A stretch of 64,000 bases of DNA from Escherichia coli (GTDB taxonomy: Bacteria > Pseudomonadota > Gammaproteobacteria > Enterobacterales > Enterobacteriaceae). The notes under the pieces were generated by a model. That model did no database searches. It saw only the letters and a program-made list of their open reading frames with translations, and was not told the DNA's origin. The DNA lies in NCBI RefSeq assembly GCF_022846255.1, contig NZ_AP025682.1; one strand, written 5' to 3'. Shown here piece after piece: positions 1-64,000 of this stretch. The stretch's first letter is position 1. Each line of letters starts with the position of its first letter. The translations under genes and the position numbers were made by a program.

Positions 1-99
1 GCGCTAAACGGGGACGTTTATGCGCACATACAATCCAAACTCTCTTCTCCCTTCACAGATGCAGAAATGCACCTGCGATTTTTTGCATCCTGCGTTTGA
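1..99 (+). CDS. 3' end (32 codons) of an unidentified upstream nin-region gene, cut by the window edge
   Basis: Frame 1 is open from the window edge to TGA at 97-99, just before the GGAGGTG RBS and GTG of the next gene; product not recognised. Confidence 0.25.
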
Positions 100-117
100 C
101 CTCTGCGGAGGTGAAGC

Positions 118-573
118 GTGAACCTCCCACAAGACGGCATCAAATTACATCGCGGCAACTTCACCGCTATCGGCCAGCAGATCCAGCCTTATCTGGAGGA
201 AGGCAAATGCTTTCGCATGGTGCTTAAACCGTGGCGGGAGAGACGCAGTCTTTCCCAGAATGCACTTAGCCACATGTGGTACAGCGAAATCAGTGAATAC
301 CTCATCAGCAGGGGTAAAACGTTCGCCACTCCAGATTGGGTAAAAGATGCTCTCAAACACACTTATCTCGGTTATGAAACCAAAGAACTGGTTGATGTCG
401 TATCTGGTGAGATCACCACTATTCAGTCATTACGCCATACCTCCGATCTTGATACCGGAGAGATGTATGTCTTCCTGAGTAAGGTTGAATCTTGGGCGAT
501 GAATATTGGCTGCCACCTGACTATTCCGCAGAGCTGCGAGTATCAGCTGCTGCGTGATAAGCAGGAGGCGTAA
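118..573 (+). CDS. ybcN: NinB-family protein (DLP12 YbcN-like, 151 aa)
   Basis: ORF track 118..573. GGAGGTG RBS precedes a GTG start. The [17 protein letters not shown] segment parallels lambda NinB RSLDQNRKLW. Sits in ybcN-ninE-ybcO-rusA synteny as in DLP12. Confidence 0.85.
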
Positions 574-743
574 TGGCTACACCGCTTATTCGTGTCATGA
601 ACGGACACATCTACAGAGTACCAAATCGTCGTAAGCGTAAGCCTGAGCTGAAACCATCCGAAATACCAACACTGCTCGGATATACCGCCAGCCTGGTTGA
701 TAAAAAATGGTTGCGACTGGCAGCAAGGAGGAATCATGGCTGA
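573..743 (+). CDS. ninE: NinE (56 aa)
   Basis: My own translation from ATG 573 gives [56 protein letters not shown]. Below the 60-aa cutoff of the ORF track. The ATG overlaps the ybcN stop. Confidence 0.8.
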   Translation: MATPLIRVMNGHIYRVPNRRKRKPELKPSEIPTLLGYTASLVDKKWLRLAARRNHG

Positions 744-1026
744 TTTGAGAAAAGCAGCGCGTGGTCGGGAATGCCAGGTAAGAATCCCTGGCGTATGTAA
801 TGGCAATTCTGAGACGTCTGTACTGGCACATATCCGGCTGGCTGGATTGTGCGGTACCGGTATCAAACCGCCAGACCTGATTGCCACCATTGCATGTTCT
901 GCCTGCCACGACGAAATCGACCGCCGCACACATTTTGTCGATGCTGCATATGCAAAAGAATGCGCGCTGGAAGGTATGGCGAGAACACAGGTTATCTGGC
1001 TGAAAGAGGGGGTAATCAAGGCGTGA
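736..1026 (+). CDS. ybcO: YbcO-like DUF1364 protein (96 aa, putative nuclease)
   Basis: ATG at 736 inside ORF 697..1026 gives [23 protein letters not shown]...; it overlaps the ninE stop. Cys/His-rich, in DLP12 gene order. Confidence 0.8.
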
Positions 1027-1385
1027 ATACTTACCACATCACACTACCCTGGCCGCCGAGCAATAACCGCTACTACAGGCATAATCGCGGGCGCACGCAC
1101 ATCAGCGCAGAAGGGCAGGCATACCGTGATAACGTCGCCCGAATCATTAAAGGCTCAATGCTGGATATCGGTCTGGCTATGCCTGTGAAAATCCGCATTG
1201 AGTGCCACATGCCGGATCGCCGTCGCCGTGACCTGGATAATCTGCAAAAAGCCGCTTTTGACGCACTCACTAAAGCAGGTTTCTGGCTGGATGATGAGCT
1301 GGTCGTTGATTACCGCGTTGTGAAGATGCCTGTTACCAAAGGTGGGAAGCTGGAACTGACCACCACTGAACTGGGAGATGAATGA
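1023..1385 (+). CDS. rusA: RusA Holliday-junction resolvase (120 aa)
   Basis: GTG 1023 gives (M)[25 protein letters not shown]...; near-identical to my recollection of K-12 RusA, including the DLDN catalytic region. Confidence 0.95.
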
Positions 1386-1480
1386 TGTTTGAGTCTTATA
1401 TGGCAGAACGTCTTCGCCGCCGCTGGGTGCGCCTGCGCTTATATCGTTTTATTGATTTTTGCTGGCAATTGGCGTGCTAG
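1382..1480 (+). CDS. ylcG-like small ORF (32 aa)
   Basis: ATGATG overlaps the rusA stop. The N-terminus [23 protein letters not shown] resembles K-12 YlcG, but the C-terminus diverges and is shorter. Confidence 0.4.
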
Positions 1481-1503
1481 CCTGATTTTTGTGGGGAAAG
1501 TTG

Positions 1504-1887
1504 ATGCGTGATATTCAGATGGTTCTTGAGCGTTGGGGGGCATGGGCGGCTAATAACCACGAGGATGTAACCTGGTCATCCATTGCTGCCGGTTTTAAGG
1601 GATTAATTCCTTCAAAAGTAAAGTCTCGCCCACAATGCTGTGATGATGACGCGATGATTGTTTGTGGATGTATGGCTCGCCTGAAAAAGAACAATAGCTA
1701 TTTGCATGATTTACTAGTGGATTATTATGTCGGGGGTATGACATTTATGTCACTGGCAAGTAAGCATTGTTGCTCTGATGGTTATATCGGGAAAAAGTTA
1801 CAGAAGGCTGAGGGAATAATTGAAGGGATGTTAATGGCATTAGATATACGGTTAGAGATGGATATCGTTGTTACTAAGTCTAATTAA
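1504..1887 (+). CDS. quuD: Late-gene antiterminator Q (QuuD-type, 127 aa)
   Basis: ATG 1504 within ORF 1489..1887 gives [24 protein letters not shown]...; matches my recollection of DLP12 QuuD. Confidence 0.9.
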
Positions 1888-1914
1888 TACGCTAATTATT
1901 TACTAAGTGTTATT

Positions 1915-1939
1915 AAAAAAGGGGCGTAGAAACGCCCCC
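1915..1939 (-). terminator. Rho-independent terminator of the porin transcript
   Basis: On the minus strand: GGGGCGT-TTCT-ACGCCCC followed by TTTTTT. Confidence 0.75.
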
Positions 1940-2076
1940 AAAAATAAAGGGTAATATATAACAGAAGGTTTATATAGTCAGAAGCAAGGTAGTGCTTCTA
2001 AAGGAAGTGGCTTGAGGGAGCCACTTATATGTTGGGGAGGTAAAGCCTCCCGCAACATATCTTTTTCGTAACCAGA
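1915..2076 (-). ncRNA. ipeX: nmpC/lc 3' UTR; candidate IpeX-like porin-inhibiting RNA region
   Basis: A ~160-nt hairpin-rich untranslated stretch lies between the porin stop codon and its terminator. ipeX was described in exactly this position in DLP12/PA-2. Sequence identity not verified. Confidence 0.45.
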
Positions 2077-3174
2077 TTAGAACTGGTAAACCAGTCCTAC
2101 GGCAACGATGTCGTCAGTGCTTACACCAAGTGCTTTAGTGAAGTCGTTTTTGTCAAGCAGGTTGATCTTGTAATCAACGAAAGTAGACATGTTTTTGTTG
2201 AAGTAATAAGTTGCACCTACATCAACATATTTGACTAAGTCCTGATCGCCCCATACTCCAAGATCCTTACCTTTAGATTGCAGGTAAGCAACGGACGGAC
2301 GCAGACCGAAATCGAACTGATATTGTGCAACAGCTTCGAAGTTTTGAGCTTTATTAGCAACGAAGTGATCAGCAAATACAGTCATATTCTGGGTTTCAGA
2401 ATAGGTAGTGGCCAGGTAAATGTTGTTAGCGTCATATTTCAGACCTGCGGCCCAAATTTCTGCATTTTTACCGGAAGCAAATACTTCAGGAAGAACTTTG
2501 CCTGCATTGACTTGAGTGTCGGTACGATCAGATTTCGCATAAGTCGCACCAATGCCGAATCCTTCGTATTCATAGGTAGCAGAGAAACCGAATCCATCAC
2601 CGTTACCTTCGGTGTAGTTATCGAAATCGCTACGATCGTTTTTACCTTGGTACTGAGCAGCAAAGTTCAGACCATCAACCAGACCAAAGAAGTCGTTGTT
2701 ACGGTAAGTTGCAACACCAGTTGCACGTTGAGTCATGAACACGTCGGTTTGAGTCCAAGTGTCACCACCGAATTCTGGCAGGACGTCAGTCCACGCACCG
2801 ATGTCGTATGCTACACCGTAGTTACGACCGTAATCGATGGAACCGTAGTCACCGAATTTCAGGCCTGCAAATGCAAGACGGGTTTTGTCTTTGGCGGAAC
2901 CTTGAGATTCAGCGCGGTTGCCTTTGAATTCATATTCCCACTGACCGAAACCAGTCAGTTGATCGTTGATTTGGGTTTCACCTTTGAAGCCCAGACGAAC
3001 ATAAGTAGTATCACCATCATCTGCATCGTTAGAGGAAAAGTAGTGCTTGGCATTAACTTTCCCGTACAGATCCAGCTTGTTACTGTCTTTATTATAAATT
3101 TCAGCTGCCTGAGCAGACATCGCCATCAGTACTGATGCAGCTACAGCAGAAATTGCCACTGTTAATTTTTTCAT
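2077..3174 (-). CDS. nmpC: Phage-encoded general porin (NmpC/Lc/OmpD-like, 365 aa), intact
   Basis: ATG 3174 gives [39 protein letters not shown]... with a C-terminal ...VGLVYQF. Classic OmpC-family signal peptide and terminal Phe. Confidence 0.95.
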
Positions 3175-3502
3175 CGTGAGCCCTTTTTTTGAACTATTAT
3201 TAAAAAATGATGTCACTGCGCGATAAATATTCATCTAATCAATATGATTATTTCAAGATGTAAGTTTTAGTTTCTCATTTAATTTGTGAAGTAGATCTCT
3301 ATTTTTATCTGAACTTTTTCTATCGAAACCTATTTATGGCTCTTATTTGAACAAAAATAAACCTATTAGCTAATTTATATTAATGGCTGTTATTTATGGT
3401 GGTTCTATAATTCGGAAGTTTAATTTAAATCAACTAAAAATAACGTCGGAAATTATTTATTGGTTATTTGTTGAGGTTTTCTAATGTATTTGTGGTGGTG
3501 TT

Positions 3503-3531
3503 TTGAACACTCGGTAGCATTCTCATAAATA
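3503..3531 (+). promoter_or_regulatory. Candidate sigma70 promoter upstream of the lysis genes (possible late promoter pR')
   Basis: TTGAAC, a 17-nt spacer, then TAAATA, ~230 nt upstream of the holin start. No experimental or comparative support available here. Confidence 0.2.
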
Positions 3532-3761
3532 TCATTCAGTGGTTTACGTACGTAAAAAATTGGTTATGCTGTTAAGAGTGGTTACTTCGTCACACAGCTT
3601 AAACCCGCCGTCGAGCTGGTTTTTCCATTTTTTGAGTCTCGATATTAGCTGATAACTCAATACCTGAGTTATTCACTGACTCCGAGTCTGTTACGTTTCT
3701 GCTTTTTTGCGATACGTTGTATTCCCTCAATTTACACCCGCTTTGTCTGCGAGGTGGGGTT

Positions 3762-3977
3762 ATGAAATCCATGGATAAGTTAACAACGGGTGTCGCCTAT
3801 GGCACCTCAGCAGGTAGTGCCGGTTACTGGTTTTTACAGCTGCTCGATAAAGTCACGCCCTCACAGTGGGCAGCAATAGGTGTGCTGGGTAGCCTGGTAT
3901 TTGGCCTGCTGACGTACCTGACAAACCTTTATTTCAAGATTAAAGAAGATAAGCGCAAGGCTGCGAGAGGTGAATAA
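3762..3977 (+). CDS. essD: Phage-21-type pinholin (S21-like, 71 aa) with dual-start motif
   Basis: [28 protein letters not shown]... has Met1/Met4 dual starts (antiholin/holin), two TM segments and a charged C-terminus. Lies directly upstream of a SAR endolysin. Confidence 0.92.
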
Positions 3978-4474
3978 TGCCTCCATCATTACGAAAAGCC
4001 GTTGCTGCTGCTATTGGTGGCGGAGCAATTGCTATAGCATCAGTGTTAATTACTGGCCCAAGTGGTAACGATGGTCTGGAAGGTGTCAGCTACATACCAT
4101 ACAAAGATATTGTTGGTGTATGGACTGTATGTCACGGGCATACAGGAAAAGACATCATGCTCGGTAAAACGTATACCAAAGCAGAATGCAAAGCACTCTT
4201 GAATAAAGACCTTGCCACTGTCGCCAGACAAATTAACCCGTACATCAAAGTCGATATACCGGAAACAACGCGCGGCGCTCTTTACTCATTCGTTTACAAC
4301 GTGGGTGCTGGCAATTTCAGAACATCGACGCTTCTTCGCAAAATAAACCAGGGTGATATCAAAGGCGCATGTGATCAGCTACGTCGCTGGACATATGCTG
4401 GCGGTAAGCAATGGAAAGGTCTCATGACTCGTCGTGAGATTGAGCGTGAAATCTGTTTGTGGGGTCAGCAATGA
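3977..4474 (+). CDS. rrrD: SAR endolysin (R21-type lysozyme, 165 aa)
   Basis: N-terminal signal-anchor-release segment [20 protein letters not shown]. The E-8aa-D-5aa-T catalytic spacing is seen in [17 protein letters not shown]. Confidence 0.93.
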
Positions 4475-4914
4475 ACAGAGTAACCACGATTATCTCCGCT
4501 CTGGTTATCTGCATCATCGTCTGCCTGTCATGGGCTGTTAATCATTACCGTGATAACGCCATCACTTACAAAAAGCAGCGTGATAAGGCCGTATCCATTA
4601 TTACTGACATGCAGAAGCGTCAACGTGATGTAGCTGAACTCGATGCCAGATATACAAAGGAGCTTGCTGATGCTAACGCGACTATCGAAAGTCTTCGTGC
4701 TGATGTTTCTGCTGGTCGTAAGTGGCTGCACGTCAAAGCAGTCTGTCCGGACAAGCATAAAACCACCGCCGCCTCCGGCGTGGATGATGCTTCCAGCCCC
4801 AGACTTACTGACACCGCTCAACGGGATTATTTCGTTCTCAGAGAGCGCATCGAAACCATAACTAACCAATTGAATGGCCTGCAAGAGTATGTGAGATCAC
4901 AGTGCTCATATTAG
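4471..4914 (+). CDS. rzpD: Spanin inner-membrane subunit Rz (147 aa)
   Basis: ATG 4471 overlaps the endolysin stop (ATGA). N-terminal TM followed by a coiled-coil region. Confidence 0.9.
4670..4861 (+). CDS. rzoD: Spanin outer-membrane lipoprotein Rz1, embedded in the +1 frame of Rz (63 aa)
   Basis: Lipobox LVVSGC, then TSKQSV...KPPPPPAW proline-rich segment, entirely inside Rz. The start could instead be an internal Met. Confidence 0.8.
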
Positions 4915-4952
4915 AAAAGTCGTATCATAAGATTTTTGTATATGGATGCATT

Positions 4953-5327
4953 ATGTCTCAATACGCTCACGCCGCTTTAATCGCTTATCATTTGGTTGCT
5001 GATAGCTCAATGCATCCTCGTGATGCATGGGATGCAGCTGTCGCAGAGGTTACGGAAAGCGAATCGTCAAGAAAGAAGATATGCCCACGGGCAACATTTC
5101 TCGCCCTGGCGGATAGCGGTTATCTGAAGAATGTAAAACCACAGCATGGGGAGAGAAAGGGCGGTAAGTTGTATCAAAGGGCAATTGAAGTTGCGAATCT
5201 GATTCTTGATTTACCCGGAATCAGCAAAGCGGAGTTAGTTGATAAAACTTGCTATAAAGACAGGCAAGGGTCTTATGACATTGCACTAACTCTCGCTCAG
5301 CACGGATTACTCCAGCGTCCTCAATAA
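4953..5327 (+). CDS. Hypothetical protein (124 aa) at the bor/moron position downstream of Rz
   Basis: ATG 4953 within ORF 4902..5327. No family recognised. Followed by a strong terminator. Confidence 0.6.
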   Translation: MSQYAHAALIAYHLVADSSMHPRDAWDAAVAEVTESESSRKKICPRATFLALADSGYLKNVKPQHGERKGGKLYQRAIEVANLILDLPGISKAELVDKTCYKDRQGSYDIALTLAQHGLLQRPQ

Positions 5328-5345
5328 GATATTAAGTGATTTATG

Positions 5346-5369
5346 GCCTCGCTTTTAGCGGGGCTTTTT
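5346..5369 (+). terminator. Rho-independent terminator
   Basis: GCCTCGC-TTTTA-GCGGGGC followed by TTTTT. Confidence 0.8.
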
Positions 5370-5704
5370 CATATCTGAATCTCACCATGCATATCATCAC
5401 CTGACTGGAACGTCAGGAGAATTCGTTACCGGGATTCGATAAAGGTATTCAAGCCTGACACATTATGCGCTGTATCGTCGCCGTATTCCTGCATTAACCA
5501 TGACCGTAGCCCGACGGGAACTCCTTCTGCGTGAGTGTGCGGGAATAATCAAAAACGATGCACACCGGGTTTTTACCGCGTTTATGGTTCGCGGGGGTGT
5601 CCCTCATGCTCGCCAGTCCTGTGCGGGGGTGGAAGAAACAGGACGTGTATTCAGGTCTGTGCGACCGTGGCCGCACGCATTTCTTTTATTGCTTTGAGGT
5701 AGAT

Positions 5705-5914
5705 ATGTCAGTAGCTGTTTTCGAGGCACTCAATGCACGTATTAACCAACTTGAAAGTAAGGTGAAGGAATACGAGCAGCGACAGGCTGAGGCAGATGAG
5801 AAGACTCAGAACGAACTTTTCCTGGAGTTTCTTGCCATCGTTCACGAACTGATGCCGTTAGTTAATCAGGCGCTGATGACAGGGCTGAAGGATGGAGATT
5901 TACACAGTAGGTAA
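5705..5914 (+). CDS. Small coiled-coil protein (69 aa) just upstream of cos; possibly YlcI-like
   Basis: GAGGT RBS 4 nt before ATG 5705. MSVAVFEALNARINQLESKVKEYEQRQAEADEKTQNELF.... Same position as ylcI, upstream of the Nu1 homologue in DLP12; the family call is from memory only. Confidence 0.45.
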   Translation: MSVAVFEALNARINQLESKVKEYEQRQAEADEKTQNELFLEFLAIVHELMPLVNQALMTGLKDGDLHSR

Positions 5915-5929
5915 ACCTGATCTTCTGTC

Positions 5930-6128
5930 TTACGGGTCCTTTCCGGCGATCCGGCAGGCTACGGGGCGGAAGGCGCGCGGGTTTTCGCTATTTATGAAAA
6001 TTTTCCGGTTTAAGGCGTTTCCGTTCTTCTTTGCCGTAACTTAATGTTTTTATTTAAAACACCCCCTGAAAAGAAAGGAAACGACAGGTGCTGAAAACGG
6101 GCTTTTTGGCCTCTGTCGTTTCCTTTCT
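5930..6128 (+). promoter_or_regulatory. cos region, with cosQ-like, cosN and lambda-type cosB (R3, R2, R1) elements
   Basis: ACGGGTCCTTTCCGG...CTACG precedes cosN. R3 is AAGGCGTTTCCGTTCT (6012-6027), R2 is AGAAAGGAAACGACAG (6072-6087), R1 is CTGTCGTTTCCTTTCT (6113-6128). All match my recollection of lambda. Confidence 0.85.
5964..5975 (+). other. cosN 12-nt cohesive-end position (GGGCGGAAGGCG; lambda has GGGCGGCGACCT)
   Basis: Flanks ...CTACG and CGCGGGTTTTCGCTATTTATG... align base-for-base with the lambda left and right ends. Confidence 0.7.
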
Positions 6129-6152
6129 CTGTTTTTGTCCGTGGAATGAACA

Positions 6153-6671
6153 ATGGAAGTCAACAAAAAGCAGCTGGCTGACATTTTCGGTGCGAGTATC
6201 CGTACCATTCAGAACTGGCAGGAACAGGGAATGCCCGTTCTGCGAGGCGGTGGCAAGGGTAATGAGGTGCTTTATGACTCTGCCGCCGTCATAAAATGGT
6301 ATGCCGAAAGGGATGCTGAAATTGAGAACGAAAAGCTGCGCCGGGAGGTTGAAGAACTGCGGCAGGCCAGCGAGACAGATCTCCAGCCAGGACTATTGAG
6401 TACGAACGCCATCGACTTACGCGTGCGCAGGCCGACGCACAGGAGCTGAAAAATGCCAGAGACTCCGCTGAAGTGGTGGAAACTGCATTCTGTACTTTCG
6501 TGCTGTCGCGGATCGCAGGTGAAATTGCCAGTATTCTCGACGGGATCCCCCTGTCGGTGCAGCGGCGTTTTCCGGAACTGGAAAACCGACATGTTGATTT
6601 CCTGAAACGGGATATCATCAAAGCCATGAACAAAGCAGCCGCGCTGGATGAACTGATACCGGGGTTGCTGA

Positions 6672-6697
<26 letters not shown>
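6153..6697 (+). pseudogene. nu1: Terminase small subunit Nu1, disrupted by a 1-nt deletion (frameshift)
   Basis: ORF 6153..6449 is lambda-like for ~80 aa, then reads out of frame to a TGA. The rest of Nu1 (VETAFCTFVLSRIAGEIASILDG...EYIEQSG) is open in another frame up to 6697. CCAGGACT here versus CCAGGAACT in lambda. Confidence 0.85.
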
Positions 6698-10378
<3,681 letters not shown>

Positions 10379-10398
<20 letters not shown>

Positions 10399-11698
10399 TC
10401 TCCCGCATATTGCCAGCATGGCCTTTAATGAGCCGCTGATGCTTGAACCCGCCTATGCGCGGGTTTTCTTTTGTGCGCTTGCAGGCCAGCTTGGGATCAG
10501 CCGCCTGACGGATGCGGTGTCCGGCGACAGCCTGACTGCCCAGGAGGCACTCGCGACGCTGGCATTATCCGGTGATGATGGCGGGCCACGACAGGCCCGC
10601 AGTTATCAGGTCATGAACGGCATCGCCGTGCTGCCGGTGTCCGGCACGCTGGTCAGCCGGACGCGGGCGCTGCAGCCGTATTCGGGGATGACCGGTTACA
10701 ACGGCATTATCGCCCGTCTGCAACAGGCTGCCAGCGATCCGATGGTGGACGGCATTCTGCTCGATATGGACACACCGGGCGGGATGGTGGCGGGAGCATT
10801 TGACTGTGCTGACATCATCGCCCGTGTGCGAGACATAAAACCGGTATGGACGCTGGCCAACGACATGAACTGCAGTGCAGGTCAGCTGCTTGCCAGCGCC
10901 GCCTCCCGGCGTCTGGTCACGCAGACCGCCCGGACAGGCTCCATCGGCGTCATGATGGCTCACAGTAATTACGGTGCTGCGCTGGAGAAACAGGGTGTGG
11001 AAATCACGCTGATTTACAGCGGCAGCCATAAGGTGGATGGCAACCCCTACAGCCATCTACCGGATGATGTCCGGGAAACACTGTAGTCCCGGATGGATGC
11101 AACCCGCCGGATGTTTGCACAGAAGGTGTCGGCATATACCGGCCTGTCCGTGCAGGCTGTGCTGGATACCGAGGCTGCAGTGTACAGCGGTCAGGAGGCT
11201 ATTGATGCCGGACTGGCTGATGAACTTGTTAACAGTACCGATGCGATCACCGTCATGCGTGATGCACTGGATACACGTAAATCCCGTCTCTCAGGAGGGC
11301 GAATGACCAAAGAGACTCAATCAACAACTGTTTCAGCCACTGCTTCGCAGGCTGACGTTACTGGCGTGGTGCAAGCGACGGAGGGCGAGAACGCCAGCGC
11401 GGCGCAGCCGGACGTGAACGCGCAGATCACCGCAGCGGTTGCGGCAGAAAACAGCCGCATTATGGGTATCCTCAATTGTGAGGAGGCCCACGGACGTGAA
11501 GAACAGGCACGCGTGTTGGCAGAAACCCCCGGAATGACCGTGGAAACGGCCCGCCGCATTCTGGCCGCAGCACCACAGAGTGCACAGGCGCGCAGTGACA
11601 CTGCGCTGGATCGTCTGATGCAGGGGGCACCGGCACCGCTGGCTGCAGGTAACCCGGCATCTGATGCCGTTAACGATTTGCTGAACACACCAGTGTAA
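10379..11698 (+). pseudogene. C: Prohead protease/scaffold gpC interrupted by an in-frame TAG at 11084-11086; the N-terminal 235-codon S49/ClpP-like peptidase part remains open
   Basis: GTG 10379 gives (M)TAELRNLPHIASMAFNEPL.... The sequence reads ...DDVRETL-TAG-SRMDATR where lambda has CAG (Gln). The frame then continues open to 11698. Confidence 0.8.
11093..11698 (+). CDS. nu3: Scaffolding protein Nu3 (201 aa), nested in the C reading frame
   Basis: The internal start MDATRRMFAQKVSAYTGL... corresponds to lambda Nu3. It lies two codons after the amber codon. Confidence 0.9.
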   Translation: MDATRRMFAQKVSAYTGLSVQAVLDTEAAVYSGQEAIDAGLADELVNSTDAITVMRDALDTRKSRLSGGRMTKETQSTTVSATASQADVTGVVQATEGENASAAQPDVNAQITAAVAAENSRIMGILNCEEAHGREEQARVLAETPGMTVETARRILAAAPQSAQARSDTALDRLMQGAPAPLAAGNPASDAVNDLLNTPV

Positions 11699-11707
11699 GG
11701 GATGTTT

Positions 11708-12040
11708 ATGACGAGCAAAGAAACCTTTACCCATTACCAGCCGCTGGGCAACAGTGACCCGGCTCATACCGCAACCGCGCCCGGCGGATTGAGTGCGAAA
11801 GCGCCTGCAATGACCCCGCTGATGCTGGACACCTCCACCCGTAAGCTGGTTGCGTGGGATGGCACCACCGACGGTGCTGCCGTTGGCATTCTGGCGGTTG
11901 ATGCTGACCAGACCAGCACCACGCTGACGTTCTACAAGTCCGGCACGTTCCGTTATGAGGATGTGCTCTGGCCGGAGGCTGCCAGCGATGAGACGAAAAA
12001 ACGGACCGCGTTTGCCGGAACGGCAATCAGCATCGTTTAA
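11708..12040 (+). CDS. D: Head decoration protein gpD (110 aa)
   Basis: [27 protein letters not shown]... matches lambda D. Confidence 0.96.
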
Positions 12041-12060
12041 CCTTACCCTTCATCACTAAA

Positions 12061-12082
12061 GGCCGCCTGTGCGGCTTTTTTT
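12061..12082 (+). terminator. Terminator-like hairpin between D and E (also present in lambda)
   Basis: GCCGC-CTGT-GCGGC followed by TTTTTTT. Confidence 0.5.
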
Positions 12083-12095
12083 ACGGGATTTTTTT

Positions 12096-13121
12096 ATGTC
12101 GATGTACACAACCGCCCAGCTGCTGGCGGCAAATGAGCAGAAATTTAAGTTTGATCCGCTGTTTCTGCGCCTCTTTTTCCGTGAGAGCTATCCCTTCACC
12201 ACGGAGAAAGTCTATCTCTCACAAATTCCGGGACTGGTAAACATGGCGCTGTACGTTTCGCCGATTGTTTCCGGTGAGGTTATCCGCTCCCGTGGCGGCT
12301 CCACCTCTGAATTTACGCCGGGATATGTCAAGCCGAAGCATGAAGTGAATCCGCAGATGACCCTGCGTCGCCTGCCGGATGAAGATCCGCAGAATCTGGC
12401 GGATCCGGCTTACCGTCGCCGTCGCATCATCATGCAGAACATGCGTGACGAAGAGCTGGCCATTGCCCAGGTCGAAGAGATGCAGGCAGTTTCTGCCGTG
12501 CTTAAGGGCAAATACACCATGACCGGTGAAGCCTTCGATCCGGTTGAGGTGGATATGGGCCGCAGTGCGGCGAATAACATCACGCAGTCCGGCGGCACGG
12601 AGTGGAGCAAGCGTGACAAGTCCACGTATGACCCGACCGACGATATCGAAGCCTACGCGCTGAACGCCAGCGGTGTGGTGAATATCATCGTGTTCGATCC
12701 GAAAGGCTGGGCGCTGTTCCGTTCCTTCAAAGCCGTCAGGGAGAAGCTGGATACCCGTCGCGGCTCTCATTCCGAGCTGGAGACAGCGGTAAAAGACCTG
12801 GGCAAAGCGGTGTCCTATAAGGGAATGTATGGCGATGTGGCCATCGTCGTGTATTCCGGACAGTACGTGGAAAACGGCGTCAAAAAGAACTTCCTGCCGG
12901 ACAACACGATGGTGCTGGGGAACACTCAGGCTCGCGGTCTGCGCACCTATGGCTGTATTCAGGATGCGGATGCATTGAGTGAGGGTATTAATGCGTCTCC
13001 TCGTTATCCGAAAAACTGGAAGACATCCGGCGATCCGGCGCGTGAGTTCACCATGATTCAGTCAGCACCGCTAATGCTGCTGGCTGATCCTGATGAGTTC
13101 GTGTCCGTACAACTGGCGTAA
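12096..13121 (+). CDS. E: Major capsid protein gpE (341 aa)
   Basis: MSMYTTAQLLAANEQKFKFDPLFLRLFFRESYPF... matches lambda E. Confidence 0.97.
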   Translation: MSMYTTAQLLAANEQKFKFDPLFLRLFFRESYPFTTEKVYLSQIPGLVNMALYVSPIVSGEVIRSRGGSTSEFTPGYVKPKHEVNPQMTLRRLPDEDPQNLADPAYRRRRIIMQNMRDEELAIAQVEEMQAVSAVLKGKYTMTGEAFDPVEVDMGRSAANNITQSGGTEWSKRDKSTYDPTDDIEAYALNASGVVNIIVFDPKGWALFRSFKAVREKLDTRRGSHSELETAVKDLGKAVSYKGMYGDVAIVVYSGQYVENGVKKNFLPDNTMVLGNTQARGLRTYGCIQDADALSEGINASPRYPKNWKTSGDPAREFTMIQSAPLMLLADPDEFVSVQLA

Positions 13122-13161
13122 TCATGGCCCTTCGGGGCCATTTCTCTCTGTGGAGGAGTCC

Positions 13162-13557
13162 ATGACGAAAGATGAACTGATTGCCCGTCTCCGCTCGCTG
13201 GGTGAACAACTGAACCGTGATGTCAGCCTGACGGGGACGAAAGAAGAACTGGTGCTCCGTGTGGCAGAGCTGGAAGAGGAGCTTGATGACACGGATGACG
13301 CTGCCGGTCAGGACACATCTGTCAGCCCGGAAAATGCGCTGACCGGACATGAAAATGAGGTGGTATCAGCGCAGCCGGATACCGTGACTGATACGGCTGA
13401 TCTGGTCACGGTTGTGGCACTGGTGACGCTGCATACTGATGCACTTCACGCCACGCGGGATGAACCTGTGGCATTTGTGCTGCCGGGAACGGCGTTTCGT
13501 GTCTCTGCCGGTGTGGCAGCCGAAATGACAGAGCGCGGCCTGGCCAGAATGCAATAA
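13162..13557 (+). CDS. FI: DNA-packaging protein FI (131 aa)
   Basis: MTKDELIARLRSLGEQLNRDVSLTGTKEEL... matches lambda FI. Confidence 0.93.
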   Translation: MTKDELIARLRSLGEQLNRDVSLTGTKEELVLRVAELEEELDDTDDAAGQDTSVSPENALTGHENEVVSAQPDTVTDTADLVTVVALVTLHTDALHATRDEPVAFVLPGTAFRVSAGVAAEMTERGLARMQ

Positions 13558-13568
13558 CGGGAGGCGCT

Positions 13569-13922
13569 GTGGCTGATTTCGATAACCTGTTCGATGCTGC
13601 CATTGCCCGCGCCGATGAAACGATACGCGGGTACATGGGAACGTCAGCCACCATGACATCCGGTGAGCAGTCCGGTGCTGTGATACGTGGTGTTTTTGAT
13701 GACCCTGAAAATATCAGCTATGCCGGACAGGGCGTGCGCGTTGAAGGCTCCAGCCCGTCCCTGTTTGTCCGGACTGATGATGTGCGGCAGCTGCGGCGCG
13801 GCGACACGCTGACCATCGGTGAGGAAAACTTCTGGATAGACCGGATTTCGCCGGATGATGGCGGAAGCTGTCATCTCTGGCTTGGGCGGGGCGTACCGCC
13901 TGCCGTTAACCGTCGCCGCTGA
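13569..13922 (+). CDS. FII: Head-tail connector FII (117 aa)
   Basis: GTG start; (M)ADFDNLFDAAIARADETIRGYMG... matches lambda FII. Confidence 0.95.
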   Translation: MADFDNLFDAAIARADETIRGYMGTSATMTSGEQSGAVIRGVFDDPENISYAGQGVRVEGSSPSLFVRTDDVRQLRRGDTLTIGEENFWIDRISPDDGGSCHLWLGRGVPPAVNRRR

Positions 13923-13933
13923 AAGGGGGATGT

Positions 13934-14512
13934 ATGGCCATAAAAGGTCTTGAGCAGGCCGTTGAAAACCTCAGCCGTATCAGCAGAACGGCGGTGCCCG
14001 GTGCCGCCGCAATGGCCATTAACCGCGTTGCTTCATCCGCGATATCGCAGTCGGCGTCACAGGTTGCCCGTGAGACAAAGGTACGCCGGAAACTGGTAAA
14101 GGAAAGGGCCAGGCTGAAAAGGGCCACGGTCAAAAATCCGCAGGCCAGAATCAGGGTTAACCGGGGGGATTTGCCCGTAATAAAGCTGGGTAACGCGCGG
14201 ATTGTCCTGTCCCGACGCAGGCGTCGTAAAAAGGGGCAGCGTTCATCCCTGAAAGGTGGCGGCAGCGTGCTTGTGGTGGGTAACCGTCGTATTCCCGGCG
14301 CGTTTATTCAGCAACTGAAAAATGGCCGGTGGCATGTCATGCAGCGTGTGGCCGGGAAAAACCGTTACCCCATTGATGTAGTGAAAATCCCGATGGCGGT
14401 GCCGCTGACCACGGCGTTTAAACAAAATATTGAGCGGATACGGCGTGAACGTCTTCCGAAAGAGCTGGGCTATGCGCTGCAGCATCAACTGAGGATGGTA
14501 ATAAAGCGATGA
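13934..14512 (+). CDS. Z: Tail completion protein gpZ (192 aa)
   Basis: Lambda Z-like over its full length. Confidence 0.95.
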   Translation: MAIKGLEQAVENLSRISRTAVPGAAAMAINRVASSAISQSASQVARETKVRRKLVKERARLKRATVKNPQARIRVNRGDLPVIKLGNARIVLSRRRRRKKGQRSSLKGGGSVLVVGNRRIPGAFIQQLKNGRWHVMQRVAGKNRYPIDVVKIPMAVPLTTAFKQNIERIRRERLPKELGYALQHQLRMVIKR

Positions 14513-14904
14513 AACATACTGAACTCCGTGCAGCCGTACTGGATGCACTGGAGAAGCATGACACCGGGGCGACGTTTTTTGATGGTCGCCCCGCTGTTTT
14601 TGATGAGGCGGATTTTCCGGCAGTTGCCGTTTATCTCACCGGCGCTGAATACACGGGCGAAGAGCTGGACAGCGATACCTGGCAGGCGGAGCTGCATATC
14701 GAAGTTTTCCTGCCTGCTCAGGTGCCGGATTCAGAGCTGGATTCGTGGATGGAGTCCCGGATTTACCCGGTGATGAGCGATATCCCGGCACTGTCAGATT
14801 TGATCACCAGTATGGTGGCCAGCGGCTATGACTACCGGCGCGACGATGATGCGGGCCTGTGGAGTTCAGCCGATCTGACTTATGTCATTACCTATGAAAT
14901 GTGA
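14509..14904 (+). CDS. U: Tail terminator gpU (131 aa)
   Basis: Lambda U-like over its full length. Confidence 0.95.
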
Positions 14905-14911
14905 GGACGCT

Positions 14912-15652
14912 ATGCCTGTACCAAATCCTACAATGCCGGTGAAAGGTGCCGGGACCACCCTGTGGGTTTATAAGGGGAGCGGTGACCCTTATGCGAACCC
15001 GCTTTCAGACGTTGACTGGTCGCGTCTGGCAAAAGTTAAAGACCTGACGCCCGGCGAACTGACCGCTGAGTCCTATGACGACAGCTATCTCGATGATGAA
15101 GATGCAGACTGGACTGCGACCGGGCAGGGGCAGAAATCTGCCGGAGATACCAGCTTCACGCTGGCGTGGATGCCCGGAGAGCAGGGGCAGCAGGCGCTGC
15201 TGGCGTGGTTTAATGAAGGTGATATCCGTGCCTATAAAATCCGCTTCCCGAACGGCACGGTCGATGTGTTCCGTGGCTGGGTCAGCAGTATCGGTAAGGC
15301 GGTGACGGCGAAGGAAGTGATTACCCGCACGGTGAAGGTCACCAATGTGGGACGTCCGTCGATGGCAGAAGATCGCAGCACGGTGACGGCGACAACCGGC
15401 ATGACGGTGACACCCGCCAGTGCTTCCGTAGTGAAAGGGCAGAGCACCACGCTGACCGTGGCATTCCAGCCGGAGGGCGCAACCGACAAGAGCTTCCGTG
15501 CGGTGTCTGCGGATAAAACAAAAGCCACCGTGTCGGTCAGTGGTATGACCATCACCGTGAAAGGTGTTGCTGCAGGCAAGGTCAACATTCCGGTCGTATC
15601 CGGTAATGGTGAACTTGCTGCGGTTGCAGAAATCAACGTCACCGCCAGTTAA
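14912..15652 (+). CDS. V: Major tail tube protein gpV (246 aa)
   Basis: ATG 14912 gives [31 protein letters not shown]..., including the C-terminal Ig-like domain. Confidence 0.96.
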
Positions 15653-15667
15653 TCCGGAGAGTCAGCG

Positions 15668-16090
15668 ATGTTCCTGAAAACCGAATCATTTGAACATAAC
15701 GGTGTGACCGTCACGCTTTCTGAACTGTCAGCCCTGCAGCGTATTGAGCATCTCGCCCTGATGAAACGGCAGGCAGAACAGGCGGAGTCAGACAGCAACC
15801 GGAAGTTTACTGTGGAAGACGCCATCAGAACCGGCGCGTTTCTGGTGGCGATGTCCCTGTGGCATAACCATCCGAAGAAGACAAAGCTGCCTTCCATGAA
15901 TGAAGCCGTTAAACAGATTGAGCGGGAAGTGCTTACCACCTGGCCCACAGAGGCAATTTCTCATGCTGAAAACGTGGTGTACCGGCTGTCCGGTATGTAT
16001 GAGTTTGTGGTGAATGATGCTCCTGAACAGGCAGAGGACGCCGGGCCTGCAGAGCCTGTTTCTGCGGGAAAGTGTTCGACGGTGAGCTGA
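15668..16090 (+). CDS. G: Tail assembly chaperone gpG (140 aa)
   Basis: Lambda G-like; ends just after the slippery heptamer. Confidence 0.95.
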   Translation: MFLKTESFEHNGVTVTLSELSALQRIEHLALMKRQAEQAESDSNRKFTVEDAIRTGAFLVAMSLWHNHPKKTKLPSMNEAVKQIEREVLTTWPTEAISHAENVVYRLSGMYEFVVNDAPEQAEDAGPAEPVSAGKCSTVS

Positions 16091-16506
16091 GTTTTGCCCT
16101 GAAACTGGCGCGCGAGATGGGGCGACCCGACTGGCGTGCCATGCTTGCCGGGATGTCATCCACGGAGTATGCCGACTGGCACCGCTTTTACAGTACCCAT
16201 TATTTTCATGATGTTCTGCTGGATATGCACTTTTCCGGGCTGACGTACACCGTACTCAGCCTGTTTTTCAGCGATCCGGATATGCATCCGCTGGATTTCA
16301 GTCTGCTGAACCGGCGCGAGGCTGACGAAGAGCCTGAAGATGATGTGCTGATGCAGAAAGCGGCAGGGCTTGCCGGAGGTGTCCGCTTTGGCCCGGACGG
16401 GAATGAAGTTATCCCCGCTTCCCCGGATGTGGCGGACATGACGGAGGATGACGTAATGCTGATGACAGTATCAGAAGGGATCGCAGGAGGAGTCCGGTAT
16501 GGCTGA
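15668..16506 (+). CDS. GT: Tail assembly chaperone gpGT, made by -1 programmed ribosomal frameshift
   Basis: The T frame (ORF 16072..16506) is -1 relative to G and overlaps it at G GGA AAG, as in lambda. Confidence 0.9.
16066..16072 (+). promoter_or_regulatory. Slippery heptamer G GGA AAG for the G/GT -1 frameshift
   Basis: The X XXY YYZ pattern is in the G frame (codons GGA 16067, AAG 16070). Confidence 0.9.
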
Positions 16507-19060
16507 ACCGGTAGGCGATCTGGTCGTTGATTTGAGTCTGGATGCGGCCAGATTTGACGAGCAGATGGCCAGAGTCAGGCGTCATTTTTCCGGTACGGAA
16601 AGTGATGCGAAAAAAACAGCGGCAGTCGTTGAACAGTCGCTGAGCCGACAGGCACTGGCTGCACAGAAAGCGGGGATTTCCGTCGGGCAGTATAAAGCTG
16701 CCATGCGTATGCTGCCTGCGCAGTTCACCGACGTGGCCACGCAGCTTGCAGGCGGGCAAAGTCCGTGGCTGATCCTGCTGCAACAGGGGGGGCAGGTGAA
16801 GGACTCCTTCGGCGGGATGATCCCCATGTTCAGGGGGCTTGCCGGTGCGATCACCCTGCCGATGGTCGGGGCCACCTCGCTGGCGGTGGCGACCGGTGCG
16901 CTGGCGTATGCCTGGTATCAGGGCAACTCAACCCTGTCCGATTTCAACAAAACGCTGGTCCTTTCCGGCAATCAGTCGGGTCTGACGGCAGATCGCATGC
17001 TGGTCCTGTCCAGAGCCGGGCAGGCGGCAGGGCTGACGTTTAACCAGACCAGCGAGTCACTCAGCGCACTGGTTAAGGCGGGAGTAAGCGGTGAGGCTCA
17101 GATTGCATCCATCAGCCAGAGTGTGGCGCGTTTCTCCTCTGCATCCGGCGTGGAGGTGGACAAGGTCGCTGAAGCCTTCGGGAAGCTGACCACAGACCCG
17201 ACGTCAGGGCTGACAGCGATGGCACGCCAGTTCCATAACGTGACGACGGAGCAGATTGCGTATGTTGCTCAGTTGCAGCGTTCCGGCGATGAAGCCGGGG
17301 CATTGCAGGCGGCGAACGAGGCCGCGACGAAAGGGTTTGATGACCAGACCCGCCGCCTGAAAGAGAACATGGGTACGCTGGAGACCTGGGCAGACAGGAC
17401 AGCGCGGGCATTCAAATCCATGTGGGATGCGGTGCTGGATATTGGTCGTCCTGATACCGCGCAGGAGATGCTGATTAAGGCAGAGGCTGCGTTTAAGAAA
17501 GCGGACGACATCTGGAGTCTGCGCAAGGATGATTATTTTGTTAACGATGAAGCGCGGGCGCGTTACTGGGATGATCGTGAAAAGGCCCGTCTTGCGCTTG
17601 AAGCCGCGAGAAAGAAGGCTGAGCAGCAGAGTCAACAGGACAAAAATGCGCAGCAGCAGAGCGATACTGAAGCGTCACGGCTGAAATATACCGAAGAGGC
17701 GCAGAAGGCTTACGAACGGCTGCAGACGCCGCTGGAGAAATATACCGCCCGTCAGGAAGAACTGAACAAGGCACTGAAGGACGGGAAAATTCTGCAGGCA
17801 GATTACAACACGCTGATGGCGGCGGCGAAAAAGGACTATGAAGCGACGCTGAAAAAGCCGAAACAGTCCGGCGTGAAGGTGTCTGCGGGCGATCGTCAGG
17901 AAGACAGTGCTCATGCTGCCCTGCTGACGCTTCAGGCTGAACTCCGGACGCTGGAGAAGCATGCCGGAGCAAATGAGAAAATCAGCCAGCAGCGCCGGGA
18001 TTTGTGGAAGGCGGAGAGTCAGTTCGCGGTACTGGAGGAGGCGGCGCAACGTCGCCAGCTGTCTGTACAGGAGAAATCCCTGCTGGCGCATAAAGATGAG
18101 ACGCTGGAGTACAAACGCCAGCTGGCTGCACTTGGCGACAAGGTTACGTATCAGGAGCGCCTGAACGCGCTGGCGCAGCAGGCGGATAAATTCGCACAGC
18201 AACAACGGGCAAAACGGGCAGCCATTGAGGCGAAAAACCGGGGGCTGACTGACCGGCAGGCAGCGCGGGACGCCACGGAACAGCGCCTGAAGGAACAGTA
18301 TGGCGATAATCCTCTGGCGCTGAATAACGTCATGTCAGAGCAGAAAAAGACCTGGGCGGCTGAAGACCTGCTTCGCGGGAACTGGATGGCAGGCCTCAGG
18401 TCCGGCTGGAGCGAGTGGAAAGAGAGTGCCACGGACAGTATGTCGCAGGTTAAAAGTGCTGCCACGCAGACCTTTGATGGTATTGCGCATAATATGGCGG
18501 CGATGCTGACCGGCAGTGAGCAGAACTGGCGAAGCTTCACCCGTTCCGTGCTGTCCATGATGACAGAAATTCTGCTTAAGCAGGCAATGGTGGGGATTGT
18601 CGGGAGTATCGGCAGCGCCATTGGCGGGGCTGTTGGTGGCGGCGCATCCGCGTCAGGCGGTACAGCCATTCAGGCCGCTGCGGCGAAATTCCATTTTGCA
18701 ACCGGAGGATTTACGGGAACCGGCGGCAAATATGAGCCAGCGGGGATTGTTCACCGTGGTGAGTTTGTCTTCACGAAGGAGGCAACCAGCCGGATTGGTG
18801 TCGGCAACCTGTACCGCCTAATGCGGGGCTATGCGGAAGGTGGTTATGTGGGCGGTGCCGGAAGTCCGGCGCAGATGCGGCGGGCTGAAGGCATTAATTT
18901 TAATCAGAACAATCACGTGGTGATTCAGAACGACGGTACGAATGGTCTGCCAGGTCCACAGATGATGAAGGCAGTGTATGACATGGCCCGCAAGGGTGCC
19001 CGTGATGAAATTCAGACACAGATGCGTGATGGTGGCCTGTTCTCCGGAGGTGGACGATGA
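16499..19060 (+). CDS. H: Tape measure protein gpH (853 aa)
   Basis: Lambda H-like along its length; the last ~60 aa differ slightly. Confidence 0.96.
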   Translation: MAEPVGDLVVDLSLDAARFDEQMARVRRHFSGTESDAKKTAAVVEQSLSRQALAAQKAGISVGQYKAAMRMLPAQFTDVATQLAGGQSPWLILLQQGGQVKDSFGGMIPMFRGLAGAITLPMVGATSLAVATGALAYAWYQGNSTLSDFNKTLVLSGNQSGLTADRMLVLSRAGQAAGLTFNQTSESLSALVKAGVSGEAQIASISQSVARFSSASGVEVDKVAEAFGKLTTDPTSGLTAMARQFHNVTTEQIAYVAQLQRSGDEAGALQAANEAATKGFDDQTRRLKENMGTLETWADRTARAFKSMWDAVLDIGRPDTAQEMLIKAEAAFKKADDIWSLRKDDYFVNDEARARYWDDREKARLALEAARKKAEQQSQQDKNAQQQSDTEASRLKYTEEAQKAYERLQTPLEKYTARQEELNKALKDGKILQADYNTLMAAAKKDYEATLKKPKQSGVKVSAGDRQEDSAHAALLTLQAELRTLEKHAGANEKISQQRRDLWKAESQFAVLEEAAQRRQLSVQEKSLLAHKDETLEYKRQLAALGDKVTYQERLNALAQQADKFAQQQRAKRAAIEAKNRGLTDRQAARDATEQRLKEQYGDNPLALNNVMSEQKKTWAAEDLLRGNWMAGLRSGWSEWKESATDSMSQVKSAATQTFDGIAHNMAAMLTGSEQNWRSFTRSVLSMMTEILLKQAMVGIVGSIGSAIGGAVGGGASASGGTAIQAAAAKFHFATGGFTGTGGKYEPAGIVHRGEFVFTKEATSRIGVGNLYRLMRGYAEGGYVGGAGSPAQMRRAEGINFNQNNHVVIQNDGTNGLPGPQMMKAVYDMARKGARDEIQTQMRDGGLFSGGGR

Positions 19061-19386
19061 AAACCTTCCGCTGGAAAGTGAAACCCGGTATGGATGTGGC
19101 TTCGGCCCCTTCTGTAAGAAAGGTGCGCTTTGGTGATGGCTATTCCCAGCGAGCGCCTGCCGGGCTGAATGCCAACCTGAAAACGTACAGCGTGACGCTT
19201 TCTGTCCCCCGTTGGGAGCCCACGGCGCTGGAGTCGTTTCTGGCTGAGCACGGGGGCTGGAAATCCTTTCTGTGGACGCCGCCTTATGAGTGGCGGCAGA
19301 TAAAGGTGACCTGCGCAAAATGGTCGTCGCGGGTCAGTATGCTGCGTGTTGAGTTCAGCGCAGAGTTTGAACAGGTGGTGAACTGA
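19057..19386 (+). CDS. M: Tail tip protein gpM (109 aa)
   Basis: Lambda M-like. Confidence 0.95.
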   Translation: MKTFRWKVKPGMDVASAPSVRKVRFGDGYSQRAPAGLNANLKTYSVTLSVPRWEPTALESFLAEHGGWKSFLWTPPYEWRQIKVTCAKWSSRVSMLRVEFSAEFEQVVN

Positions 19387-20084
19387 TGCAGGATATCCGG
19401 CAGGAAACATTGAATGAATGCACCCGTGCGGAGCAGTCGGCCAGCGTGGTGCTCTGGGAAATCGATCTGACAGAGGTCGGTGGAGAACGTTATTTTTTCT
19501 GTAATGAGCAGAACGAAAAAGGTGAGCCGGTCACCTGGCAGGGGCGACAGTATCAGCCGTATCCCATTCAGGGGAGTAGTTTTGAACTGAATGGCAAAGG
19601 CACCAGTACGCGCCCCACGCTGACGGTTTCTAACCTGTACGGTATGGTCACCGGGATGGTGGAAGATCTGCAGAGTCTGGTCGGCGGAACGGTGGTCAGG
19701 CGTAAGGTTTACGCCCGTTTTCTGGATGCGGTGAACTTCGTCAACGGAAACAGCGACGCCGATCCGGAGCAGGAGGTGATCAGCCGCTGGCGCATCGAGC
19801 AGTGCAGCGAACTGAGTGCGGTCAGTGCCTCCTTTGTACTGTCCACACCGACGGAAACGGATGGTGCCGTTTTTCCGGGGCGCATCATGCTGGCCAACAC
19901 CTGCACCTGGACCTATCGCGGCGATGAGTGCGGTTATCACGGTCCGGCGGTCGCGGATGAATATGACCAGCCAACGTCCGATATCACGAAGGATAAATGC
20001 AGCAAATGCCTGAGCGGTTGTAAGTTCCGCAATAACGTCGGCAACTTTGGCGGCTTCCTTTCCATTAACAAACTTTCGCAGTAA
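19386..20084 (+). CDS. L: Tail tip protein gpL (232 aa)
   Basis: Lambda L-like, with the C-terminal Cys cluster. Confidence 0.95.
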   Translation: MQDIRQETLNECTRAEQSASVVLWEIDLTEVGGERYFFCNEQNEKGEPVTWQGRQYQPYPIQGSSFELNGKGTSTRPTLTVSNLYGMVTGMVEDLQSLVGGTVVRRKVYARFLDAVNFVNGNSDADPEQEVISRWRIEQCSELSAVSASFVLSTPTETDGAVFPGRIMLANTCTWTYRGDECGYHGPAVADEYDQPTSDITKDKCSKCLSGCKFRNNVGNFGGFLSINKLSQ

Positions 20085-20089
20085 ATCCC

Positions 20090-20833
20090 ATGACACAGGC
20101 AGAATCAGCGATTCTGGCGCACGCCCGGCGATGTGCGCCAGCGGAGTCGTGCGGCTTCGTGGTAAGCACGCCGGAGGGGGAAAGATATTTCCCCTGCGTG
20201 AATATCTCCGGTGAGCCGGAGGCGTATTTCCGTATGTCGCCGGAAGACTGGCTGCAGGCAGAAATGCAGGGTGAGATTGTGGCGCTGGTCCACAGCCACC
20301 CCGGTGGTCTGCCCTGGCTGAGTGAGGCCGACCGGCGGCTGCAGGTGCAGAGTGATTTGCCGTGGTTGCTGGTCTGCCGGGGGGCGATTCATAAGTTCCG
20401 CTGTGTGCCGCATCTCACCGGGCGGCGCTTTGAGCACGGGGTGACGGACTGTTACACGCTGTTCCGGGATGCTTATCATCTGGCGGGGATTGAGATGCCG
20501 GATTTTCATCGTGAGGATGACTGGTGGCGTCACGGTCAGAATCTCTATCTGGATAATCTGGAGGCAACGGGGCTGTATCAGGTGCCGTTGTCAGCGGCGC
20601 AGCCGGGCGATGTGCTGCTGTGCTGTTTTGGTTCATCGGTGCCGAATCATGCCGCTATTTACTGCGGCGACGGCGAGCTGCTGCACCATATTCCTGAACA
20701 ACTGAGCAAACGAGAGAGGTATACCGACAAATGGCAGCGACGCACACACTCCCTCTGGCGTCACCGGGCATGGCGCGCATCTGCCTTTACGGGGATTTAC
20801 AACGATTTGGCCGCCGCATCGACCTTCGTGTGA
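20090..20833 (+). CDS. K: Tail tip assembly protein gpK (247 aa; JAB/MPN plus NlpC/P60-like)
   Basis: Lambda K-like, including HSHP and DCYTLF segments. Confidence 0.93.
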   Translation: MTQAESAILAHARRCAPAESCGFVVSTPEGERYFPCVNISGEPEAYFRMSPEDWLQAEMQGEIVALVHSHPGGLPWLSEADRRLQVQSDLPWLLVCRGAIHKFRCVPHLTGRRFEHGVTDCYTLFRDAYHLAGIEMPDFHREDDWWRHGQNLYLDNLEATGLYQVPLSAAQPGDVLLCCFGSSVPNHAAIYCGDGELLHHIPEQLSKRERYTDKWQRRTHSLWRHRAWRASAFTGIYNDLAAASTFV

Positions 20834-21402
20834 AAACGGGGGCTGAAGCCATTCGGGCGCTGGCCACACAGCTCCCGGCGTTTCGTCAGAAACTGAGCGA
20901 CGGCTGGTATCAGGTACGGATTTCCGGGCGGGACGTCAGCACGTCCGGATTGACGGCGCAGTTACATGAGGTTCTGCCTGACGGCGCTGTGATTCATATT
21001 GTTCCCAGAGTCGCCGGGGCCAAGTCAGGGGGCGTATTCCAGATTGTTCTGGGGGCTGCCGCCATTGCCGGATCATTCTTTACTGCCGGAGCCACCCTTG
21101 CAGCATGGGGGGCAGCCATTGGGGCCGGTGGTATGACCGGTATCCTGTTTTCTCTCGGTGCCAGTATGGTACTTGGTGGTGTGGCGCAGATGCTGGCACC
21201 GAAAGCCAGGACGCCCACGGCAGCCAGTACAGATAACGGCAAACAGAACACGTATTTCTCGTCACTGGATAACATGGTTGCCCAGGGCAATGTTCTGCCT
21301 GTTCTGTACGGGGAAATGCGCGTGGGGTCACGCGTGGTTTCTCAGGAGATCAGCACGGCAGACGAAGGGGACGGTGGTCAGGTTGTGGTGATTGGTCGCT
21401 GA
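20731..21402 (+). CDS. I: Tail tip assembly protein gpI (223 aa)
   Basis: Lambda I-like, with a 103-nt overlap with K as in lambda. Confidence 0.93.
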   Translation: MAATHTLPLASPGMARICLYGDLQRFGRRIDLRVKTGAEAIRALATQLPAFRQKLSDGWYQVRISGRDVSTSGLTAQLHEVLPDGAVIHIVPRVAGAKSGGVFQIVLGAAAIAGSFFTAGATLAAWGAAIGAGGMTGILFSLGASMVLGGVAQMLAPKARTPTAASTDNGKQNTYFSSLDNMVAQGNVLPVLYGEMRVGSRVVSQEISTADEGDGGQVVVIGR

Positions 21403-21462
21403 TGCAAAATGTTTTATGTGAAACCGCCTCCGGGCGGTTTTGTCGTTTATGGAGCATGACGA

Positions 21463-24400
21463 ATGGGTAAAGGCAGCAGTAAGGGGCATACCCCGCGCGA
21501 AGCGAAGGACAACCTGAAATCCACGCAGTTGCTGAGTGTGATTGATGCCATCAGTGAAGGGCCGGTTGAAGGTCCGGTGGATGGATTAAAAAGCGTGCTG
21601 CTGAACAGTACGCCGGTGCTGGACAGTGAGGGGAATACCAACATCTCCGGTGTCACGGTGGTGTTCCGGGCAGGTGAGCAGGAGCAGACACCGCCGGAGG
21701 GATTTGAATCCTCCGGTTCCGAGACGGTGCTGGGTACGGAAGTGAAATACGACACGCCGATCACCCGCACCATCACGTCGGCAAACATCGACCGTCTGCG
21801 CTTTACCTTCGGTGTGCAGGCACTGGTGGAAACCACCTCAAAGGGGGACAGGAATCCATCGGAAGTCCGCCTGCTGGTTCAGATACAACGTAACGGTGGC
21901 TGGGTGACGGAAAAAGACATCACCATTAAGGGCAAAACCACCTCGCAGTATCTGGCCTCGGTGGTGGTGGATAACCTGCCGCCGCGCCCGTTTAATATCC
22001 GGATGCGCAGGATGACGCCGGACAGCACCACAGACCAGCTGCAGAACAAAACGCTCTGGTCGTCATACACCGAAATCATCGATGTGAAACAGTGCTACCC
22101 GAACACGGCACTGGTCGGCGTGCAGGTGGATTCGGAGCAGTTCGGCAGCCAGCAGGTGAGCCGTAATTATCATCTGCGCGGGCGTATTCTGCAGGTGCCG
22201 TCGAACTATAACCCGCAGACGCGGCAATACAGCGGTATCTGGGACGGAACGTTTAAGCCAGCATACAGCAACAACATGGCCTGGTGTCTGTGGGATATGC
22301 TGACCCACCCGCGCTACGGCATGGGGAAACGTCTTGGTGCGGCAGATGTGGATAAATGGGCGCTGTATGTCATCGGCCAGTATTGCGACCAGTCAGTGCC
22401 GGACGGTTTTGGCGGCACGGAGCCGCGCATCACCTGTAATGCGTACCTGACCACACAGCGCAAGGCGTGGGATGTGCTCAGTGATTTCTGCTCGGCGATG
22501 CGCTGTATGCCGGTATGGAACGGGCAGACGCTGACGTTCGTGCAGGACCGACCGTCGGATAAGGTGTGGACCTATAACCGCAGTAATGTGGTGATGCCGG
22601 ATGATGGCGCGCCGTTCCGCTACAGCTTCAGCGCCCTGAAAGACCGCCATAATGCCGTTGAGGTGAACTGGATTGACCCGAACAACGGCTGGGAGACGGC
22701 GACAGAGCTTGTGGAGGACACGCAGGCCATTGCCCGTTACGGTCGTAACGTCACGAAGATGGATGCTTTTGGCTGTACCAGCCGGGGGCAGGCACACCGC
22801 GCCGGGCTGTGGCTGATTAAAACAGAACTGCTGGAAACGCAGACCGTGGACTTCAGCGTGGGCGCAGAAGGGCTTCGCCATGTGCCGGGCGATGTCATTG
22901 AAATCTGTGATGATGACTATGCCGGTATCAGCACCGGCGGGCGCGTGCTGGCGGTAAACAGCCAGACCCGGACGCTGACGCTCGACCGTGAAATCACGCT
23001 GCCATCCTCCGGCACCACGCTGATAAGCCTGGTTGACGGGCAGGGGAGTCCGGTCAGCGTGGAGGTCCAGTCCGTCACCGACGGTGTGAAGGTGAAAGTG
23101 AGCCGGGTTCCTGACGGAATAGCCGAATACAGCGTGTGGGGGCTGAAGCTGCCGACGCTGCGTCAGCGCCTGTTCCGCTGTGTGAGTATCCGTGAGAATG
23201 ATGACGGCACGTATGCCATCACCGCCGTGCAGCATGTACCGGAAAAAGAAGCCATCGTGGATAACGGGGCACACTTTGACGGCGACCGGAGCGGCACGGT
23301 GAATGGTGTCACGCCGCCAGCGGTGCAGCACCTGACCGCCGAAGTCATTGCAGACAGCGGGGAGTATCAGGTACTGGCCCGCTGGGACACGCCGAAGGTG
23401 GTGAAGGGCGTGAGCTTCCTGCTTCGCCTGACCGTGACAGCGGATGACGGCAGTGAGCGGCTGGTCAGCACGGCCCGGACGACGGAAACCACATACCGCT
23501 TCACACAACTGGCACCGGGGAACTACAGGCTGACAGTCCGGGCAGTAAATGCCCGGGGGCAGCAGGGAGACCCGGCGTCTGTATCGTTCCGGATTGCCGC
23601 ACCGGCAGCACCGTCGCGGATTGAGCTGACGCCGGGTTATTTTCAGATAACCGCCACGCCACATCTTGCGGTTTATGACCCGACGGTACAGTTTGAGTTC
23701 TGGTTTTCGGAAAAGCGGATTGCCGATATCCGGCAGGTTGAAACCACAGCGCGCTATCTTGGCACGGCGCTGTACTGGATAGCCGCCAGTATCAATATCA
23801 GGCCGGGCTATGATTATTATTTTTACGTTCGCAGTGTGAACACCGTTGGCAAATCTGCATTCGTGGAGGCTGTCGGTCAGGCGAGCGATGATGCGGAAGG
23901 TTACCTGGATTTTTTCAAAGGCAAGATAACCGAATCCCATCTCGGCAAGGAGCTGCTGGAAAAAGTCGAACTGACGGAGGGTAACGCCAGCAAACTGGAG
24001 GAGTTTTCGAAAGAGTGGAAGGACGCCATTGATAAATGGAATGCCATGTGGGGCGTCAAAATTGAGCAGACCAGAGACGGCAAACATTATGTCACGGGTA
24101 TTGGTCTCAGCATGGAGGACACGGTGAGCCAGTTTCTGGTTGCCGCTAACCGTATCGCGTTTATTGATCCGGCAAACGGGAATGAAACGCCGATGTTTGT
24201 GGCGCAGGGCAATCAGATATTCATGAACGACGTGTTCCTGAAACGCCTGACGGCCCCCACCATTACCAGTGGTGGAAATCCACCGGCATTTTCCCTGACA
24301 CCGGACGGAAAGCTGACTGCTAAAAATGCGGATATCAGTGGCAGTGTGAATGCGAACGCCGGGACGCTCAACAACGTCACGATAAATGAGAACTGTACGA

Positions 24401-24846
24401 TTAAAGGGAAACTGTCAGCCAATCAGATTGAAGGCGATATTGTCAAAACAGTGGGTAAGGCTTTCCCGCGGGATTCCCGTGCACCGGAGCAGTGGCCATC
24501 AGGGACCATTACCGTCAGAGTCTATGACGATCAGCCTTTTGACCGGCAAATTGTTATTCCCGCGGTGGCGTTTCGCGGAGCTAAACATGAGCGGGAGAAT
24601 AGCGATACTTATTCGTCATGCCGCCTGATAGTGAAGAAAAACGGTGCTGAAATTTATAACCGTACCGCACAGGATAGTACGCTGATTTATACAGGTGTTA
24701 TTGATATGCCTGCAGGCAGTGGCGTAATGACACTGGAGTTTTCTGTATCAGCATGGTGGGTAAATGGTTGGTATCCCACAGCAAGTATCAGCGATTTGCT
24801 GGTTGTGGTGATGAAGAAATCCACTGCAGGTATCACGATTAGCTGA
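21463..24846 (+). CDS. J: Central tail fibre / host-specificity protein gpJ (1127 aa) with a non-lambda C-terminal receptor-binding region
   Basis: Collinear with lambda J to about residue 980; after that the sequence is different and 5 aa shorter overall. Confidence 0.95.
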
Positions 24847-24865
24847 ATTTTATAACCCATATACG

Positions 24866-24889
24866 GGCGCCAGAAATGGCGCCTTTTTT
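24866..24889 (+). terminator. Rho-independent terminator after J
   Basis: GGCGCC-AGAAAT-GGCGCC followed by TTTTTT. Confidence 0.8.
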
Positions 24890-24913
24890 ATTGCAGAAAA
24901 GCGAGAGGTAATT

Positions 24914-25513
24914 ATGCGTAAAGTTTGTGCCGCCATTTTGTCCGCCGCCATCTGTCTGGTCGTATCCGGTGCGCCTGCATGGGCATCTGAGCAGCAGGCC
25001 ACGCTGAGCGCGGGGTATCTTCATGCCCGGACGACCGCTCCCGGTAGCGATAATCTGAACGGGATTAACGTGAAATACCGTTATGAATTTACGGACACGC
25101 TGGGGCTGATTACGTCCTTCAGTTATGCCGACGCCGAAGATGAACATAAAACGCATTACAGCGATACCCGCTGGCATGAAGATTCCGTGCGTAACCGCTG
25201 GTTCAGCGTAATGGCGGGGCCGTCTGTGCGTGTGAATGAATGGTTCAGTGCGTATGCGATGGGGGGTGTGGCTTACAGCCGTGTGTCGACTTTTTCCGGG
25301 GATTATCTCCGCGTAACTGACAACACGGGGAAAACGCACGATGTGCTGACCGGAAGTGATGACGGTCGCCACAGCAACACGTCTCTGGCGTGGGGGGCTG
25401 GCGTGCAGTTTAACCCGACCGAATCCGTGGCCATTGATATTGCTTATGAAGGCTCCGGCAGTGGTGACTGGCGCACTGACGGTTTCATCGTGGGTGTCGG
25501 TTATAAATTCTGA
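24914..25513 (+). CDS. lom: Lom/Ail-family outer-membrane protein (199 aa)
   Basis: Signal peptide, then beta-barrel repeats ending GFIVGVGYKF. Flanked by terminators, the classic lom moron. Confidence 0.92.
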   Translation: MRKVCAAILSAAICLVVSGAPAWASEQQATLSAGYLHARTTAPGSDNLNGINVKYRYEFTDTLGLITSFSYADAEDEHKTHYSDTRWHEDSVRNRWFSVMAGPSVRVNEWFSAYAMGGVAYSRVSTFSGDYLRVTDNTGKTHDVLTGSDDGRHSNTSLAWGAGVQFNPTESVAIDIAYEGSGSGDWRTDGFIVGVGYKF

Positions 25514-25540
25514 TTAGCCAGGTAACACAGTGTTATGACA

Positions 25541-25566
25541 GCCCGCCGGTTCAGGCGGGCTTTTTT
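25541..25566 (+). terminator. Rho-independent terminator after lom
   Basis: GCCCGCC-GGTTCAG-GGCGGGC followed by TTTTTT. Confidence 0.8.
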
Positions 25567-25577
25567 GTGGGGTGAAT

Positions 25578-28406
25578 ATGGCAGTAAAGATTTCAGGTGT
25601 CCTGAAAGACGGCACAGGAAAACCGGTACAGAACTGCACCATTCAACTGAAAGCCAGACGTAACAGCACCACGGTGGTGGTGAACACGGTGGCCTCTGAA
25701 AATCCGGATGAAGCCGGGCGTTACAGCATGGACGTTGAGTACGGTCAGTACAGCGTTATTCTGTTGGTGGAGGGGTTCCCGCCATCACATGCCGGGACTA
25801 TCACCGTGTATGAAGATTCTCAACCCGGTACGCTGAATGATTTTCTCGGTGCCATGACGGAGGATGATGCCCGTCCGGAGGCACTGCGCCGTTTTGAAGT
25901 GATGGTGGAAGAGGTGGCGCGTAACGCGTCCGCAGTGGCACAGAACACGGCAGCCGCGAAGAAGTCAGCCGGCGATGCCAGCACATCAGCCCGTGAGGCG
26001 GCAACCCATGCGACTGATGCTGCAGACTCAGCACGCGCAGCCAGCACGTCAGCCGGACAGGCCGTGTCGTCGGCTCAGTCAGCGTCTTCCAGCGCAGGAA
26101 CGGCATCAGCAAAGGCCACTGAAGCATCAAAAAGTGCTGCCGCTGCAGAGTCCTCAAAAAGCGCGGCGGCCACCAGTGCCGGTGCGGCAAAAACGTCAGA
26201 AACGAATGCTTCAGCGTCACAACAATCAGCAGCCACTTCTGCATCCACCGCGACTACGAAAGCGTCAGAAGCTGCCACCTCAGCCCGGGATGCGGCGGCC
26301 TCAAAAGAGGCAGCGAAATCATCAGAAACGAACGCATCCTCGAGCGCCAGTAGTTCCGCTTCCTCGGCAACGGCGGCAGGAAATTCCGCGAAGGCGGCAA
26401 AAACGTCCGAGACGAACGCCAGGTCTTCTGAGACGGCAGCGGGACAGAGCGCCTCAGCTGCGGCAGGCTCAAAAACAGCGGCTGCATCATCTGCCAGTGC
26501 CGCGTCAACAAGTGCCGGGCAGGCCTCAGCCAGTGCCACTGCCGCCGGAAAATCGGCAGAAAGCGCTGCATTGTCCGCTTCAACAGCCACAACGAAGGCT
26601 GGCGAAGCCGCTGAACAGGCCAGCGCAGCAGCGAGGTCTGCTTCCGCAGCGAAGACATCCGAAACGAACGCGAAAGCGTCGGAAACCAGCGCAGAATCCT
26701 CAAAAACGGCAGCCGCATCGTCCGCCAGTGCGGCGGCGTCATCGGCATCATCTGCGTCTGCTTCAAAAGATGAGGCGACCAGACAGGCGTCAGCAGCGAA
26801 GGACAGTGCCACGACGGCATCCACGAAGGCGACAGAGGCTGCTGGCAGTGCGACGGCGGCAGCACAGAGCAAAAGTACGGCAGAATCCGCCGCAACGCGC
26901 GCTGAGACAGCAGCAAAACGGGCAGAGGATATTGCATCCGCCGTGGCGCTTGAGGATGCAAGCACGACGAAAAAGGGGGTAGTACAGCTCAGCAGTGCGA
27001 CCAACAGCACTTCCGAGTCACTGGCGGCAACGCCAAAAGCCGTTAAGGCCGCGTATGACCTGGCTAACGGGAAATATACCGCTCAGGACGCTACGACAGC
27101 ACAAAAAGGAATTGTCCAGCTCAGTAGTGCAACCAACAGCGCATCTGAAACGCTTGCTGCGACATCGAAAGCAGTGAAAGCAGCTAATGACAATGCGAAT
27201 GGTCGGGTACCTTCTGCCCGTAAGGTGAATGGTAAGGCGCTTTCAGCGGATATAACACTGACACCGAAAGATATTGGTACGCTTAACTCAACAACTATGT
27301 CATTCAGCGGTGGTGCTGGTTGGTTCAAATTAGCAACGGTAACCATGCCGCAGGCGAGTTCTGTTGTTTCAATTACGTTGATTGGTGGGGCTGGATATAA
27401 CGTCGGTTCACCTCAACAGGCAGGTATATCTGAACTTGTTTTGCGTGCAGGTAATGGTAATCCGAAGGGGATTACTGGTGCTTTATGGCAGCGCACATCG
27501 GCAGGGTTTACAAATTTTGCCTGGGTCAATACATCTGGTGATACTTACGATATTTACGTTGCAATCGGAAATTATGCGACTGGTGTAAATATTCAATGGG
27601 ATTATACCAGTAATGCCAGCGTAACGATTCATACGTCACCAGCATATTCTGCTAATAAGCCGGAAGGGTTAACGGACGGTACAGTTTATTCACTCTATAC
27701 GCCATCAGAGCAGTTTTATCCGCCTGGCGCACCAATCCCGTGGCCATCGGATACCGTTCCGTCTGGTTATGCCCTGATGCAGGGGCAGACTTTTGACAAA
27801 TCTGCCTACCCGAAACTTGCAGTCGCTTATCCGTCAGGCGTGATCCCTGATATGCGTGGCTGGACGATTAAGGGCAAGCCCGCCAGTGGTCGTGCCGTAT
27901 TGTCTCAGGAGCAGGACGGCATTAAATCGCACACCCACAGCGCCAGCGCATCCAGTACGGATATGGGTACGAAAACCACATCGTCGTTTGATTACGGCAC
28001 TAAATCCACGAATAACACCGGGGCGCATACGCACAGTCTGAGCGGCTCTACAAGCTCGGCCGGAGCACACTCGCACGTTGATGGTCGCAGGTTTAATACA
28101 AGCACTTTTAAAGACACCTATCAGTATGGTTCTACAGCTGTCGGAAGTAACTCATACCAGGTACAAGGGGCGGTTGGTCTGGGCATTGGCACGATGGCGA
28201 ATACGAACTCTGCTGGCGCGCATACCCACTCACTGTCCGGCACTGCTGCAAGCGCAGGTGCACACGCACATACTGTCGGTATTGGTGCTCATACGCACTC
28301 CGTTGCGATTGGCTCACATGGACACACCATCACCGTTAACGCTGCTGGTAACGCGGAAAACACCGTCAAAAACATCGCATTTAACTATATTGTGAGGCTT
28401 GCATAA
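25578..28406 (+). CDS. stf: Side tail fibre Stf (942 aa), mosaic
   Basis: The N-terminus [32 protein letters not shown] and the C-terminus ...[18 protein letters not shown] match lambda Stf. It has a long Ala/Ser-rich repeat, two tandem KKG(V/I)VQLSSATNS repeats and a middle domain that is not lambda's. Confidence 0.93.
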
Positions 28407-28990
28407 TGGCATTCAGAATGAGTGAACAAGCACGGACCATAAAAATTTATAATCTGCTGGCCGGAACTAATGAATTTATTGGTGAAGGTGACGCATATAT
28501 TCCGCCTCATACAGGTCTGCCAGCAAACAGTACCGATATTGCACCACCAGATATTCCTGCTGGCTTTGTGGCTGTTTTCAACAGTGATGAGGCATCGTGG
28601 CATCTCGTTGAAGACCATCGGGGTAAAACGGTTTATGACGTAGCGTCAGGGGACGAGTTATTTATTTCTGAACTCGGTCCGTTACCGGAAAATGTTACCT
28701 GGTTATCGCCGGAAGGGGAGTTTCAGAAGTGGAACGGCACAGCCTGGGTGAAAGATGCAGAAGCAGAAAAACTGTTCCGGATCCGGGAGGCGGAAGAAAC
28801 AAAAAACAGCCTGATGCAGGTAGCCAGTGAGCATATTGCGCCACTTCAGGATGCTGTAGATCTGGAAATCGCAACGGAGGAAGAAACCTCATTGCTGGAA
28901 GCCTGGAAAAAGTATCGGGTGTTGCTGAACCGTGTTGATACATCAACTGCACCTGATATTGAGTGGCCTACGAACCCTGTCAGGGAGTAA
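28406..28990 (+). CDS. tfa: Tail fibre assembly protein Tfa (194 aa)
   Basis: [44 protein letters not shown]... matches lambda Tfa. Confidence 0.95.
28825..28968 (+). repeat. Direct repeat copy 1 (144 bp, tfa 3' end)
   Basis: Aligns without gaps to 29874-30017 with about a dozen mismatches. Confidence 0.9.
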
Positions 28991-29004
28991 TCATTGGGAT
29001 TATG

Positions 29005-29037
29005 CCGCAGCACGTCTTAAGCAAGAACGTGCTGCGG
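29005..29037. terminator. 11-bp perfect hairpin between convergent tfa and the methyltransferase gene
   Basis: CCGCAGCACGT-loop-ACGTGCTGCGG; a related hairpin recurs at 30054-30088. Confidence 0.6.
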
Positions 29038-29044
29038 TTGGATG

Positions 29045-29713
29045 CTATTTTTTCCCTGAAGCGGAAAACATTACTACAGTACCTTGAACCTTGGTTTTAA
29101 CATTCTCGAAATGCTCTGAGAGTATATGTGTTAAGCCTTCTTCGGAATCTTTTGTGTTTGAAAAGATGCCTTTCTGATTGTAAATGCGCATCAGTTTTTG
29201 ACCGAAGCTATTGTGCACAACTCCATCGCCAAGAATTGTGGCTCCGTATAGAGTTCCATCGTCAGTTAAGGCCTGCGCCGCATTGCGTATTACACAGCTT
29301 TTTGTAGATATATTTCCAGGCAGACAGTGAAGAAGGTAAAACATGGAAATGGAATCAAATTGACCATGTAACGCCGCGGGATAAGGTTCAAAAACATCAT
29401 GGTTAATTTTATGTTTAATTTTTGATTCCCCAGCCCTTGTAGATGCCGCGTTCAGGCTAGCTTCGTTCAAATCCATTAAAGATATCAGACTACTCTCAGG
29501 TACGTGAGTAAGGTAAAACCCAGTTCCAACACCAATATCCAGATGGTTGTTACCTAAATGTTCCAGAAAGTGTGGAAGAAGGTGTTCCTTTGTAGGACAT
29601 CCCCATGCAAGCCGATTTGATACTCCCAAAACCCACCAGTCATAAAGCTTTAGGGTAAGTGGTGTGTAAATTTTAGCCCCATCATCTGTGTTTTTTTTCA
29701 TTAATTTCACCAT
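29045..29713 (-). CDS. Class I SAM-dependent methyltransferase, small-molecule type (222 aa; alternative start at 29701)
   Basis: Motif I HLDIGVGTGFYL, post-I LMDLN, motif II FDSISMFYLLHCLP, motif III LTDDGTLYGATI. No DPPY/NPPY or PCQ DNA-methyltransferase motifs. The second ATG has the better GGTGA RBS. Confidence 0.8.
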   Translation of the reverse strand: MVKLMKKNTDDGAKIYTPLTLKLYDWWVLGVSNRLAWGCPTKEHLLPHFLEHLGNNHLDIGVGTGFYLTHVPESSLISLMDLNEASLNAASTRAGESKIKHKINHDVFEPYPAALHGQFDSISMFYLLHCLPGNISTKSCVIRNAAQALTDDGTLYGATILGDGVVHNSFGQKLMRIYNQKGIFSNTKDSEEGLTHILSEHFENVKTKVQGTVVMFSASGKK

Positions 29714-29769
29714 GTTATAGTTTTATTTGTGAATTAAATCAATTATGGCGATGAATTACAAGGGGTTAA

Positions 29770-30039
29770 ATGCTGCCGCAGCATAGCGATATTGAAATAG
29801 CCTGGTATGCTTCGATACAGCAGGAGCCGAATGGCTGGAAGACCGTCACCACACAGTTCTACATCCAGGAATTCAGTGAGTATATTGCGCCACTGCAGGA
29901 TGCTGTAGATCTGGAAATCGCAACGGAGGAAGAAAGATCGTTGCTGGAGGCATGGAATAAATATCGGGTGTTGCTGAACCGTGTTGATACATCAACTGCA
30001 CCTGATATTGAGTGGCCGGAAGAACCAGACACAATGTAA
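29770..30039 (+). CDS. Chimeric Tfa C-terminal fragment (89 aa)
   Basis: AAGGGG RBS precedes the ATG. The last ~50 aa ([35 protein letters not shown]) duplicate the Tfa C-terminus; the first ~37 aa are unrelated. Confidence 0.5.
29874..30017 (+). repeat. Direct repeat copy 2 (144 bp, inside the tfa-fragment ORF)
   Basis: Aligns to 28825-28968; the two copies bracket the methyltransferase gene. Confidence 0.9.
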
Positions 30040-30376
30040 GCGAAAAAGAAAAACCGCAGACACGACGTATGCAGGACGTGCTGCGGTTGGCTGGTGAACT
30101 TTCGATAGTGCGAGTATTGAATGATTTCCAGCCGTTACCGATTTTACGTATTTTTTGTATGGGAGGATTTGCATCTCCTCCCACCGATCCTCCATGACTT
30201 TACGCCACAGTCTCTAGGACTGCTATGTGCCAATAGCAGACATCCACACAATTATGTAAAATAGGCTAGTGAGTCAGCATTCATGTAGTTCAGACCATCT
30301 ATAGCTGAAATCACGATCGCTTAACAGTGATTCACTCATAACTGCTAGCGAGCAATGTTCTTGTTTGAACCTCAAA

Positions 30377-30405
30377 TTGAAACCACAAAATCGAAAGGTT
30401 AAATA
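30377..30405 (+). promoter_or_regulatory. Candidate sigma70 promoter of the 479-aa cargo gene
   Basis: TTGAAA, a 17-nt spacer, then TAAATA. A GAAGG SD lies at 30422-30426, 7 nt before ATG 30434. Confidence 0.4.
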
Positions 30406-30433
30406 ATCGATTATCCAAATAGAAGGCAATTCA

Positions 30434-31873
30434 ATGGGAAATCACGATTTTATTAAATATATTATATTATTTGGCTTGTCTGGGATAATGTTGGCTATGC
30501 TAGTGCTCTTTATTTCCTCTGTAGCATATTATTTTTTCACCCATAATAAAGGAGTTCTTCAGTATATAATTAAAACTATTTCCATAGGCCTTGTAACTAT
30601 TCCAGTCGCAATAATACTAATCGTTGCACTCGTCCATTATGTTGTCTGGCAAAAAGGGATTTCAACGGCATGGCGTTTTATATTCCACTCGACTAAAACA
30701 ACAACCGTGAATGATATTGCTAATGCTGAATCAGAAGATGTTATTGTTCACCTTGTTCATGGAACATTCGAGACGAATGCATCTTGGACACAACCTGAGT
30801 CAAAAATGTGCAAATCAATTAACTCAAGGAATCCCAATATTGGTATATCTCGATTTAAATGGGATGGCAAAAACTCTGCATCCTCTCGTAAACAAGCGGC
30901 ATATCAATTAGGAATGCATATTGATAACTCTCCTGCAAAATACAATTATATTATTGCACATAGCCATGGGGCAGCTATTGTAAGAGAAATGTCTTATTTA
31001 CGAAGTGATATTGCAAAAAAAATTCAAGGCGTATGTCTTTTGTCACCACCGTTCATCTTTCGACGTAGGATAAAAAGAACGTCAGGTACTTTAATTAATC
31101 TTATTGATATTAGCGGAACTTTGGCCATTCAATTGTTACTTGCAGCACTTTTTGTACCTTTGAATCTATATAATATTAATTATGCAGCAGTAATTTTTTT
31201 TGTTTCAATATTTGCAGAAATTATAATCTCCAAAAAATATAAAAAAGAATTTTTGCAGGAAGTTGAGAGTGGCGAGCACTGTGAAGCGGTTGATTTTAGG
31301 AATGTTGAAATTTATCACGCAATTGGTGATGAAGCCGATTCAGGCCTAAGATTTGTAAGTTCACTTCACGAAGGATGTTTTTCAATTCTTTCCCAGCTAA
31401 AAAAAGCTCAAGTAAGTCATAAAAAGCTAACACATTGGTCAGCAGTTTTAAGCTACCTATTTTATATTTCCATGAGTGTATTAATATGGTTCTTCTATCC
31501 TGAAGAAAAATCATGGATTATAGTATTATTAGTAAGCTTTGTATTAACTTCTATTTCTCACATTTGGCAAAGGTTGAAACCATCAAAGGATGTTCCTCAT
31601 GTTTTACTTATTGCAGCAATACCAGTTGCGATTTTTTCATTTTGGTTGGCTGTAGCTAAGGCCATAGCTTATGGAGATTTGCGATTAATATTTTGCCCGG
31701 AAGTTTTTATTGCATCATCTGAAACTCCAGCTGGAGATCATAAAGTTATTAAATTTGCTCCACAGAATGATGGTATATTAATACACTCAACACACTCGCA
31801 TCCGGAGGCTATAATTAATGTTTCTGAATGGTTATATTGCTCTGAGAATAAAAGGGTAAATGGTGAACCATAG
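30434..31873 (+). CDS. Polytopic membrane protein with alpha/beta-hydrolase (lipase/esterase-like) serine-hydrolase motifs (479 aa); function unknown
   Basis: About 7 hydrophobic helices. Motifs VIVHLVHGTF (HG), IIAHSHGAAIV (nucleophile elbow), VEIYHAIGDEAD (acid strand) and a His-rich tail HSTHSHPE. AT-rich, with its own promoter/SD and downstream hairpins. Confidence 0.75.
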   Translation: MGNHDFIKYIILFGLSGIMLAMLVLFISSVAYYFFTHNKGVLQYIIKTISIGLVTIPVAIILIVALVHYVVWQKGISTAWRFIFHSTKTTTVNDIANAESEDVIVHLVHGTFETNASWTQPESKMCKSINSRNPNIGISRFKWDGKNSASSRKQAAYQLGMHIDNSPAKYNYIIAHSHGAAIVREMSYLRSDIAKKIQGVCLLSPPFIFRRRIKRTSGTLINLIDISGTLAIQLLLAALFVPLNLYNINYAAVIFFVSIFAEIIISKKYKKEFLQEVESGEHCEAVDFRNVEIYHAIGDEADSGLRFVSSLHEGCFSILSQLKKAQVSHKKLTHWSAVLSYLFYISMSVLIWFFYPEEKSWIIVLLVSFVLTSISHIWQRLKPSKDVPHVLLIAAIPVAIFSFWLAVAKAIAYGDLRLIFCPEVFIASSETPAGDHKVIKFAPQNDGILIHSTHSHPEAIINVSEWLYCSENKRVNGEP

Positions 31874-31910
31874 ATTAATATAACCACCATAAATTAATTT
31901 GTAATATACT

Positions 31911-31931
31911 TCCCTGCTAAATTCGCAGGGG
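31911..31931 (+). terminator. Weak hairpin downstream of the cargo gene
   Basis: CCCTGC-TAAATTC-GCAGGG with no clear T tract. Confidence 0.3.
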
Positions 31932-31943
31932 AGTATAAAAATA

Positions 31944-31977
31944 TACTAACTCAGTGGAGTCTTGTGCTGAGTTAGTA
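31944..31977. other. 11-bp perfect-stem hairpin (12-nt loop) of unknown role
   Basis: TACTAACTCAG-TGGAGTCTTGTG-CTGAGTTAGTA with no T tract on either strand. Confidence 0.5.
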
Positions 31978-32335
31978 CATGTTAACAAGATATTTATTCA
32001 CCACTAAATAATTAGCTAGAACAATAAGAATAATTTTGGGCAGTAAAGACAGGATGTAAACTACACTTATTCCAGTATGTTGGTTATCGTAGTTATATAT
32101 GATGAGCTCTAAAGTCCGCTTCTCGCTCATAACAGACATTCACTACAGTTATAGTAGAAGGTATGCATGCTGAGTGGGGAAAGTGTGAAAGAAAAGAAGA
32201 CTGCTGCGTCGTTTGTCGTCACGTTTATCTTCATTGGTTATGCAAGTAGTAATACAAGATGGGACAAAACTGAGGCACACATAGCTTTGTACTGGATTGC
32301 TAGGCTTTGTGCTCTTCGATAGTGGTTAAGGTGGA

Positions 32336-33493
32336 TCACTCCACCTTTTCATCAATCCAGTCCGCCCACCATTGCATCATTTCTCTGCGTTTATCGAGAT
32401 ACTGAGCATGGTTGTAAATCCCACGCACAGATCCGCCGTTGGCATGTGCCAGTTGCACTTCAATAGCGTCAGCAGGCCATTCGTGCTCGTTCATAATTGT
32501 GCTGAATTCATGCCTGAATCCGTGACCGCTTTCCAGACCCTCATAGCCGATTTGTTTGATCACAAGCAATACCGCGTTCTCGCAGATTGGCTTCTTCTTA
32601 TCGTTGCGCCCGGCAAAAACAAACTCTGATACTGGTTTAGTGATGGAGCTTAGCGTAGTGAGAAGTTCAACCACCTGGTCTGACATAGGAACAACATGAA
32701 TCTTGCGGCCCTTCATCACACTGGCGTCGATAGTGATAATCCTGTTTTCAAAATCGACGTTCTTCCATTGCATGGAGCGAAGCTCTTTCGTTCTTAGGGC
32801 TGTGTAGCGTAAAACTTTGGTCGCAATGAGCGATATGATGCTTCCTGAAAATGTTGCCAGTGCTTTGTTGAATGCAGGGATCTGGTCTGCTGGGAGAAAC
32901 GGGAAGTTCTTCTTGCGGTATCCCTTCATGGCGTCAGCAAGGTCAGGTGCCGGGTTATATTTAGCCCTACCAGTGACAATAGCGTAACGGAAAACCTCGC
33001 CGCATCTTCTGCGGGCTTTGTTGGCTCGCTCCATTGCACCGCGATCTTCAAATCTGCGGATTACTTCCAGCAGTTGCATCGGCTCAATATCCTGAATTTC
33101 AAGGCCGCCGATGATAGGTAAAATGTCGTCATCAAACATTTTTGCAAGTTCAGTTGCATAGCCTACTGACCAGACTTGCTTCTTGTGCTCGTACCATTCC
33201 TTGTAAATCGCACTAAAGGAATTGTTGTTAGACGAAGCCTTTTTCGCTTTTACCGGATCGATGCCAACCGAGATGTCTTTCCTCGCGGTCCATGCTTTAT
33301 CTCTTGCCTCCTGCAAAGTCATTAGCGGATATTTTCCTACGGTCAGGATTTTCTCCTTACCGTCAATCTTGTAGCGAAGCTGCCATACCTTTTTCCCTGA
33401 CACAGGGACATAAAGGTACAGGCCATTACCATCGAGTAGGCGGTATGGTTTTTCTTTCGGCTTTGCTGCTTCAATCTGCTTAACGGTGAGCAT
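32336..33493 (-). CDS. intS: Tyrosine integrase IntS (KplE1/CPS-53 type, 385 aa)
   Basis: ATG 33493 gives MLTVKQIEAAKPKEKPYRLLDGNGLYLYVPVSGKKVWQLRYK.... Near-identical to my recollection of K-12 IntS; the C-terminal catalytic region has HGFRH and an RGIYNH tyrosine region. Confidence 0.95.
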   Translation of the reverse strand: MLTVKQIEAAKPKEKPYRLLDGNGLYLYVPVSGKKVWQLRYKIDGKEKILTVGKYPLMTLQEARDKAWTARKDISVGIDPVKAKKASSNNNSFSAIYKEWYEHKKQVWSVGYATELAKMFDDDILPIIGGLEIQDIEPMQLLEVIRRFEDRGAMERANKARRRCGEVFRYAIVTGRAKYNPAPDLADAMKGYRKKNFPFLPADQIPAFNKALATFSGSIISLIATKVLRYTALRTKELRSMQWKNVDFENRIITIDASVMKGRKIHVVPMSDQVVELLTTLSSITKPVSEFVFAGRNDKKKPICENAVLLVIKQIGYEGLESGHGFRHEFSTIMNEHEWPADAIEVQLAHANGGSVRGIYNHAQYLDKRREMMQWWADWIDEKVE

Positions 33494-33654
33494 GGGTAAA
33501 AATCCGGTGGGTAAAATTATTTTATCCACTTTTTACCCGTCATGGAGTGCGGCTGTCAACGATCTGACGCGAACCATTACGAACTGTGAATCTACGGAAG
33601 GCTTGATATTCAGGGGATTTTGCGGACTGGTACGGATGGGAGCGAACTGATAAA
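33494..33654. promoter_or_regulatory. attL arm and intS promoter region
   Basis: Lies between the intS start and the argW 3' end. GGGTAAAA occurs at 33494-33501 and 33509-16, with an inverted TTTTACCC at 33531-38; these are candidate recombinase/RDF binding repeats. Confidence 0.5.
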
Positions 33655-33729
33655 TGGTGTCCCCTGCAGGAATCGAACCTGCAATTAGCCCTTAGGAGGG
33701 GCTCGTTATATCCATTTAACTAAGAGGAC
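33655..33729 (-). tRNA. argW: tRNA-Arg (anticodon CCU)
   Basis: The reverse complement reads GTCCTCTTAGTTAAATGGATATAACGAGCCCCTCCTAAGGGCTAATTGCAGGTTCGATTCCTGCAGGGGACACCA: 75 nt, cloverleaf-compatible, CCA end. Confidence 0.95.
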
Positions 33730-33804
33730 AATGCGGCATGAGTATACCCGCTAATGGACTACGGAGTAAGTACACAGCCGCTCGATTGCTTAAACCCTCG
33801 CCAT

Positions 33805-34737
33805 TTATGCCGGGTTTTTATCATTTTTCTTAATGTTTTCCGCACGTTCTGCTTTTTGGCGTGCTTCTGCTTTGCGCTTGTTGCTCATGTCGTTACGAAT
33901 CTGTGCATGACTCATTAACGCGAAGATAAAGGTGCCGCCGCAGATGTTCCCCGCTAAAGTAGGTAGTGCGAAGGGCCAGATGAAATCGCTCCAGTGCAGC
34001 GTACCGTTAAACACCAGATAGAGGATTTCTACAGAACCGACAACGATGTGGGTGGTGTCACCCAGGGCAATAAGCCAGGTCATCAATATAATCACCACAA
34101 TCTTTGCCGCACCCGCTGCAGGAAACATCCATACCATAGTGGCGATCAGCCAGCCGGAAATGATCGCGTTGGCAAACATCTCGCTGGGGGTGTTCTTCAT
34201 CACATCCATGCCGATTTTGACAAATGCATCGCGAGTTTCTTCATTGAAGATTGGCATATATTCAAATGCCCACGCCGCAATACCTGTCCCGAGAATATTA
34301 CCCAGCAGCACGACGCCCCATAACCGCATAAGTAAGCCAACGTTGCTCATTGTCGGTTTTTGCATGACGGGTAGTACCGCAGTCACGGTGTTTTCGGTAA
34401 ATAATTGCTGGCGGGCCATAATGACGATAATAAAACCAAAGGTATAACCGAGATTCTCCAGCAAGAAGCTGCCCGGCACACCTTCCAGTTCGACATGAAA
34501 TATCCCTTTTGCCAGTAATGAAGCGCCCATCGACAGGCCCGCCGCAATGGCTGACCACAGTAGCGCCATTGCGTCGCGTTCCAGCTCTTTTTCACCATCC
34601 TGGCGGATATGCTCATGAATTGCCATCGCCCGGGAGGGGAGTCGGTCTTCATCTATTTCTATTTTTTTGCCGCGCTCTTTTTCTTCGCTCTCAACTTCAA
34701 TTTCGTCGCTGTGTTGATCAATTTTGTCGTTGTCCAT
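33805..34737 (-). CDS. yfdC: Inner-membrane protein YfdC (formate/nitrite transporter family, 310 aa)
   Basis: Full-length ORF; synteny argW-yfdC-mlaA as in K-12. Confidence 0.93.
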   Translation of the reverse strand: MDNDKIDQHSDEIEVESEEKERGKKIEIDEDRLPSRAMAIHEHIRQDGEKELERDAMALLWSAIAAGLSMGASLLAKGIFHVELEGVPGSFLLENLGYTFGFIIVIMARQQLFTENTVTAVLPVMQKPTMSNVGLLMRLWGVVLLGNILGTGIAAWAFEYMPIFNEETRDAFVKIGMDVMKNTPSEMFANAIISGWLIATMVWMFPAAGAAKIVVIILMTWLIALGDTTHIVVGSVEILYLVFNGTLHWSDFIWPFALPTLAGNICGGTFIFALMSHAQIRNDMSNKRKAEARQKAERAENIKKNDKNPA

Positions 34738-35030
34738 GGTCTCTTCTCTTGAATTAGCACGTATAGCTAAAGCGTAGCGGCTTTTTTGCTCGCAACTGGC
34801 GGGAGTTACTCTGAAAATGTAGAAAAGGCCGCGTTTGCCTTTTTCTGTTTCTATAGAATCAAGTAGCCTACAGGGCGGCGATTACCAGGCTATGATCAAA
34901 TCAGCAAATCAGGGCGTCTGGACATCAGTTGACGTGCTGTTACAATCGCCCACACCTAAACAGGCGGATACGGTATCGTTCCGTCATGGATGGCAAACTG
35001 CATAAGCCATAAAAAAACAGGGAGACATTT

Positions 35031-35786
35031 ATGAAGCTTCGCCTGTCGGCGCTTGCTCTGGGAACTACGCTTCTGGTGGGGTGTGCGAGTTCCGGTACAG
35101 ATCAGCAAGGGCGTTCTGACCCGTTAGAAGGGTTTAACCGCACTATGTACAACTTCAACTTCAATGTATTAGACCCGTATATTGTTCGACCGGTCGCTGT
35201 CGCCTGGCGTGATTATGTTCCGCAACCTGCGCGTAACGGTTTGAGCAACTTTACCGGCAACCTTGAAGAACCTGCGGTGATGGTTAACTACTTCTTGCAG
35301 GGCGACCCTTATCAGGGGATGGTCCACTTTACCCGCTTTTTCCTGAATACCATTTTGGGAATGGGCGGCTTTATTGATGTTGCAGGGATGGCGAACCCGA
35401 AACTGCAACGGACTGAACCTCACCGCTTCGGTAGTACGCTTGGTCATTATGGTGTGGGTTATGGGCCGTACGTTCAGTTACCGTTCTACGGTAGCTTCAC
35501 GCTGCGTGATGACGGTGGTGATATGGCGGATGGTCTTTACCCGGTTCTTTCCTGGCTGACCTGGCCGATGTCTGTGGGTAAATGGACGCTTGAAGGGATA
35601 GAAACTCGTGCGCAGTTGTTGGATTCCGACGGTCTGCTGCGTCAGTCCTCCGATCCTTATATTATGGTGCGTGAAGCGTACTTCCAGCGTCATGATTTCA
35701 TCGCTAATGGCGGTGAACTCAAACCGCAGGAAAATCCGAACGCGCAAGCGATTCAGGATGATTTAAAAGATATCGATTCTGAATAA
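35031..35786 (+). CDS. mlaA: Outer-membrane lipoprotein MlaA/VacJ (251 aa)
   Basis: Lipobox LLVGCASS; VacJ-family sequence. Confidence 0.95.
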   Translation: MKLRLSALALGTTLLVGCASSGTDQQGRSDPLEGFNRTMYNFNFNVLDPYIVRPVAVAWRDYVPQPARNGLSNFTGNLEEPAVMVNYFLQGDPYQGMVHFTRFFLNTILGMGGFIDVAGMANPKLQRTEPHRFGSTLGHYGVGYGPYVQLPFYGSFTLRDDGGDMADGLYPVLSWLTWPMSVGKWTLEGIETRAQLLDSDGLLRQSSDPYIMVREAYFQRHDFIANGGELKPQENPNAQAIQDDLKDIDSE

Positions 35787-35791
35787 GAAAC

Positions 35792-35823
35792 AAAAAAGGT
35801 GAGTCGCAAAACTCACCTTTTTT
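35792..35823. terminator. Bidirectional terminator between convergent mlaA and fadL
   Basis: AAAAAA-GGTGAGT-CGCAAA-ACTCACC-TTTTTT. Confidence 0.8.
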
Positions 35824-35843
35824 CTTATTAAGCTAACGCGTTA

Positions 35844-37184
35844 TCAGAACGCGTAGTTAAAGTTAGTACCGAACAGCCAGGCTTTACCTTCAGACTCGAA
35901 CTGATATGGGCCTTCGTTAATTTTCACGCTCTGACCGTGCATATAAGAAACACCAACGTCGACTGAAGCGTCTTTATTAAATGCGTAAGTCGTACCTGCA
36001 CTCAGCCAGAAACGGTCCTGGTCCGGAATGGAGATAGAACGATTCTGTGCCGGAACTGGGCTGTCATCAAAGGCGATACCGGTACGGAAGGTCCAGTTAT
36101 CATCGTAGTAATAAGTGGTACCCAACGCGATGCGGTAAGCATCTTTAAAGCCTTCATGTTTCTGGAACAGCGTGTCGCCACTCGTTGAGGTCGCTTTCAG
36201 CTGCTGGAACTGACTCCAGCTGGTGTAAGCCAGGCTATAGTGAATTGCCCACTGCGGAGCAACACGGTTATAACCCGACACTTCCCACATTTCAGGCAGG
36301 TTCAGCGTCAGATAACCTGACTGCGTTGCGCCACCTGTCGCGGTAGGAATTGGCAAACCGTAGTTATTAAAAGCCGGGTTAAGATCGCTGCTGTAGTTAC
36401 CCTTGAAGTCAATTTTCACTTCAGAGCGGTAGGTCAATGCGTAGCGGTTGTTTTTATCCAGTTCATACAGGATACCGGCGTTCCAGCCAAAGCCCCACTG
36501 GTTACCGTTCAGGTGAGCGATTTTGGTATTACTGTCGATGCCGTTGGCGGTAGCTGCTAATGCTTGCCCCTGAGGAGTCAGCCAAGCAGGAGATTGCCTA
36601 ATCTGACCAGCCACCAGTTGCCCCAGATCGCCTGCGAAACGTTCAATTTTCGCGCGAGCGTAGACGGCGTTGAAACCAAGACCAAAGCTCCATGCATTAT
36701 TTAAGCGATATGCACCGCTTAAGTTCAGGTTCATGGTTTCGAGGTCGGTGGTACCACCGACAGAACCGCCTGCATAAGTATCGTTAAACTCTGTCGCCAG
36801 ACCATAGTTAGAGGTAATTGAAGCCCCCCAACCAAATTGGTCGTTAATCGGTGCAACAAAGTGCATGTTCGGAACCCATGCCGTAGGCGCGATGTTATCG
36901 GCTTTCAGGCTACGACCAGACGGAGACGTTCCGCTGATATTTACATCCGGATCAATATAAACCGCACCCGCAGAAAATGTCGGGCGGTCAAACATGGTAA
37001 TCAATGCGGGGTTACGGCTAACGTTACCTGCATCATCGGCAATTGCACCTTCCCCTGAATAAGCCCGGCCCAGGCCAGAGGAAGAAAATTCGTTTAACTG
37101 AAAGCCTGCCGACCAGGCCTGGGTGGAGATAAGTGCCACTGCGACTGCGAGAGCAGACTTTGTAAACAGGGTTTTCTGGCTCAT
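35844..37184 (-). CDS. fadL: Long-chain fatty acid outer-membrane transporter FadL (446 aa)
   Basis: [37 protein letters not shown]... ending ...[10 protein letters not shown]. Confidence 0.96.
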
Positions 37185-37267
37185 GACCATAACCTCAATG
37201 ATTTATTTTTATACAAACTATGTTACGTGCTGTAACAGGAGCGCGAAGTGTAGGGTCTGAGGTACAT

Positions 37268-37310
37268 CTTAGAAATCAGACCAGTGGCGAGAGTATAGGT
37301 CGGACCAGCT
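37268..37310 (-). promoter_or_regulatory. Two FadR operators in the fadL promoter
   Basis: The minus strand reads AGCTGGTCCGACCTATACT (37310-37292) and CACTGGTCTGATTTCTAAG (37286-37268), matching the published fadL FadR sites as I recall them. Confidence 0.8.
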
Positions 37311-37555
37311 GGAATGTTGCAAGTATGTTTCTATTTTTTTTCAGATATGATCTAAGAAACGCGATCCAGCTGGCAAAATTGGGAGGTGGCGCACTCATGG
37401 ATTCGGGTGAATTTTGTTTTAGATCATTTTTAAGTGTGATTTCGGTCACTTATCCGATTTTGCAGAATTAACAACTGGAGCAGCACTTTCCGGAAGCGTA
37501 AAATATCCACAACGTTTATCTGGCACCTTGGGTGCACATACAGAGGAAATCAACG

Positions 37556-37840
37556 ATGAGTAAATGTAGTGCTGATGAAACCCCGGTTTGCTGCTGTATG
37601 GATGTTGGCACCATTATGGACAACTCCGACTGCACCGCGTCTTACAGCCGTGTGTTTGCAAACCGCGCAGAAGCAGAACAAACGCTGGCGGCGCTGACTG
37701 AAAAAGCCCGTAGCGTGGAATCCGAACCGTGCAAAATCACCCCGACTTTCACTGAAGAGTCTGACGGTGTGCGCCTGGATATCGATTTCACTTTTGCCTG
37801 CGAAGCTGAAATGTTGATCTTCCAGCTGGGTCTGCGTTAA
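37556..37840 (+). CDS. yfcZ: UPF0381 protein YfcZ (94 aa)
   Basis: MSKCSADETPVCCCMDVGTIMDNSDCTASYSRVF... Confidence 0.93.
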   Translation: MSKCSADETPVCCCMDVGTIMDNSDCTASYSRVFANRAEAEQTLAALTEKARSVESEPCKITPTFTEESDGVRLDIDFTFACEAEMLIFQLGLR

Positions 37841-37976
37841 TTCCTCTCGGGTATATACGCCCCTGTCAGTTCCTGGCGGGGGCGTTTTATTTTCTCTTCT
37901 ACTTTTCTCTCTGTGTCATAGCTCCCACTTTCCCTTTTCTCCACTTGGCTAAATGTAAAAAAATGGTTAAGACTAT

Positions 37977-37993
37977 GATCAGGTCAGACCACT
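37977..37993 (+). promoter_or_regulatory. FadR operator upstream of fadIJ
   Basis: GATCAGGTCAGACCACT fits the FadR consensus (nnCTGGTCnGACnnnTT-like). Confidence 0.6.
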
Positions 37994-38020
37994 TTATTTA
38001 TTATTTTACAGGGGAGTGTT

Positions 38021-39331
38021 ATGGGTCAGGTTTTACCGCTGGTTACCCGCCAGGGCGATCGTATCGCCATTGTTAGCGGTTTACGTACGCCTTTTGCCCG
38101 ACAGGCGACGGCTTTTCATGGCATTCCCGCGGTTGATTTAGGGAAGATGGTGGTAGGCGAACTGCTGGCACGCACCGAGATCCCCGCTGAAGTGATTGAA
38201 CAACTGGTCTTCGGTCAGGTCGTTCAGATGCCTGAAGCCCCCAACATTGCGCGTGAAATTGTTCTCGGTACTGGAATGAATGTGCATACCGATGCTTACA
38301 GCGTTAGCCGCGCTTGCGCTACCAGTTTCCAGGCGGTTGCAAACGTCGCAGAAAGCCTGATGGCGGGAACTATTCGAGCGGGGATTGCCGGTGGGGCAGA
38401 TTCCTCTTCCGTATTGCCAATTGGCGTCAGTAAAAAACTGGCGCGCGTACTGGTTGATGTCAACAAAGCCCGCACAATGAGCCAGCGCCTGAAACTTTTT
38501 TCTCGCTTACGTTTGCGTGACTTAATGCCGGTGCCTCCGGCAGTGGCGGAATACTCCACTGGATTACGGATGGGGGACACCGCAGAGCAAATGGCGAAAA
38601 CCTACGGCATCACCCGAGAACAGCAAGATGCACTGGCGCACCGTTCGCATCAGCGTGCCGCTCAGGCGTGGTCAGAAGGTAAACTCAAAGAAGAGGTGAT
38701 GACTGCCTTTATCCCCCCTTATAAACAACCGCTTGTCGAAGACAACAATATTCGCGGTAATTCCTCTCTTGCTGATTACGCAAAGCTGCGCCCGGCGTTT
38801 GATCGTAAACACGGGACGGTAACGGCGGCGAACAGTACGCCGCTGACCGATGGCGCGGCAGCGGTGATCCTGATGACTGAATCCCGGGCGAAAGAATTAG
38901 GGCTGGTACCGCTGGGGTATCTGCGCAGCTACGCATTTACTGCGATAGATGTCTGGCAGGACATGTTGCTCGGTCCAGCCTGGTCAACACCGCTGGCGCT
39001 GGAACGTGCCGGATTGACGATGGGCGATCTGACATTGATCGATATGCACGAAGCCTTTGCCGCCCAGACGCTGGCCAATATTCAGTTGCTGGGTAGCGAA
39101 CGTTTTGCTCGCGACGTACTGGGGCGTGCACATGCCACTGGCGAAGTGGACGAGAGCAAATTTAACGTGCTTGGCGGTTCGATTGCTTATGGGCATCCCT
39201 TCGCAGCGACCGGCGCGCGGATGATTACCCAGACATTGCATGAACTTCGCCGTCGTGGCGGTGGATTTGGTTTAGTGACCGCCTGTGCTGCGGGTGGGCT
39301 TGGCGCAGCAATGGTTCTGGAGGCGGAATAA
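38021..39331 (+). CDS. fadI: 3-ketoacyl-CoA thiolase FadI (436 aa)
   Basis: Thiolase family with active-site Cys contexts (SRACATS, ACAAGG). Confidence 0.96.
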
Positions 39332-41475
39332 TGGAAATGGCATCAGCGTTTACTCTTAATGTTCGTCTGGACAACATTGCTATCATCACCATCGACGTAC
39401 CGGGTGAGAAAATGAATACCCTGAAGGCGGAATTTGCCTCGCAGGTACGCGCCATTATTAAGCAACTCCGTGAAAACAAAGAGTTGCGTGGCGTGGTGTT
39501 TGTCTCCGCGAAACCAGACAACTTCATTGCTGGCGCAGACATCAACATGATCGGCAACTGCAAAACGGCGCAAGAAGCGGAAGTACTGGCGCGGCAGGGG
39601 CAACAGTTAATGGCGGAGATTCATGCTTTGCCCATTCCGGTTATCGCGGCTATTCATGGCGCTTGCCTGGGCGGCGGGCTGGAGTTGGCGCTGGCGTGCC
39701 ACGGTCGCGTGTGTACTGACGATCCTAAAACGGTGCTCGGTTTGCCTGAAGTACAACTTGGATTGTTACCCGGTTCAGGCGGTACCCAGCGTTTACCGCG
39801 TCTGATAGGTGTCAGCACAGCATTAGAGATGATCCTCACTGGAAAACAACTTCGGGCGAAACAGGCGGTAAAGCTGGGGTTGGTGGATGACGTCGTTCCG
39901 CACTCCATATTGCTGGAAGCCGCTGTTGAGCTGGCAAAGCAGGATCGCCCATCTTCACGCCCTCTACCTGTTCGCGAGCGTATTCTGGCGGGGCCGTTAG
40001 GTCGTGCGCTGCTGTTCAAAATGGTCGGCAAGAAAACAGAACACAAAACGCAAGGTAACTATCCGGCGACAGAACGCATCCTGGAGGTTGTCGAAACGGG
40101 ATTAGCGCAGGGCACCAGCAGCGGCTATGACGCTGAAGCACGGGCGTTTGGCGAACTGGCGATGACGCCGCAATCGCAGGCGCTGCGCAATATCTTTTTT
40201 GCCAGTACGGAAGTGAAAAAAGATCCCGGCAGTGATGCGCCGCCTGCGCCATTAAACAGCGTGGGGATTTTAGGTGGTGGCTTGATGGGCGGCGGTATTG
40301 CTTATGTCACTGCTTGTAAAGCGGGGCTTCCGGTCAGAATTAAAGATATCAACCCGCGGGGCATAAATCATGCGCTGAAGTACAGTTGGGATCAGCTTGA
40401 GGGCAAAGTTCGCCGTCGTCATCTCAAAGCCAGCGAACGTGACAAACAGCTGGCATTAATCTCCGGAACGACGGACTATTGCGGCTTTGCCCATCGAGAT
40501 CTGATTATTGAAGCGGTGTTTGAAAATCTCGAATTAAAACAACAGATGGTGGCGGAAGTGGAGCAAAATTGCGCTACTCATACCATCTTTGCTTCGAACA
40601 CGTCATCTTTACCGATTGGCGATATCGCCGCTCACGCCGCGCGACCTGAGCAAGTTATTGGCCTGCATTTCTTCAGTCCGGTGGAAAAAATGCCGCTGGT
40701 GGAGATTATTCCTCATGCGAGTACATCGGCGCAAACCATCGCCACCACGGTAAAACTGGCGAAAAAACAGGGCAAAACGCCAATTGTCGTGCGTGACAAA
40801 GCCGGGTTTTACGTCAATCGCATCTTAGCGCCTTACATCAATGAAGCTATCCGCATGTTGACCGAAGGCGAGCGTATTGAGCATATCGATGCCGCGCTGG
40901 TGAAATTTGGTTTTCCGGTAGGCCCAATCCAACTTTTGGATGAGGTAGGAATCGACACCGGGACTAAAATTATTCCTGTACTGGAAGCCGCTTATGGAGA
41001 ACGTTTTAGCGCGCCTGCAAATGTTGTTTCTTCAATTTTGAACGACGATCGCAAAGGCAGAAAAAATGGCCGGGGTTTCTATCTTTATGGTCAGAAAGGG
41101 CGTAAAAGCAAAAAACAGGTCGATCCCGCCATTTACCCGCTCATTGGCGCACAAGGGCAGGGGCGACTCTCCGCACCGCAGGTTGCTGAACGGTGTGTGA
41201 TGTTGATGCTGAATGAAGCTGTACGTTGTCTGGACGAGCAGGTTATCCGTAGCGTGCGTGACGGGGATATTGGCGCGGTATTTGGCATTGGTTTTCCGCC
41301 ATTTCTCGGTGGTCCGTTCCGCTACATCGATTCTCTCGGTGCGGGTGAAGTGGTTGCAATAATGCAACGACTGGCCACGCAGTATGGTTCCCGTTTTACC
41401 CCTTGCGATCGTTTAGTTGAGATGAGCGAGCGTGGGGAAAGTTTTTGGAAAACAACTGCAACTGACCTGCAATAA
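39331..41475 (+). CDS. fadJ: Fatty-acid oxidation complex alpha subunit FadJ (714 aa)
   Basis: Enoyl-CoA hydratase domain plus 3-hydroxyacyl-CoA dehydrogenase domain ([13 protein letters not shown] motif). Confidence 0.96.
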
Positions 41476-41677
41476 GAAGGTCAAAGTTATATGAATCCGC
41501 GCTGAATGGCGGAGTGTTGCTCAAAATGTAAACTCATATTGACTATACTTACGCCATTGAGGTAAAAAACAGCGTTTCATTCGGTGAATGGATAAGGCAC
41601 AATGCCGGCCACCGTTTTCTTTCTCTGGTTTCAGATGAAAGAAAACGGGCGAATCTGGTTAACAAAAGCGGTGCAAT

Positions 41678-42163
41678 ATGCAAGTTTTTATCATGCGTCA
41701 CGGCGACGCAGCCCTCGATGCCGCCAGTGATTCGGTTCGTCCTCTGACCACTAACGGTTGTGACGAATCTCGCCTGATGGCGAACTGGCTGAAAGGTCAA
41801 AAAGTGGAAATCGAACGCGTTCTGGTGAGCCCGTTCCTGCGAGCCGAGCAAACACTGGAAGAAGTAGGGGATTGTCTGAACCTGCCTTCCAGTGCAGAAG
41901 TTCTGCCGGAGTTAACGCCCTGCGGCGATGTTGGTCTGGTCGGCGCCTATTTGCAGGCGTTGACCAATGAAGGTGTTGCTTCGGTACTGGTGATCTCCCA
42001 CTTACCGTTAGTCGGGTATCTGGTTGCCGAGTTATGTCCGGGCGAAACGCCGCCTATGTTTACCACGTCAGCGATTGCCAGCGTAACGCTTGATGAAAGC
42101 GGAAAAGGCCAATTCAACTGGCAAATGAGCCCTTGTAATTTGAAGATGGCAAAAGCAATTTAA
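41678..42163 (+). CDS. sixA: Phosphohistidine phosphatase SixA (161 aa)
   Basis: MQVFIMRHGDA... carries the RHG motif. Confidence 0.95.
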   Translation: MQVFIMRHGDAALDAASDSVRPLTTNGCDESRLMANWLKGQKVEIERVLVSPFLRAEQTLEEVGDCLNLPSSAEVLPELTPCGDVGLVGAYLQALTNEGVASVLVISHLPLVGYLVAELCPGETPPMFTTSAIASVTLDESGKGQFNWQMSPCNLKMAKAI

Positions 42164-42729
42164 GCAATCAATGCCCGGTTACGTGCGCGTACACCGGGCA
42201 GTTTCTCCGTCATACAATCATTCTTTTTCTTGTCTAAATGTTGTTAATATTTAACAACTCTCGATAGTTATTATATTTTCCCATTATTGAATCCCGTAAT
42301 AAAATAAAGAAGATAATGGTTTTGTGTCTTGAATATATATTTATTGATTTAATTAATATTAAATTTTAGCAATAAATAATGGTAAGGTCATTATAATTTT
42401 TTTAGTGTGCTTTATAAGCAATTCATTTTTGTTGATTATAATGGTTTGTTTTTTTGTTGATAATTCGCATGTTTTTTTGTTGGAAAGTGGTGAAAGTATT
42501 TTGTAGATGTATTAATTAATAAAATCTACATAAAGTGTTTAAGTATTACTAAATTGAGTTTTTTTATAGATAAGACCAACATACAGACACACCAGAGAAT
42601 ACTTGTTTACATTCTATGATTATATTGGAGTGTATATGTTCAATGGCTAACTATAAGTATCGGGCATACTATATATTAATTTTATGTCAGGTGTTTATAT
42701 TATAACTCTTAATGATTTAAGGACAAATA

Positions 42730-43296
42730 ATGAGTAAGTTTGCCAAAACAGCCATTGCTGCGGCGATGGTCATGGGCGCAGTTGTTTCCAGTTCTGCTTT
42801 TGCAGCAGGCAACAACGGTACCGCGCGCTTCTACGGCACCATTGAAGACTCCCCGTGCTCTATCGTTCCAGACGATCACAAACTGGAAGTCGATATGGGT
42901 GACATCGGTGCGGCTAAACTGACCGGCGGTGGCACTACCACACCGAAAGATTTCCAGATCCGTTTACAGGATTGCGTGTTTACCACTGAAACAAACATGG
43001 AGACCACGTTCACCGGTACTAACTACGCGGGGCCAGCCAACACGGATAACTATGCGTTATTCAATGTTGACAGCGGCGTTGCCATGAACCACGTGAGCCT
43101 GGTAATCGGCGATACCCATGGCAAAGGTTATAAAGTGGGCGAAAAGATTGTTCAGCCAATCGTGATGGATACTTCAACCAGCAAGGGTAAAGACAAGCAA
43201 ACGCTGAACTTTAAAGCCTGGCTGGTGGGTGAAACCGATGCGCCGGATCTCGGCCAGTTCGAAACCCTGACCACATTCCAGATTACCTATCTCTGA
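42730..43296 (+). CDS. yfcV: Fimbrial major subunit (188 aa)
   Basis: Signal peptide, fimbrial Cys pair, C-terminal ...TFQITYL. Confidence 0.9.
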   Translation: MSKFAKTAIAAAMVMGAVVSSSAFAAGNNGTARFYGTIEDSPCSIVPDDHKLEVDMGDIGAAKLTGGGTTTPKDFQIRLQDCVFTTETNMETTFTGTNYAGPANTDNYALFNVDSGVAMNHVSLVIGDTHGKGYKVGEKIVQPIVMDTSTSKGKDKQTLNFKAWLVGETDAPDLGQFETLTTFQITYL

Positions 43297-43370
43297 TGTG
43301 ACAACCCCACAGCGTTCTGCTGTGGGGTTATTCAACACGCAACAGATTTACGACTGTTTCACAAACGGAT

Positions 43371-46025
43371 ATGTGTATGCCTAATCACTCAAATTTTCGG
43401 CTGCGGGGAATCGCCTGCTATATTGCGCTGGCAATCTCTGGTGGGTCAGTCAATGCATGGGCTGATGATTCAATTCAATTTGACCCCCGTTTCCTTGAGT
43501 TAAAGGGCGATACGAAAATTGATCTCGGTAAGTTTTCAAAAAAAGGGTATGTCGACGCGGGTAAATATAATTTACGTGTATTTATAAATAAACAACCCCT
43601 TTCTGATGAATACGACATTAACTGGTACGTCTCTGAAAACGATCCAACAAAAACTTATGCCTGCCTGACACCTGAGTTAGTGGCGGCGCTGGGGCTGAAA
43701 GAAGGGATAGCAAAAAGCCTGCAGTGGACGCACAACGATGAATGCCTTAAACCGGGGCAATTAGACGGGATGGAAGTCGAGAATGATTTAAGCCAGTCGG
43801 CGTTGCTGCTGACAGTGCCACAGGCTTACCTCGAATATACCAGCAGCGACTGGGACCCTCCCTCACGCTGGGACGACGGTATTCCTGGCCTGATTGCCGA
43901 CTACAGCCTCAATGCGCAAACTCGCCACCAGGAGCAGGGGGGCGAGGACTCACATGATATCAGCGGCAACGGTACCGTTGGGGCGAACCTGGGGGCATGG
44001 CGTTTCCGTGCAGACTGGCAAAGTGATTATCAGCACACCCGCAGCAACGATGACGACGATGACAGCAGTAACAGCACAACGAGTAAACACTGGGACTGGA
44101 GTCGTTATTACGCCTGGCGAGCCTTGCCCTCTTTAAAAGCGAAGCTGTCGCTGGGGGAAGATTATCTCAATTCCGATATTTTCGACGGCTTTAACTATAT
44201 CGGCAGCAGCGTCAGCACCGATGACCAGATGCTGCCGCCCAACCTGCGCGGCTATGCACCGGATGTTTCCGGCGTGGCGCACAGCAGTGCAAAAGTCACC
44301 ATTAGCCAGATGGGCCGGGTACTTTACGAAACCCAGGTTCCAGCCGGGCCATTCCGCATTCAGGATATCGGCGACTCCGTCTCCGGCACACTGCACGTCC
44401 GCGTTGAAGAACAGAATGGTCAGGTGCAGGAATATGACGTTACGACCGCATCTATGCCATTCCTCACGCGCCAGGGGCAGGTGCGTTACAAAGTGATGAT
44501 GGGGCGTCCGGAAGACTGGAACCACAAGACCGAAGGCGGCTTTTTCTCCGGCGGAGAAGCGTCATGGGGGGTGGCAGATGGCTGGTCGCTTTACGGTGGT
44601 GCGCTGGCAGATAAACACTATCAGTCGGCGGCGATGGGGGTGGGGCGCGACCTCGCACAGTTTGGCGCGCTGGCGTTCGATGTGACTCACTCGCACGTCA
44701 ACCTGGATCATGACAGCGCATACGGCAAAGGAAAACTGGACGGCAACTCCTTTCGCGTGAGCTATGCCAAAGACTTTGACGAACTCAACAGCCGCGTCAC
44801 CTTTGCAGGCTACCGTTTCTCCGAAAAGAACTTCATGACCATGAGCGAGTATCTGGACGCGAACCAGTCGGACATGGCGCGGACCGGTAACGACAAAGAG
44901 ATGTATACGATCACCTATAACCAGAACTTTGCCGCTGCGGGTGTCTCTATCTATCTCAACTACTCCCATCGTACTTACTGGGATCGCCCGGAACAGACAA
45001 ACTATAACCTGATGTTTTCCCACTATTTTAATATGGGGAGCATTCGCAACATGAGCATCTCGGTGACCGGCTATCGCTACGAATATGACGATAATGCGGA
45101 TAAGGGGATGTACCTCAGTATGAGCATTCCGTGGAGCGACAGCAGCACCGTGACCTACAACGGTTCCTACGGCAGCGGGTCGGACAGCAGCCAGGTCGGT
45201 TACTTTAAGCGCGTCGATGACGCAACGCACTACCAGGTTAACGTTGGCACCAGCGAGCAGCACGGCAGCGTGGATGGTTATCTGAGCCACGACGGTTCGC
45301 TGGCGAAGGTTGATCTCAGCGCCAACTACCATGAAGGGGAATACCGTTCGGCGGGGATCGCCTTACAGGGCGGGGCAACGCTGACCGCGCATGGTGGGGC
45401 GCTGCACCGTACCCAGAACATGGGCGGCACGCGCCTGCTGATTGACGCCGACGGGATTGCCAACGTGCCGGTCGAAAGCAACGGCGCGCCGGTGTACACC
45501 AATATGTTTGGCAAGGCGGTGGTCGCCGATATTAACAACTACTATCGCAATCAGGCGTATATCGATTTAAACAACTTGCCGGAAGATGCGGAAGCCACCC
45601 AGTCGGTGGTGCAGGCGACTCTGACGGAAGGCGCAATCGGCTATCGTAAATTCAAAGTGATCAGCGGGCAAAAAGCGATGGCGGTACTGCGGTTGCGTGA
45701 CGGTAGCTACCCGCCGTTTGGCGCGGAAGTGAAAAACGACGAGCAGCAGCAGGTTGGCATTGTGGATGATGAAGGCAATGTCTATCTGGCGGGGGTCAAT
45801 GCGGACGAGCATATGATGGTGTTCTGGGAAGGCAGCGCACAATGCGAGATCGTATTGCCGAAGCCGCTACCTGCCGATTTGTTCAGCGGCCTGTTGTTGC
45901 CGTGTGAACAAAAGGGAACGGCAGCCCCTGATTCTTCAGCGCCAGAAATTAAGCCTGTTATTCAGGACCAGACGCGGCAAGTCACACCAACGGAAGCGCC
46001 GACGTCAATTTCAGCAACTCAATAA
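43371..46025 (+). CDS. yfcU: Fimbrial outer-membrane usher (about 882-884 aa), intact here
   Basis: Uninterrupted usher-length ORF between a fimbrial subunit gene and a chaperone gene; the start may be ATG 43377. Confidence 0.9.
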   Translation: MCMPNHSNFRLRGIACYIALAISGGSVNAWADDSIQFDPRFLELKGDTKIDLGKFSKKGYVDAGKYNLRVFINKQPLSDEYDINWYVSENDPTKTYACLTPELVAALGLKEGIAKSLQWTHNDECLKPGQLDGMEVENDLSQSALLLTVPQAYLEYTSSDWDPPSRWDDGIPGLIADYSLNAQTRHQEQGGEDSHDISGNGTVGANLGAWRFRADWQSDYQHTRSNDDDDDSSNSTTSKHWDWSRYYAWRALPSLKAKLSLGEDYLNSDIFDGFNYIGSSVSTDDQMLPPNLRGYAPDVSGVAHSSAKVTISQMGRVLYETQVPAGPFRIQDIGDSVSGTLHVRVEEQNGQVQEYDVTTASMPFLTRQGQVRYKVMMGRPEDWNHKTEGGFFSGGEASWGVADGWSLYGGALADKHYQSAAMGVGRDLAQFGALAFDVTHSHVNLDHDSAYGKGKLDGNSFRVSYAKDFDELNSRVTFAGYRFSEKNFMTMSEYLDANQSDMARTGNDKEMYTITYNQNFAAAGVSIYLNYSHRTYWDRPEQTNYNLMFSHYFNMGSIRNMSISVTGYRYEYDDNADKGMYLSMSIPWSDSSTVTYNGSYGSGSDSSQVGYFKRVDDATHYQVNVGTSEQHGSVDGYLSHDGSLAKVDLSANYHEGEYRSAGIALQGGATLTAHGGALHRTQNMGGTRLLIDADGIANVPVESNGAPVYTNMFGKAVVADINNYYRNQAYIDLNNLPEDAEATQSVVQATLTEGAIGYRKFKVISGQKAMAVLRLRDGSYPPFGAEVKNDEQQQVGIVDDEGNVYLAGVNADEHMMVFWEGSAQCEIVLPKPLPADLFSGLLLPCEQKGTAAPDSSAPEIKPVIQDQTRQVTPTEAPTSISATQ

Positions 46026-46044
46026 TCTGATTAAGGAACGATCA

Positions 46045-46797
46045 ATGTCTTATAAATTATCCTGTCCAATGCTCGTCAGCACAGCGCTGATGGCACTGCT
46101 TACCACCGCCAGCCTGACGGTGCATGCATCGGTCACCCCGGATCGCACCCGTCTGGTGTTTAACGAAAGCGATAAATCGATCAGCGTGACGTTGCGTAAC
46201 AACAACGAAAAGCTGCCTTACCTGGCGCAAAGCTGGCTGGAAGACGAGAAGGGCAACAAAATCACCTCGCCGCTGGCGGTACTGCCGCCGGTGCAGCGTA
46301 TTGACGCCATGATGAACGGCCAGGTGAAGATTCAGGCGCTGCCGGACATTCACACGCTGCCGTCCGACCGAGAAAGCCTGTTCTACTACAACGTGCGTGA
46401 GATCCCGCCAAAGACCGGGAAAGCCAACACCCTGCAAATTGCCCTGCAAACGCGCATCAAGCTGTTCTGGCGACCAAAGGCGCTGGAGAAGATTGACATG
46501 AGAAATCCGTGGCAGTTTAAGGTGACGCTCACGCGCAGCGGCCAGGACTATACCGTCAATAACCCGACGCCATACCACGTCATCATCAGCGATGCCAGCA
46601 CACAGAAGAAAGGGCCGACCGCAGCCGGGTTTAAACCGCTGGTGATGTCGCCGAAAACGTCACAGCCGTTAAAGGCAAAATTGGCGAGCGCCCCGGTGCT
46701 GACCTACATCAACGACTACGGCGCGCGCCTGCCGCTGATCTTCCGCTGTGAAGGGGACACCTGCAAGGTGGATGAAGATCAAAGCAGCAAAGGCTGA
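46045..46797 (+). CDS. yfcS: Periplasmic fimbrial chaperone (250 aa)
   Basis: ATG 46045. PapD-like motifs (RLVFNESDKSISVTLRN, FYYNVREIPP). Confidence 0.92.
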   Translation: MSYKLSCPMLVSTALMALLTTASLTVHASVTPDRTRLVFNESDKSISVTLRNNNEKLPYLAQSWLEDEKGNKITSPLAVLPPVQRIDAMMNGQVKIQALPDIHTLPSDRESLFYYNVREIPPKTGKANTLQIALQTRIKLFWRPKALEKIDMRNPWQFKVTLTRSGQDYTVNNPTPYHVIISDASTQKKGPTAAGFKPLVMSPKTSQPLKAKLASAPVLTYINDYGARLPLIFRCEGDTCKVDEDQSSKG

Positions 46798-46813
46798 TAA
46801 CGGGAGAAGCAAC

Positions 46814-47317
46814 ATGAAAGCGTTCTTTCTGGCCGGGTCTGCCGCGCTACTGCTGGCCTGTGGCTCGACCGTTTCCCCGGCAATGGCGGGCGGCAAAATC
46901 GTCAACCTGACGCTGCGCGTACTGGTGGATGGGCCACCGCCCTGCTCGATACAGGGAAGCGCGGTGGAGTTCGGCAGTGTGGTCATTAAAGGCATTAATG
47001 GCACCAACTACCGTCAGCCGGTGGGCTACACCATGAACTGTTCAAACAGCGTCAGCGACGACCTGCGAATGCAGCTTCAGGCCACCACCACCACAATTAA
47101 TGGTGAAACGGTGCTGAGTACCGGGATCGATGGCTTTGGCATTCGCATTCAGAATGCCACCGACCATTCGCTGGTGGCCGTGGGCAACAGTAGCTGGCTG
47201 CCGTTCAACATCAACACCCGGCCAGACTTCGAAGCCGTCCCGGTGAAGCAGAGCGGGGTGGAACTGATGGCATCGGAGTTTAACGCGACCATGACTATGG
47301 TGGTGGACTACCAATGA
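46814..47317 (+). CDS. yfcR: Fimbrial minor subunit (167 aa)
   Basis: Signal peptide and fimbrial-subunit C-terminus ...MTMVVDYQ. Confidence 0.85.
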   Translation: MKAFFLAGSAALLLACGSTVSPAMAGGKIVNLTLRVLVDGPPPCSIQGSAVEFGSVVIKGINGTNYRQPVGYTMNCSNSVSDDLRMQLQATTTTINGETVLSTGIDGFGIRIQNATDHSLVAVGNSSWLPFNINTRPDFEAVPVKQSGVELMASEFNATMTMVVDYQ

Positions 47318-47793
47318 AACGACTCGCGTGGTGCTTACTTTACGGTTTTGCTGGCCTGGCGCAGGCCGCGGTTAACGACGTTACTTTTCACGGCACGCTG
47401 GTCTCGCCGCCCGCCTGTACCATCAGCGACGGTAAGAGCATTGAAGTGGCGTTCAGCAATGTGATCATCGACAACATCAACGGCGACAACTTCCGCCAGG
47501 ACGTGCCTTACACCATCACCTGCGATCCTGATGTGCGCGACGACGCCTGGGAGATGAGTCTGACCTGGACGGGTCACCAGACCAGTTACGATGACGCCGC
47601 CATTGAAACCGACGTCGCTGGCCTGGGGATTGAGCTTCAGCAAAACGGCCAGCCGTTTAAAGTGGGCGAACAGTTGAAAATAGACCCGGCGAGCCCGCCG
47701 ACGCTGACCGCGGTGCCGGTAAAAGCCAGCGACGCGGCGCTCAGTGAAGGGAACTTCTCTGCCTGGGCAACCTTAACGGTGGATTACCAATGA
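47314..47793 (+). CDS. yfcQ: Fimbrial minor subunit (159 aa)
   Basis: Signal peptide, Cys pair, C-terminal ...ATLTVDYQ. Confidence 0.85.
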   Translation: MKRLAWCLLYGFAGLAQAAVNDVTFHGTLVSPPACTISDGKSIEVAFSNVIIDNINGDNFRQDVPYTITCDPDVRDDAWEMSLTWTGHQTSYDDAAIETDVAGLGIELQQNGQPFKVGEQLKIDPASPPTLTAVPVKASDAALSEGNFSAWATLTVDYQ

Positions 47794-48320
47794 ATCTGAC
47801 TCGCACACATTACCGCTACGCGGCGCTGGCGGCGTTGCTGGCGTACGGCGGCATGGCGCAGGCTGCTGACAACCTGCATTTCTACGGCAATTTACTCAGT
47901 AAATCCTGCACGCTGGTTATCCAGGGCGAAACGCTGGCAGAGGTGCATTTTCCCACCATCAGCCGTAAAGACCTGATGGCGACCGGTCAGTCGGCGCGGG
48001 TGCCGGTGGTGTTTCAGTTGAAAGATTGTAAAGGGCCAGCCCGGTATGAGGTTCGGGTGACGCTCACCGGCACGGAAGACAGCGAACAGCCCGGTTTTCT
48101 GGCGCTGGATGCGTCCTCAGGGGCGCAGGGCGTGGGGATTGGCATGGAAAAAACCGACGGAACGGCGGTGCCGATCAACAACACCAGCGGTGCGACCTTT
48201 GTGCTGAGTAACGGCAATAACAATCTGAATTTTAATGCCTGGCTCCAGGCGAAAAGCGGCCGGGAAGTGACGATGGGGGATTTTACCGCCTCCCTGACTG
48301 CGACATTTGAGTACATATAA
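47790..48320 (+). CDS. yfcP: Fimbrial minor subunit (176 aa)
   Basis: Signal peptide; C-terminal ...LTATFEYI. Confidence 0.85.
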   Translation: MNLTRTHYRYAALAALLAYGGMAQAADNLHFYGNLLSKSCTLVIQGETLAEVHFPTISRKDLMATGQSARVPVVFQLKDCKGPARYEVRVTLTGTEDSEQPGFLALDASSGAQGVGIGMEKTDGTAVPINNTSGATFVLSNGNNNLNFNAWLQAKSGREVTMGDFTASLTATFEYI

Positions 48321-48321
48321 A

Positions 48322-49164
48322 ATGAAAATACTACGATGGCTGTGCTGCCTGGTCATGCTGACTTGCTCAGCAGAAAGTCTGGCGGCGAAGAAAATTGCAA
48401 CATTGATAACCCCGCTGGCATATTCCGGATGGTCAACACAGATACACTATTATCTTGAGATTCTGACCCCTGAGGGTGTTGCATATGGTGTTTATAAACA
48501 ACATAGCATTATGCTTCAAGCTGAGAATTTGGATTTAGTTTCCTGGACCGGAAGTAATACAGTTGCGCCCACATTGAAAGCGGAATCTGTTCAATTGATT
48601 TCGGATTCAGCTTGCCCTGGGCTTGGTGAGTACGATACGGCGGCAAAGACATCTTCTTGGGACTGTGAGAATATTACGCTTGGCGTGTACTATGATGGGC
48701 CTGTGGACGGTTGCCCATGGTTGATTTCGACATATACAGATAGCATTATTCTGATGGATGGCATCGGCCCCTATGTCGGACCCAAAGTGCATAACTCATC
48801 GTGCCCCGTCTCCGTCGCTACTTATGATATTTCGTGGAGTGAAGATTATGTTGCCCATTCGAAAGTGCTGTCGCTGCAATCGACGGGCGGAACGATTGAG
48901 AAAACGCTGCCCACCTTCTTGATGGAAAGCGGCAAGCTCTGTGACAGTAGCGTAATGGATGACCGCGGCGCCTATTGCCGCTTTGTAGCGCAAATGATCA
49001 CCTTCTCCACCTCCGGCTGTGACAGTTCGAAAGTGACGGTTACACCCAACCCGTATCCCATTACTGACAAGCGACTGCACGACATGGTAGTGCGTGTCGA
49101 TACCAGCAGCCGCCAGCCGATTGATTCCACCTGCCGCTTCCAGTACACGCTCAACGAGCTGTAG
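48322..49164 (+). CDS. yfcO: Putative fimbrial tip adhesin-like protein (280 aa)
   Basis: Last gene of the operon; signal peptide MKILRWLCCLVMLTCSAESLA; Cys-rich. Confidence 0.8.
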   Translation: MKILRWLCCLVMLTCSAESLAAKKIATLITPLAYSGWSTQIHYYLEILTPEGVAYGVYKQHSIMLQAENLDLVSWTGSNTVAPTLKAESVQLISDSACPGLGEYDTAAKTSSWDCENITLGVYYDGPVDGCPWLISTYTDSIILMDGIGPYVGPKVHNSSCPVSVATYDISWSEDYVAHSKVLSLQSTGGTIEKTLPTFLMESGKLCDSSVMDDRGAYCRFVAQMITFSTSGCDSSKVTVTPNPYPITDKRLHDMVVRVDTSSRQPIDSTCRFQYTLNEL

Positions 49165-49487
49165 CGTATACACCACACACGATGCGGGGCCATCTGGCCC
49201 CGTTGTCCGTTATGTCATGCGGTCATCCAGTTTTTTAGAATATTCGCCACCACAGGAGCGAAAGGTGCCAGATAACCGTCAACGAGGGTGAGTAATTCGT
49301 CGATAAGCGCTTGCAGCAGGTCGTCATCCTCAAGCCCCTCTGAAGGGGCAATGCCATTAGCCCACAGAAGGCTGTCGGACAGCTGCTTACGTTTTTCAAT
49401 TAATGCCCGATTATTACGTTCATTATTGCCAGGGTTGAGACGCCAGTATTCAAGGCTAAATGGCCCGACTCATCCACCTTTTAATAT

Positions 49488-50039
49488 TCAGGGTAATTCC
49501 GGCGGCAACCACTCTTCCACTTCAATCAGCACCAACAACGCCGCATCGCCACCATACTCTTTTGGTGCCTGGTGAAATGCCATCACATGCGGATGTTGCG
49601 CCAGCCACAGCGGCGTTTGCTGCTTCAAAATATGCTTCCCGTGCCCATGCATCACGCAGGCACAAAACACATGTTCGCGGCGACAGGCGGCAATCAACGC
49701 CCCCAGTTCCTGTTTGGCTTGCAACTGCGTCAGACCGTGCAAATCAAGAAACAACTCCGGTGAATAATCACCGCGTCGCAACTTCTTCGCCTCAAAATGG
49801 CTGACACCCGGGCGAACATATTTGACCGGACCTTCGGTATTTAATAATGGTTGAAATTCGTCCGAAAAATAGTGGCTGGCATCGGCCTGTTCCTGAATCA
49901 ACCGCTTTACTGGTACTTCGCTGATTTTTTTACGCTGCGGTCGGTGGACAATCGTGTCCTGCTTAATCTTGCGAGTACCCGCCATCAACTGGCGAAACAG
50001 CGCCTGGTCCTCCTCGCTAAGTGTTGTTTTCTTTTTCAT
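49488..50039 (-). CDS. smrB: Smr-domain ribosome-rescue endonuclease SmrB (183 aa)
   Basis: [29 protein letters not shown]... with a C-terminal Smr domain (DLHGL..). Confidence 0.94.
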
Positions 50040-50204
50040 TTAACTGTCTCTATTTCTAATTTTCCTACAGTTTACCCGACTCGTAGCACAATCGATCGTT
50101 TTAAACGTATTTTTCCTCACTCACCGCGCGTGAATGCTGATTTATCGTCATCTTCATGGCAAACTAGCCGCCGAAATTATTGCGATCATGCCCTGGAGGA
50201 ATAC

Positions 50205-51137
50205 GTGGATAAAATTTTCGTTGATGAAGCAGTAAATGAGCTGCAAACCATTCAGGACATGTTGCGCTGGTCGGTGAGCCGCTTCAGCGCGGCGAATATC
50301 TGGTACGGCCACGGCACCGATAACCCGTGGGATGAAGCCGTGCAACTGGTGTTGCCTTCGCTCTACCTGCCGCTGGATATTCCGGAAGACATGCGCACCG
50401 CGCGTCTGACCTCCAGCGAAAAACACCGTATTGTTGAGCGCGTGATCCGCCGCGTCAACGAGCGCATTCCGGTGGCTTACCTGACCAACAAAGCCTGGTT
50501 CTGCGGCCATGAATTTTACGTCGATGAACGCGTGCTGGTGCCGCGCTCGCCGATTGGTGAACTGATCAACAATAAATTTGCCGGACTCATCAGCAAGCAA
50601 CCGCAGCATATTTTAGATATGTGTACCGGTAGCGGCTGCATCGCCATTGCCTGTGCTTATGCCTTCCCGGAAGCGGAAGTCGACGCGGTGGACATCTCTC
50701 CAGACGCGCTGGCGGTTGCTGAACAGAACATCGAAGAACACGGTTTGATCCACAACGTCATTCCGATTCGTTCCGACTTGTTCCGTGACTTGCCGAAAGT
50801 GCAGTACGACCTGATCGTCACCAACCCGCCGTACGTCGATGCAGAAGATATGTCCGACCTGCCAAACGAATACCGCCACGAGCCGGAACTGGGTCTGGCA
50901 TCTGGCACCGACGGCCTGAAACTGACGCGTCGCATTCTCGGTAACGCGGCAGATTACCTCGCTGATGATGGCGTGCTGATTTGTGAAGTGGGCAACAGCA
51001 TGGTACATCTTATGGAACAATATCCGGATGTTCCGTTCACCTGGCTGGAGTTTGATAACGGCGGCGATGGTGTGTTTATGCTCACCAAAGAGCAGCTTAT
51101 TGCCGCACGAGAACATTTCGCGATTTATAAAGATTAA
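50205..51137 (+). CDS. prmB: Ribosomal protein L3 Gln methyltransferase PrmB (310 aa)
   Basis: GTG 50205 gives (M)[21 protein letters not shown].... [13 protein letters not shown] motif and NPPY motif present. The longer track ORF (from 49851) overlaps smrB and is an artefact. Confidence 0.94.
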
Positions 51138-51171
51138 GTAAACACGCAAACACAACAATAACGGAGCCGTG

Positions 51172-52257
51172 ATGGCTGGAAACACAATTGGACAACTCTT
51201 TCGCGTAACCACCTTCGGCGAATCGCACGGGCTGGCGCTCGGCTGCATCGTCGATGGTGTTCCGCCAGGCATTCCGCTGACGGAAGCGGACCTGCAACAT
51301 GACCTTGATCGTCGTCGCCCTGGGACATCGCGCTATACCACCCAGCGCCGCGAGCCGGATCAAGTCAAAATTCTCTCCGGTGTTTTTGAAGGTGTTACTA
51401 CTGGCACCAGCATCGGATTGTTGATCGAAAATACCGACCAGCGTTCTCAGGATTATAGTGCGATTAAGGACGTTTTCCGTCCAGGTCATGCCGATTACAC
51501 CTATGAACAAAAATACGGCCTGCGCGATTATCGCGGCGGTGGACGTTCTTCCGCCCGCGAAACCGCTATGCGCGTTGCAGCAGGGGCGATTGCCAAAAAA
51601 TATCTCGCCGAGAAATTTGGCATTGAGATTCGCGGCTGCCTGACCCAGATGGGTGATATTCCGCTGGAAATCAAAGACTGGTCGCAGGTCGAGCAAAATC
51701 CGTTTTTCTGCCCGGACCCGGACAAAATCGACGCGTTAGATGAACTGATGCGCGCGCTGAAAAAAGAGGGTGACTCCATCGGCGCGAAAGTCACCGTCGT
51801 TGCCAGTGGCGTACCCGCCGGACTTGGCGAGCCGGTTTTTGACCGCCTGGATGCCGACATCGCCCATGCGCTAATGAGCATTAACGCGGTGAAAGGTGTG
51901 GAAATTGGTGATGGTTTTGACGTGGTAGCGCTGCGTGGCAGCCAGAACCGTGACGAAATCACCAAAGACGGTTTCCAGAGCAACCATGCGGGCGGCATTC
52001 TTGGTGGTATCAGCAGCGGGCAGCAAATCATTGCCCATATGGCGCTGAAACCGACCTCAAGCATTACTGTGCCGGGGCGCACGATTAACCGCTTTGGCGA
52101 AGAAGTTGAGATGATCACCAAAGGCCGTCACGATCCGTGTGTTGGGATCCGCGCGGTGCCGATCGCTGAAGCGATGCTGGCGATCGTTTTAATGGATCAC
52201 CTGTTACGGCAACGGGCGCAAAATGCTGATGTGAAGACTGATATTCCACGCTGGTAA
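51172..52257 (+). CDS. aroC: Chorismate synthase AroC (361 aa)
   Basis: [20 protein letters not shown]... Confidence 0.97.
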
Positions 52258-52259
52258 AA

Positions 52260-53084
52260 ATGAACAAAACTGCGATTGTGCTGCTGGCCCTGCTTGCCAG
52301 TAGCGCCAGCCTGGCAGCGACGCCGTGGCAAAAAATAACCCAACCTGTGCCGGGTAGTGCACAATCGATAGGCAGTTTTTCAAATGGCTGTATCGTCGGT
52401 GCTGACACGCTGCCGATACAGTCCGAACATTATCAGGTCATGCGTACCGATCAGCGTCGCTATTTCGGACACCCGGATCTGGTGATGTTTATCCAGCGTC
52501 TGAGTCGCCAGGTGAGCAATCTGGGTATGGGTACGGTGCTGATTGGCGATATGGGGATGCCTGCTGGTGGTCGTTTCAACGGCGGTCACGCCAGCCACCA
52601 GACTGGACTGGATGTCGATATCTTCCTGCAACTGCCAAAAACACGCTGGACCTCCGCGCAGCTCTTGCGCCCGCAAGCGTTAGATTTAGTTTCCCGCGAC
52701 GGTAAACACGTTGTCCCGACGCTGTGGAAGCCGGAAATTTTCAGCTTGATTAAACTCGCCGCGCAGGACAAAGACGTCACGCGCATTTTTGTTAATCCGG
52801 CGATTAAACAACAACTTTGCCTTGATGCGGGCACCGATCGCGACTGGTTACGCAAAGTGCGGCCCTGGTTCCAGCATCGCGCCCATATGCATGTACGACT
52901 ACGTTGTCCTGCCGATAGCCTGGAGTGTGAAGATCAACCTTTACCGCCACCGGGCGATGGTTGCGGGGCAGAACTGCAAAGCTGGTTTGAACCACCAAAA
53001 CCGGGAACAACAAAGCCTGAGAAGAAGACACCGCCTCCGTTGCCGCCTTCCTGCCAGGCGCTACTGGATGAGCACGTGATCTAA
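52260..53084 (+). CDS. mepA: Murein DD-endopeptidase MepA (274 aa)
   Basis: Signal peptide; peptidase M74 sequence with His-rich metal sites. Confidence 0.95.
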
Positions 53085-53893
53085 TGGAAACGTTTAATAG
53101 CCTGTTTATGGTTTCCCCGCTGCTGCTGGGAGTTCTCTTTTTTGTCGCCATGCTGGCGGGATTTATCGACTCGATTGCCGGTGGCGGTGGGTTACTCACC
53201 ATTCCGGCATTGATGGCGGCGGGGATGTCTCCGGCTAACGCGCTGGCAACCAATAAACTGCAAGCCTGCGGCGGCTCTATTTCCGCCACTATCTACTTTA
53301 TTCGCCGCAAAGTGGTTAGTTTAAGCGATCAGAAACTCAATATCGCCATGACCTTTGTCGGCTCAATGAGCGGCGCGCTACTGGTGCAGTATGTTCAGGC
53401 CGATGTCTTACGGCAGATTTTACCGATCCTCGTAATTTGTATCGGTCTTTATTTCTTACTGATGCCAAAGCTGGGTGAAGAAGATCGCCAGCGCCGGATG
53501 TACGGTTTACCCTTCGCGTTAATTGCAGGTGGTTGTGTCGGTTTTTACGATGGATTTTTTGGCCCGGCTGCCGGATCGTTTTACGCGCTGGCCTTCGTTA
53601 CGCTGTGCGGATTCAACCTCGCCAAAGCCACTGCTCACGCCAAATTACTTAACGCAACGTCAAACATTGGCGGTCTGCTGTTGTTTATTCTCGGCGGCAA
53701 AGTGATTTGGGCGACGGGCTTTGTGATGCTGGTGGGGCAGTTCCTCGGCGCGCGCATGGGTTCACGACTGGTGTTGAGCAAAGGACAAAAGCTGATCCGC
53801 CCGATGATCGTTATCGTCTCGGCGGTGATGAGTGCAAAATTACTTTACGATAGCCACGGACAGGAGATCCTCCACTGGTTGGGGATGAACTAA
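53084..53893 (+). CDS. yfcA: TauE/SafE-family inner-membrane protein YfcA (269 aa)
   Basis: Multi-TM ORF, in K-12 synteny. Confidence 0.93.
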   Translation: METFNSLFMVSPLLLGVLFFVAMLAGFIDSIAGGGGLLTIPALMAAGMSPANALATNKLQACGGSISATIYFIRRKVVSLSDQKLNIAMTFVGSMSGALLVQYVQADVLRQILPILVICIGLYFLLMPKLGEEDRQRRMYGLPFALIAGGCVGFYDGFFGPAAGSFYALAFVTLCGFNLAKATAHAKLLNATSNIGGLLLFILGGKVIWATGFVMLVGQFLGARMGSRLVLSKGQKLIRPMIVIVSAVMSAKLLYDSHGQEILHWLGMN

Positions 53894-54441
53894 TGAACAG
53901 TACACACCACTATGAGCAGTTGATTGAGATTTTTAATAGCTGCTTTGCCGATGAATTTAATACCCGTCTGATTAAAGGCGACGACGAACCGATCTATCTT
54001 CCTGCTGATGCGGAAGTACCGTATAACCGAATCGTCTTTGCTCATGGCTTTTATGCCAGCGCAATTCATGAGATTTCGCACTGGTGTATTGCCGGAAAAG
54101 CGCGCCGTGAGCAGGTTGATTTCGGCTACTGGTATTGCCCGGACGGTCGCGATGCCCAGACGCAAAGCCAGTTTGAAGATGTTGAAGTGAAGCCGCAGGC
54201 GCTGGACTGGTTGTTCTGCGTGGCGGCGGGATATCCGTTTAATGTTAGCTGCGACAATCTGGAAGGGGATTTCGAACCGGACCGCGTGGTGTTTCAACGG
54301 CGGGTACATGCGCAGGTAATGGATTATCTGGCAAACGGCATTCCCGAACGTCCGGCACGCTTCATTAAAGCACTACAAAATTATTATCACACGCCGGAAC
54401 TTACGGCGGAACAGTTCCCGTGGCCGGAAGCGCTCAACTGA
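53893..54441 (+). CDS. epmC: EF-P hydroxylase EpmC/YfcM (182 aa)
   Basis: MNSTHHYEQLIEIFNSCFADEFNTRLIKGDDEP... Confidence 0.93.
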   Translation: MNSTHHYEQLIEIFNSCFADEFNTRLIKGDDEPIYLPADAEVPYNRIVFAHGFYASAIHEISHWCIAGKARREQVDFGYWYCPDGRDAQTQSQFEDVEVKPQALDWLFCVAAGYPFNVSCDNLEGDFEPDRVVFQRRVHAQVMDYLANGIPERPARFIKALQNYYHTPELTAEQFPWPEALN

Positions 54442-54474
54442 AGCCAGCGCCACGTTTTACAATGAGGAAAGAAG

Positions 54475-54753
54475 ATGATCGCGGAGTTTGAATCACGCAT
54501 TCTGGCATTAATCGACGGTATGGTTGACCATGCCAGTGATGATGAGTTGTTTGCCAGTGGGTATTTGCGTGGCCACCTGACATTAGCCATCGCAGAACTG
54601 GAAAGTGGTGATGACCACTCCGCCCAGGCGGTACATACAACCGTTAGCCAGAGTCTGGAAAAAGCCATTGGCGCGGGTGAATTGTCGCCGCGTGACCAGG
54701 CGCTGGTTACCGATATGTGGGAACACCTGTTTCAGCAGGCCTCACAGCAGTAA
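54475..54753 (+). CDS. yfcL: YfcL (92 aa)
   Basis: [35 protein letters not shown]... Confidence 0.92.
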
Positions 54754-54760
54754 GTTGTGA

Positions 54761-54858
<98 letters not shown>

Positions 54859-54873
54859 CAATGCCAAAGCAGA

Positions 54874-56946
<2,073 letters not shown>

Positions 56947-56957
56947 CTATTAATTGG

Positions 56958-56990
56958 CTGATCGGACTTGTTCGGCGTACAAGTGTACGC
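56958..56990 (+). promoter_or_regulatory. fabB promoter operators: FadR site followed by a FabR palindrome
   Basis: CTGATCGGACTTGTTC (FadR-like) is followed by GCGTACAAGTGTACGC (near-palindrome, FabR-like), ~50-80 nt upstream of fabB. Confidence 0.7.
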
Positions 56991-57038
56991 TATTGTGCAT
57001 TCGAAACTTACTCTATGTGCGACTTACAGAGGTATTGA

Positions 57039-58259
57039 ATGAAACGTGCAGTGATTACTGGCCTGGGCATTGTTTCCAGCATCGGTAATAACCAGCAGGA
57101 AGTCCTGGCATCTCTGCGTGAAGGACGTTCAGGGATCACTTTCTCTCAGGAGCTGAAGGATTCCGGCATGCGTAGCCACGTCTGGGGCAACGTAAAACTG
57201 GATACCACTGGCCTCATTGACCGCAAAGTTGTGCGCTTTATGAGCGACGCATCCATTTATGCATTCCTTTCTATGGAGCAGGCAATTGCAGATGCTGGCC
57301 TCTCTCCGGAAGCTTACCAGAATAACCCGCGCGTTGGCCTGATTGCAGGTTCCGGCGGCGGTTCCCCGCGTTTTCAGGTGTTCGGCGCTGACGCAATGCG
57401 CGGCCCGCGCGGCCTGAAAGCGGTTGGCCCGTATGTGGTCACCAAAGCGATGGCATCCGGCGTTTCTGCCTGTCTCGCCACGCCGTTTAAAATTCACGGT
57501 GTAAACTACTCCATCAGCTCCGCGTGTGCGACCTCCGCACACTGTATCGGTAACGCAGTAGAGCAGATCCAACTGGGCAAACAGGACATCGTGTTTGCTG
57601 GTGGCGGCGAAGAGCTGTGCTGGGAAATGGCTTGTGAATTCGACGCGATGGGTGCGCTGTCTACCAAATACAACGACACCCCGGAAAAAGCCTCCCGTAC
57701 TTATGACGCTCACCGTGACGGTTTCGTTATCGCTGGCGGCGGCGGTATGGTGGTGGTCGAAGAACTGGAACACGCGTTGGCACGTGGTGCTCATATCTAC
57801 GCTGAAATCGTTGGCTACGGCGCAACGTCTGATGGCGCAGACATGGTTGCTCCGTCTGGCGAAGGCGCAGTGCGTTGCATGAAGATGGCGATGCACGGTG
57901 TTGATACCCCAATCGACTACCTGAACTCCCACGGTACTTCGACTCCGGTTGGCGACGTGAAAGAACTGGCAGCTATCCGTGAAGTGTTCGGCGATAAGAG
58001 CCCGGCGATTTCTGCAACCAAAGCAATGACCGGTCACTCACTGGGCGCTGCTGGCGTACAGGAAGCTATCTACTCTCTGCTGATGCTGGAACACGGTTTT
58101 ATCGCCCCGAGCATCAACATTGAAGAGCTGGACGAGCAGGCTGCGGGTCTGAACATCGTGACCGAAACGACCGATCGCGAACTGACCACCGTTATGTCTA
58201 ACAGCTTCGGCTTCGGCGGCACTAACGCCACGCTGGTAATGCGCAAGCTGAAAGATTAA
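57039..58259 (+). CDS. fabB: 3-oxoacyl-ACP synthase I FabB (406 aa)
   Basis: [36 protein letters not shown]... with the active-site SSACATS context. Confidence 0.97.
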
Positions 58260-58265
58260 TTCGGA

Positions 58266-58301
58266 GTAGGTCGGATAAGACGCGCCAGCGCCGCATCCGA
58301 C
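58266..58301. repeat. REP element
   Basis: GTAGGTCGGATAAGACGCGCCAGCGCCGCATCCGAC. Confidence 0.8.
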
Positions 58302-58334
58302 GTTACGCGCCAATGCGGCCTCCGGCACTAACGC

Positions 58335-58361
58335 AAAAGGGAACCCGATGGTTCCCTTTTT
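58335..58361. terminator. Terminator downstream of fabB
   Basis: AAAA-GGGAACC-CGAT-GGTTCCC-TTTTT. Confidence 0.8.
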
Positions 58362-58520
58362 CACATCATTGACAATCGCCGCCAGTTCCAGGCAAACTTC
58401 CCGCTTTGTCGATTTCCTTCAGAAAAGACGTACGCGTTAAATCCTGCCAACGCACCGTAACCCTGAAACCAGAGAGATGAGACGGGGATACTCCTCGCCT
58501 TGCGCTGCATTCTGGAGTAA

Positions 58521-60694
<2,174 letters not shown>

Positions 60695-60792
60695 TACGTA
60701 TCCTTATACCTGAAATCTTCGCAAGTATGCCTGGCCGCGAGATTATGGCACACTTGTCTGGTTAACTCTCGTCTCATACAGGTAACACAAAC

Positions 60793-61929
60793 GTGAAAAT
60801 CCTTGTTGATGAAAATATGCCTTATGCCCGCGACTTATTTAGCCGTTTGGGTGAGGTGACCGCGGTTCCCGGGCGTCCAATTCCCGTCGCTCAACTGGCA
60901 GACGCGGATGCGCTTATGGTGCGTTCGGTCACGAAAGTGAATGAATCTTTGCTGGCAGGAAAACCCATTAAATTTGTTGGCACTGCCACCGCGGGGACCG
61001 ACCATGTCGATGAAGCATGGTTAAAGCAGGCGGGAATTGGTTTTTCCGCTGCACCTGGCTGTAATGCGATTGCGGTAGTGGAATATGTTTTCTCCTCCCT
61101 GCTGATGCTTGCCGAACGCGATGGATTTTCACTGCACGAGCGTACCGTGGGGATCGTTGGCGTTGGTAACGTTGGTCGTCGTTTACAGGCGCGACTGGAA
61201 GCTTTAGGGATCAAAACCTTACTTTGCGATCCGCCCCGCGCCGACCGTGGGGATGAGGGGGATTTCCGCTCGCTGGATGAATTAGTCCAGCATGCGGATA
61301 TTCTGACTTTCCATACGCCACTCTTTAAAGATGGTCCGTACAAAACGCTGCATCTGGCGGATGAAAAACTGATCCGTAGCCTGAAACCAGGAGCGATCCT
61401 GATTAACGCCTGCCGTGGCGCAGTCGTCGATAATACTGCCCTATTGACCTGTCTGAACGAAGGCAAGAAGTTAAGCGTAGTGCTGGATGTCTGGGAAGGC
61501 GAACCGGAACTCAACGTGGAATTGCTGAAAAAAGTGGATATCGGCACGCCGCATATCGCAGGCTATACCCTGGAAGGTAAAGCACGCGGTACTACGCAAG
61601 TGTTTGAAGCCTATAGCAAGTTTATTGGGCATGAACAACACGTTGCGCTGGATACGTTGCTGCCCGCGCCAGAGTTTGGCCGCATTACGCTGCATGGCCC
61701 GCTCGATCAACCGACGCTGAAAAGGCTGGTGCATTTGGTGTATGATGTGCGCCGCGATGACGCGCCACTGCGTAAAGTCGCCGGGATACCGGGTGAGTTC
61801 GATAAGCTGCGCAAAAACTATCTTGAGCGCCGTGAATGGTCATCTCTGTATGTGATTTGTGATGACGCCAGTGCGGCATCATTGCTGTGTAAACTGGGTT
61901 TTAACGCCGTTCATCATCCGGCACGTTAA
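60793..61929 (+). CDS. pdxB: Erythronate-4-phosphate dehydrogenase PdxB (378 aa)
   Basis: GTG start; [22 protein letters not shown]... with the [12 protein letters not shown] motif. Confidence 0.96.
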
Positions 61930-61994
61930 TCTCTTCTTCATGCTCTCTGCTGTAACATTGGCAGGGAGCTTTGCTATTTCTGGAGTAAACCACC

Positions 61995-63008
61995 ATGTCT
62001 GAAGGCTGGAACATTGCCGTCCTGGGCGCAACTGGCGCTGTGGGCGAAGCCCTGCTTGAAACGCTGGCTGAACGTCAGTTCCCGGTTGGGGAAATTTATG
62101 CACTGGCACGTAACGAAAGCGCAGGAGAACAACTGCGCTTTGGTGGTAAGACAATCACCGTGCAGGATGCCGCTGAATTCGACTGGACGCAGGCGCAGCT
62201 GGCGTTTTTTGTCGCAGGCAAAGAAGCTACCGCTACCTGGGTTGAAGAAGCGACCAACTCAGGTTGTCTGGTGATCGACAGCAGCGGATTGTTTGCTCTC
62301 GAACCCGACGTACCGCTGGTGGTGCCGGAAGTAAACCCGTTTATACTGACCGATTACCGCAACCGGAATGTCATCGCCGTACCAGACAGTCTGACCAGCC
62401 AGCTGCTGGCGGCACTGAAACCGCTAATTGATCAGGGCGGTTTATCACGTATCAGCGTTACCAGCCTGATTTCAGCCTCCGCCCAGGGCAAAAAAGCGGT
62501 CGATGCGTTAGCGGGGCAGAGTGCTAAATTACTCAATGGCATTCCGATTGACGAAGAAGATTTCTTCGGGCGTCAGCTGGCGTTCAACATGCTGCCGTTA
62601 CTGCCGGATAGCGAAGGTAGCGTGCGTGAAGAACGTCGTATCGTTGACGAAGTACGCAAAATCCTGCAGGACGAAGGGCTGATGATTTCGGCAAGCGTCG
62701 TCCAGGCACCGGTATTCTACGGTCATGCCCAGATGGTCAACTTTGAAGCACTGCGTCCGCTGGCGGCAGAAGAAGCGCGTGATGCGTTTGCTCAGGGCGA
62801 AGATATTGTGCTCTCTGAAGAGAACGAATTCCCGACTCAGGTAGGAGATGCTTCTGGTAGTCCGCATCTTTCTGTTGGCTGCGTACGTAATGACTACGGT
62901 ATGCCGGAGCAAGTCCAGTTCTGGTCGGTGGCCGATAACGTTCGCTTTGGCGGCGCGCTGATGGCAGTAAAAATCGCCGAGAAACTGGTGCAGGAGTATC
63001 TGTACTAA
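61995..63008 (+). CDS. usg: Aspartate-semialdehyde-dehydrogenase-like protein Usg (337 aa)
   Basis: [27 protein letters not shown]... Confidence 0.94.
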
Positions 63009-63820
63009 TGTCCGACCAGCAACAACCGCCAGTTTATAAAATTGCGCTGGGCATTGAGTACGACGGCAGTAGGTATTACGGCTGGCAACGGCAGAATGAA
63101 GTCCGCAGTGTGCAGGAGAAGCTGGAAAAGGCGCTCTCCCAGGTGGCGAACGAACCCATCACCGTCTTCTGCGCCGGGCGTACTGACGCAGGGGTACACG
63201 GTACCGGGCAGGTGGTGCATTTCGAAACGACCGCGCAGCGCAAAGACGCTGCGTGGACGTTAGGCGTAAATGCGAATTTACCTGGTGACATCGCCGTGCG
63301 TTGGGTTAAAGCTGTACCTGATGATTTTCATGCCCGATTTAGCGCCACGGCTCGCCGTTATCGCTACATCATCTACAATCATCGGCTGCGCCCGGCGGTA
63401 CTGAGTAAAGGAGTAACCCATTTTTACGAGCCGCTGGACGCTGAACGGATGCATCGGGCTGCGCAATGCTTGCTGGGCGAGAATGATTTCACCTCGTTCC
63501 GTGCGGTGCAGTGCCAGTCCCGGACCCCGTGGCGCAACGTTATGCATATTAATGTCACGCGTCACGGTCCTTATGTGGTGGTAGATATCAAAGCGAATGC
63601 CTTTGTACATCATATGGTCAGGAATATTGTCGGCAGCCTGATGGAAGTCGGTGCCCACAACCAGCCGGAGAGCTGGATAGCAGAGTTGCTGGCGGCAAAG
63701 GACAGAACGCTGGCGGCAGCAACGGCAAAAGCGGAAGGGCTATATCTGGTCGCGGTGGATTACCCTGACCGATATGATCTTCCAAAACCGCCAATGGGCC
63801 CGCTATTTCTGGCGGACTAA
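63008..63820 (+). CDS. truA: tRNA pseudouridine(38-40) synthase TruA (270 aa)
   Basis: ...[19 protein letters not shown]... carries the catalytic Asp motif. Confidence 0.96.
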
Positions 63821-63902
63821 CGAGAATAATGCTCGGAACATTTCAGGCTGTAGCCAACGTAGTTACAGCCTGATAGATGACGAGTACAAGGCATAGGCAA
63901 AT

Positions 63903-64000
63903 ATGGACCTGATTTATTTCCTCATCGATTTTATCCTGCACATTGACGTGCATCTGGCAGAGCTGGTCGCGGAGTACGGCGTCTGGGTTTATGCCATTTT
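63903..64000 (+). CDS. dedA: DedA inner-membrane protein, 5' part (cut by the window end)
   Basis: [32 protein letters not shown]... Confidence 0.9.

Follow-up and report, generated by a model that had tools for sequence, protein, structure and literature searches.

A methyltransferase gene between duplicated tfa 3' ends in a lambdoid prophage of Escherichia coli, probably acquired through a single non-homologous joint

A methyltransferase (MT) gene lies behind the tail fibre assembly gene tfa, between two copies of the tfa 3' end, in a prophage of the window, i.e. the whole stretch of 64,000 nucleotides of E. coli contig NZ_AP025682.1 (assembly GCF_022846255.1) that was analysed here. We consider it probable, at roughly 80%, that the MT is a moron-like accessory gene whose segment came from a dinI-MT|orf79-umuD-like module, became attached to tfa by one non-homologous joint and later spread by homologous recombination. 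The arrangement itself is already known: it is annotated in K-12, common and ordinary, and represents the intact form of tfaD-ybcY-tfaX. As a discovery it carries little weight, given the K-12 annotation and its presence in most E. coli genomes. The MT, conserved and widespread, is the part that most deserves experimental attention.

The prophage, which adjoins argW/intS, carries rusA, porin, lysozyme and terminase genes together with J and lom, and is therefore a complete DLP12-type lambdoid phage, with the locus at the right end of its late operon. A second argW att copy, sought within the window to place the prophage end, was not found. J and lom precede the side tail fibre gene stf (25572..28406, plus strand, 944 aa; Pfam phage_tail_N, Phage_fiber_2 and Collar), which is followed by a full-length, functional tfa of 194 aa (28406..28990, plus strand; Caudo_TAP, E 2.7e-45, profile positions 1-130). 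The C-terminal 66 aa of this Tfa align to Mu TfaU (5YVQ). Beyond the locus, a conserved stretch at 30096..30230 is common to other prophage ends: its first ~50 bp are identical in the E. coli prophage L002, and over its full length it shares 90% identity with the sequence immediately downstream of pinE in one e14-like element (L003). No LexA boxes (CTG-N10-CAG) were present in 28900-30400.

The two tfa ends are direct repeats. Copy A (28825..28968, plus strand) comprises tfa codons 141-188, and copy B (29874..30017, plus strand) encodes the same Tfa residues 141-188, in frame after codon 35 of an orf79 fragment. A sequence-only reading of this DNA had placed the 144-bp pair correctly and described its alignment as gap-free; its estimate of about a dozen mismatches was too high, since 135 of the 144 positions are identical (93.8%) and 9 differ. 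A repeat search reported the same pair as a 155-nt family at 92%, the leftward extension arising from a few bases of microhomology, and returned 0 inverted repeats at the locus. A related hairpin stands 36 bp past each copy, where that reading had seen them: hairpin A at 29005..29041, between the convergent tfa and MT genes, and hairpin B at 30054..30090. Both have folds of lower energy than shuffled controls (hairpin A, -28.3 kcal/mol with z -5.2; hairpin B, -19.4 kcal/mol with z -2.4 on the plus strand, -19.0 kcal/mol on the minus strand), and their right arms are identical (ACGTGCTGCGGTTGG). Across loci the right arm of hairpin A always accompanies the MT; the left arm and loop are variable, with at least 4 allelic types. 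The hairpin is thus indeed duplicated, as had been claimed, but because a consensus terminator scan called neither A nor B, the accompanying label of terminator is something we infer. Hairpin B looks like a terminator for leftward transcription, as its T-run lies on the minus-strand side; in one locus (L106), whose counterpart of hairpin B follows a tfa fragment, a leftward dinI-like gene is found ~115 bp beyond that fragment. A unit of ~215 bp, formed by the last 54 codons of tfa and the hairpin, is thereby present on both sides of the insert.

The insert of ~840 bp (29033..29873) consists of the MT gene, the spacer that separates it from the divergent orf79, and codons 1-35 of orf79. Its extent was defined by homology to Citrobacter freundii (L107), which covers 844 bp at 90.9% identity, ends at window positions 29033 and 29876 and corresponds exactly to the DNA between the two ~215-bp units. 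The stretch between the MT start and copy B had been described as 110 bp of unrelated sequence. It measures 160 bp (29714-29873) and is related DNA, namely the divergent spacer followed by the beginning of orf79, a conserved phage gene of 79 aa (phrog_3893).

The reverse-oriented methyltransferase gene reported between the copies is present as a 222-aa ORF (29045..29713, minus strand), which encodes a class I SAM-dependent MT of the YbcY family (Pfam Methyltransf_12/23/25/11) and matches phrog_2132 over residues 5-222 (E 2.7e-156). The true start is likely the ATG at 29701, giving 218 aa, a length typical of the homologues. Searches of Pfam, NCBIfam, PADLOC, PHROGs and PDB sequences for a specific function returned generic class I matches only: the family matches the small-molecule type (Methyltransf_12/23/25/11/31, MTS), UbiG and juvenile-hormone acid MT are the closest matches of known structure (E ~1.5e-3), and the NCBIfam matches fall far below cut-offs. 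A role as DNA methyltransferase, either orphan or within a restriction-modification system, was rejected, as no DNA methyltransferase family or motif matched. The reading frame is intact in 79 of 82 copies, a count that, like the one for ORF89 below, overstates the sample size because the 93 loci are not phylogenetically independent, and its polymorphism comprises 21 synonymous and 18 non-synonymous changes versus an expected 22% synonymous. At the level of sequence, the MT is conserved under purifying selection. GC content is 40.5% for the MT, 47.9% for tfa and 55.1% for stf.

Upstream of the MT lies the AT-rich divergent spacer (29714..29769, 94.6% identical to C. freundii), which holds the putative MT promoter region and the ribosome-binding site of the orf79 fragment and its fused frame; promoter-like hexamers are found on the minus strand at 29769..29742. 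In K-12, the spacer between ybcY and tfaX is a SELEX site of the RpoD holoenzyme and is bound by H-NS (PMC3946193). The MT would be expressed from its own spacer promoter and may be silenced by H-NS in K-12. Homologues of the MT at 80-88% identity, in Salmonella and E. coli, reside in islands with IS elements, PerC, or TetR/esterase genes; no characterised gene called near the MT there belongs to the tfa family (Caudo_TAP), and no called gene of 79-80 aa adjoins the MT in divergent orientation. A literature search found no report of a methyltransferase moron after tfa.

On the other side of the spacer, ORF89 (29770..30039, plus strand, 89 aa), the TfaX of K-12 (phrog_2341, E 6e-60), is an orf79'::'tfa fusion. 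It is an in-frame chimera because its N-terminus is orf79 sequence that was joined non-homologously to a tfa end. As the sequence-only reading had seen, the ribosome-binding site and N-terminus come from non-tfa DNA: a Shine-Dalgarno sequence (AAGGGG) stands 4 nt before the ATG, and the orf79-family fragment (codons 1-35, phrog_3893; 29770..29873, plus strand) supplies the start codon and N-terminus. Residues 3-37 of ORF89 match positions 2-36 of the 79-position phrog_3893 profile (E 3.3e-7); the alignment departs after residue 35, and no UmuD-like gene follows. Judged by this alignment, ORF89 contains a 5' fragment of the family, short of the full length of ~79 aa. Intact homologues of 79-80 aa occur in C. 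freundii (27/35 identical), in Klebsiella phage Kp4882-3 and in phage Eeyore, each upstream of a UmuD-like gene. The Tfa-derived part had been given as about 50 aa; it is indeed a Tfa C-terminus, of 54 aa, 46 of which match the window Tfa. It covers only Caudo_TAP profile positions 75-130 of 131, versus 1-130 for the full protein. The two-domain architecture of Tfa, with an N-terminal fibre-binding domain and a conserved C-terminal oligomerisation/assembly module (PMC9608196), is not retained in ORF89, from which the fibre-binding domain is absent. K-12 tfaX is thereby explained as a tfa 3' end to which the beginning of a small gene, one that mostly precedes a UmuD-like gene, has been fused; the mentions of tfaX that we found in the literature concern the tfaX-appY spacer and not the present locus.

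An antisense N-terminal fragment of DinI, annotated by PGAP as a pseudogene within the 160-bp segment of one locus (L103), was rejected, as the minus-strand translation gave no Pfam DinI match. In the annotated 160-aa 'DinI' of phage Eeyore, the DinI domain is confined to residues 89-149; the N-terminal extension lies opposite an orf79-family ORF of 79 aa on the plus strand that had escaped annotation. The plus-strand orf79-family gene is intact in three other genomes. The 'DinI family' pseudogene called antisense to the orf79 fragment is a probable annotation artefact.

The joint between orf79 codon 35 and Tfa residue 141 is in frame and shows only a few bases of imperfect microhomology. It occupies the same position in all 89 loci examined, with nothing but scattered single-base variants nearby; the hairpin right arm and the MT are nearly invariant across loci, while the upstream tfa genes belong to several types and the tails after copy B vary. 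By these comparisons the joint arose once and the flanks are mosaic between loci. The shuffling of tfa alleles and hairpin variants among loci points to later spread by homologous recombination. The structure had instead been interpreted as the footprint of a cassette gain by recombination between the tfa 3' ends of two phages, with a filler N-terminus for the ORF. Parts of that interpretation hold: the cassette is an insertion relative to related phages, empty sites exist, the flanks are mosaic, and tfa 3' ends are highly conserved and recombinogenic, since among 12 Red recombinants of the lambda tfa 3' end 7 had recombined with tfaD, 2 with the second fragment and 3 with tfaR (PMC545071). 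However, no duplication can come from homologous exchange if each partner has a single tfa end; the joint that defines the structure connects orf79 to tfa codon 141 non-homologously; and the supposed filler shares 83-95% identity with the C. freundii DNA of the MT-orf79 spacer and the orf79 start. Nor is the footprint that of a recent local event, the arrangement being an old one of single origin. Homologous tfa-end exchange is thus refuted for the origin step, which makes the literal two-phage scenario unlikely, and valid for the later spread of the block.

We therefore return to the non-homologous origin. The insert would derive from an accessory module ordered dinI <- MT <- | -> orf79 -> umuD-like, found unfused in C. 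freundii. At its right end a single non-homologous joint would have placed orf79 codon 35 onto Tfa residue 141, and at its left end, ~9 bp beyond the stop codon of the MT, the segment would have met the tail of the hairpin downstream of tfa, so that a ~215-bp unit came to stand on each side. The joint may stem from illegitimate recombination, with two phage genomes or two sister copies as partners, or from a template switch at the hairpin; the event has no unique reconstruction, as two-genome illegitimate recombination, tandem duplication with loss and template switching all fit. The block would then have spread among phages with different tail-fibre modules by RecA or Red homologous recombination, probably at the conserved tfa 3' end and hairpin, and the same homology could delete it. 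The proposal that the structure is deletion-prone is mechanistically plausible; a search for deletion products or a donor tfa by the copy-B-specific SNP combination retrieved no recombinant product, and 80/80 loci were cassette copies. No E. coli phage with an intact MT beside an intact orf79 was found; the unfused form is known from Citrobacter and from phage Ayreon, which keeps the spacer, continues the orf79 frame past the fusion point and has its MT deleted. The locus offers an example of phage mosaicism, in which one non-homologous joint was tolerated, the two genes it broke both being dispensable, and conserved flanking homology would then have let the block spread.

Its distribution is broad. 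Of 5426 complete E. coli genomes, 3867 contain the 160-bp segment from the MT to copy B and 1107 contain at least 80% of 28300-30300; the arrangement is also carried by the inducible phages PhiR26_1, 2G7b, ev243, Kati and Turner. The MT block is absent from lambda, HK629/630, ev099, PhiR42_1 and L002. The empty site that had been predicted, with a single tfa end and a single hairpin, was recovered in lambda and among E. coli prophages, for example L002, whose tfa tail and hairpin match the copy-B side at 100% identity, as do the ~50 bp that come next. Another argW/intS prophage (L100) is without the cassette, and its tfa tail and downstream DNA differ from the window, which makes it uninformative as a near-isogenic empty partner. 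Relatives with a full-length second tfa, which would have indicated an ancestral duplication, appeared in no locus examined.

Might the fusion product nevertheless be useful? A C-domain-only Tfa protein expressed from the locus had been suggested, and ORF89 could be a functional small protein, a Tfa C-terminal trimerisation/assembly domain with a new N-terminus that acts, for instance, as helper or dominant-negative partner of complete Tfa proteins. The in-frame fusion inherits a Shine-Dalgarno sequence, ORF89 is full-length in 44 of 79 copies and has a PHROG family of its own, RNA polymerase binds the K-12 spacer, and the C-domain is a conserved assembly module. But 35 of the 79 copies (~44%) are disrupted, by independent lesions (a stop at W62, frameshifts, early stops and truncation at repeat position 121), and K-12 tfaX is frameshifted. 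The N-terminal part shows 6 synonymous and 11 non-synonymous changes, with no clear departure from neutral expectation, and the fibre-binding domain is lacking. PGAP annotates ORF89 as a pseudogene in L004, L099, L103 and L106, which is its usual annotation. Moreover, the proposed -10 hexamer of tfaX (PMC3946193) reaches into the start codon, which a transcript from that promoter would therefore lack. We do not favour an expressed protein and judge a function of ORF89 improbable; on these sequence comparisons it appears as a decaying chimeric leftover, in contrast to the conserved MT. A shade less probable still is that lysogens make free Tfa C-domains from phrog_2341 chimeras which mix with the Tfa of co-resident or superinfecting lambdoid phages and poison or assist side-fibre assembly; if true, the 'scar' would be a co-opted gene.

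It is very improbable that the structure goes back to a tandem duplication of tfa in an ancestor, or to what is left of a two-fibre or invertible tail-fibre module, with loss of the 5' part of the second copy and arrival of the MT between the copies: many phages do have two tfa genes in invertible segments and the DNA after copy B does resemble the pinE flank of an e14-like element, but the copies are direct, inverted repeats and an invertase gene are missing, the pinE match is confined to downstream DNA, and tfa N-terminal sequence precedes copy B in 0 of 89 loci, orf79 sequence in all. An invertible tail-fibre segment (Mu G, P1 C or e14 P with Gin, Cin or Pin) and a pin invertase remnant after copy B were discarded on the same observations. 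A transposable element with target site duplication was rejected as well, as the coding content of the insert is limited to the MT and the orf79 fragment, terminal inverted repeats are absent and the flanking duplication measures ~215 bp.

Among known systems, the closest is DLP12 of K-12 MG1655, where tfaD (b0561), ybcY (b0562, pseudogene) and tfaX (b0563) show the same order, orientation and orf79|tfa junction. DLP12 is 99% identical to the window in the MT, 98.8% in the spacer and 99.3% in copy A; the K-12-like locus L001 and MG1655 itself (L223) have the window gene order, with MT and spacer identities of 98.7-99.3%. Its two tfa 3' copies were noted by Poteete et al. 2004 as direct homologues of the lambda tfa 3' end (PMC545071). 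The K-12 prophage is degraded: tfaD lacks its 5' part through fusion to a terminase fragment, and both ybcY and tfaX carry frameshifts; tfaX, the more diverged part, is 88.8% identical to the window and occurs as a 66-aa frameshift variant in 3 K-12-type loci. By contrast, the window has intact stf, tfa, MT and ORF89 and carries its prophage at argW/intS instead of argU. Lambda represents the empty-site state: its tfa (orf-194, 93% DNA identity) is followed by a homologous CCGCAG...CTGCGG hairpin and then by the leftward accessory gene ea47, without MT, orf79 fragment or second tfa end.

The moron of lambdoid phages is reportedly a concept of Juhala and Hendrix. The MT resembles one in being present in some phages and absent from collinear relatives, in its GC content below that of its neighbours, and in its position opposing the late operon, with a hairpin on one side and a spacer bearing promoter-like hexamers on the other. 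What falls outside the usual description is the flanking duplication of ~215 bp, together with the chimeric frame at one end. The module of C. freundii GCA_016847845.1 is collinear with window 29033-29876 through MT, spacer and orf79 5' end at 90.9% identity, and its MT, divergent from orf79, shares 90% amino acid identity with that of the window. Unlike the window, it has an intact orf79 (80 aa) followed by a UmuD-like gene, its MT is followed by dinI instead of a convergent tfa, and no tfa sequence flanks it. Phage Eeyore carries a related dinI | orf79-umuD module.

The window holds a complete DLP12-type lambdoid prophage (rusA, an nmpC-like porin gene, lysozyme, large terminase, J and lom) with a side tail fibre gene (stf) of 944 aa and a tfa of 194 aa, beyond which lie a low-GC gene, the integrase gene intS and then tRNA-Arg(CCU) argW. 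The sequence-only reading had described two ungapped copies of the tfa 3' end, each with a related hairpin about 35 bp further on, and both features were borne out. Copy A (28825-28968) and copy B (29874-30017) are identical at 135 of 144 positions; a repeat finder extended the pair to 155 nt at 92%, the 11 extra bases being partly similar. Hairpins A (29005-29041) and B (30054-30090) each lie 36 bp past their copy and share the same 15-nt right arm. The predicted folds of both are stronger than those of shuffled sequence, and a consensus scan called neither an intrinsic terminator; a T-run directly follows the stem of hairpin B on the minus strand and a T6 run lies 8 nt past that of hairpin A on the plus strand. 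The interval from copy A to copy B holds an ORF of 222 aa for a class I SAM-dependent methyltransferase (MT, 29045-29713, minus strand) and a 160-bp stretch (29714-29873) that is not tfa sequence. ORF89, an 89-aa frame (29770-30039), derives its last 54 residues from Tfa and has 46 of these in common with the window's Tfa. A 45-aa ORF that runs over hairpin A into the 3' end of MT (28963-29100, plus strand; hypothetical protein WP_001309429.1 in RefSeq), whose equivalent in a K-12-like strain is labelled 'nucleocapsid protein' (WP_071592174.1), is almost certainly spurious. Long spurious ORFs in other frames or on the opposite strand (e.g. 26075-27010 minus, 25975-26982 plus) also arise from a long Ala/Ser/Thr-rich low-complexity stretch of stf (25900-27000).

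The MT segment had rightly been read as an insertion. The predicted empty site, a single tfa with one homologous hairpin after it, was found in lambda, HK629/630, ev099 and prophages such as L002. Over the last 22 tfa bases, the hairpin and the next ~50 bp, L002 matches the window's copy-B side at 100%. The DNA between MT and copy B, taken to be unrelated sequence, proved to be the spacer and 5' end of orf79, a conserved 79-aa phage gene. ORF89 residues 1-35 matched phage Ayreon (75% identity), Klebsiella phages (54%) and further, weaker sequences by tblastn, and fell in the 79-aa family phrog_3893 (E 3.3e-7); as a whole, ORF89 falls in phrog_2341. Intact members, each with a UmuD-like gene downstream, occur in Klebsiella phage Kp4882-3 (L104:2504-2743), in phage Eeyore as an unannotated ORF (L105:2004-2243) and in Citrobacter freundii (L107/L109; 80 aa, 27/35 identical to the ORF89 N-terminus). 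The C. freundii orf79 is divergent from an adjoining MT that is 90% identical in protein, with dinI and MT pointing leftward and orf79 and the umuD-like gene rightward, and no tfa sequence was found near this module. DNA homology to it runs from 29033 to 29876 (844 bp, 90.9%), exactly the DNA that separates the two units of tfa 3' end, tail and hairpin. The joint itself also differs from the one proposed: orf79 codon 35 passes in frame to Tfa residue 141, with an imperfect microhomology of a few bases (orf79 TCCAGGAACTGAGCAAG, tfa GCAGGTAGCCAGTGAG, chimera TCCAGGAATTCAGTGAG). Phage Ayreon, independently, still has a tfa 3' end, hairpin A, ~32 bp from the end of MT and the spacer, and its orf79 frame runs on beyond the position at which tfa sequence begins in the window. 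On the strand opposite the orf79 fragment, RefSeq/PGAP annotates a pseudogene for a 'DinI family protein' (29788-29868, minus strand; also at comparison locus L103:2075-2155). In Eeyore, the N-terminal 88 residues of a 160-aa 'DinI' (L105:1641-2123) are antisense to the unannotated 79-aa ORF; the pseudogene is probably a propagated artefact of such over-extended DinI ORFs.

In 93 loci whose MT is 99-100% identical, the orf79/tfa junction lay at one position in all 89 that cover it, with only scattered single-base variants nearby, and the hairpin right arm and MT stop region were essentially constant. The flanks varied. Hairpin A has at least four types of left arm and loop; upstream tfa comes in several kinds, some matching the window over their last 75-125 bp only, and some loci have no upstream tfa. 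Past copy B, about 26 loci carry the A-type tail and hairpin, giving a ~215-bp repeat, about 18 have the B-type tail and about 18 break off at repeat position 121; the allele of the window's copy A or of L002 is present in copy B of some loci. Varied flanks around a constant core are expected if the conserved tfa 3' end and the hairpin serve as sites of homologous exchange, which would shuffle flanks between loci. That tfa ends are recombinogenic had been correctly proposed: under Red, both DLP12 copies and tfaR served as targets for the 200-bp 3' end of lambda tfa, 12 recombinants comprising 7 with tfaD, 2 with the second fragment and 3 with tfaR (Poteete et al., PMC545071). These comparisons indicate that the joint arose once and that its flanks were shuffled afterwards.

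Perfectly matching stretches of 56 and 40 bp occur within the repeats, lengths that suffice for exchange by RecA or Red, and to this extent the suggestion of a deletion-prone structure stands; deletion products, however, did not appear. No full-length tfa had the copy-B-specific SNP combination, which belonged to the cassette copy in 80/80 of the viral-contig loci listed, a search blind to crossovers in the identical 3' 56 bp. Such crossovers would leave no trace, so deletion may occur; the near-ubiquity of the block indicates that it is sufficiently stable.

MT was intact in 79 of 82 complete copies and ORF89 full-length in 44 of 79, counts that are indicative only, the loci not being independent samples. 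MT polymorphisms were 21 synonymous to 18 non-synonymous (synonymous expectation 22%). The family is large, found in Enterobacterales and typically 218 aa long, a length that supports the ATG at 29701 as the putative start. Family matches were to generic class I methyltransferases only, the nearest solved structures being UbiG and juvenile-hormone acid methyltransferase (E about 1.5e-3); no DNA-methyltransferase family, NCBIfam model above cut-off or defence-system model matched convincingly. GC content is 40.5%, against 48-55% for the neighbours. Homologues at 62-65% identity lie on Enterobacter chromosomes (L012 4001-4657 and neighbours, Enterobacter cloacae) beside an oligopeptidase-like gene, a short-chain dehydrogenase gene and an AT-rich 470-aa ORF. 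No phage genes are visible there, so carriage by phages is not intrinsic to the family. ORF89 lesions include a stop at W62 in 11 loci, frameshifts (K-12-type loci included), early stops and a replaced C-terminus, and PGAP usually labels it a pseudogene. It has the TFA C-terminal domain, a conserved oligomerisation/assembly module, without the N-terminal domain that binds the fibre (PMC9608196). The idea that ORF89 is a meaningful protein is probably wrong.

Past hairpin B, 30096-30230 is 90% identical to the DNA directly downstream of pinE in an e14-like element (L003:2545-2677), where an Avs2 defence gene comes next; in locus L106 the shared DNA extends as far as the stop codon of a leftward dinI-like gene. 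This DNA appears to be a module boundary common to different prophage types. Low-GC DNA (30100-32300) follows, with a 479-aa ORF (30434-31873, plus strand; within DNA of 35% GC) between the prophage end and intS. This ORF has hydrophobic N-terminal segments and a weak serine-hydrolase match only, and PHROG, NCBIfam and PADLOC gave no match. Its position looks like a variable cargo hotspot, occupied in other strains by the gene for a 494-aa alpha/beta hydrolase, pointing the other way, together with ompT, or by IS1 and an AraC-family gene. As ompT lies a few kb downstream of a tfaX-type fragment both in K-12 DLP12 (L223, tfaX-appY-ompT) and in the argW-linked prophage of E. coli ZYS9073 (L099, tfa'-hydrolase-ompT-intS), this suggests that it travels as cargo of this prophage end. 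The P4-type integrase gene intS (32336-33529, minus) adjoins argW (33655-33729, minus) and is transcribed away from it, towards the tail-fibre end. In lambda, int and tfa are at opposite prophage ends, whereas here intS is on the tail-fibre side, so prophage and intS may together be a tandem or composite element; the window yielded no second att copy.

At least 80% of 28300-30300 is present in 1107 of 5426 complete E. coli genomes and the 160-bp segment in 3867 of them; the arrangement also occurs in Shigella, E. albertii and isolated temperate phages (e.g. PhiR26_1, PhiR29/30, 2G7b, ev243, Kati and Turner). In K-12, the spacer between ybcY and tfaX is bound by RpoD holoenzyme in genomic SELEX and by H-NS (PMC3946193). 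The arrangement is not new and has been annotated before; what appears to be a small new detail is that TfaX/ORF89 can be recognised as a chimera, orf79'::'tfa, and traced to its source module. The window locus is the intact counterpart of tfaD (b0561), ybcY (b0562, a pseudogene) and tfaX (b0563) of K-12 MG1655, to which its MT and spacer are 99% identical.

Follow-up and report, generated by a model that had tools for sequence, protein, structure and literature searches.

The b-region of phage lambda is a block of non-essential, AT-rich accessory genes lying between the tail-fibre assembly gene tfa and the integration module. Lambdoid phages also gave rise to the "moron" concept, which reportedly goes back to Juhala and Hendrix in 2000; a moron is recognized by having a promoter and a terminator of its own, and to our knowledge inverted arms form no part of the description. 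A comparable setting is the Z/fun locus of P2, described as a defence hotspot, the second one of P2-like phages (Vassallo et al. 2022, PMC9519451), and listed among the P2 hotspots in a 2026 survey of P2 and P4, whose authors call the mechanism of P2's exchange with other prophages unknown (PMC13586616). The available text of these two papers makes no mention of border repeats, palindromes or terminators at the hotspot. In T4-type phages, promoter-early stem-loops (PeSLs) constitute mobile regulatory cassettes, and recombination at these short conserved intergenic stem-loop motifs, which flank variable genes, has been proposed as the driver of modular shuffling (Arbiol et al. 2010, PMC2839356). 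PeSLs recall the boundary arms reported here, but they belong to another phage group, differ in sequence and include an early promoter (PMC2839356).

Here we describe a b-region contained in a 64,000-nt stretch of Escherichia coli DNA (hereafter the window). It resembles that of lambda in its position, in its linkers (the hairpin T and the junctions J2 and J3), in the non-essential AT-rich character of its genes and in the two arms, which in lambda enclose ea31-ea59. It differs from lambda in its cargo and its integrase, which is of the IntS type with a tRNA-Arg site, and in that the int gene lies on the b-region side of att. The second of its two accessory slots (slot 2) shares with P2 Z/fun the same boundary arms, an AT-rich cargo of 1-6 kb often bearing defence or toxin domains, and one common cassette at 99.6% identity. 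Z/fun, however, belongs to an unrelated myovirus backbone, where it lies between the tail-fibre assembly gene G and the sheath gene FI, and its arms, unlike those of the window, are extended in P2-like contigs by a perfect 12-nt outer inverted repeat, AATCTGACAGTC, with an L arm that is the better palindrome.

Layout of the b-region and its lambda-like linkers

Integrated at tRNA-Arg(CCU), the whole element is a lambdoid prophage with an IntS-type integrase beside the tRNA gene, and the region from tfa to the integrase is its non-essential b-region. The gene order, stf (25572-28406), tfa (28406-28990), integrase (32336-33529) and tRNA-Arg (33655-33729), leaves an accessory region between stf/tfa and the integration module, as in other lambdoid b-regions, and at homologous loci the tRNA-Arg(CCU) end has yfdC and mlaA as neighbors. 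Two slots of accessory genes make up the b-region, separated by conserved non-coding linkers in the order hairpin T, J2, J3, and the cargo of both is accessory in the window. The features are as follows.

28406..28990, plus strand: tfa, tail-fibre assembly, 194 aa, left border of the b-region (Pfam Caudo_TAP, E 2.7e-45; DNA 93% identical to lambda tfa)
29005..29037, no strand: hairpin T1 (CCGCAG...CTGCGG), left copy of a duplicated hairpin, between the convergent tfa and methyltransferase genes (-16.3 kcal/mol, z -6.4)
29045..29713, minus strand: class-I SAM-dependent methyltransferase, 222 aa, cargo of slot 1 (Pfam Methyltransf_12/23/25/11; phrog_2132)
29770..30039, plus strand: tfa', 89-aa remnant of a second tfa allele (Caudo_TAP match, profile positions 75-130)
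30054..30086, no strand: hairpin T2, at the start of J2 (-13.4 kcal/mol, z -4.3)
30054..30231, no strand: J2, conserved non-coding junction with hairpin T2 at its start and the L arm at its end (87.7% identity over 179 nt to lambda 24162-24340, E 1.5e-59)
30434..31873, plus strand: putative membrane-embedded alpha/beta (serine) hydrolase, 479 aa, cargo of slot 2 (conserved motifs, AlphaFold model)
32087..32313, no strand: J3, conserved non-coding junction adjoining the integration module (77.2% identity over 232 nt to lambda 27295-27510, E 6.8e-45)
32336..33529, minus strand: IntS-type tyrosine integrase, right border of the b-region (Pfam Arm-DNA-bind_3, Phage_int_M, Phage_integrase; intS annotated at homologous loci)
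33655..33729, minus strand: tRNA-Arg(CCU), integration site and prophage end (ARAGORN; Rfam tRNA)

A local blastn of window positions 28400-33600 against positions 18000-30000 of lambda NC_001416 returned five matches. The tfa gene with its hairpin (28400-29039) aligned with lambda 21967-22608 at 93%, an additional copy of the 3' end of tfa (29863-30017) with lambda 22381-22535 at 89.7%, and 29004-29044 additionally matched lambda 24161-24202. By the coordinates of the lambda annotation (ea47 22686-23918, ea31 24509-25399, ea59 25396-26973, first Int-binding site 27583, att core 27724-27738), J2 falls between ea47 and ea31 and J3 between ea59 and sib/attP. The initial annotation had proposed both homologies and placed J2 correctly to within a few bases; J3 likewise proved homologous to the DNA left of sib/attP, but begins about 28 nt earlier than proposed, at 32087. 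Judged from these alignments, the J2, J3 and hairpin linkers are homologous to those of lambda, the E-values of the two junctions excluding chance similarity.

Hairpin T1 matches lambda at both 22573-22606 and 24162-24195, and lambda ea47 is flanked by the same hairpin duplication as slot 1 of the window. J2 was found in 196 phage records, in full length in 41, and is mosaic, many phages retaining just its first ~100 nt. The frames of small ORFs in J3 disagree between window and lambda, which are offset there by indels of 2 nt and 16 nt. No informative covariation emerged from RNAalifold for J3, and an Rfam scan placed no family in it.

Contents of the two slots

As initially annotated, the slot contents are unlike those of lambda, with a methyltransferase cassette in the place of ea47 and the 479-aa hydrolase gene in that of ea31-ea59, and both inserts are AT-rich (GC 0.38-0.44 for the methyltransferase and 0.30-0.37 for the 479-aa cassette vs 0.45-0.50 for the flanks). 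The independent transcription initially ascribed to them is putative: scans for promoters and terminators did not exceed the yield of shuffled sequence (in the consensus scan, 8 promoter-like sites where 11.3 were expected, and 2 terminator-like ones where 2.3 were expected), and the strong hairpins T1 and T2 are part of the linkers, not of the inserts.

The slot 1 methyltransferase reached 39.2 bits with Methyltransf_12 (cut-off 30) and also exceeded the cut-offs of Methyltransf_23/25/11, which assigns it to class I of the SAM-dependent enzymes. It matched no DNA-methyltransferase family, and its comparison with PADLOC gave nothing credible (mad2 alone, E 7e-4, a generic methyltransferase-fold match). 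Its presence in 3835 of 5426 complete E. coli genomes (71%) makes it a near-constant companion of the window's tfa allele, not a rare swapped defence gene; it is a widespread accessory gene and not of defence type. This cargo is flanked by a direct repeat, D1, composed of 155 nt of the tfa 3' end plus the hairpin (92% identity, 1049-nt spacing), in which the 3' 155 nt of tfa' (29863-30017) repeat 28814-28968. A full-length tfa allele sharing the tfa' 3' end is present in L091. Elsewhere, slot 1 is occupied by ea47 (lambda), sitABCD (Lambda_2E9), DUF2971 with DUF4236 (L104) or a Pin-type invertase (L107), and it is empty in at least 10 contigs, which brings its states to at least six. In the window, it was most likely born of a tail-fibre module swap that would have imported stf-tfa-T1-methyltransferase, the earlier tfa 3' end and its own hairpin T2 staying behind.

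In the 479-aa protein of slot 2, the motifs HGTF, AHSHG (Ser177), GDEAD and HSTHS are invariant or nearly so across 33 homologues. Its AlphaFold model (pLDDT 84.6) contains long helices consistent with membrane spans, and the best Foldseek matches, all of them weak (best E 3.6e-4, TM 0.24-0.41), are thioesterases, lipases and esterases; with Pfam Ser_hydrolase it scored 19 bits, under the gathering score of 22. Motifs and model together point to an alpha/beta-hydrolase fold with a nucleophile elbow (G/A-x-S-x-G), a conserved acid and a conserved His, for which catalysis is predicted. The protein has no match in PADLOC, PHROG or NCBIfam, tfa' matched no PADLOC family, and none of the window's cargo proteins could be assigned to a defence family with the PADLOC 2.0 models. 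Its location alone makes this membrane serine hydrolase a candidate effector of exclusion or defence.

The pool of slot 2 cargo as a whole is rich in defence and toxin-antitoxin domains. Among 54 cargo ORFs scanned, the raw counts were three members each for the PtuA-, GajA- and AriA-type ATPases, three for NsnB, and one each for McrBC, DarT, Macro, AbiGi, RES, RelA_SpoT, S_4TM and the Cap15 receptor. Lambda Ea59 and Ea31 score with PADLOC as PtuA / PDC-M01, which is Septu-like. The suggestion that the inserts carry defence-type cargo is partly sustained, by the slot 2 pool and by lambda ea59-ea31; in the window, however, the 479-aa protein matches no PADLOC family and the methyltransferase is generic.

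Boundary arms of slot 2

The limits of slot 2 were located by comparison of loci, which delivered the following elements.

30218..30241, no strand: L arm GACTGCTATGTGCCAATAGCAGAC, left boundary element of the slot 2 cassette (compared loci all alike up to the arm, then diverging)
32114..32137, no strand: R arm GTCCGCTTCTCGCTCATAACAGAC, right boundary element, an inverted imperfect copy of the L arm (compared loci all diverging immediately left of the arm)
30222..32137, plus strand: portable cassette, also carried by E. coli TB06052 in a P2-like prophage (99.6% identical across 1916 nt, L108 7001-8916)

As these comparisons show, slot 2 is a discrete cassette edged by two inverted imperfect 24-nt arms, and the same arms bound ea31-ea59 in lambda, fun(Z) in P2 and dozens of further cargos. 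The left arm takes the form GyCyGC-TmTGTGCCArrA-GCrGAC, of which the right arm is an imperfect reverse complement. Equivalents of the L arm lie at lambda 24327-24349 and P2 15335-15358, and those of the R arm at lambda 27322-27345 and P2 17432-17455, flanking fun(Z) of the reference P2 in the same way. Within the window alone, the complementarity of L and R is no greater than that of many chance inverted repeats, and the boundary evidence is therefore wholly comparative.

The cassette set was gathered by regular expressions for the arm cores, and its 55 instances, counting lambda-like and P2-like contigs, form 37 cargo clusters. Over the 37 distinct cargos, mean pairwise identity is 0.67-0.94 in the arms and drops to 0.25-0.28 within ~25 nt inward; the core-bin values of 0.91-0.94 are partly circular because of the regular-expression collection, whereas the adjoining bins and the boundary alignments are not. 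At least 13 unrelated cargos occupy slot 2 in lambda-like contigs. The distance from J2 to J3 varies (959, 1194, 1402, 2096, 2265 and 2955 nt), and the cargos of P2-like contigs range from 1.0 to 5.9 kb. Two cargo clusters occur in P2-type as well as lambda-type backbones, each with its own crossover position within the arm. The portable cassette of the window has TB06052 as its sole match among 5426 E. coli genomes, and is located there between the tail-fibre assembly and tail sheath genes, that is, in the P2 Z/fun hotspot. Breakpoints outside the arms occur in CEA224S, where divergence begins inside tfa' (29994) and ends inside J3 (32223). No intact empty slot 2 site was found in the 5426 E. 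coli genomes, which contained one deletion fusion only, and no empty P2-type site was found in IMG/VR. One position with conserved flanks thus accommodates many unrelated gene sets (37 cargos in slot 2 and at least six states in slot 1), and the tabulated occupants together with the sharp breakpoints lend good support to the cassette-exchange hotspot first proposed for this region.

The arms are probably members of a REP/BIME-like family of palindromes. Like REP/BIME elements, they are imperfect palindromes of 24-28 nt and occur as inverted short-spacer doublets, located intergenically on the downstream side of ordinary genes; in 8-kb stretches picked for containing the motif, R-spacer-L doublets were seen between ordinary chromosomal genes of Erwinia, Pantoea, Rahnella and one Pseudolabrys MAG. 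Unlike REP/BIME, the arm element does not appear to be genome-wide in E. coli, where a median of 3 places per genome carries any J2- or J3-homologous piece, unfiltered for arm content or prophage context, and the arm sequence presumably differs from the REP consensus of E. coli. Good single-strand folds were obtained for the P2-type L arm (-9.2 kcal/mol, z -3.9) and the chromosomal versions (-8.8 kcal/mol, z -4.8), and a different one for the L arm of the window (z -2.2), while R arms of the phage type did not fold by themselves; no compensatory covariation supporting a hairpin was found in the arms.

Integron attC cassettes are likewise small cargo units with imperfect-palindrome limits and composite palindromic junctions between tandem units. 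Slot 2 differs from them in having no integron integrase, no R/L box consensus and no uniform orientation, in that no empty or attI-like site was found, and in its varying crossovers. Its assignment as an integron cassette was rejected, the only recombinase being a phage-type integrase with an arm-binding domain, the arms lacking boxes and both orientations occurring.

Models of cargo exchange

On comparative grounds, we consider it reasonably probable that the locus is a two-slot b-region in which the cargo of the arm-bounded slot 2 is replaced by short-homology recombination. Cargo would be replaced, not inserted and excised, through recombination between co-resident or co-infecting phages, with the arms and the longer J2/J3 linkers serving as short homology patches and with phage Red/RecT-type or host RecA functions as the likely enzymes. 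The lack of an empty site and the differing crossover points favor such replacement. Against it, the mechanism is one that we infer from end products, stretches of 10-24 nt offer RecA very little homology and are marginal even for Red or RecT, and the sharpness of the breakpoints would fit a dedicated enzyme as well.

That the arms are recognition sites of such an enzyme, a site- or structure-specific recombinase that cuts and pastes the cassettes as units in the manner of integron attC, pdif/Xer or REP/RAYT, appears unlikely. The extreme sharpness of the boundaries, the dyad symmetry of the arms and the single-stranded folding of the P2-type L arm and the chromosomal versions would suit this explanation, as would the recurrence of the same inter-arm mismatches in P2-type and lambda-type versions (by-eye comparison), the R-spacer-L doublets that separate tandem cassettes and recall cassette arrays, and the occurrence of the arms in two phage families with unrelated flanks. 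For variable loci of P2, Nilsson et al. are also said to have argued in favor of site-specific recombination (2004, Mol Biol Evol 21:1). However, the cargos are one to three unrelated genes and no candidate enzyme travels with the cassettes, nor is one common to lambda and P2. Crossovers moreover differ in the two shared cargos, falling outside GCTATGTGCC in one and near AGCGGAC in the other; empty sites were not found and cargo genes stand in either orientation; and neither the R/L box pattern of integrons (GTTRRRY) nor stem covariation is seen in the arms, of which the phage R type does not fold.

It is quite improbable that no special exchange is involved, J2, J3 and the arms being functional regulatory DNA or RNA (terminators, insulators, int retro-regulation near sib) and the variable cargo the product of illegitimate recombination and selection sparing the regulatory pieces, as in the classical view of moron accretion. 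The strong hairpins T1 and T2 at gene ends agree with this account, J3 always adjoins an integration module regardless of integrase type (that of lambda int, that of IntS or, in L110, a tRNA-type att), J2 is mosaic, and breakpoints outside the arms exist in CEA224S. Illegitimate recombination, however, would not put the same 1.9-kb and 1.7-kb segments, arms included, into two unrelated backbones, nor would it yield 37 cargos all ending at the same ~24-nt arms, and the function of J3 is putative, with no coding-frame conservation, structural covariation or Rfam family detected in it. An assembly or annotation artefact in the window, with an incidental lambda-derived remnant behind the junction similarity, is extremely improbable. 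In its favor, none of the complete E. coli genomes covers at least 80% of 28400-33800, and public contigs with the 479-aa gene end 270-430 nt upstream of that gene, close to the repeated J2. Against it, an identical 479-aa protein in the same J3-IntS-yfdC-mlaA neighborhood is encoded on 16 independent contigs originating from several projects, the combination of tfa, methyltransferase, tfa' and J2 on the left is common, and junction E-values of 1e-59 and 7e-45 exclude chance.

The hotspot is real and of a known kind, and the boundary element of slot 2 is apparently undescribed. Under replacement by short-homology recombination, the arms would probably be retained because of the mobility of the cassettes bearing them, and perhaps in addition as insulators or terminators of transcription.

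The b-region and its lambda-like junctions

ORFs were listed over 27500-34000, and the region comprises the following features:

25572-28406, stf, a long gene at the end of the lambdoid late region
28406-28990, tfa (Caudo_TAP), directly after stf
29045-29713, minus strand, methyltransferase ORF of 222 aa
29770-30039, tfa' ORF of 89 aa
30434-31873, membrane hydrolase ORF of 479 aa
32336-33529, minus strand, tyrosine integrase, named intS in homologous E. coli loci
33655-33729, tRNA-Arg(CCU), the right end of the region

This order, in combination with the homologous E. coli loci, after which come yfdC and mlaA, identifies the region as a b-region and the prophage as a lambdoid one located at the tRNA-Arg(CCU) site. 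The initial annotation had recognized two non-coding junctions, J2 and J3, as homologs of lambda b-region DNA, and the alignment it had proposed, performed here as a local blastn against lambda 18000-30000, confirmed both. J2 (30054-30231) aligned with lambda 24162-24340 (87.7%, E 1.5e-59), which lies between ea47 (22686-23918) and ea31 (24509-25399) in the lambda annotation, and J3 (32087-32313) aligned with lambda 27295-27510 (77.2%, E 6.8e-45), left of sib/attP and between the end of ea59 (26973) and the first Int-binding site (27583). In this alignment, the similarity of J3 to lambda stops where the lambda hairpin ATTAGCGCAAG...CTTGCGCTAATTTTTT, which we take to be tI/sib, begins. The AT-rich character ascribed to the inserts was borne out by GC measurement. 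Hereafter, slot 1 denotes the cargo space between tfa and J2, and slot 2 that between J2 and J3.

A protein-coding role for J3 was rejected, as its 51-aa ORF (32167-32322) is out of frame with the lambda counterpart owing to indels of 2 nt and 16 nt. RNAalifold on eight J3 sequences returned a covariation term of -1.1 kcal/mol, which is uninformative because these sequences are too alike. An Rfam scan of 28300-33800 with E up to 1 detected no family over J2, J3 or the boundary elements of slot 2; it matched the tRNA, and CssrB aligned weakly over the end of tfa and the adjoining hairpin (28974-29036), at 32.6 bits and thus below its gathering score of 76. The Rfam family IS009, listed as an "sRNA gene", was also placed on the 3' half of tfa (28749-28947, 229 bits) and on tfa' (29793-29996, 115 bits, slightly below the gathering score), and apparently represents coding sequence from tail-fibre assembly genes. 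Neither the promoter nor the terminator consensus scan gave an excess over shuffled expectation. The stop codon of the integrase overlaps a perfect hairpin with TTTT behind it (GGTGGA-TCAC-TCCACC, 32330-32346), a predicted terminator that would act on rightward transcripts from the cassette and J3.

In slot 1, a 33-nt hairpin is present twice, once after tfa (T1, 29005-29037) and once where J2 begins (T2, 30054-30086). A second copy of the final 155 nt of tfa, 92% identical, is found at the same 1049-nt spacing. Both hairpin copies fold strongly (-16.3 and -13.4 kcal/mol for T1 and T2), and in lambda the hairpin is likewise duplicated on both sides of ea47, at 22573-22606 and 24162-24195. The tfa' ORF corresponds to the 3' end of a different tfa allele, found full-length in one compared contig (L091); slot 1 of the window therefore resembles a scar left by an exchange of tail-fibre modules, with the methyltransferase carried in by it. 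Elsewhere, the slot holds ea47 (lambda), sitABCD (Lambda_2E9), a pair of DUF2971 (PDC-S31) and DUF4236 genes (contig L104) or a Pin-type invertase (contig L107), and is empty, with tfa leading through the hairpin directly into J2, in contigs L019, L037, L038, L048, L067, L080, L086, L091, L093 and L105. Only the first ~100 nt of J2 (30054-30160, comprising T2 and ~60 nt) occur in HK97, HK106, phi80, phiP27 and many Stx phages, which points to another recurrent breakpoint in the middle of J2; in some phage records the truncated J2 adjoins dinI.

The 222-aa protein is a generic class-I SAM methyltransferase for which no credible defence-family match was found, and of 5426 complete E. coli genomes, 3835 carry its gene; it is accessory, and neither rare nor defence-like. 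In contig L095, the segment 10599-10760, compared with window 29037-29800, is without exactly the methyltransferase ORF, the join running from ...ACATTACTACAGT into TATGACGATGAAT.... A 17-mer common to the left flank of the methyltransferase and the start of J3, ACATT(C)ACTACAGTTAT, which also occurs around this join, was discarded as not significant (alignment score 27, a value also reached by the top-scoring one of 300 shuffles).

Inverted arms at the edges of slot 2

Contigs bearing a conserved J2 18-mer were collected and their ends lined up. At the left edge, all loci share ...CTAGGACTGCTATGTGCCA-nn-AGCGGAC and diverge completely beyond it, with at least 13 unrelated cargos following one common left edge; at the right edge, all loci are divergent up to (GT)CCGCT-nn-TCGCTCATAACAGACATTCACTACAGTTATGG. 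The two edges, referred to here as the L arm and R arm (~24 nt each), are imperfect inverted copies of one another, with 16 of 20 positions matching between GCTATGTGCCAAAAGCGGAC and the reverse complement GTTATGAGCGAGAAGCGGAC. They lie at:

30218-30241 and 32114-32137, window
24327-24349 and 27322-27345, lambda, bracketing ea31-ea59
15335-15358 and 17432-17455, P2 reference, around fun(Z)

The initial annotation had interpreted the region as a cassette-exchange hotspot, an interpretation that stands: 37 cargo clusters (55 cassette instances in the pooled set) occur between arms, and slot 1 is variably occupied or empty. Across the 37 cargos, mean pairwise identity lies at 0.67-0.94 in the arms; within ~25 nt of them, towards the cargo, it has dropped to 0.25-0.28. 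Judged within the window alone, the inverted repeat was indistinct from chance repeats in AT-rich DNA. In folding predictions, the P2-type L arm and the chromosomal versions described below are supported as hairpins and the phage R arms are not, and among 299 distinct arm sequences no linked changes were observed at any stem position (Fisher p 0.49-1.0). These results therefore establish a conserved dyad, and not a base-paired structure.

Tandem cassettes were observed in P2-like (L191, L224, L231) and lambda-like (L009, L104) contigs, where the junction consists of an R arm, a ~25-nt spacer and an L arm (...CGCTCATAGCTGACATTCAGCTCAATTAACTCGTCCGCTTTGTGCC...), the same doublet layout as in the chromosomal repeats of Erwinia and Pantoea. 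In E. coli LD22-1 (L110, 4948-5268), the end of an e14-like element has J2 joined directly to J3 via a deletion at TATG, followed by a tRNA-3'-like att; this element carries pinE, a GIY-YIG protein, and a Dcm methyltransferase with a type II restriction enzyme. Since this element also ends in J2-J3, the linkers serve at least three kinds of integration module.

Cargo shared with P2-like phages and its possible relation to defence

The whole arrangement of the window (28400-33800) was absent from the 5426 complete E. coli genomes, of which 5386 contain J2/J3-homologous pieces, at a median of three places per genome. The 479-aa cargo was present in a single one of these genomes, inside a P2-like prophage, and the identical protein was found with IntS context on 16 short public contigs. 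This single genome is that of strain TB06052, whose P2-like prophage shares 30222-32137 at 99.6% identity, and the shared segment is bounded exactly by the arms. The copy in TB06052 has the tail-fibre assembly gene on one side and the tail sheath gene on the other, which is the position of the Z/fun locus, the second defence hotspot of P2 (Vassallo et al. 2022, PMC9519451). P2-type arms additionally carry, on their outer side, a perfect 12-nt inverted repeat, AATCTGACAGTC. This motif was found in more than 120 IMG/VR contigs, and those with both copies enclose cargos of 1.0-5.9 kb. Two cargos are common to both backbones, namely the 1912-bp cassette of the window and a 1722-bp cassette, with the crossover falling inside the arm in each case (left of GCTATGTGCC for the former and near AGCGGAC for the latter). 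This cross-family cassette and the boundary element are what the present analysis adds to the initial annotation. In P2 itself (L363), the V operon has its annotated rho-independent terminator (15639-15666) within the fun(Z) cassette and outside the conserved backbone, and therefore each cargo may have to supply a terminator for the upstream late operon.

The suggestion that the inserts are defence cargo is fair for the slot as a class and unproven for the two genes of the window. The 54 ORFs of the 37 cargos include PtuA/GajA/AriA-type ATPases, NsnB, McrBC and DarT with a Macro domain, as well as AbiGi, RES, RelA_SpoT, S_4TM, a Cap15-type receptor and pPIWI-associated nucleases. Lambda Ea59 (L001, 25396-26973) matched the PADLOC PtuA model (E 5e-184) and PDC-M01A (4e-201), and Ea31 (L001, 24509-25399) matched PDC-M01B (6e-113), so that the classical ea59-ea31 pair looks like a Septu-type system; no statement to this effect was found in the papers searched. 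The family of the 479-aa protein is small, with 58 clusters that come mainly from Enterobacterales and Burkholderia, and its HGTF, AHSHG, GDEAD and HSTHS motifs are invariant. The confident structure model of the 479-aa protein exhibits a split alpha/beta-hydrolase core and long helices, which are read as putative membrane spans, and its fold matches, to thioesterases and lipases, are weak. It is a plausible candidate membrane-acting effector, tied to defence by location only.

Probable cassette replacement and chromosomal relatives of the arms

The observed products speak more for replacement than for insertion and excision, because no empty sites were found, crossover points differ, cargo genes occur in either orientation and no recombinase travels with the cargo in the 37 clusters. 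An artificial query joining the end of J2 to the start of J3 recovered no intact empty slot 2 from the 5426 E. coli genomes and only the deletion fusion GCTATG/TATGCTGA, and two gapped patterns for an empty P2-type site had no match in IMG/VR. Cargo would thus be swapped by short-homology recombination between co-resident phages via the arms, and in exchanges between lambdoid phages the longer J2 and J3 would also serve as homology. We infer short-homology recombination as the preferred route, with the reservation that 10-24 nt is short for known systems; a serious rival is that a dedicated structure-specific enzyme moves the cassettes. Regarding the preferred recombination route, strain CEA224S has a divergent block extending from inside tfa' to inside J3, with both crossovers outside the arms, and thus the arms are preferred, non-exclusive crossover sites. 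This block carries an OmpT homolog and a 494-aa TAP-like alpha/beta hydrolase; a relationship between the latter and the 479-aa hydrolase was rejected (BLASTP E 3.8).

Scanning one genome per species with the 19-nt L-arm core produced at least 120 matches against the ~35 expected by chance in a simple estimate. Many of the matches listed contain the arm as a full palindrome, with (AT)GTCCGC before and GCGGAC(AT) after a 12-nt loop, and R-type and L-type units also appear among them as doublets ~40 nt apart. The Erwinia and Pantoea doublets lie between ordinary genes (AraC, LysR and ArsR regulators, LysE, a phytase-like protein and DinB), and those of a Pseudolabrys MAG (L310) between paralogous ABC substrate-binding genes, behaving like REP/BIME-type repeats. 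In this MAG (e.g., L310 1089-1160, 4642-4760 and 5809-5920), and also in contigs L256 and L303, two to three hairpins are clustered between such paralogous genes, with a common stem (ATGTCCGC/GCGGACAT) and three loop types. The phage L arm contains one of these loop types, TTTGTGCCAAAA, in identical form; the alphaproteobacterial repeat and the enterobacterial phage element share at least 24 nt. Tentatively, and with rather more doubt than confidence, the ~24-nt palindromic arm family may serve unrelated temperate phages as a universal adaptor through which they capture genes and swap cassettes with one another, being found in the lambda b-region, P2 Z/fun and e14-like element ends and related to REP/BIME-like repeats in the chromosomes of Erwiniaceae, Yersiniaceae and some Alphaproteobacteria.

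Both the moron concept and the variable, non-essential nature of the b-region are textbook knowledge. Nilsson et al. 2004, on P2 variable loci, may have described the P2 repeats, and the claim to novelty is limited because of this possible precedent. The P2 hotspots are already published (PMC9122126, PMC9519451, PMC13586616), and a 2026 survey lists the mechanism of exchange with non-P2 prophages as unknown (PMC13586616). In the papers compared, no mention was found of border repeats or of cassettes common to the lambda b-region and P2 Z/fun.

Anti-phage defence and virulence genes have a major reservoir in the variable accessory regions of temperate phages. In the textbook loci of both lambda (ea31-ea59) and P2 (fun/Z), the cargo is bounded by the same short inverted arms, and at least two cassettes have crossed between these two phage families exactly at the arms. 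The arms permit automatic cassette delimitation, direct genetic tests of the exchange mechanism and mining for defence candidates such as the 479-aa membrane hydrolase family; if they are ordinary linkers, a clean map of the lambdoid b-region hotspot and its occupants still results. If the adaptor proposal is true, the route of defence genes between P2-like and non-P2 prophages would be explained, and any chromosomal gene between two such repeats would be pre-packaged for phage uptake.

Follow-up and report, generated by a model that had tools for sequence, protein, structure and literature searches.

What is a strongly AT-rich gene for a membrane protein doing between the tail-fibre genes and the integrase of an Escherichia coli prophage? 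The question was raised by a first-pass annotation of a window of 64,000 nucleotides (the whole stretch of DNA analysed here, from contig NZ_AP025682.1), which pointed to a serine-hydrolase-like protein as a candidate defence, exclusion or envelope-modifying factor. Literature searches by accession, motif sequence and key words found no description of this protein or of the motif at the end of the DNA segment that carries it.

Results

The gene and its locus

The gene (30434..31873, plus strand) is intact, starts with ATG and codes for 479 amino acids. It lies in a lambdoid prophage at tRNA-Arg(CCT), between a tail-fibre assembly gene and the integrase. On its 5' side stand, in order, gpJ, Lom, the side tail fibre gene, tfa, a methyltransferase gene on the minus strand and a 3' fragment of tfa. 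On its 3' side follow the integrase gene (32336-33529, minus strand), tRNA-Arg(CCT) (33655-33729, minus strand), a gene of the formate/nitrite transporter family and mlaA. This order agrees with the prophage setting first described, tail-fibre genes on one side and the integrase on the other. The AT-rich block noticed at the same time extends over about 30200-32150, with a G+C content of 0.30-0.37 against 0.45-0.63 in the flanks. Comparison of related prophages bears out the proposal that the tfa-int slot is a variable cargo locus; there, the tfa-int/att slot also holds lysogenic-conversion genes, for example O-antigen-type acyltransferases (L036). Non-essential, compositionally distinct, placed in a variable slot and found in other mobile elements too, the gene has the properties of a prophage moron or hotspot cargo.

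Predicted fold and active site

The AF2 model of the protein (pLDDT 85.6, pTM 0.80) contains a central beta-sheet, flanked by helices and with canonical strand order. A Foldseek search against the PDB agrees with the alpha/beta-hydrolase fold predicted at first reading; no solved chain in the PDB spans the whole architecture (TMq <= 0.24). The motifs VIVHLVHGTF (residues 103-112), IIAHSHGAAIV (173-183), VEIYHAIGDEAD (291-302) and HSTHSHPE (451-458) are located exactly where that reading had put them. A175-H-S177-H-G179 and H109-G110 align with GHSFGG/AHSRGG and IHG of the solved hydrolases 6tj2 and 7x2p, so that AHSHG and HG were rightly taken for nucleophile elbow and oxyanion motif. As in the superfamily, the elbow (small-x-Ser-x-small) comes after beta5 and the HG motif after beta3. 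The nucleophile, numbered Ser176 in a mutational control proposed earlier, is actually Ser177.

Among 115 superfamily sequences, H109, G110, T111, H176, S177, H178, D299, E300 and H451 are 100% conserved. This supports Asp299, one of the acid candidates named earlier, as the acid residue; it stands in a GDEA motif and, in the AF2 secondary-structure order, follows strand 291-296 and thus beta7. The catalytic histidine had been sought among residues 312, 329 and 334. None of these is conserved in the superfamily, nor is His454, and all four were rejected in favour of His451, which is placed by the AF2 model after strands 424-429 and 437-441 and before the last helix. Because the catalytic histidine is His451, within HSTHSH, the C-terminal 65 residues are not the tail they had seemed to be, and the segment supplies beta8, the catalytic histidine and the last helix of the fold. 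Conservation and model together give a predicted Ser177-Asp299-His451 triad with an HG oxyanion motif.

Membrane topology

Hydropathy places hydrophobic helices at about residues 10-33, 48-72, 219-240, 248-267, 335-354, 360-381 and 389-413, and helices of the AF2 model cover residues 2-36, 38-83, 218-240, 248-279, 300-354, 360-381 and 389-413. Both confirm the N-terminal, middle and C-terminal hydrophobic helices of the first-pass annotation. In the model, the polypeptide exits the core twice into the membrane: a hairpin is inserted after beta6, at the lid position as had been suggested, and a second excursion occurs between beta7 and beta8. Two N-terminal helices additionally anchor the protein. 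Loops on the side of the domain are strongly positive (RRRIKR, KKYKK, KKAQVSHKK). This bias holds over 38 homologues and speaks for the catalytic half being cytoplasmic, as first supposed; the alpha/beta-hydrolase core is thus predicted to sit on the cytoplasmic face of the inner membrane. Residues 331-414 contain three hydrophobic segments. As three crossings would break parity, either the amphipathic segment 360-381 or the highly conserved segment 389-413 must not cross.

According to the model, the protein is a serine hydrolase of lipase/esterase type, integral to the inner membrane. Since its active site would face the bilayer, the enzyme likely cleaves an ester bond in a lipid of the inner leaflet or in a molecule linked to a lipid.

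Relation to known hydrolases

The impression that the protein has no characterised family proved right, as Pfam, NCBIfam, PHROG and PADLOC give no assignment. Its best Pfam match, Ser_hydrolase, scores 19 bits with a cut-off of 22; the protein stays below the gathering thresholds of DUF676, PGAP1, Abhydrolase_6, Hydrolase_4 and Ser_hydrolase, and its homologues are marginal matches only. PADLOC-DB v2.0.0 yielded no significant HMM match, only a spurious Cas6 at E = 0.046. Matches in the BFVD search were generic hydrolases only. In sequence-profile alignments meant to place the acid and the histidine, the TM-spliced domain (A2) aligned only in the nucleophile region, both with the PDB and with an approximate Bacillus subtilis LipA sequence. 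The wider superfamily comprises 5,513 clusters at E <= 0.001 and carries generic annotations only (lipase, lysophospholipase, alpha/beta hydrolase).

The minimal lipases and esterases compared were Lip_vut1 (6nkc), B. subtilis LipA (1isp/1t4m), a Streptomyces lipase (5h6g) and a Pseudomonas carboxylesterase (1auo). They are soluble or secreted enzymes of 170-250 amino acids, whereas the window protein has about 250 residues of hydrophobic helices in and around its fold; overall identity is <= 15%, without significant Pfam membership. For the Legionella pneumophila effector RavL (7x2p, a putative lipase) and DUF676/PGAP1-like esterases, Pfam scores likewise stay below gathering thresholds. The lipase domain of PGAP1 lies in the lumen, with the TM helices placed after it, whereas the window protein has a fold interrupted by its helices and a domain predicted to be cytoplasmic.

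Expression signals and downstream hairpins

A putative sigma-70 promoter (30377..30407, plus strand) consists of TTGAAA at 30377-30382, a spacer of 19 nt and AATAAT at 30402-30407. The first-pass annotation had combined the same TTGAAA with TAAATA (30400-30405); both are present, but TAAATA fails the scan criteria as a -10 box. AATAAT is the likelier -10 because its ATAAT block is invariant in seven cassette copies (75-99% identity); L029 has TATAAT. The region may function as a promoter; promoter-like sites are no commoner than in shuffled sequence (6 found, 9.2 expected in a simple consensus scan). A Shine-Dalgarno sequence, GAAGG (30422..30426, plus strand), is read 7 nt before the ATG as previously noted, and its AAGG core is kept in most cassette copies.

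Two hairpins follow the gene. The first (31905..31937, plus strand) has a 13-bp stem including CCCTGC/GCAGGG and is conserved as a component of the cassette; the second (31944..31977, plus strand) is formed by TACTAACTCAG and CTGAGTTAGTA. Folding of 31870-32000 gives -40.8 kcal/mol (z = -6.4), with both hairpins strong. The hairpins reported earlier are therefore real, but the terminator role assigned to them is not supported, as no U-tract comes after either and neither was called terminator-like. A hydrophobic minus-strand ORF at 31972-32139 (52-55 aa) was considered as an immunity or toxin partner but was rejected, since L001, L028 and L031 lack its start codon and the 87%-identical L021 copy has only a truncated form.

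A mobile cassette with hairpin ends

Together with the flanking regions that belong to it, the hydrolase gene forms a mobile AT-rich cassette of 1.9 kb (30222..32137, plus strand), whose ends recur to within a few bases in copies from unrelated elements. Copies at 97-99.6% identity are found in a P2-like prophage (L001), an E. coli defence island (L002), a Salmonella IncFIB plasmid (L020), an IMG/VR contig (L028) and a Klebsiella michiganensis island (L031); those at 84-87% identity lie in a Pectobacterium ICE (L016), a Proteus island (L018) and Scandinavium (L021). Sequence comparison shows recent transfer of the cassette among mobile elements that are unrelated to each other. A distant relative is also located inside an integrase-bounded island.

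The left end carries a degenerate hairpin B (30217..30241, plus strand; GGACTGCTATGTGCCAATAGCAGAC, full form GTCCGCTCCGTGCCAnnAGCGGAC), and homology to all other contexts begins there. Intact hairpin B opens the cassette in L001, L028 and L031. The right end is hairpin A (32113..32137, plus strand; AGTCCGCTTCTCGCTCATAACAGAC, consensus GTCCGCT-yy-TCGCTCA-nn-GCGGAC), where homology to other cassette copies stops. Hairpin A also opens an int-proximal segment of about 210 bp (32098-32308), common to 1,887 E. coli genomes. Other defence cassettes are separated by the hairpin motifs too, in 1,609 of 5,426 E. coli genomes (about 30%) at 1-4 places each, and in more than eight contexts the breakpoints of cassette homology coincide with a short repeated element.

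Neither hairpin shows covariation, their stems being conserved as plain sequence, and Rfam has no match in the cassette or the junction element. The ends are not those of an integron gene cassette: they are GTCCGCT...GCGGAC hairpins without GTTRRRY, and no IntI occurs in the neighbourhoods. REP/REPIN elements were rejected as well; a palindrome doublet is present, but at 1-4 places per genome against the tens to hundreds expected. Hairpin A is not a conserved translation start (MSEKRT, minus strand) either, because the short ORFs are unrelated beyond the motif and often have no start codon.

Distribution and neighbours

Among complete E. coli genomes, 1 of 5,426 carries the hydrolase gene; the counts are 7 of 185,579 for species genomes and 0 of 50,697 for phage records. 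It does not keep to the tfa-int slot, a point raised by the first-pass annotation: besides lambdoid tfa-int, it occupies the P2 slots G-FI and S-V (P2 orf30), an ICE, a plasmid and islands. The P2 G-FI slot we take, from the P2 map, to be the fun locus. Vassallo et al. 2022 (PMC9519451) describe fun as a second defence-enriched locus of P2. The sporadic occurrence of the gene and its AT-rich composition speak against a housekeeping function.

Seven contexts have PADLOC-positive neighbours within 5 kb, namely Shango, Gabija, CBASS, DRT8, PD-T7-3, PD-Lambda-1 and PDC. The gene stands beside a Mokosh-like helicase and Shango in L002, Gabija in the ICE (L016), PDC-S35/PDC-S28 and type I RM in L010, CBASS in L018, DRT8 in L031, PD-T7-3 in L005 and PD-Lambda-1 in L033. 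No neighbour gene is conserved across the contexts compared, and so the gene probably acts alone. A Kluyvera/Klebsiella clade (39% identity) stands by itself between fdh and lacI, where mobile-element and defence genes are absent from the neighbourhood.

Discussion

A candidate membrane lipase in defence

The association with defence genes is suggestive of a defence role. We tentatively propose, at somewhat less than an even chance, that the gene codes for a stand-alone membrane lipase/esterase, expressed from the lysogen and acting against phages or other mobile genetic elements; it is a candidate by genomic association. The cassette, with its promoter-like region, would ride the defence-cargo slots of prophages, ICEs, plasmids and genomic islands. 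Upon infection, the enzyme would hydrolyse a membrane lipid, leading either to membrane collapse (abortive infection) or to a block of genome entry. The TM bundle would act as anchor, substrate gate and possibly sensor.

Several observations speak against a defence role. A membrane lipase made constitutively would be toxic to the cell, and neither a regulatory element nor a trigger was found. The same cargo slots also carry lysogenic-conversion genes, there is no PADLOC family match, and the Kluyvera/Klebsiella clade is a singleton.

Could it instead be an accessory gene for fitness or virulence that has nothing to do with phages and hitch-hikes in cargo slots? Membrane-lipid remodelling, detoxification of ester compounds or acyl-thioester hydrolysis would be examples of such a function. 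The size of the superfamily with its generic annotation and the Kluyvera clade among metabolic genes fit this explanation, but we consider it improbable given the extremely sporadic distribution, the recurrent placement beside seven different defence systems and the recent moves of the cassette between unrelated mobile elements.

Slightly more improbable is lysogenic conversion by an esterase or deacylase that acts on an envelope glycolipid (LPS, lipid A, ECA) or a lipid-linked precursor and blocks adsorption. Lipid-linked intermediates could be within reach of an esterase embedded in the membrane; the slot holds acyltransferases in related prophages, and K-12 CPS-53 carries gtr-like genes at this int-proximal site. 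However, charge distribution puts the catalytic domain in the cytoplasm, which makes a direct action on periplasmic LPS less likely, a glycosyltransferase or flippase partner is never adjacent, and the neighbours elsewhere are intracellular defence systems and not surface-modification genes.

A toxin-like module for addiction, exclusion or interbacterial competition, whose toxicity stabilises the element or hits competitors, is very unlikely: lipase effectors are common toxins and the gene occurs on an IncFIB plasmid and an ICE, but a polytopic protein cannot be exported, there is no secretion signal or adjacent secretion-system gene, and no conserved gene could serve as antitoxin or immunity partner, the sole candidate (31972-32139, minus strand) not being kept in the 87%-identical copy.

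Comparison with known defence systems

The proposed membrane lipase resembles several defence systems in part. The first-pass annotation pointed to a system of a hydrolase and a 3-TM protein ('Rst_Hydrolase-3Tm' in DefenseFinder). It does exist: Rousset et al. 2022 (PMC9122126) reported a P4-hotspot system of a HAD-like hydrolase and a separate TM protein, protecting against T7. Like the window protein, it combines a hydrolase with TM helices in a phage or satellite hotspot, but a link between them is ruled out by its HAD-like fold and two-gene layout (PMC9122126), the window protein being a single ORF with an alpha/beta fold. Phospholipase effectors of abortive infection, such as the patatin-like CapV of CBASS, share the proposed logic, in which hydrolysis of membrane lipid kills the cell or blocks the phage (restated for phospholipase CBASS in PMC13092281). 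CapV is a soluble enzyme of patatin fold whose activation depends on a cyclic nucleotide from a partner cyclase, whereas the window protein is polytopic and partnerless; we treat their resemblance as a functional conjecture only. Protease-activated alpha/beta-hydrolase zymogens with lipase-like affinity have been described as defence effectors (bioRxiv 2025.11.14.688446, PMC12642450). These are soluble, activated by cleavage and always linked to a protease, whereas no protease is found near the window gene.

A broader and unlikely reading would make the protein the founding member of a one-gene defence class and, at the same time, its cassette a unit of an undescribed system of cassettes bracketed by A and B. 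A lipase threaded through the inner membrane would then be sensor and effector in one, the TM bundle sensing infection-induced membrane perturbation before the inner-leaflet lipid is hydrolysed. A hairpin B would stand 5' and a hairpin A 3' of each defence gene, the junctions consisting of A, about 18 nt and B, and the hairpins would serve as recombination handles exchanging these genes among prophages, ICEs, plasmids and islands. The protein architecture itself is common to thousands of uncharacterised environmental proteins.

Conclusions

The processes that swap defence genes among mobile elements are still to be worked out (NAR 2026, PMC13586616). The end motifs bear on this question, as the breakpoints fall at an element that flanks other defence genes as well. 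If the phenotype is confirmed, the hydrolase would be a new single-protein defence or exclusion determinant of unusual design, with TM helices in place of the lid and the beta7-beta8 connection. Through it, a large family that has the same invariant motifs and no characterised member would for the first time become open to functional study; at 50% identity, this family comprises over 2,600 clusters (E <= 1e-10).

Gene and surroundings

The hydrolase gene is an uninterrupted ORF coding for 479 amino acids (30434-31873, + strand). It lies within a stretch (about 30200-32150) of 30-37% G+C, as against 45-63% in the flanks, so that the AT-rich block recognized in the first-pass annotation is borne out. 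Pfam and tRNA scans place it downstream of lambdoid tail genes for gpJ (21463-24846), Lom (24914-25513), the side tail fibre (25572-28406) and an intact tail-fibre assembly protein, tfa (28406-28990, +), followed by a 222-aa class-I SAM-dependent methyltransferase (29045-29713, -; G+C about 0.40) and a duplicated 3' fragment of tfa (29770-30039, +). On its other side are a tyrosine integrase (32336-33529, -) and tRNA-Arg(CCT) (33655-33729, -), beyond which come a formate/nitrite-transporter-family gene and mlaA. The methyltransferase presents a second moron, on the opposite strand between tfa and its 3' duplicate. Against Rfam IS009, positions 29793-29996 of the tfa fragment reach 115.4 bits, below the gathering score of 117.

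All protein motifs are at the residues first assigned to them, and the GAAGG Shine-Dalgarno sequence is present 7 nt 5' of the ATG. Both hexamers of the proposed promoter can be read upstream of the ORF, but consensus-type matches in a promoter scan are no commoner than in shuffled sequence. Because ATAAT is the invariant block of the putative promoter in an alignment of seven cassette copies, AATAAT (30402-30407), 19 nt from TTGAAA, is the likelier -10 element. The two hairpins 3' of the stop codon (31905-31937 and 31944-31977; z = -6.4), taken earlier for a terminator, are real and strong, but both lack a U-tract. A 55-aa ORF (31972-32139, -), convergent with the hydrolase gene, starts within hairpin A at the right end of the cassette and has a hydrophobic C-terminal half; as diverged cassette copies do not conserve it, it is probably not a gene.

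Fold, catalytic residues and relatives

The protein has an alpha/beta-hydrolase fold, is integral to the membrane and conserves a Ser-Asp-His set. It has no significant match in Pfam, NCBIfam, PHROGs or PADLOC, in accord with the first impression that it belongs to no recognized characterized family; family searches gave only sub-threshold alpha/beta-hydrolase matches around residues 161-229. An AlphaFold2 model built from 38 homologues is confident (pLDDT 85.6, pTM 0.80). Two long N-terminal helices precede the first half of the core (beta 103-108, helix, beta 136-141, helix, beta 170-176, nucleophile elbow), followed by a helix, beta 197-203, the hydrophobic hairpin (helices 218-240 and 248-279) and beta 291-296. 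A second helical part consists of a 55-residue helix (300-354) and helices 360-381 and 389-413; strands 424-429 and 437-441 and a last helix (457-475) complete the chain.

In profile searches, HG 109-110 and AHSHG 175-179 align with the oxyanion and nucleophile motifs, respectively, of 6tj2 and 7x2p. Among 115 aligned superfamily sequences, conservation is 100% at H109, G110, T111, W118, W143, G145, N147, R152, H176, S177, H178, P206, D299, E300 and H451. The predicted triad is therefore Ser177-Asp299-His451, each member being invariant. The AHSHG serine had been chosen correctly and only misnumbered; of two proposed aspartates Asp299 holds and Asp302 is unconserved. The histidines offered as catalytic (312, 329 and 334) prove wrong, since none is conserved in this alignment; neither is His454. 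The predicted catalytic His451 lies instead in HSTHSH, within what had been called a C-terminal tail. Outside the triad, W143-x-G145-x-N147-x4-R152 (window about 30860-30889) forms an invariant family-specific motif. Invariant histidines flank the nucleophile (H176-S177-H178, window about 30959-30967), and E300, likewise invariant in the superfamily, adjoins Asp299.

Searched exhaustively with a profile, 1.84 billion cluster representatives yielded a small core family and a far larger set of 400-470-aa relatives without the N-terminal helix pair, annotated only in generic terms (5,513 clusters at E <= 0.001; 2,652 at E <= 1e-10). The related proteins P0104-P0340, uncharacterized and mostly metagenomic, share the layout of a hydrolase with inserted transmembrane helices. 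The superfamily extends to Verrucomicrobia, Gemmatimonadota, Sphingomonadales and others, and one examined distant relative sits in an integrase-bounded island.

Membrane topology

Hydropathy analysis reveals seven hydrophobic segments. On the domain side the loops carry a strong positive charge (RRRIKR ahead of helix 219-240, KKYKK following 248-267, KKAQVSHKK ahead of 335-354), the short connectors are acidic or uncharged, and this bias is kept across 38 homologues. The distribution predicts a cytoplasmic catalytic domain, as previously proposed. Since beta7 and beta8 are strands of a single domain, the three hydrophobic segments that separate them cannot all span the membrane, and one must be an exception. 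It could be helix 360-381, with its amphipathic character (hydrophobic moment 1.24), or helix 389-413, which is better conserved than any other (mean column identity 0.72) and which we infer to line a path from the bilayer to the active site.

Distribution and genomic contexts

The gene is rare. It occurs in 1 of 5,426 complete E. coli genomes, 7 of 185,579 species-representative genomes, three IMG/VR contigs and none of 50,697 phage records; among 72,556 plasmids there is one full-length near-identical copy, and three more give weak partial matches only. Source annotations are all "hypothetical protein" or generic names, and no published mention of the accessions was found in the literature.

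The gene is solitary in every context, with no conservation of neighbours, and its placement is repeatedly in defence-cargo positions. Besides the lambdoid slot between tfa and integrase, as in this window, the gene occupies P2 slots, islands, an ICE and a plasmid. In the P2-like prophage L001 it lies between tail-fibre assembly gene G and sheath gene FI, which from the P2 map we take to be the fun locus. The latter has been described as a second defence-enriched P2 locus (Vassallo et al. 2022, PMC9519451). Another P2 copy (L029) lies between S and V. Further copies are found in an E. coli island, with a Mokosh-like helicase on one side and a complete Shango system on the other (L002); adjoining Gabija in a Pectobacterium ICE (L016); together with type I RM, PDC-S35 and PDC-S28 in an island of Burkholderia pseudomallei (L010); with CBASS in an island of Proteus (L018); in islands of Klebsiella michiganensis that also carry DRT8 (L031) or PD-T7-3 (L005); close to PD-Lambda-1 in Scandinavium (L033); and on an IncFIB plasmid of Salmonella (L020). 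A Kluyvera/Klebsiella clade (39% identity) departs from this pattern, having the gene between fdh and lacI. In related E. coli prophages the int-proximal slot holds other variable cargo (a DUF262 protein; an AAA ATPase with an HNH nuclease; acyltransferases).

Cassette ends

The hydrolase gene is carried on a mobile cassette: the unit 30222-32137 recurs in unrelated backbones with ends matching to within a few bases, at 97-99.6% identity in some and 84-87% in others. Its right end is hairpin A (32113-32137; 25 nt, consensus GTCCGCT-yy-TCGCTCA-nn-GCGGAC), its left end the related hairpin B, GTCCGCTCCGTGCCAnnAGCGGAC, of which the window has a degenerate copy (30217-30241). The complete junction, as found in islands and prophages, consists of A, about 18 nt (CTTCnGCTCAG...) and B, and sits between consecutive cargo genes (L031 7742-7808; Scandinavium copy L021 8565-8630; L022 4451-4520; L002 3945-4010; also loci L038-L087). 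This bipartite element brackets cargo cassettes of enterobacterial prophages, islands and ICEs, those with PD-T7-1, DarG, retron RT, DRT8, PD-T7-3 and PD-Lambda-1 included; 5 of 9 genes immediately 5' of junctions match PADLOC families (PD-T7-1 twice, PDC-S50, DarG, retron RT).

The retrieved loci (0.66 Mb) contain 54 motif copies at <=6/25 mismatches, against a chance expectation that we estimate at about 0.15, and 52 of them share the strand of the hydrolase gene. An exact junction pattern picks out 50 IMG/VR prophage contigs, several copies being in the P2 G-FI slot. Among the 5,426 complete E. coli genomes, 1,609 have the junction, in islands and prophages; each has it at 1-4 places, all of them intergenic. 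Hairpin A also opens the int-proximal segment of about 210 bp (32098-32308, cassette to integrase), common to 1,887 of the 5,426 genomes at about 82-89% identity; in those genomes the segment lies at the end nearest the chromosome of prophages that have inserted at different sites (pao, tor, dacD). Both stems are conserved in sequence, with no covariation beyond shuffles; the junction has no Rfam match, and a literature text search found no published motif sequence. The motifs are not attC-like, nor is their copy number REP-like. P2-like G-FI cargo has inverted backbone repeats outside hairpins B and A, ATCTGACA ... TGTCAGAT (L001 11985-12000 and 13917-13930; also L043, L045, L058, L077), so the slot itself has dyad symmetry.

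Discussion

The gene for this uncharacterized membrane-threaded serine hydrolase is a credible candidate defence gene. The substrate of the enzyme would be an ester of an inner-leaflet membrane lipid or lipid-linked molecule, hydrolysis of which might shield the lysogen, or whichever host carries the element, from incoming phage, either through abortive damage to the membrane or through an entry block. Alternatively, it could be an accessory lipid enzyme without a phage role. An addiction or competition toxin is another rival, against which stand the absence of a partner and a protein that is not exportable. Lysogenic conversion by modification of envelope lipids is disfavoured because the active site is predicted to be cytoplasmic.

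The hydrolase would be a candidate variant of a kind already known, namely single-gene cargo of prophages that serves defence or exclusion through a lipase-type effector. Protease-linked alpha/beta-hydrolase zymogens (PMC12642450) and phospholipase effectors offer functional analogy only. The Hydrolase-3TM system, named at first as a possible parallel, is made up of two proteins, a HAD-like hydrolase and a TM protein (PMC9122126), and shows no relationship in fold. The original observation was real and mostly well read.

We suggest that the A/B motifs may be recombination handles for the exchange of (defence) cassettes, which might run by relaxed homologous recombination or a site-specific enzyme supplied in trans. 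The recombination processes of P2/P4 hotspots are still to be elucidated, according to a 2026 study (PMC13586616), and the end motifs merit a follow-up of their own, apart from the hydrolase.
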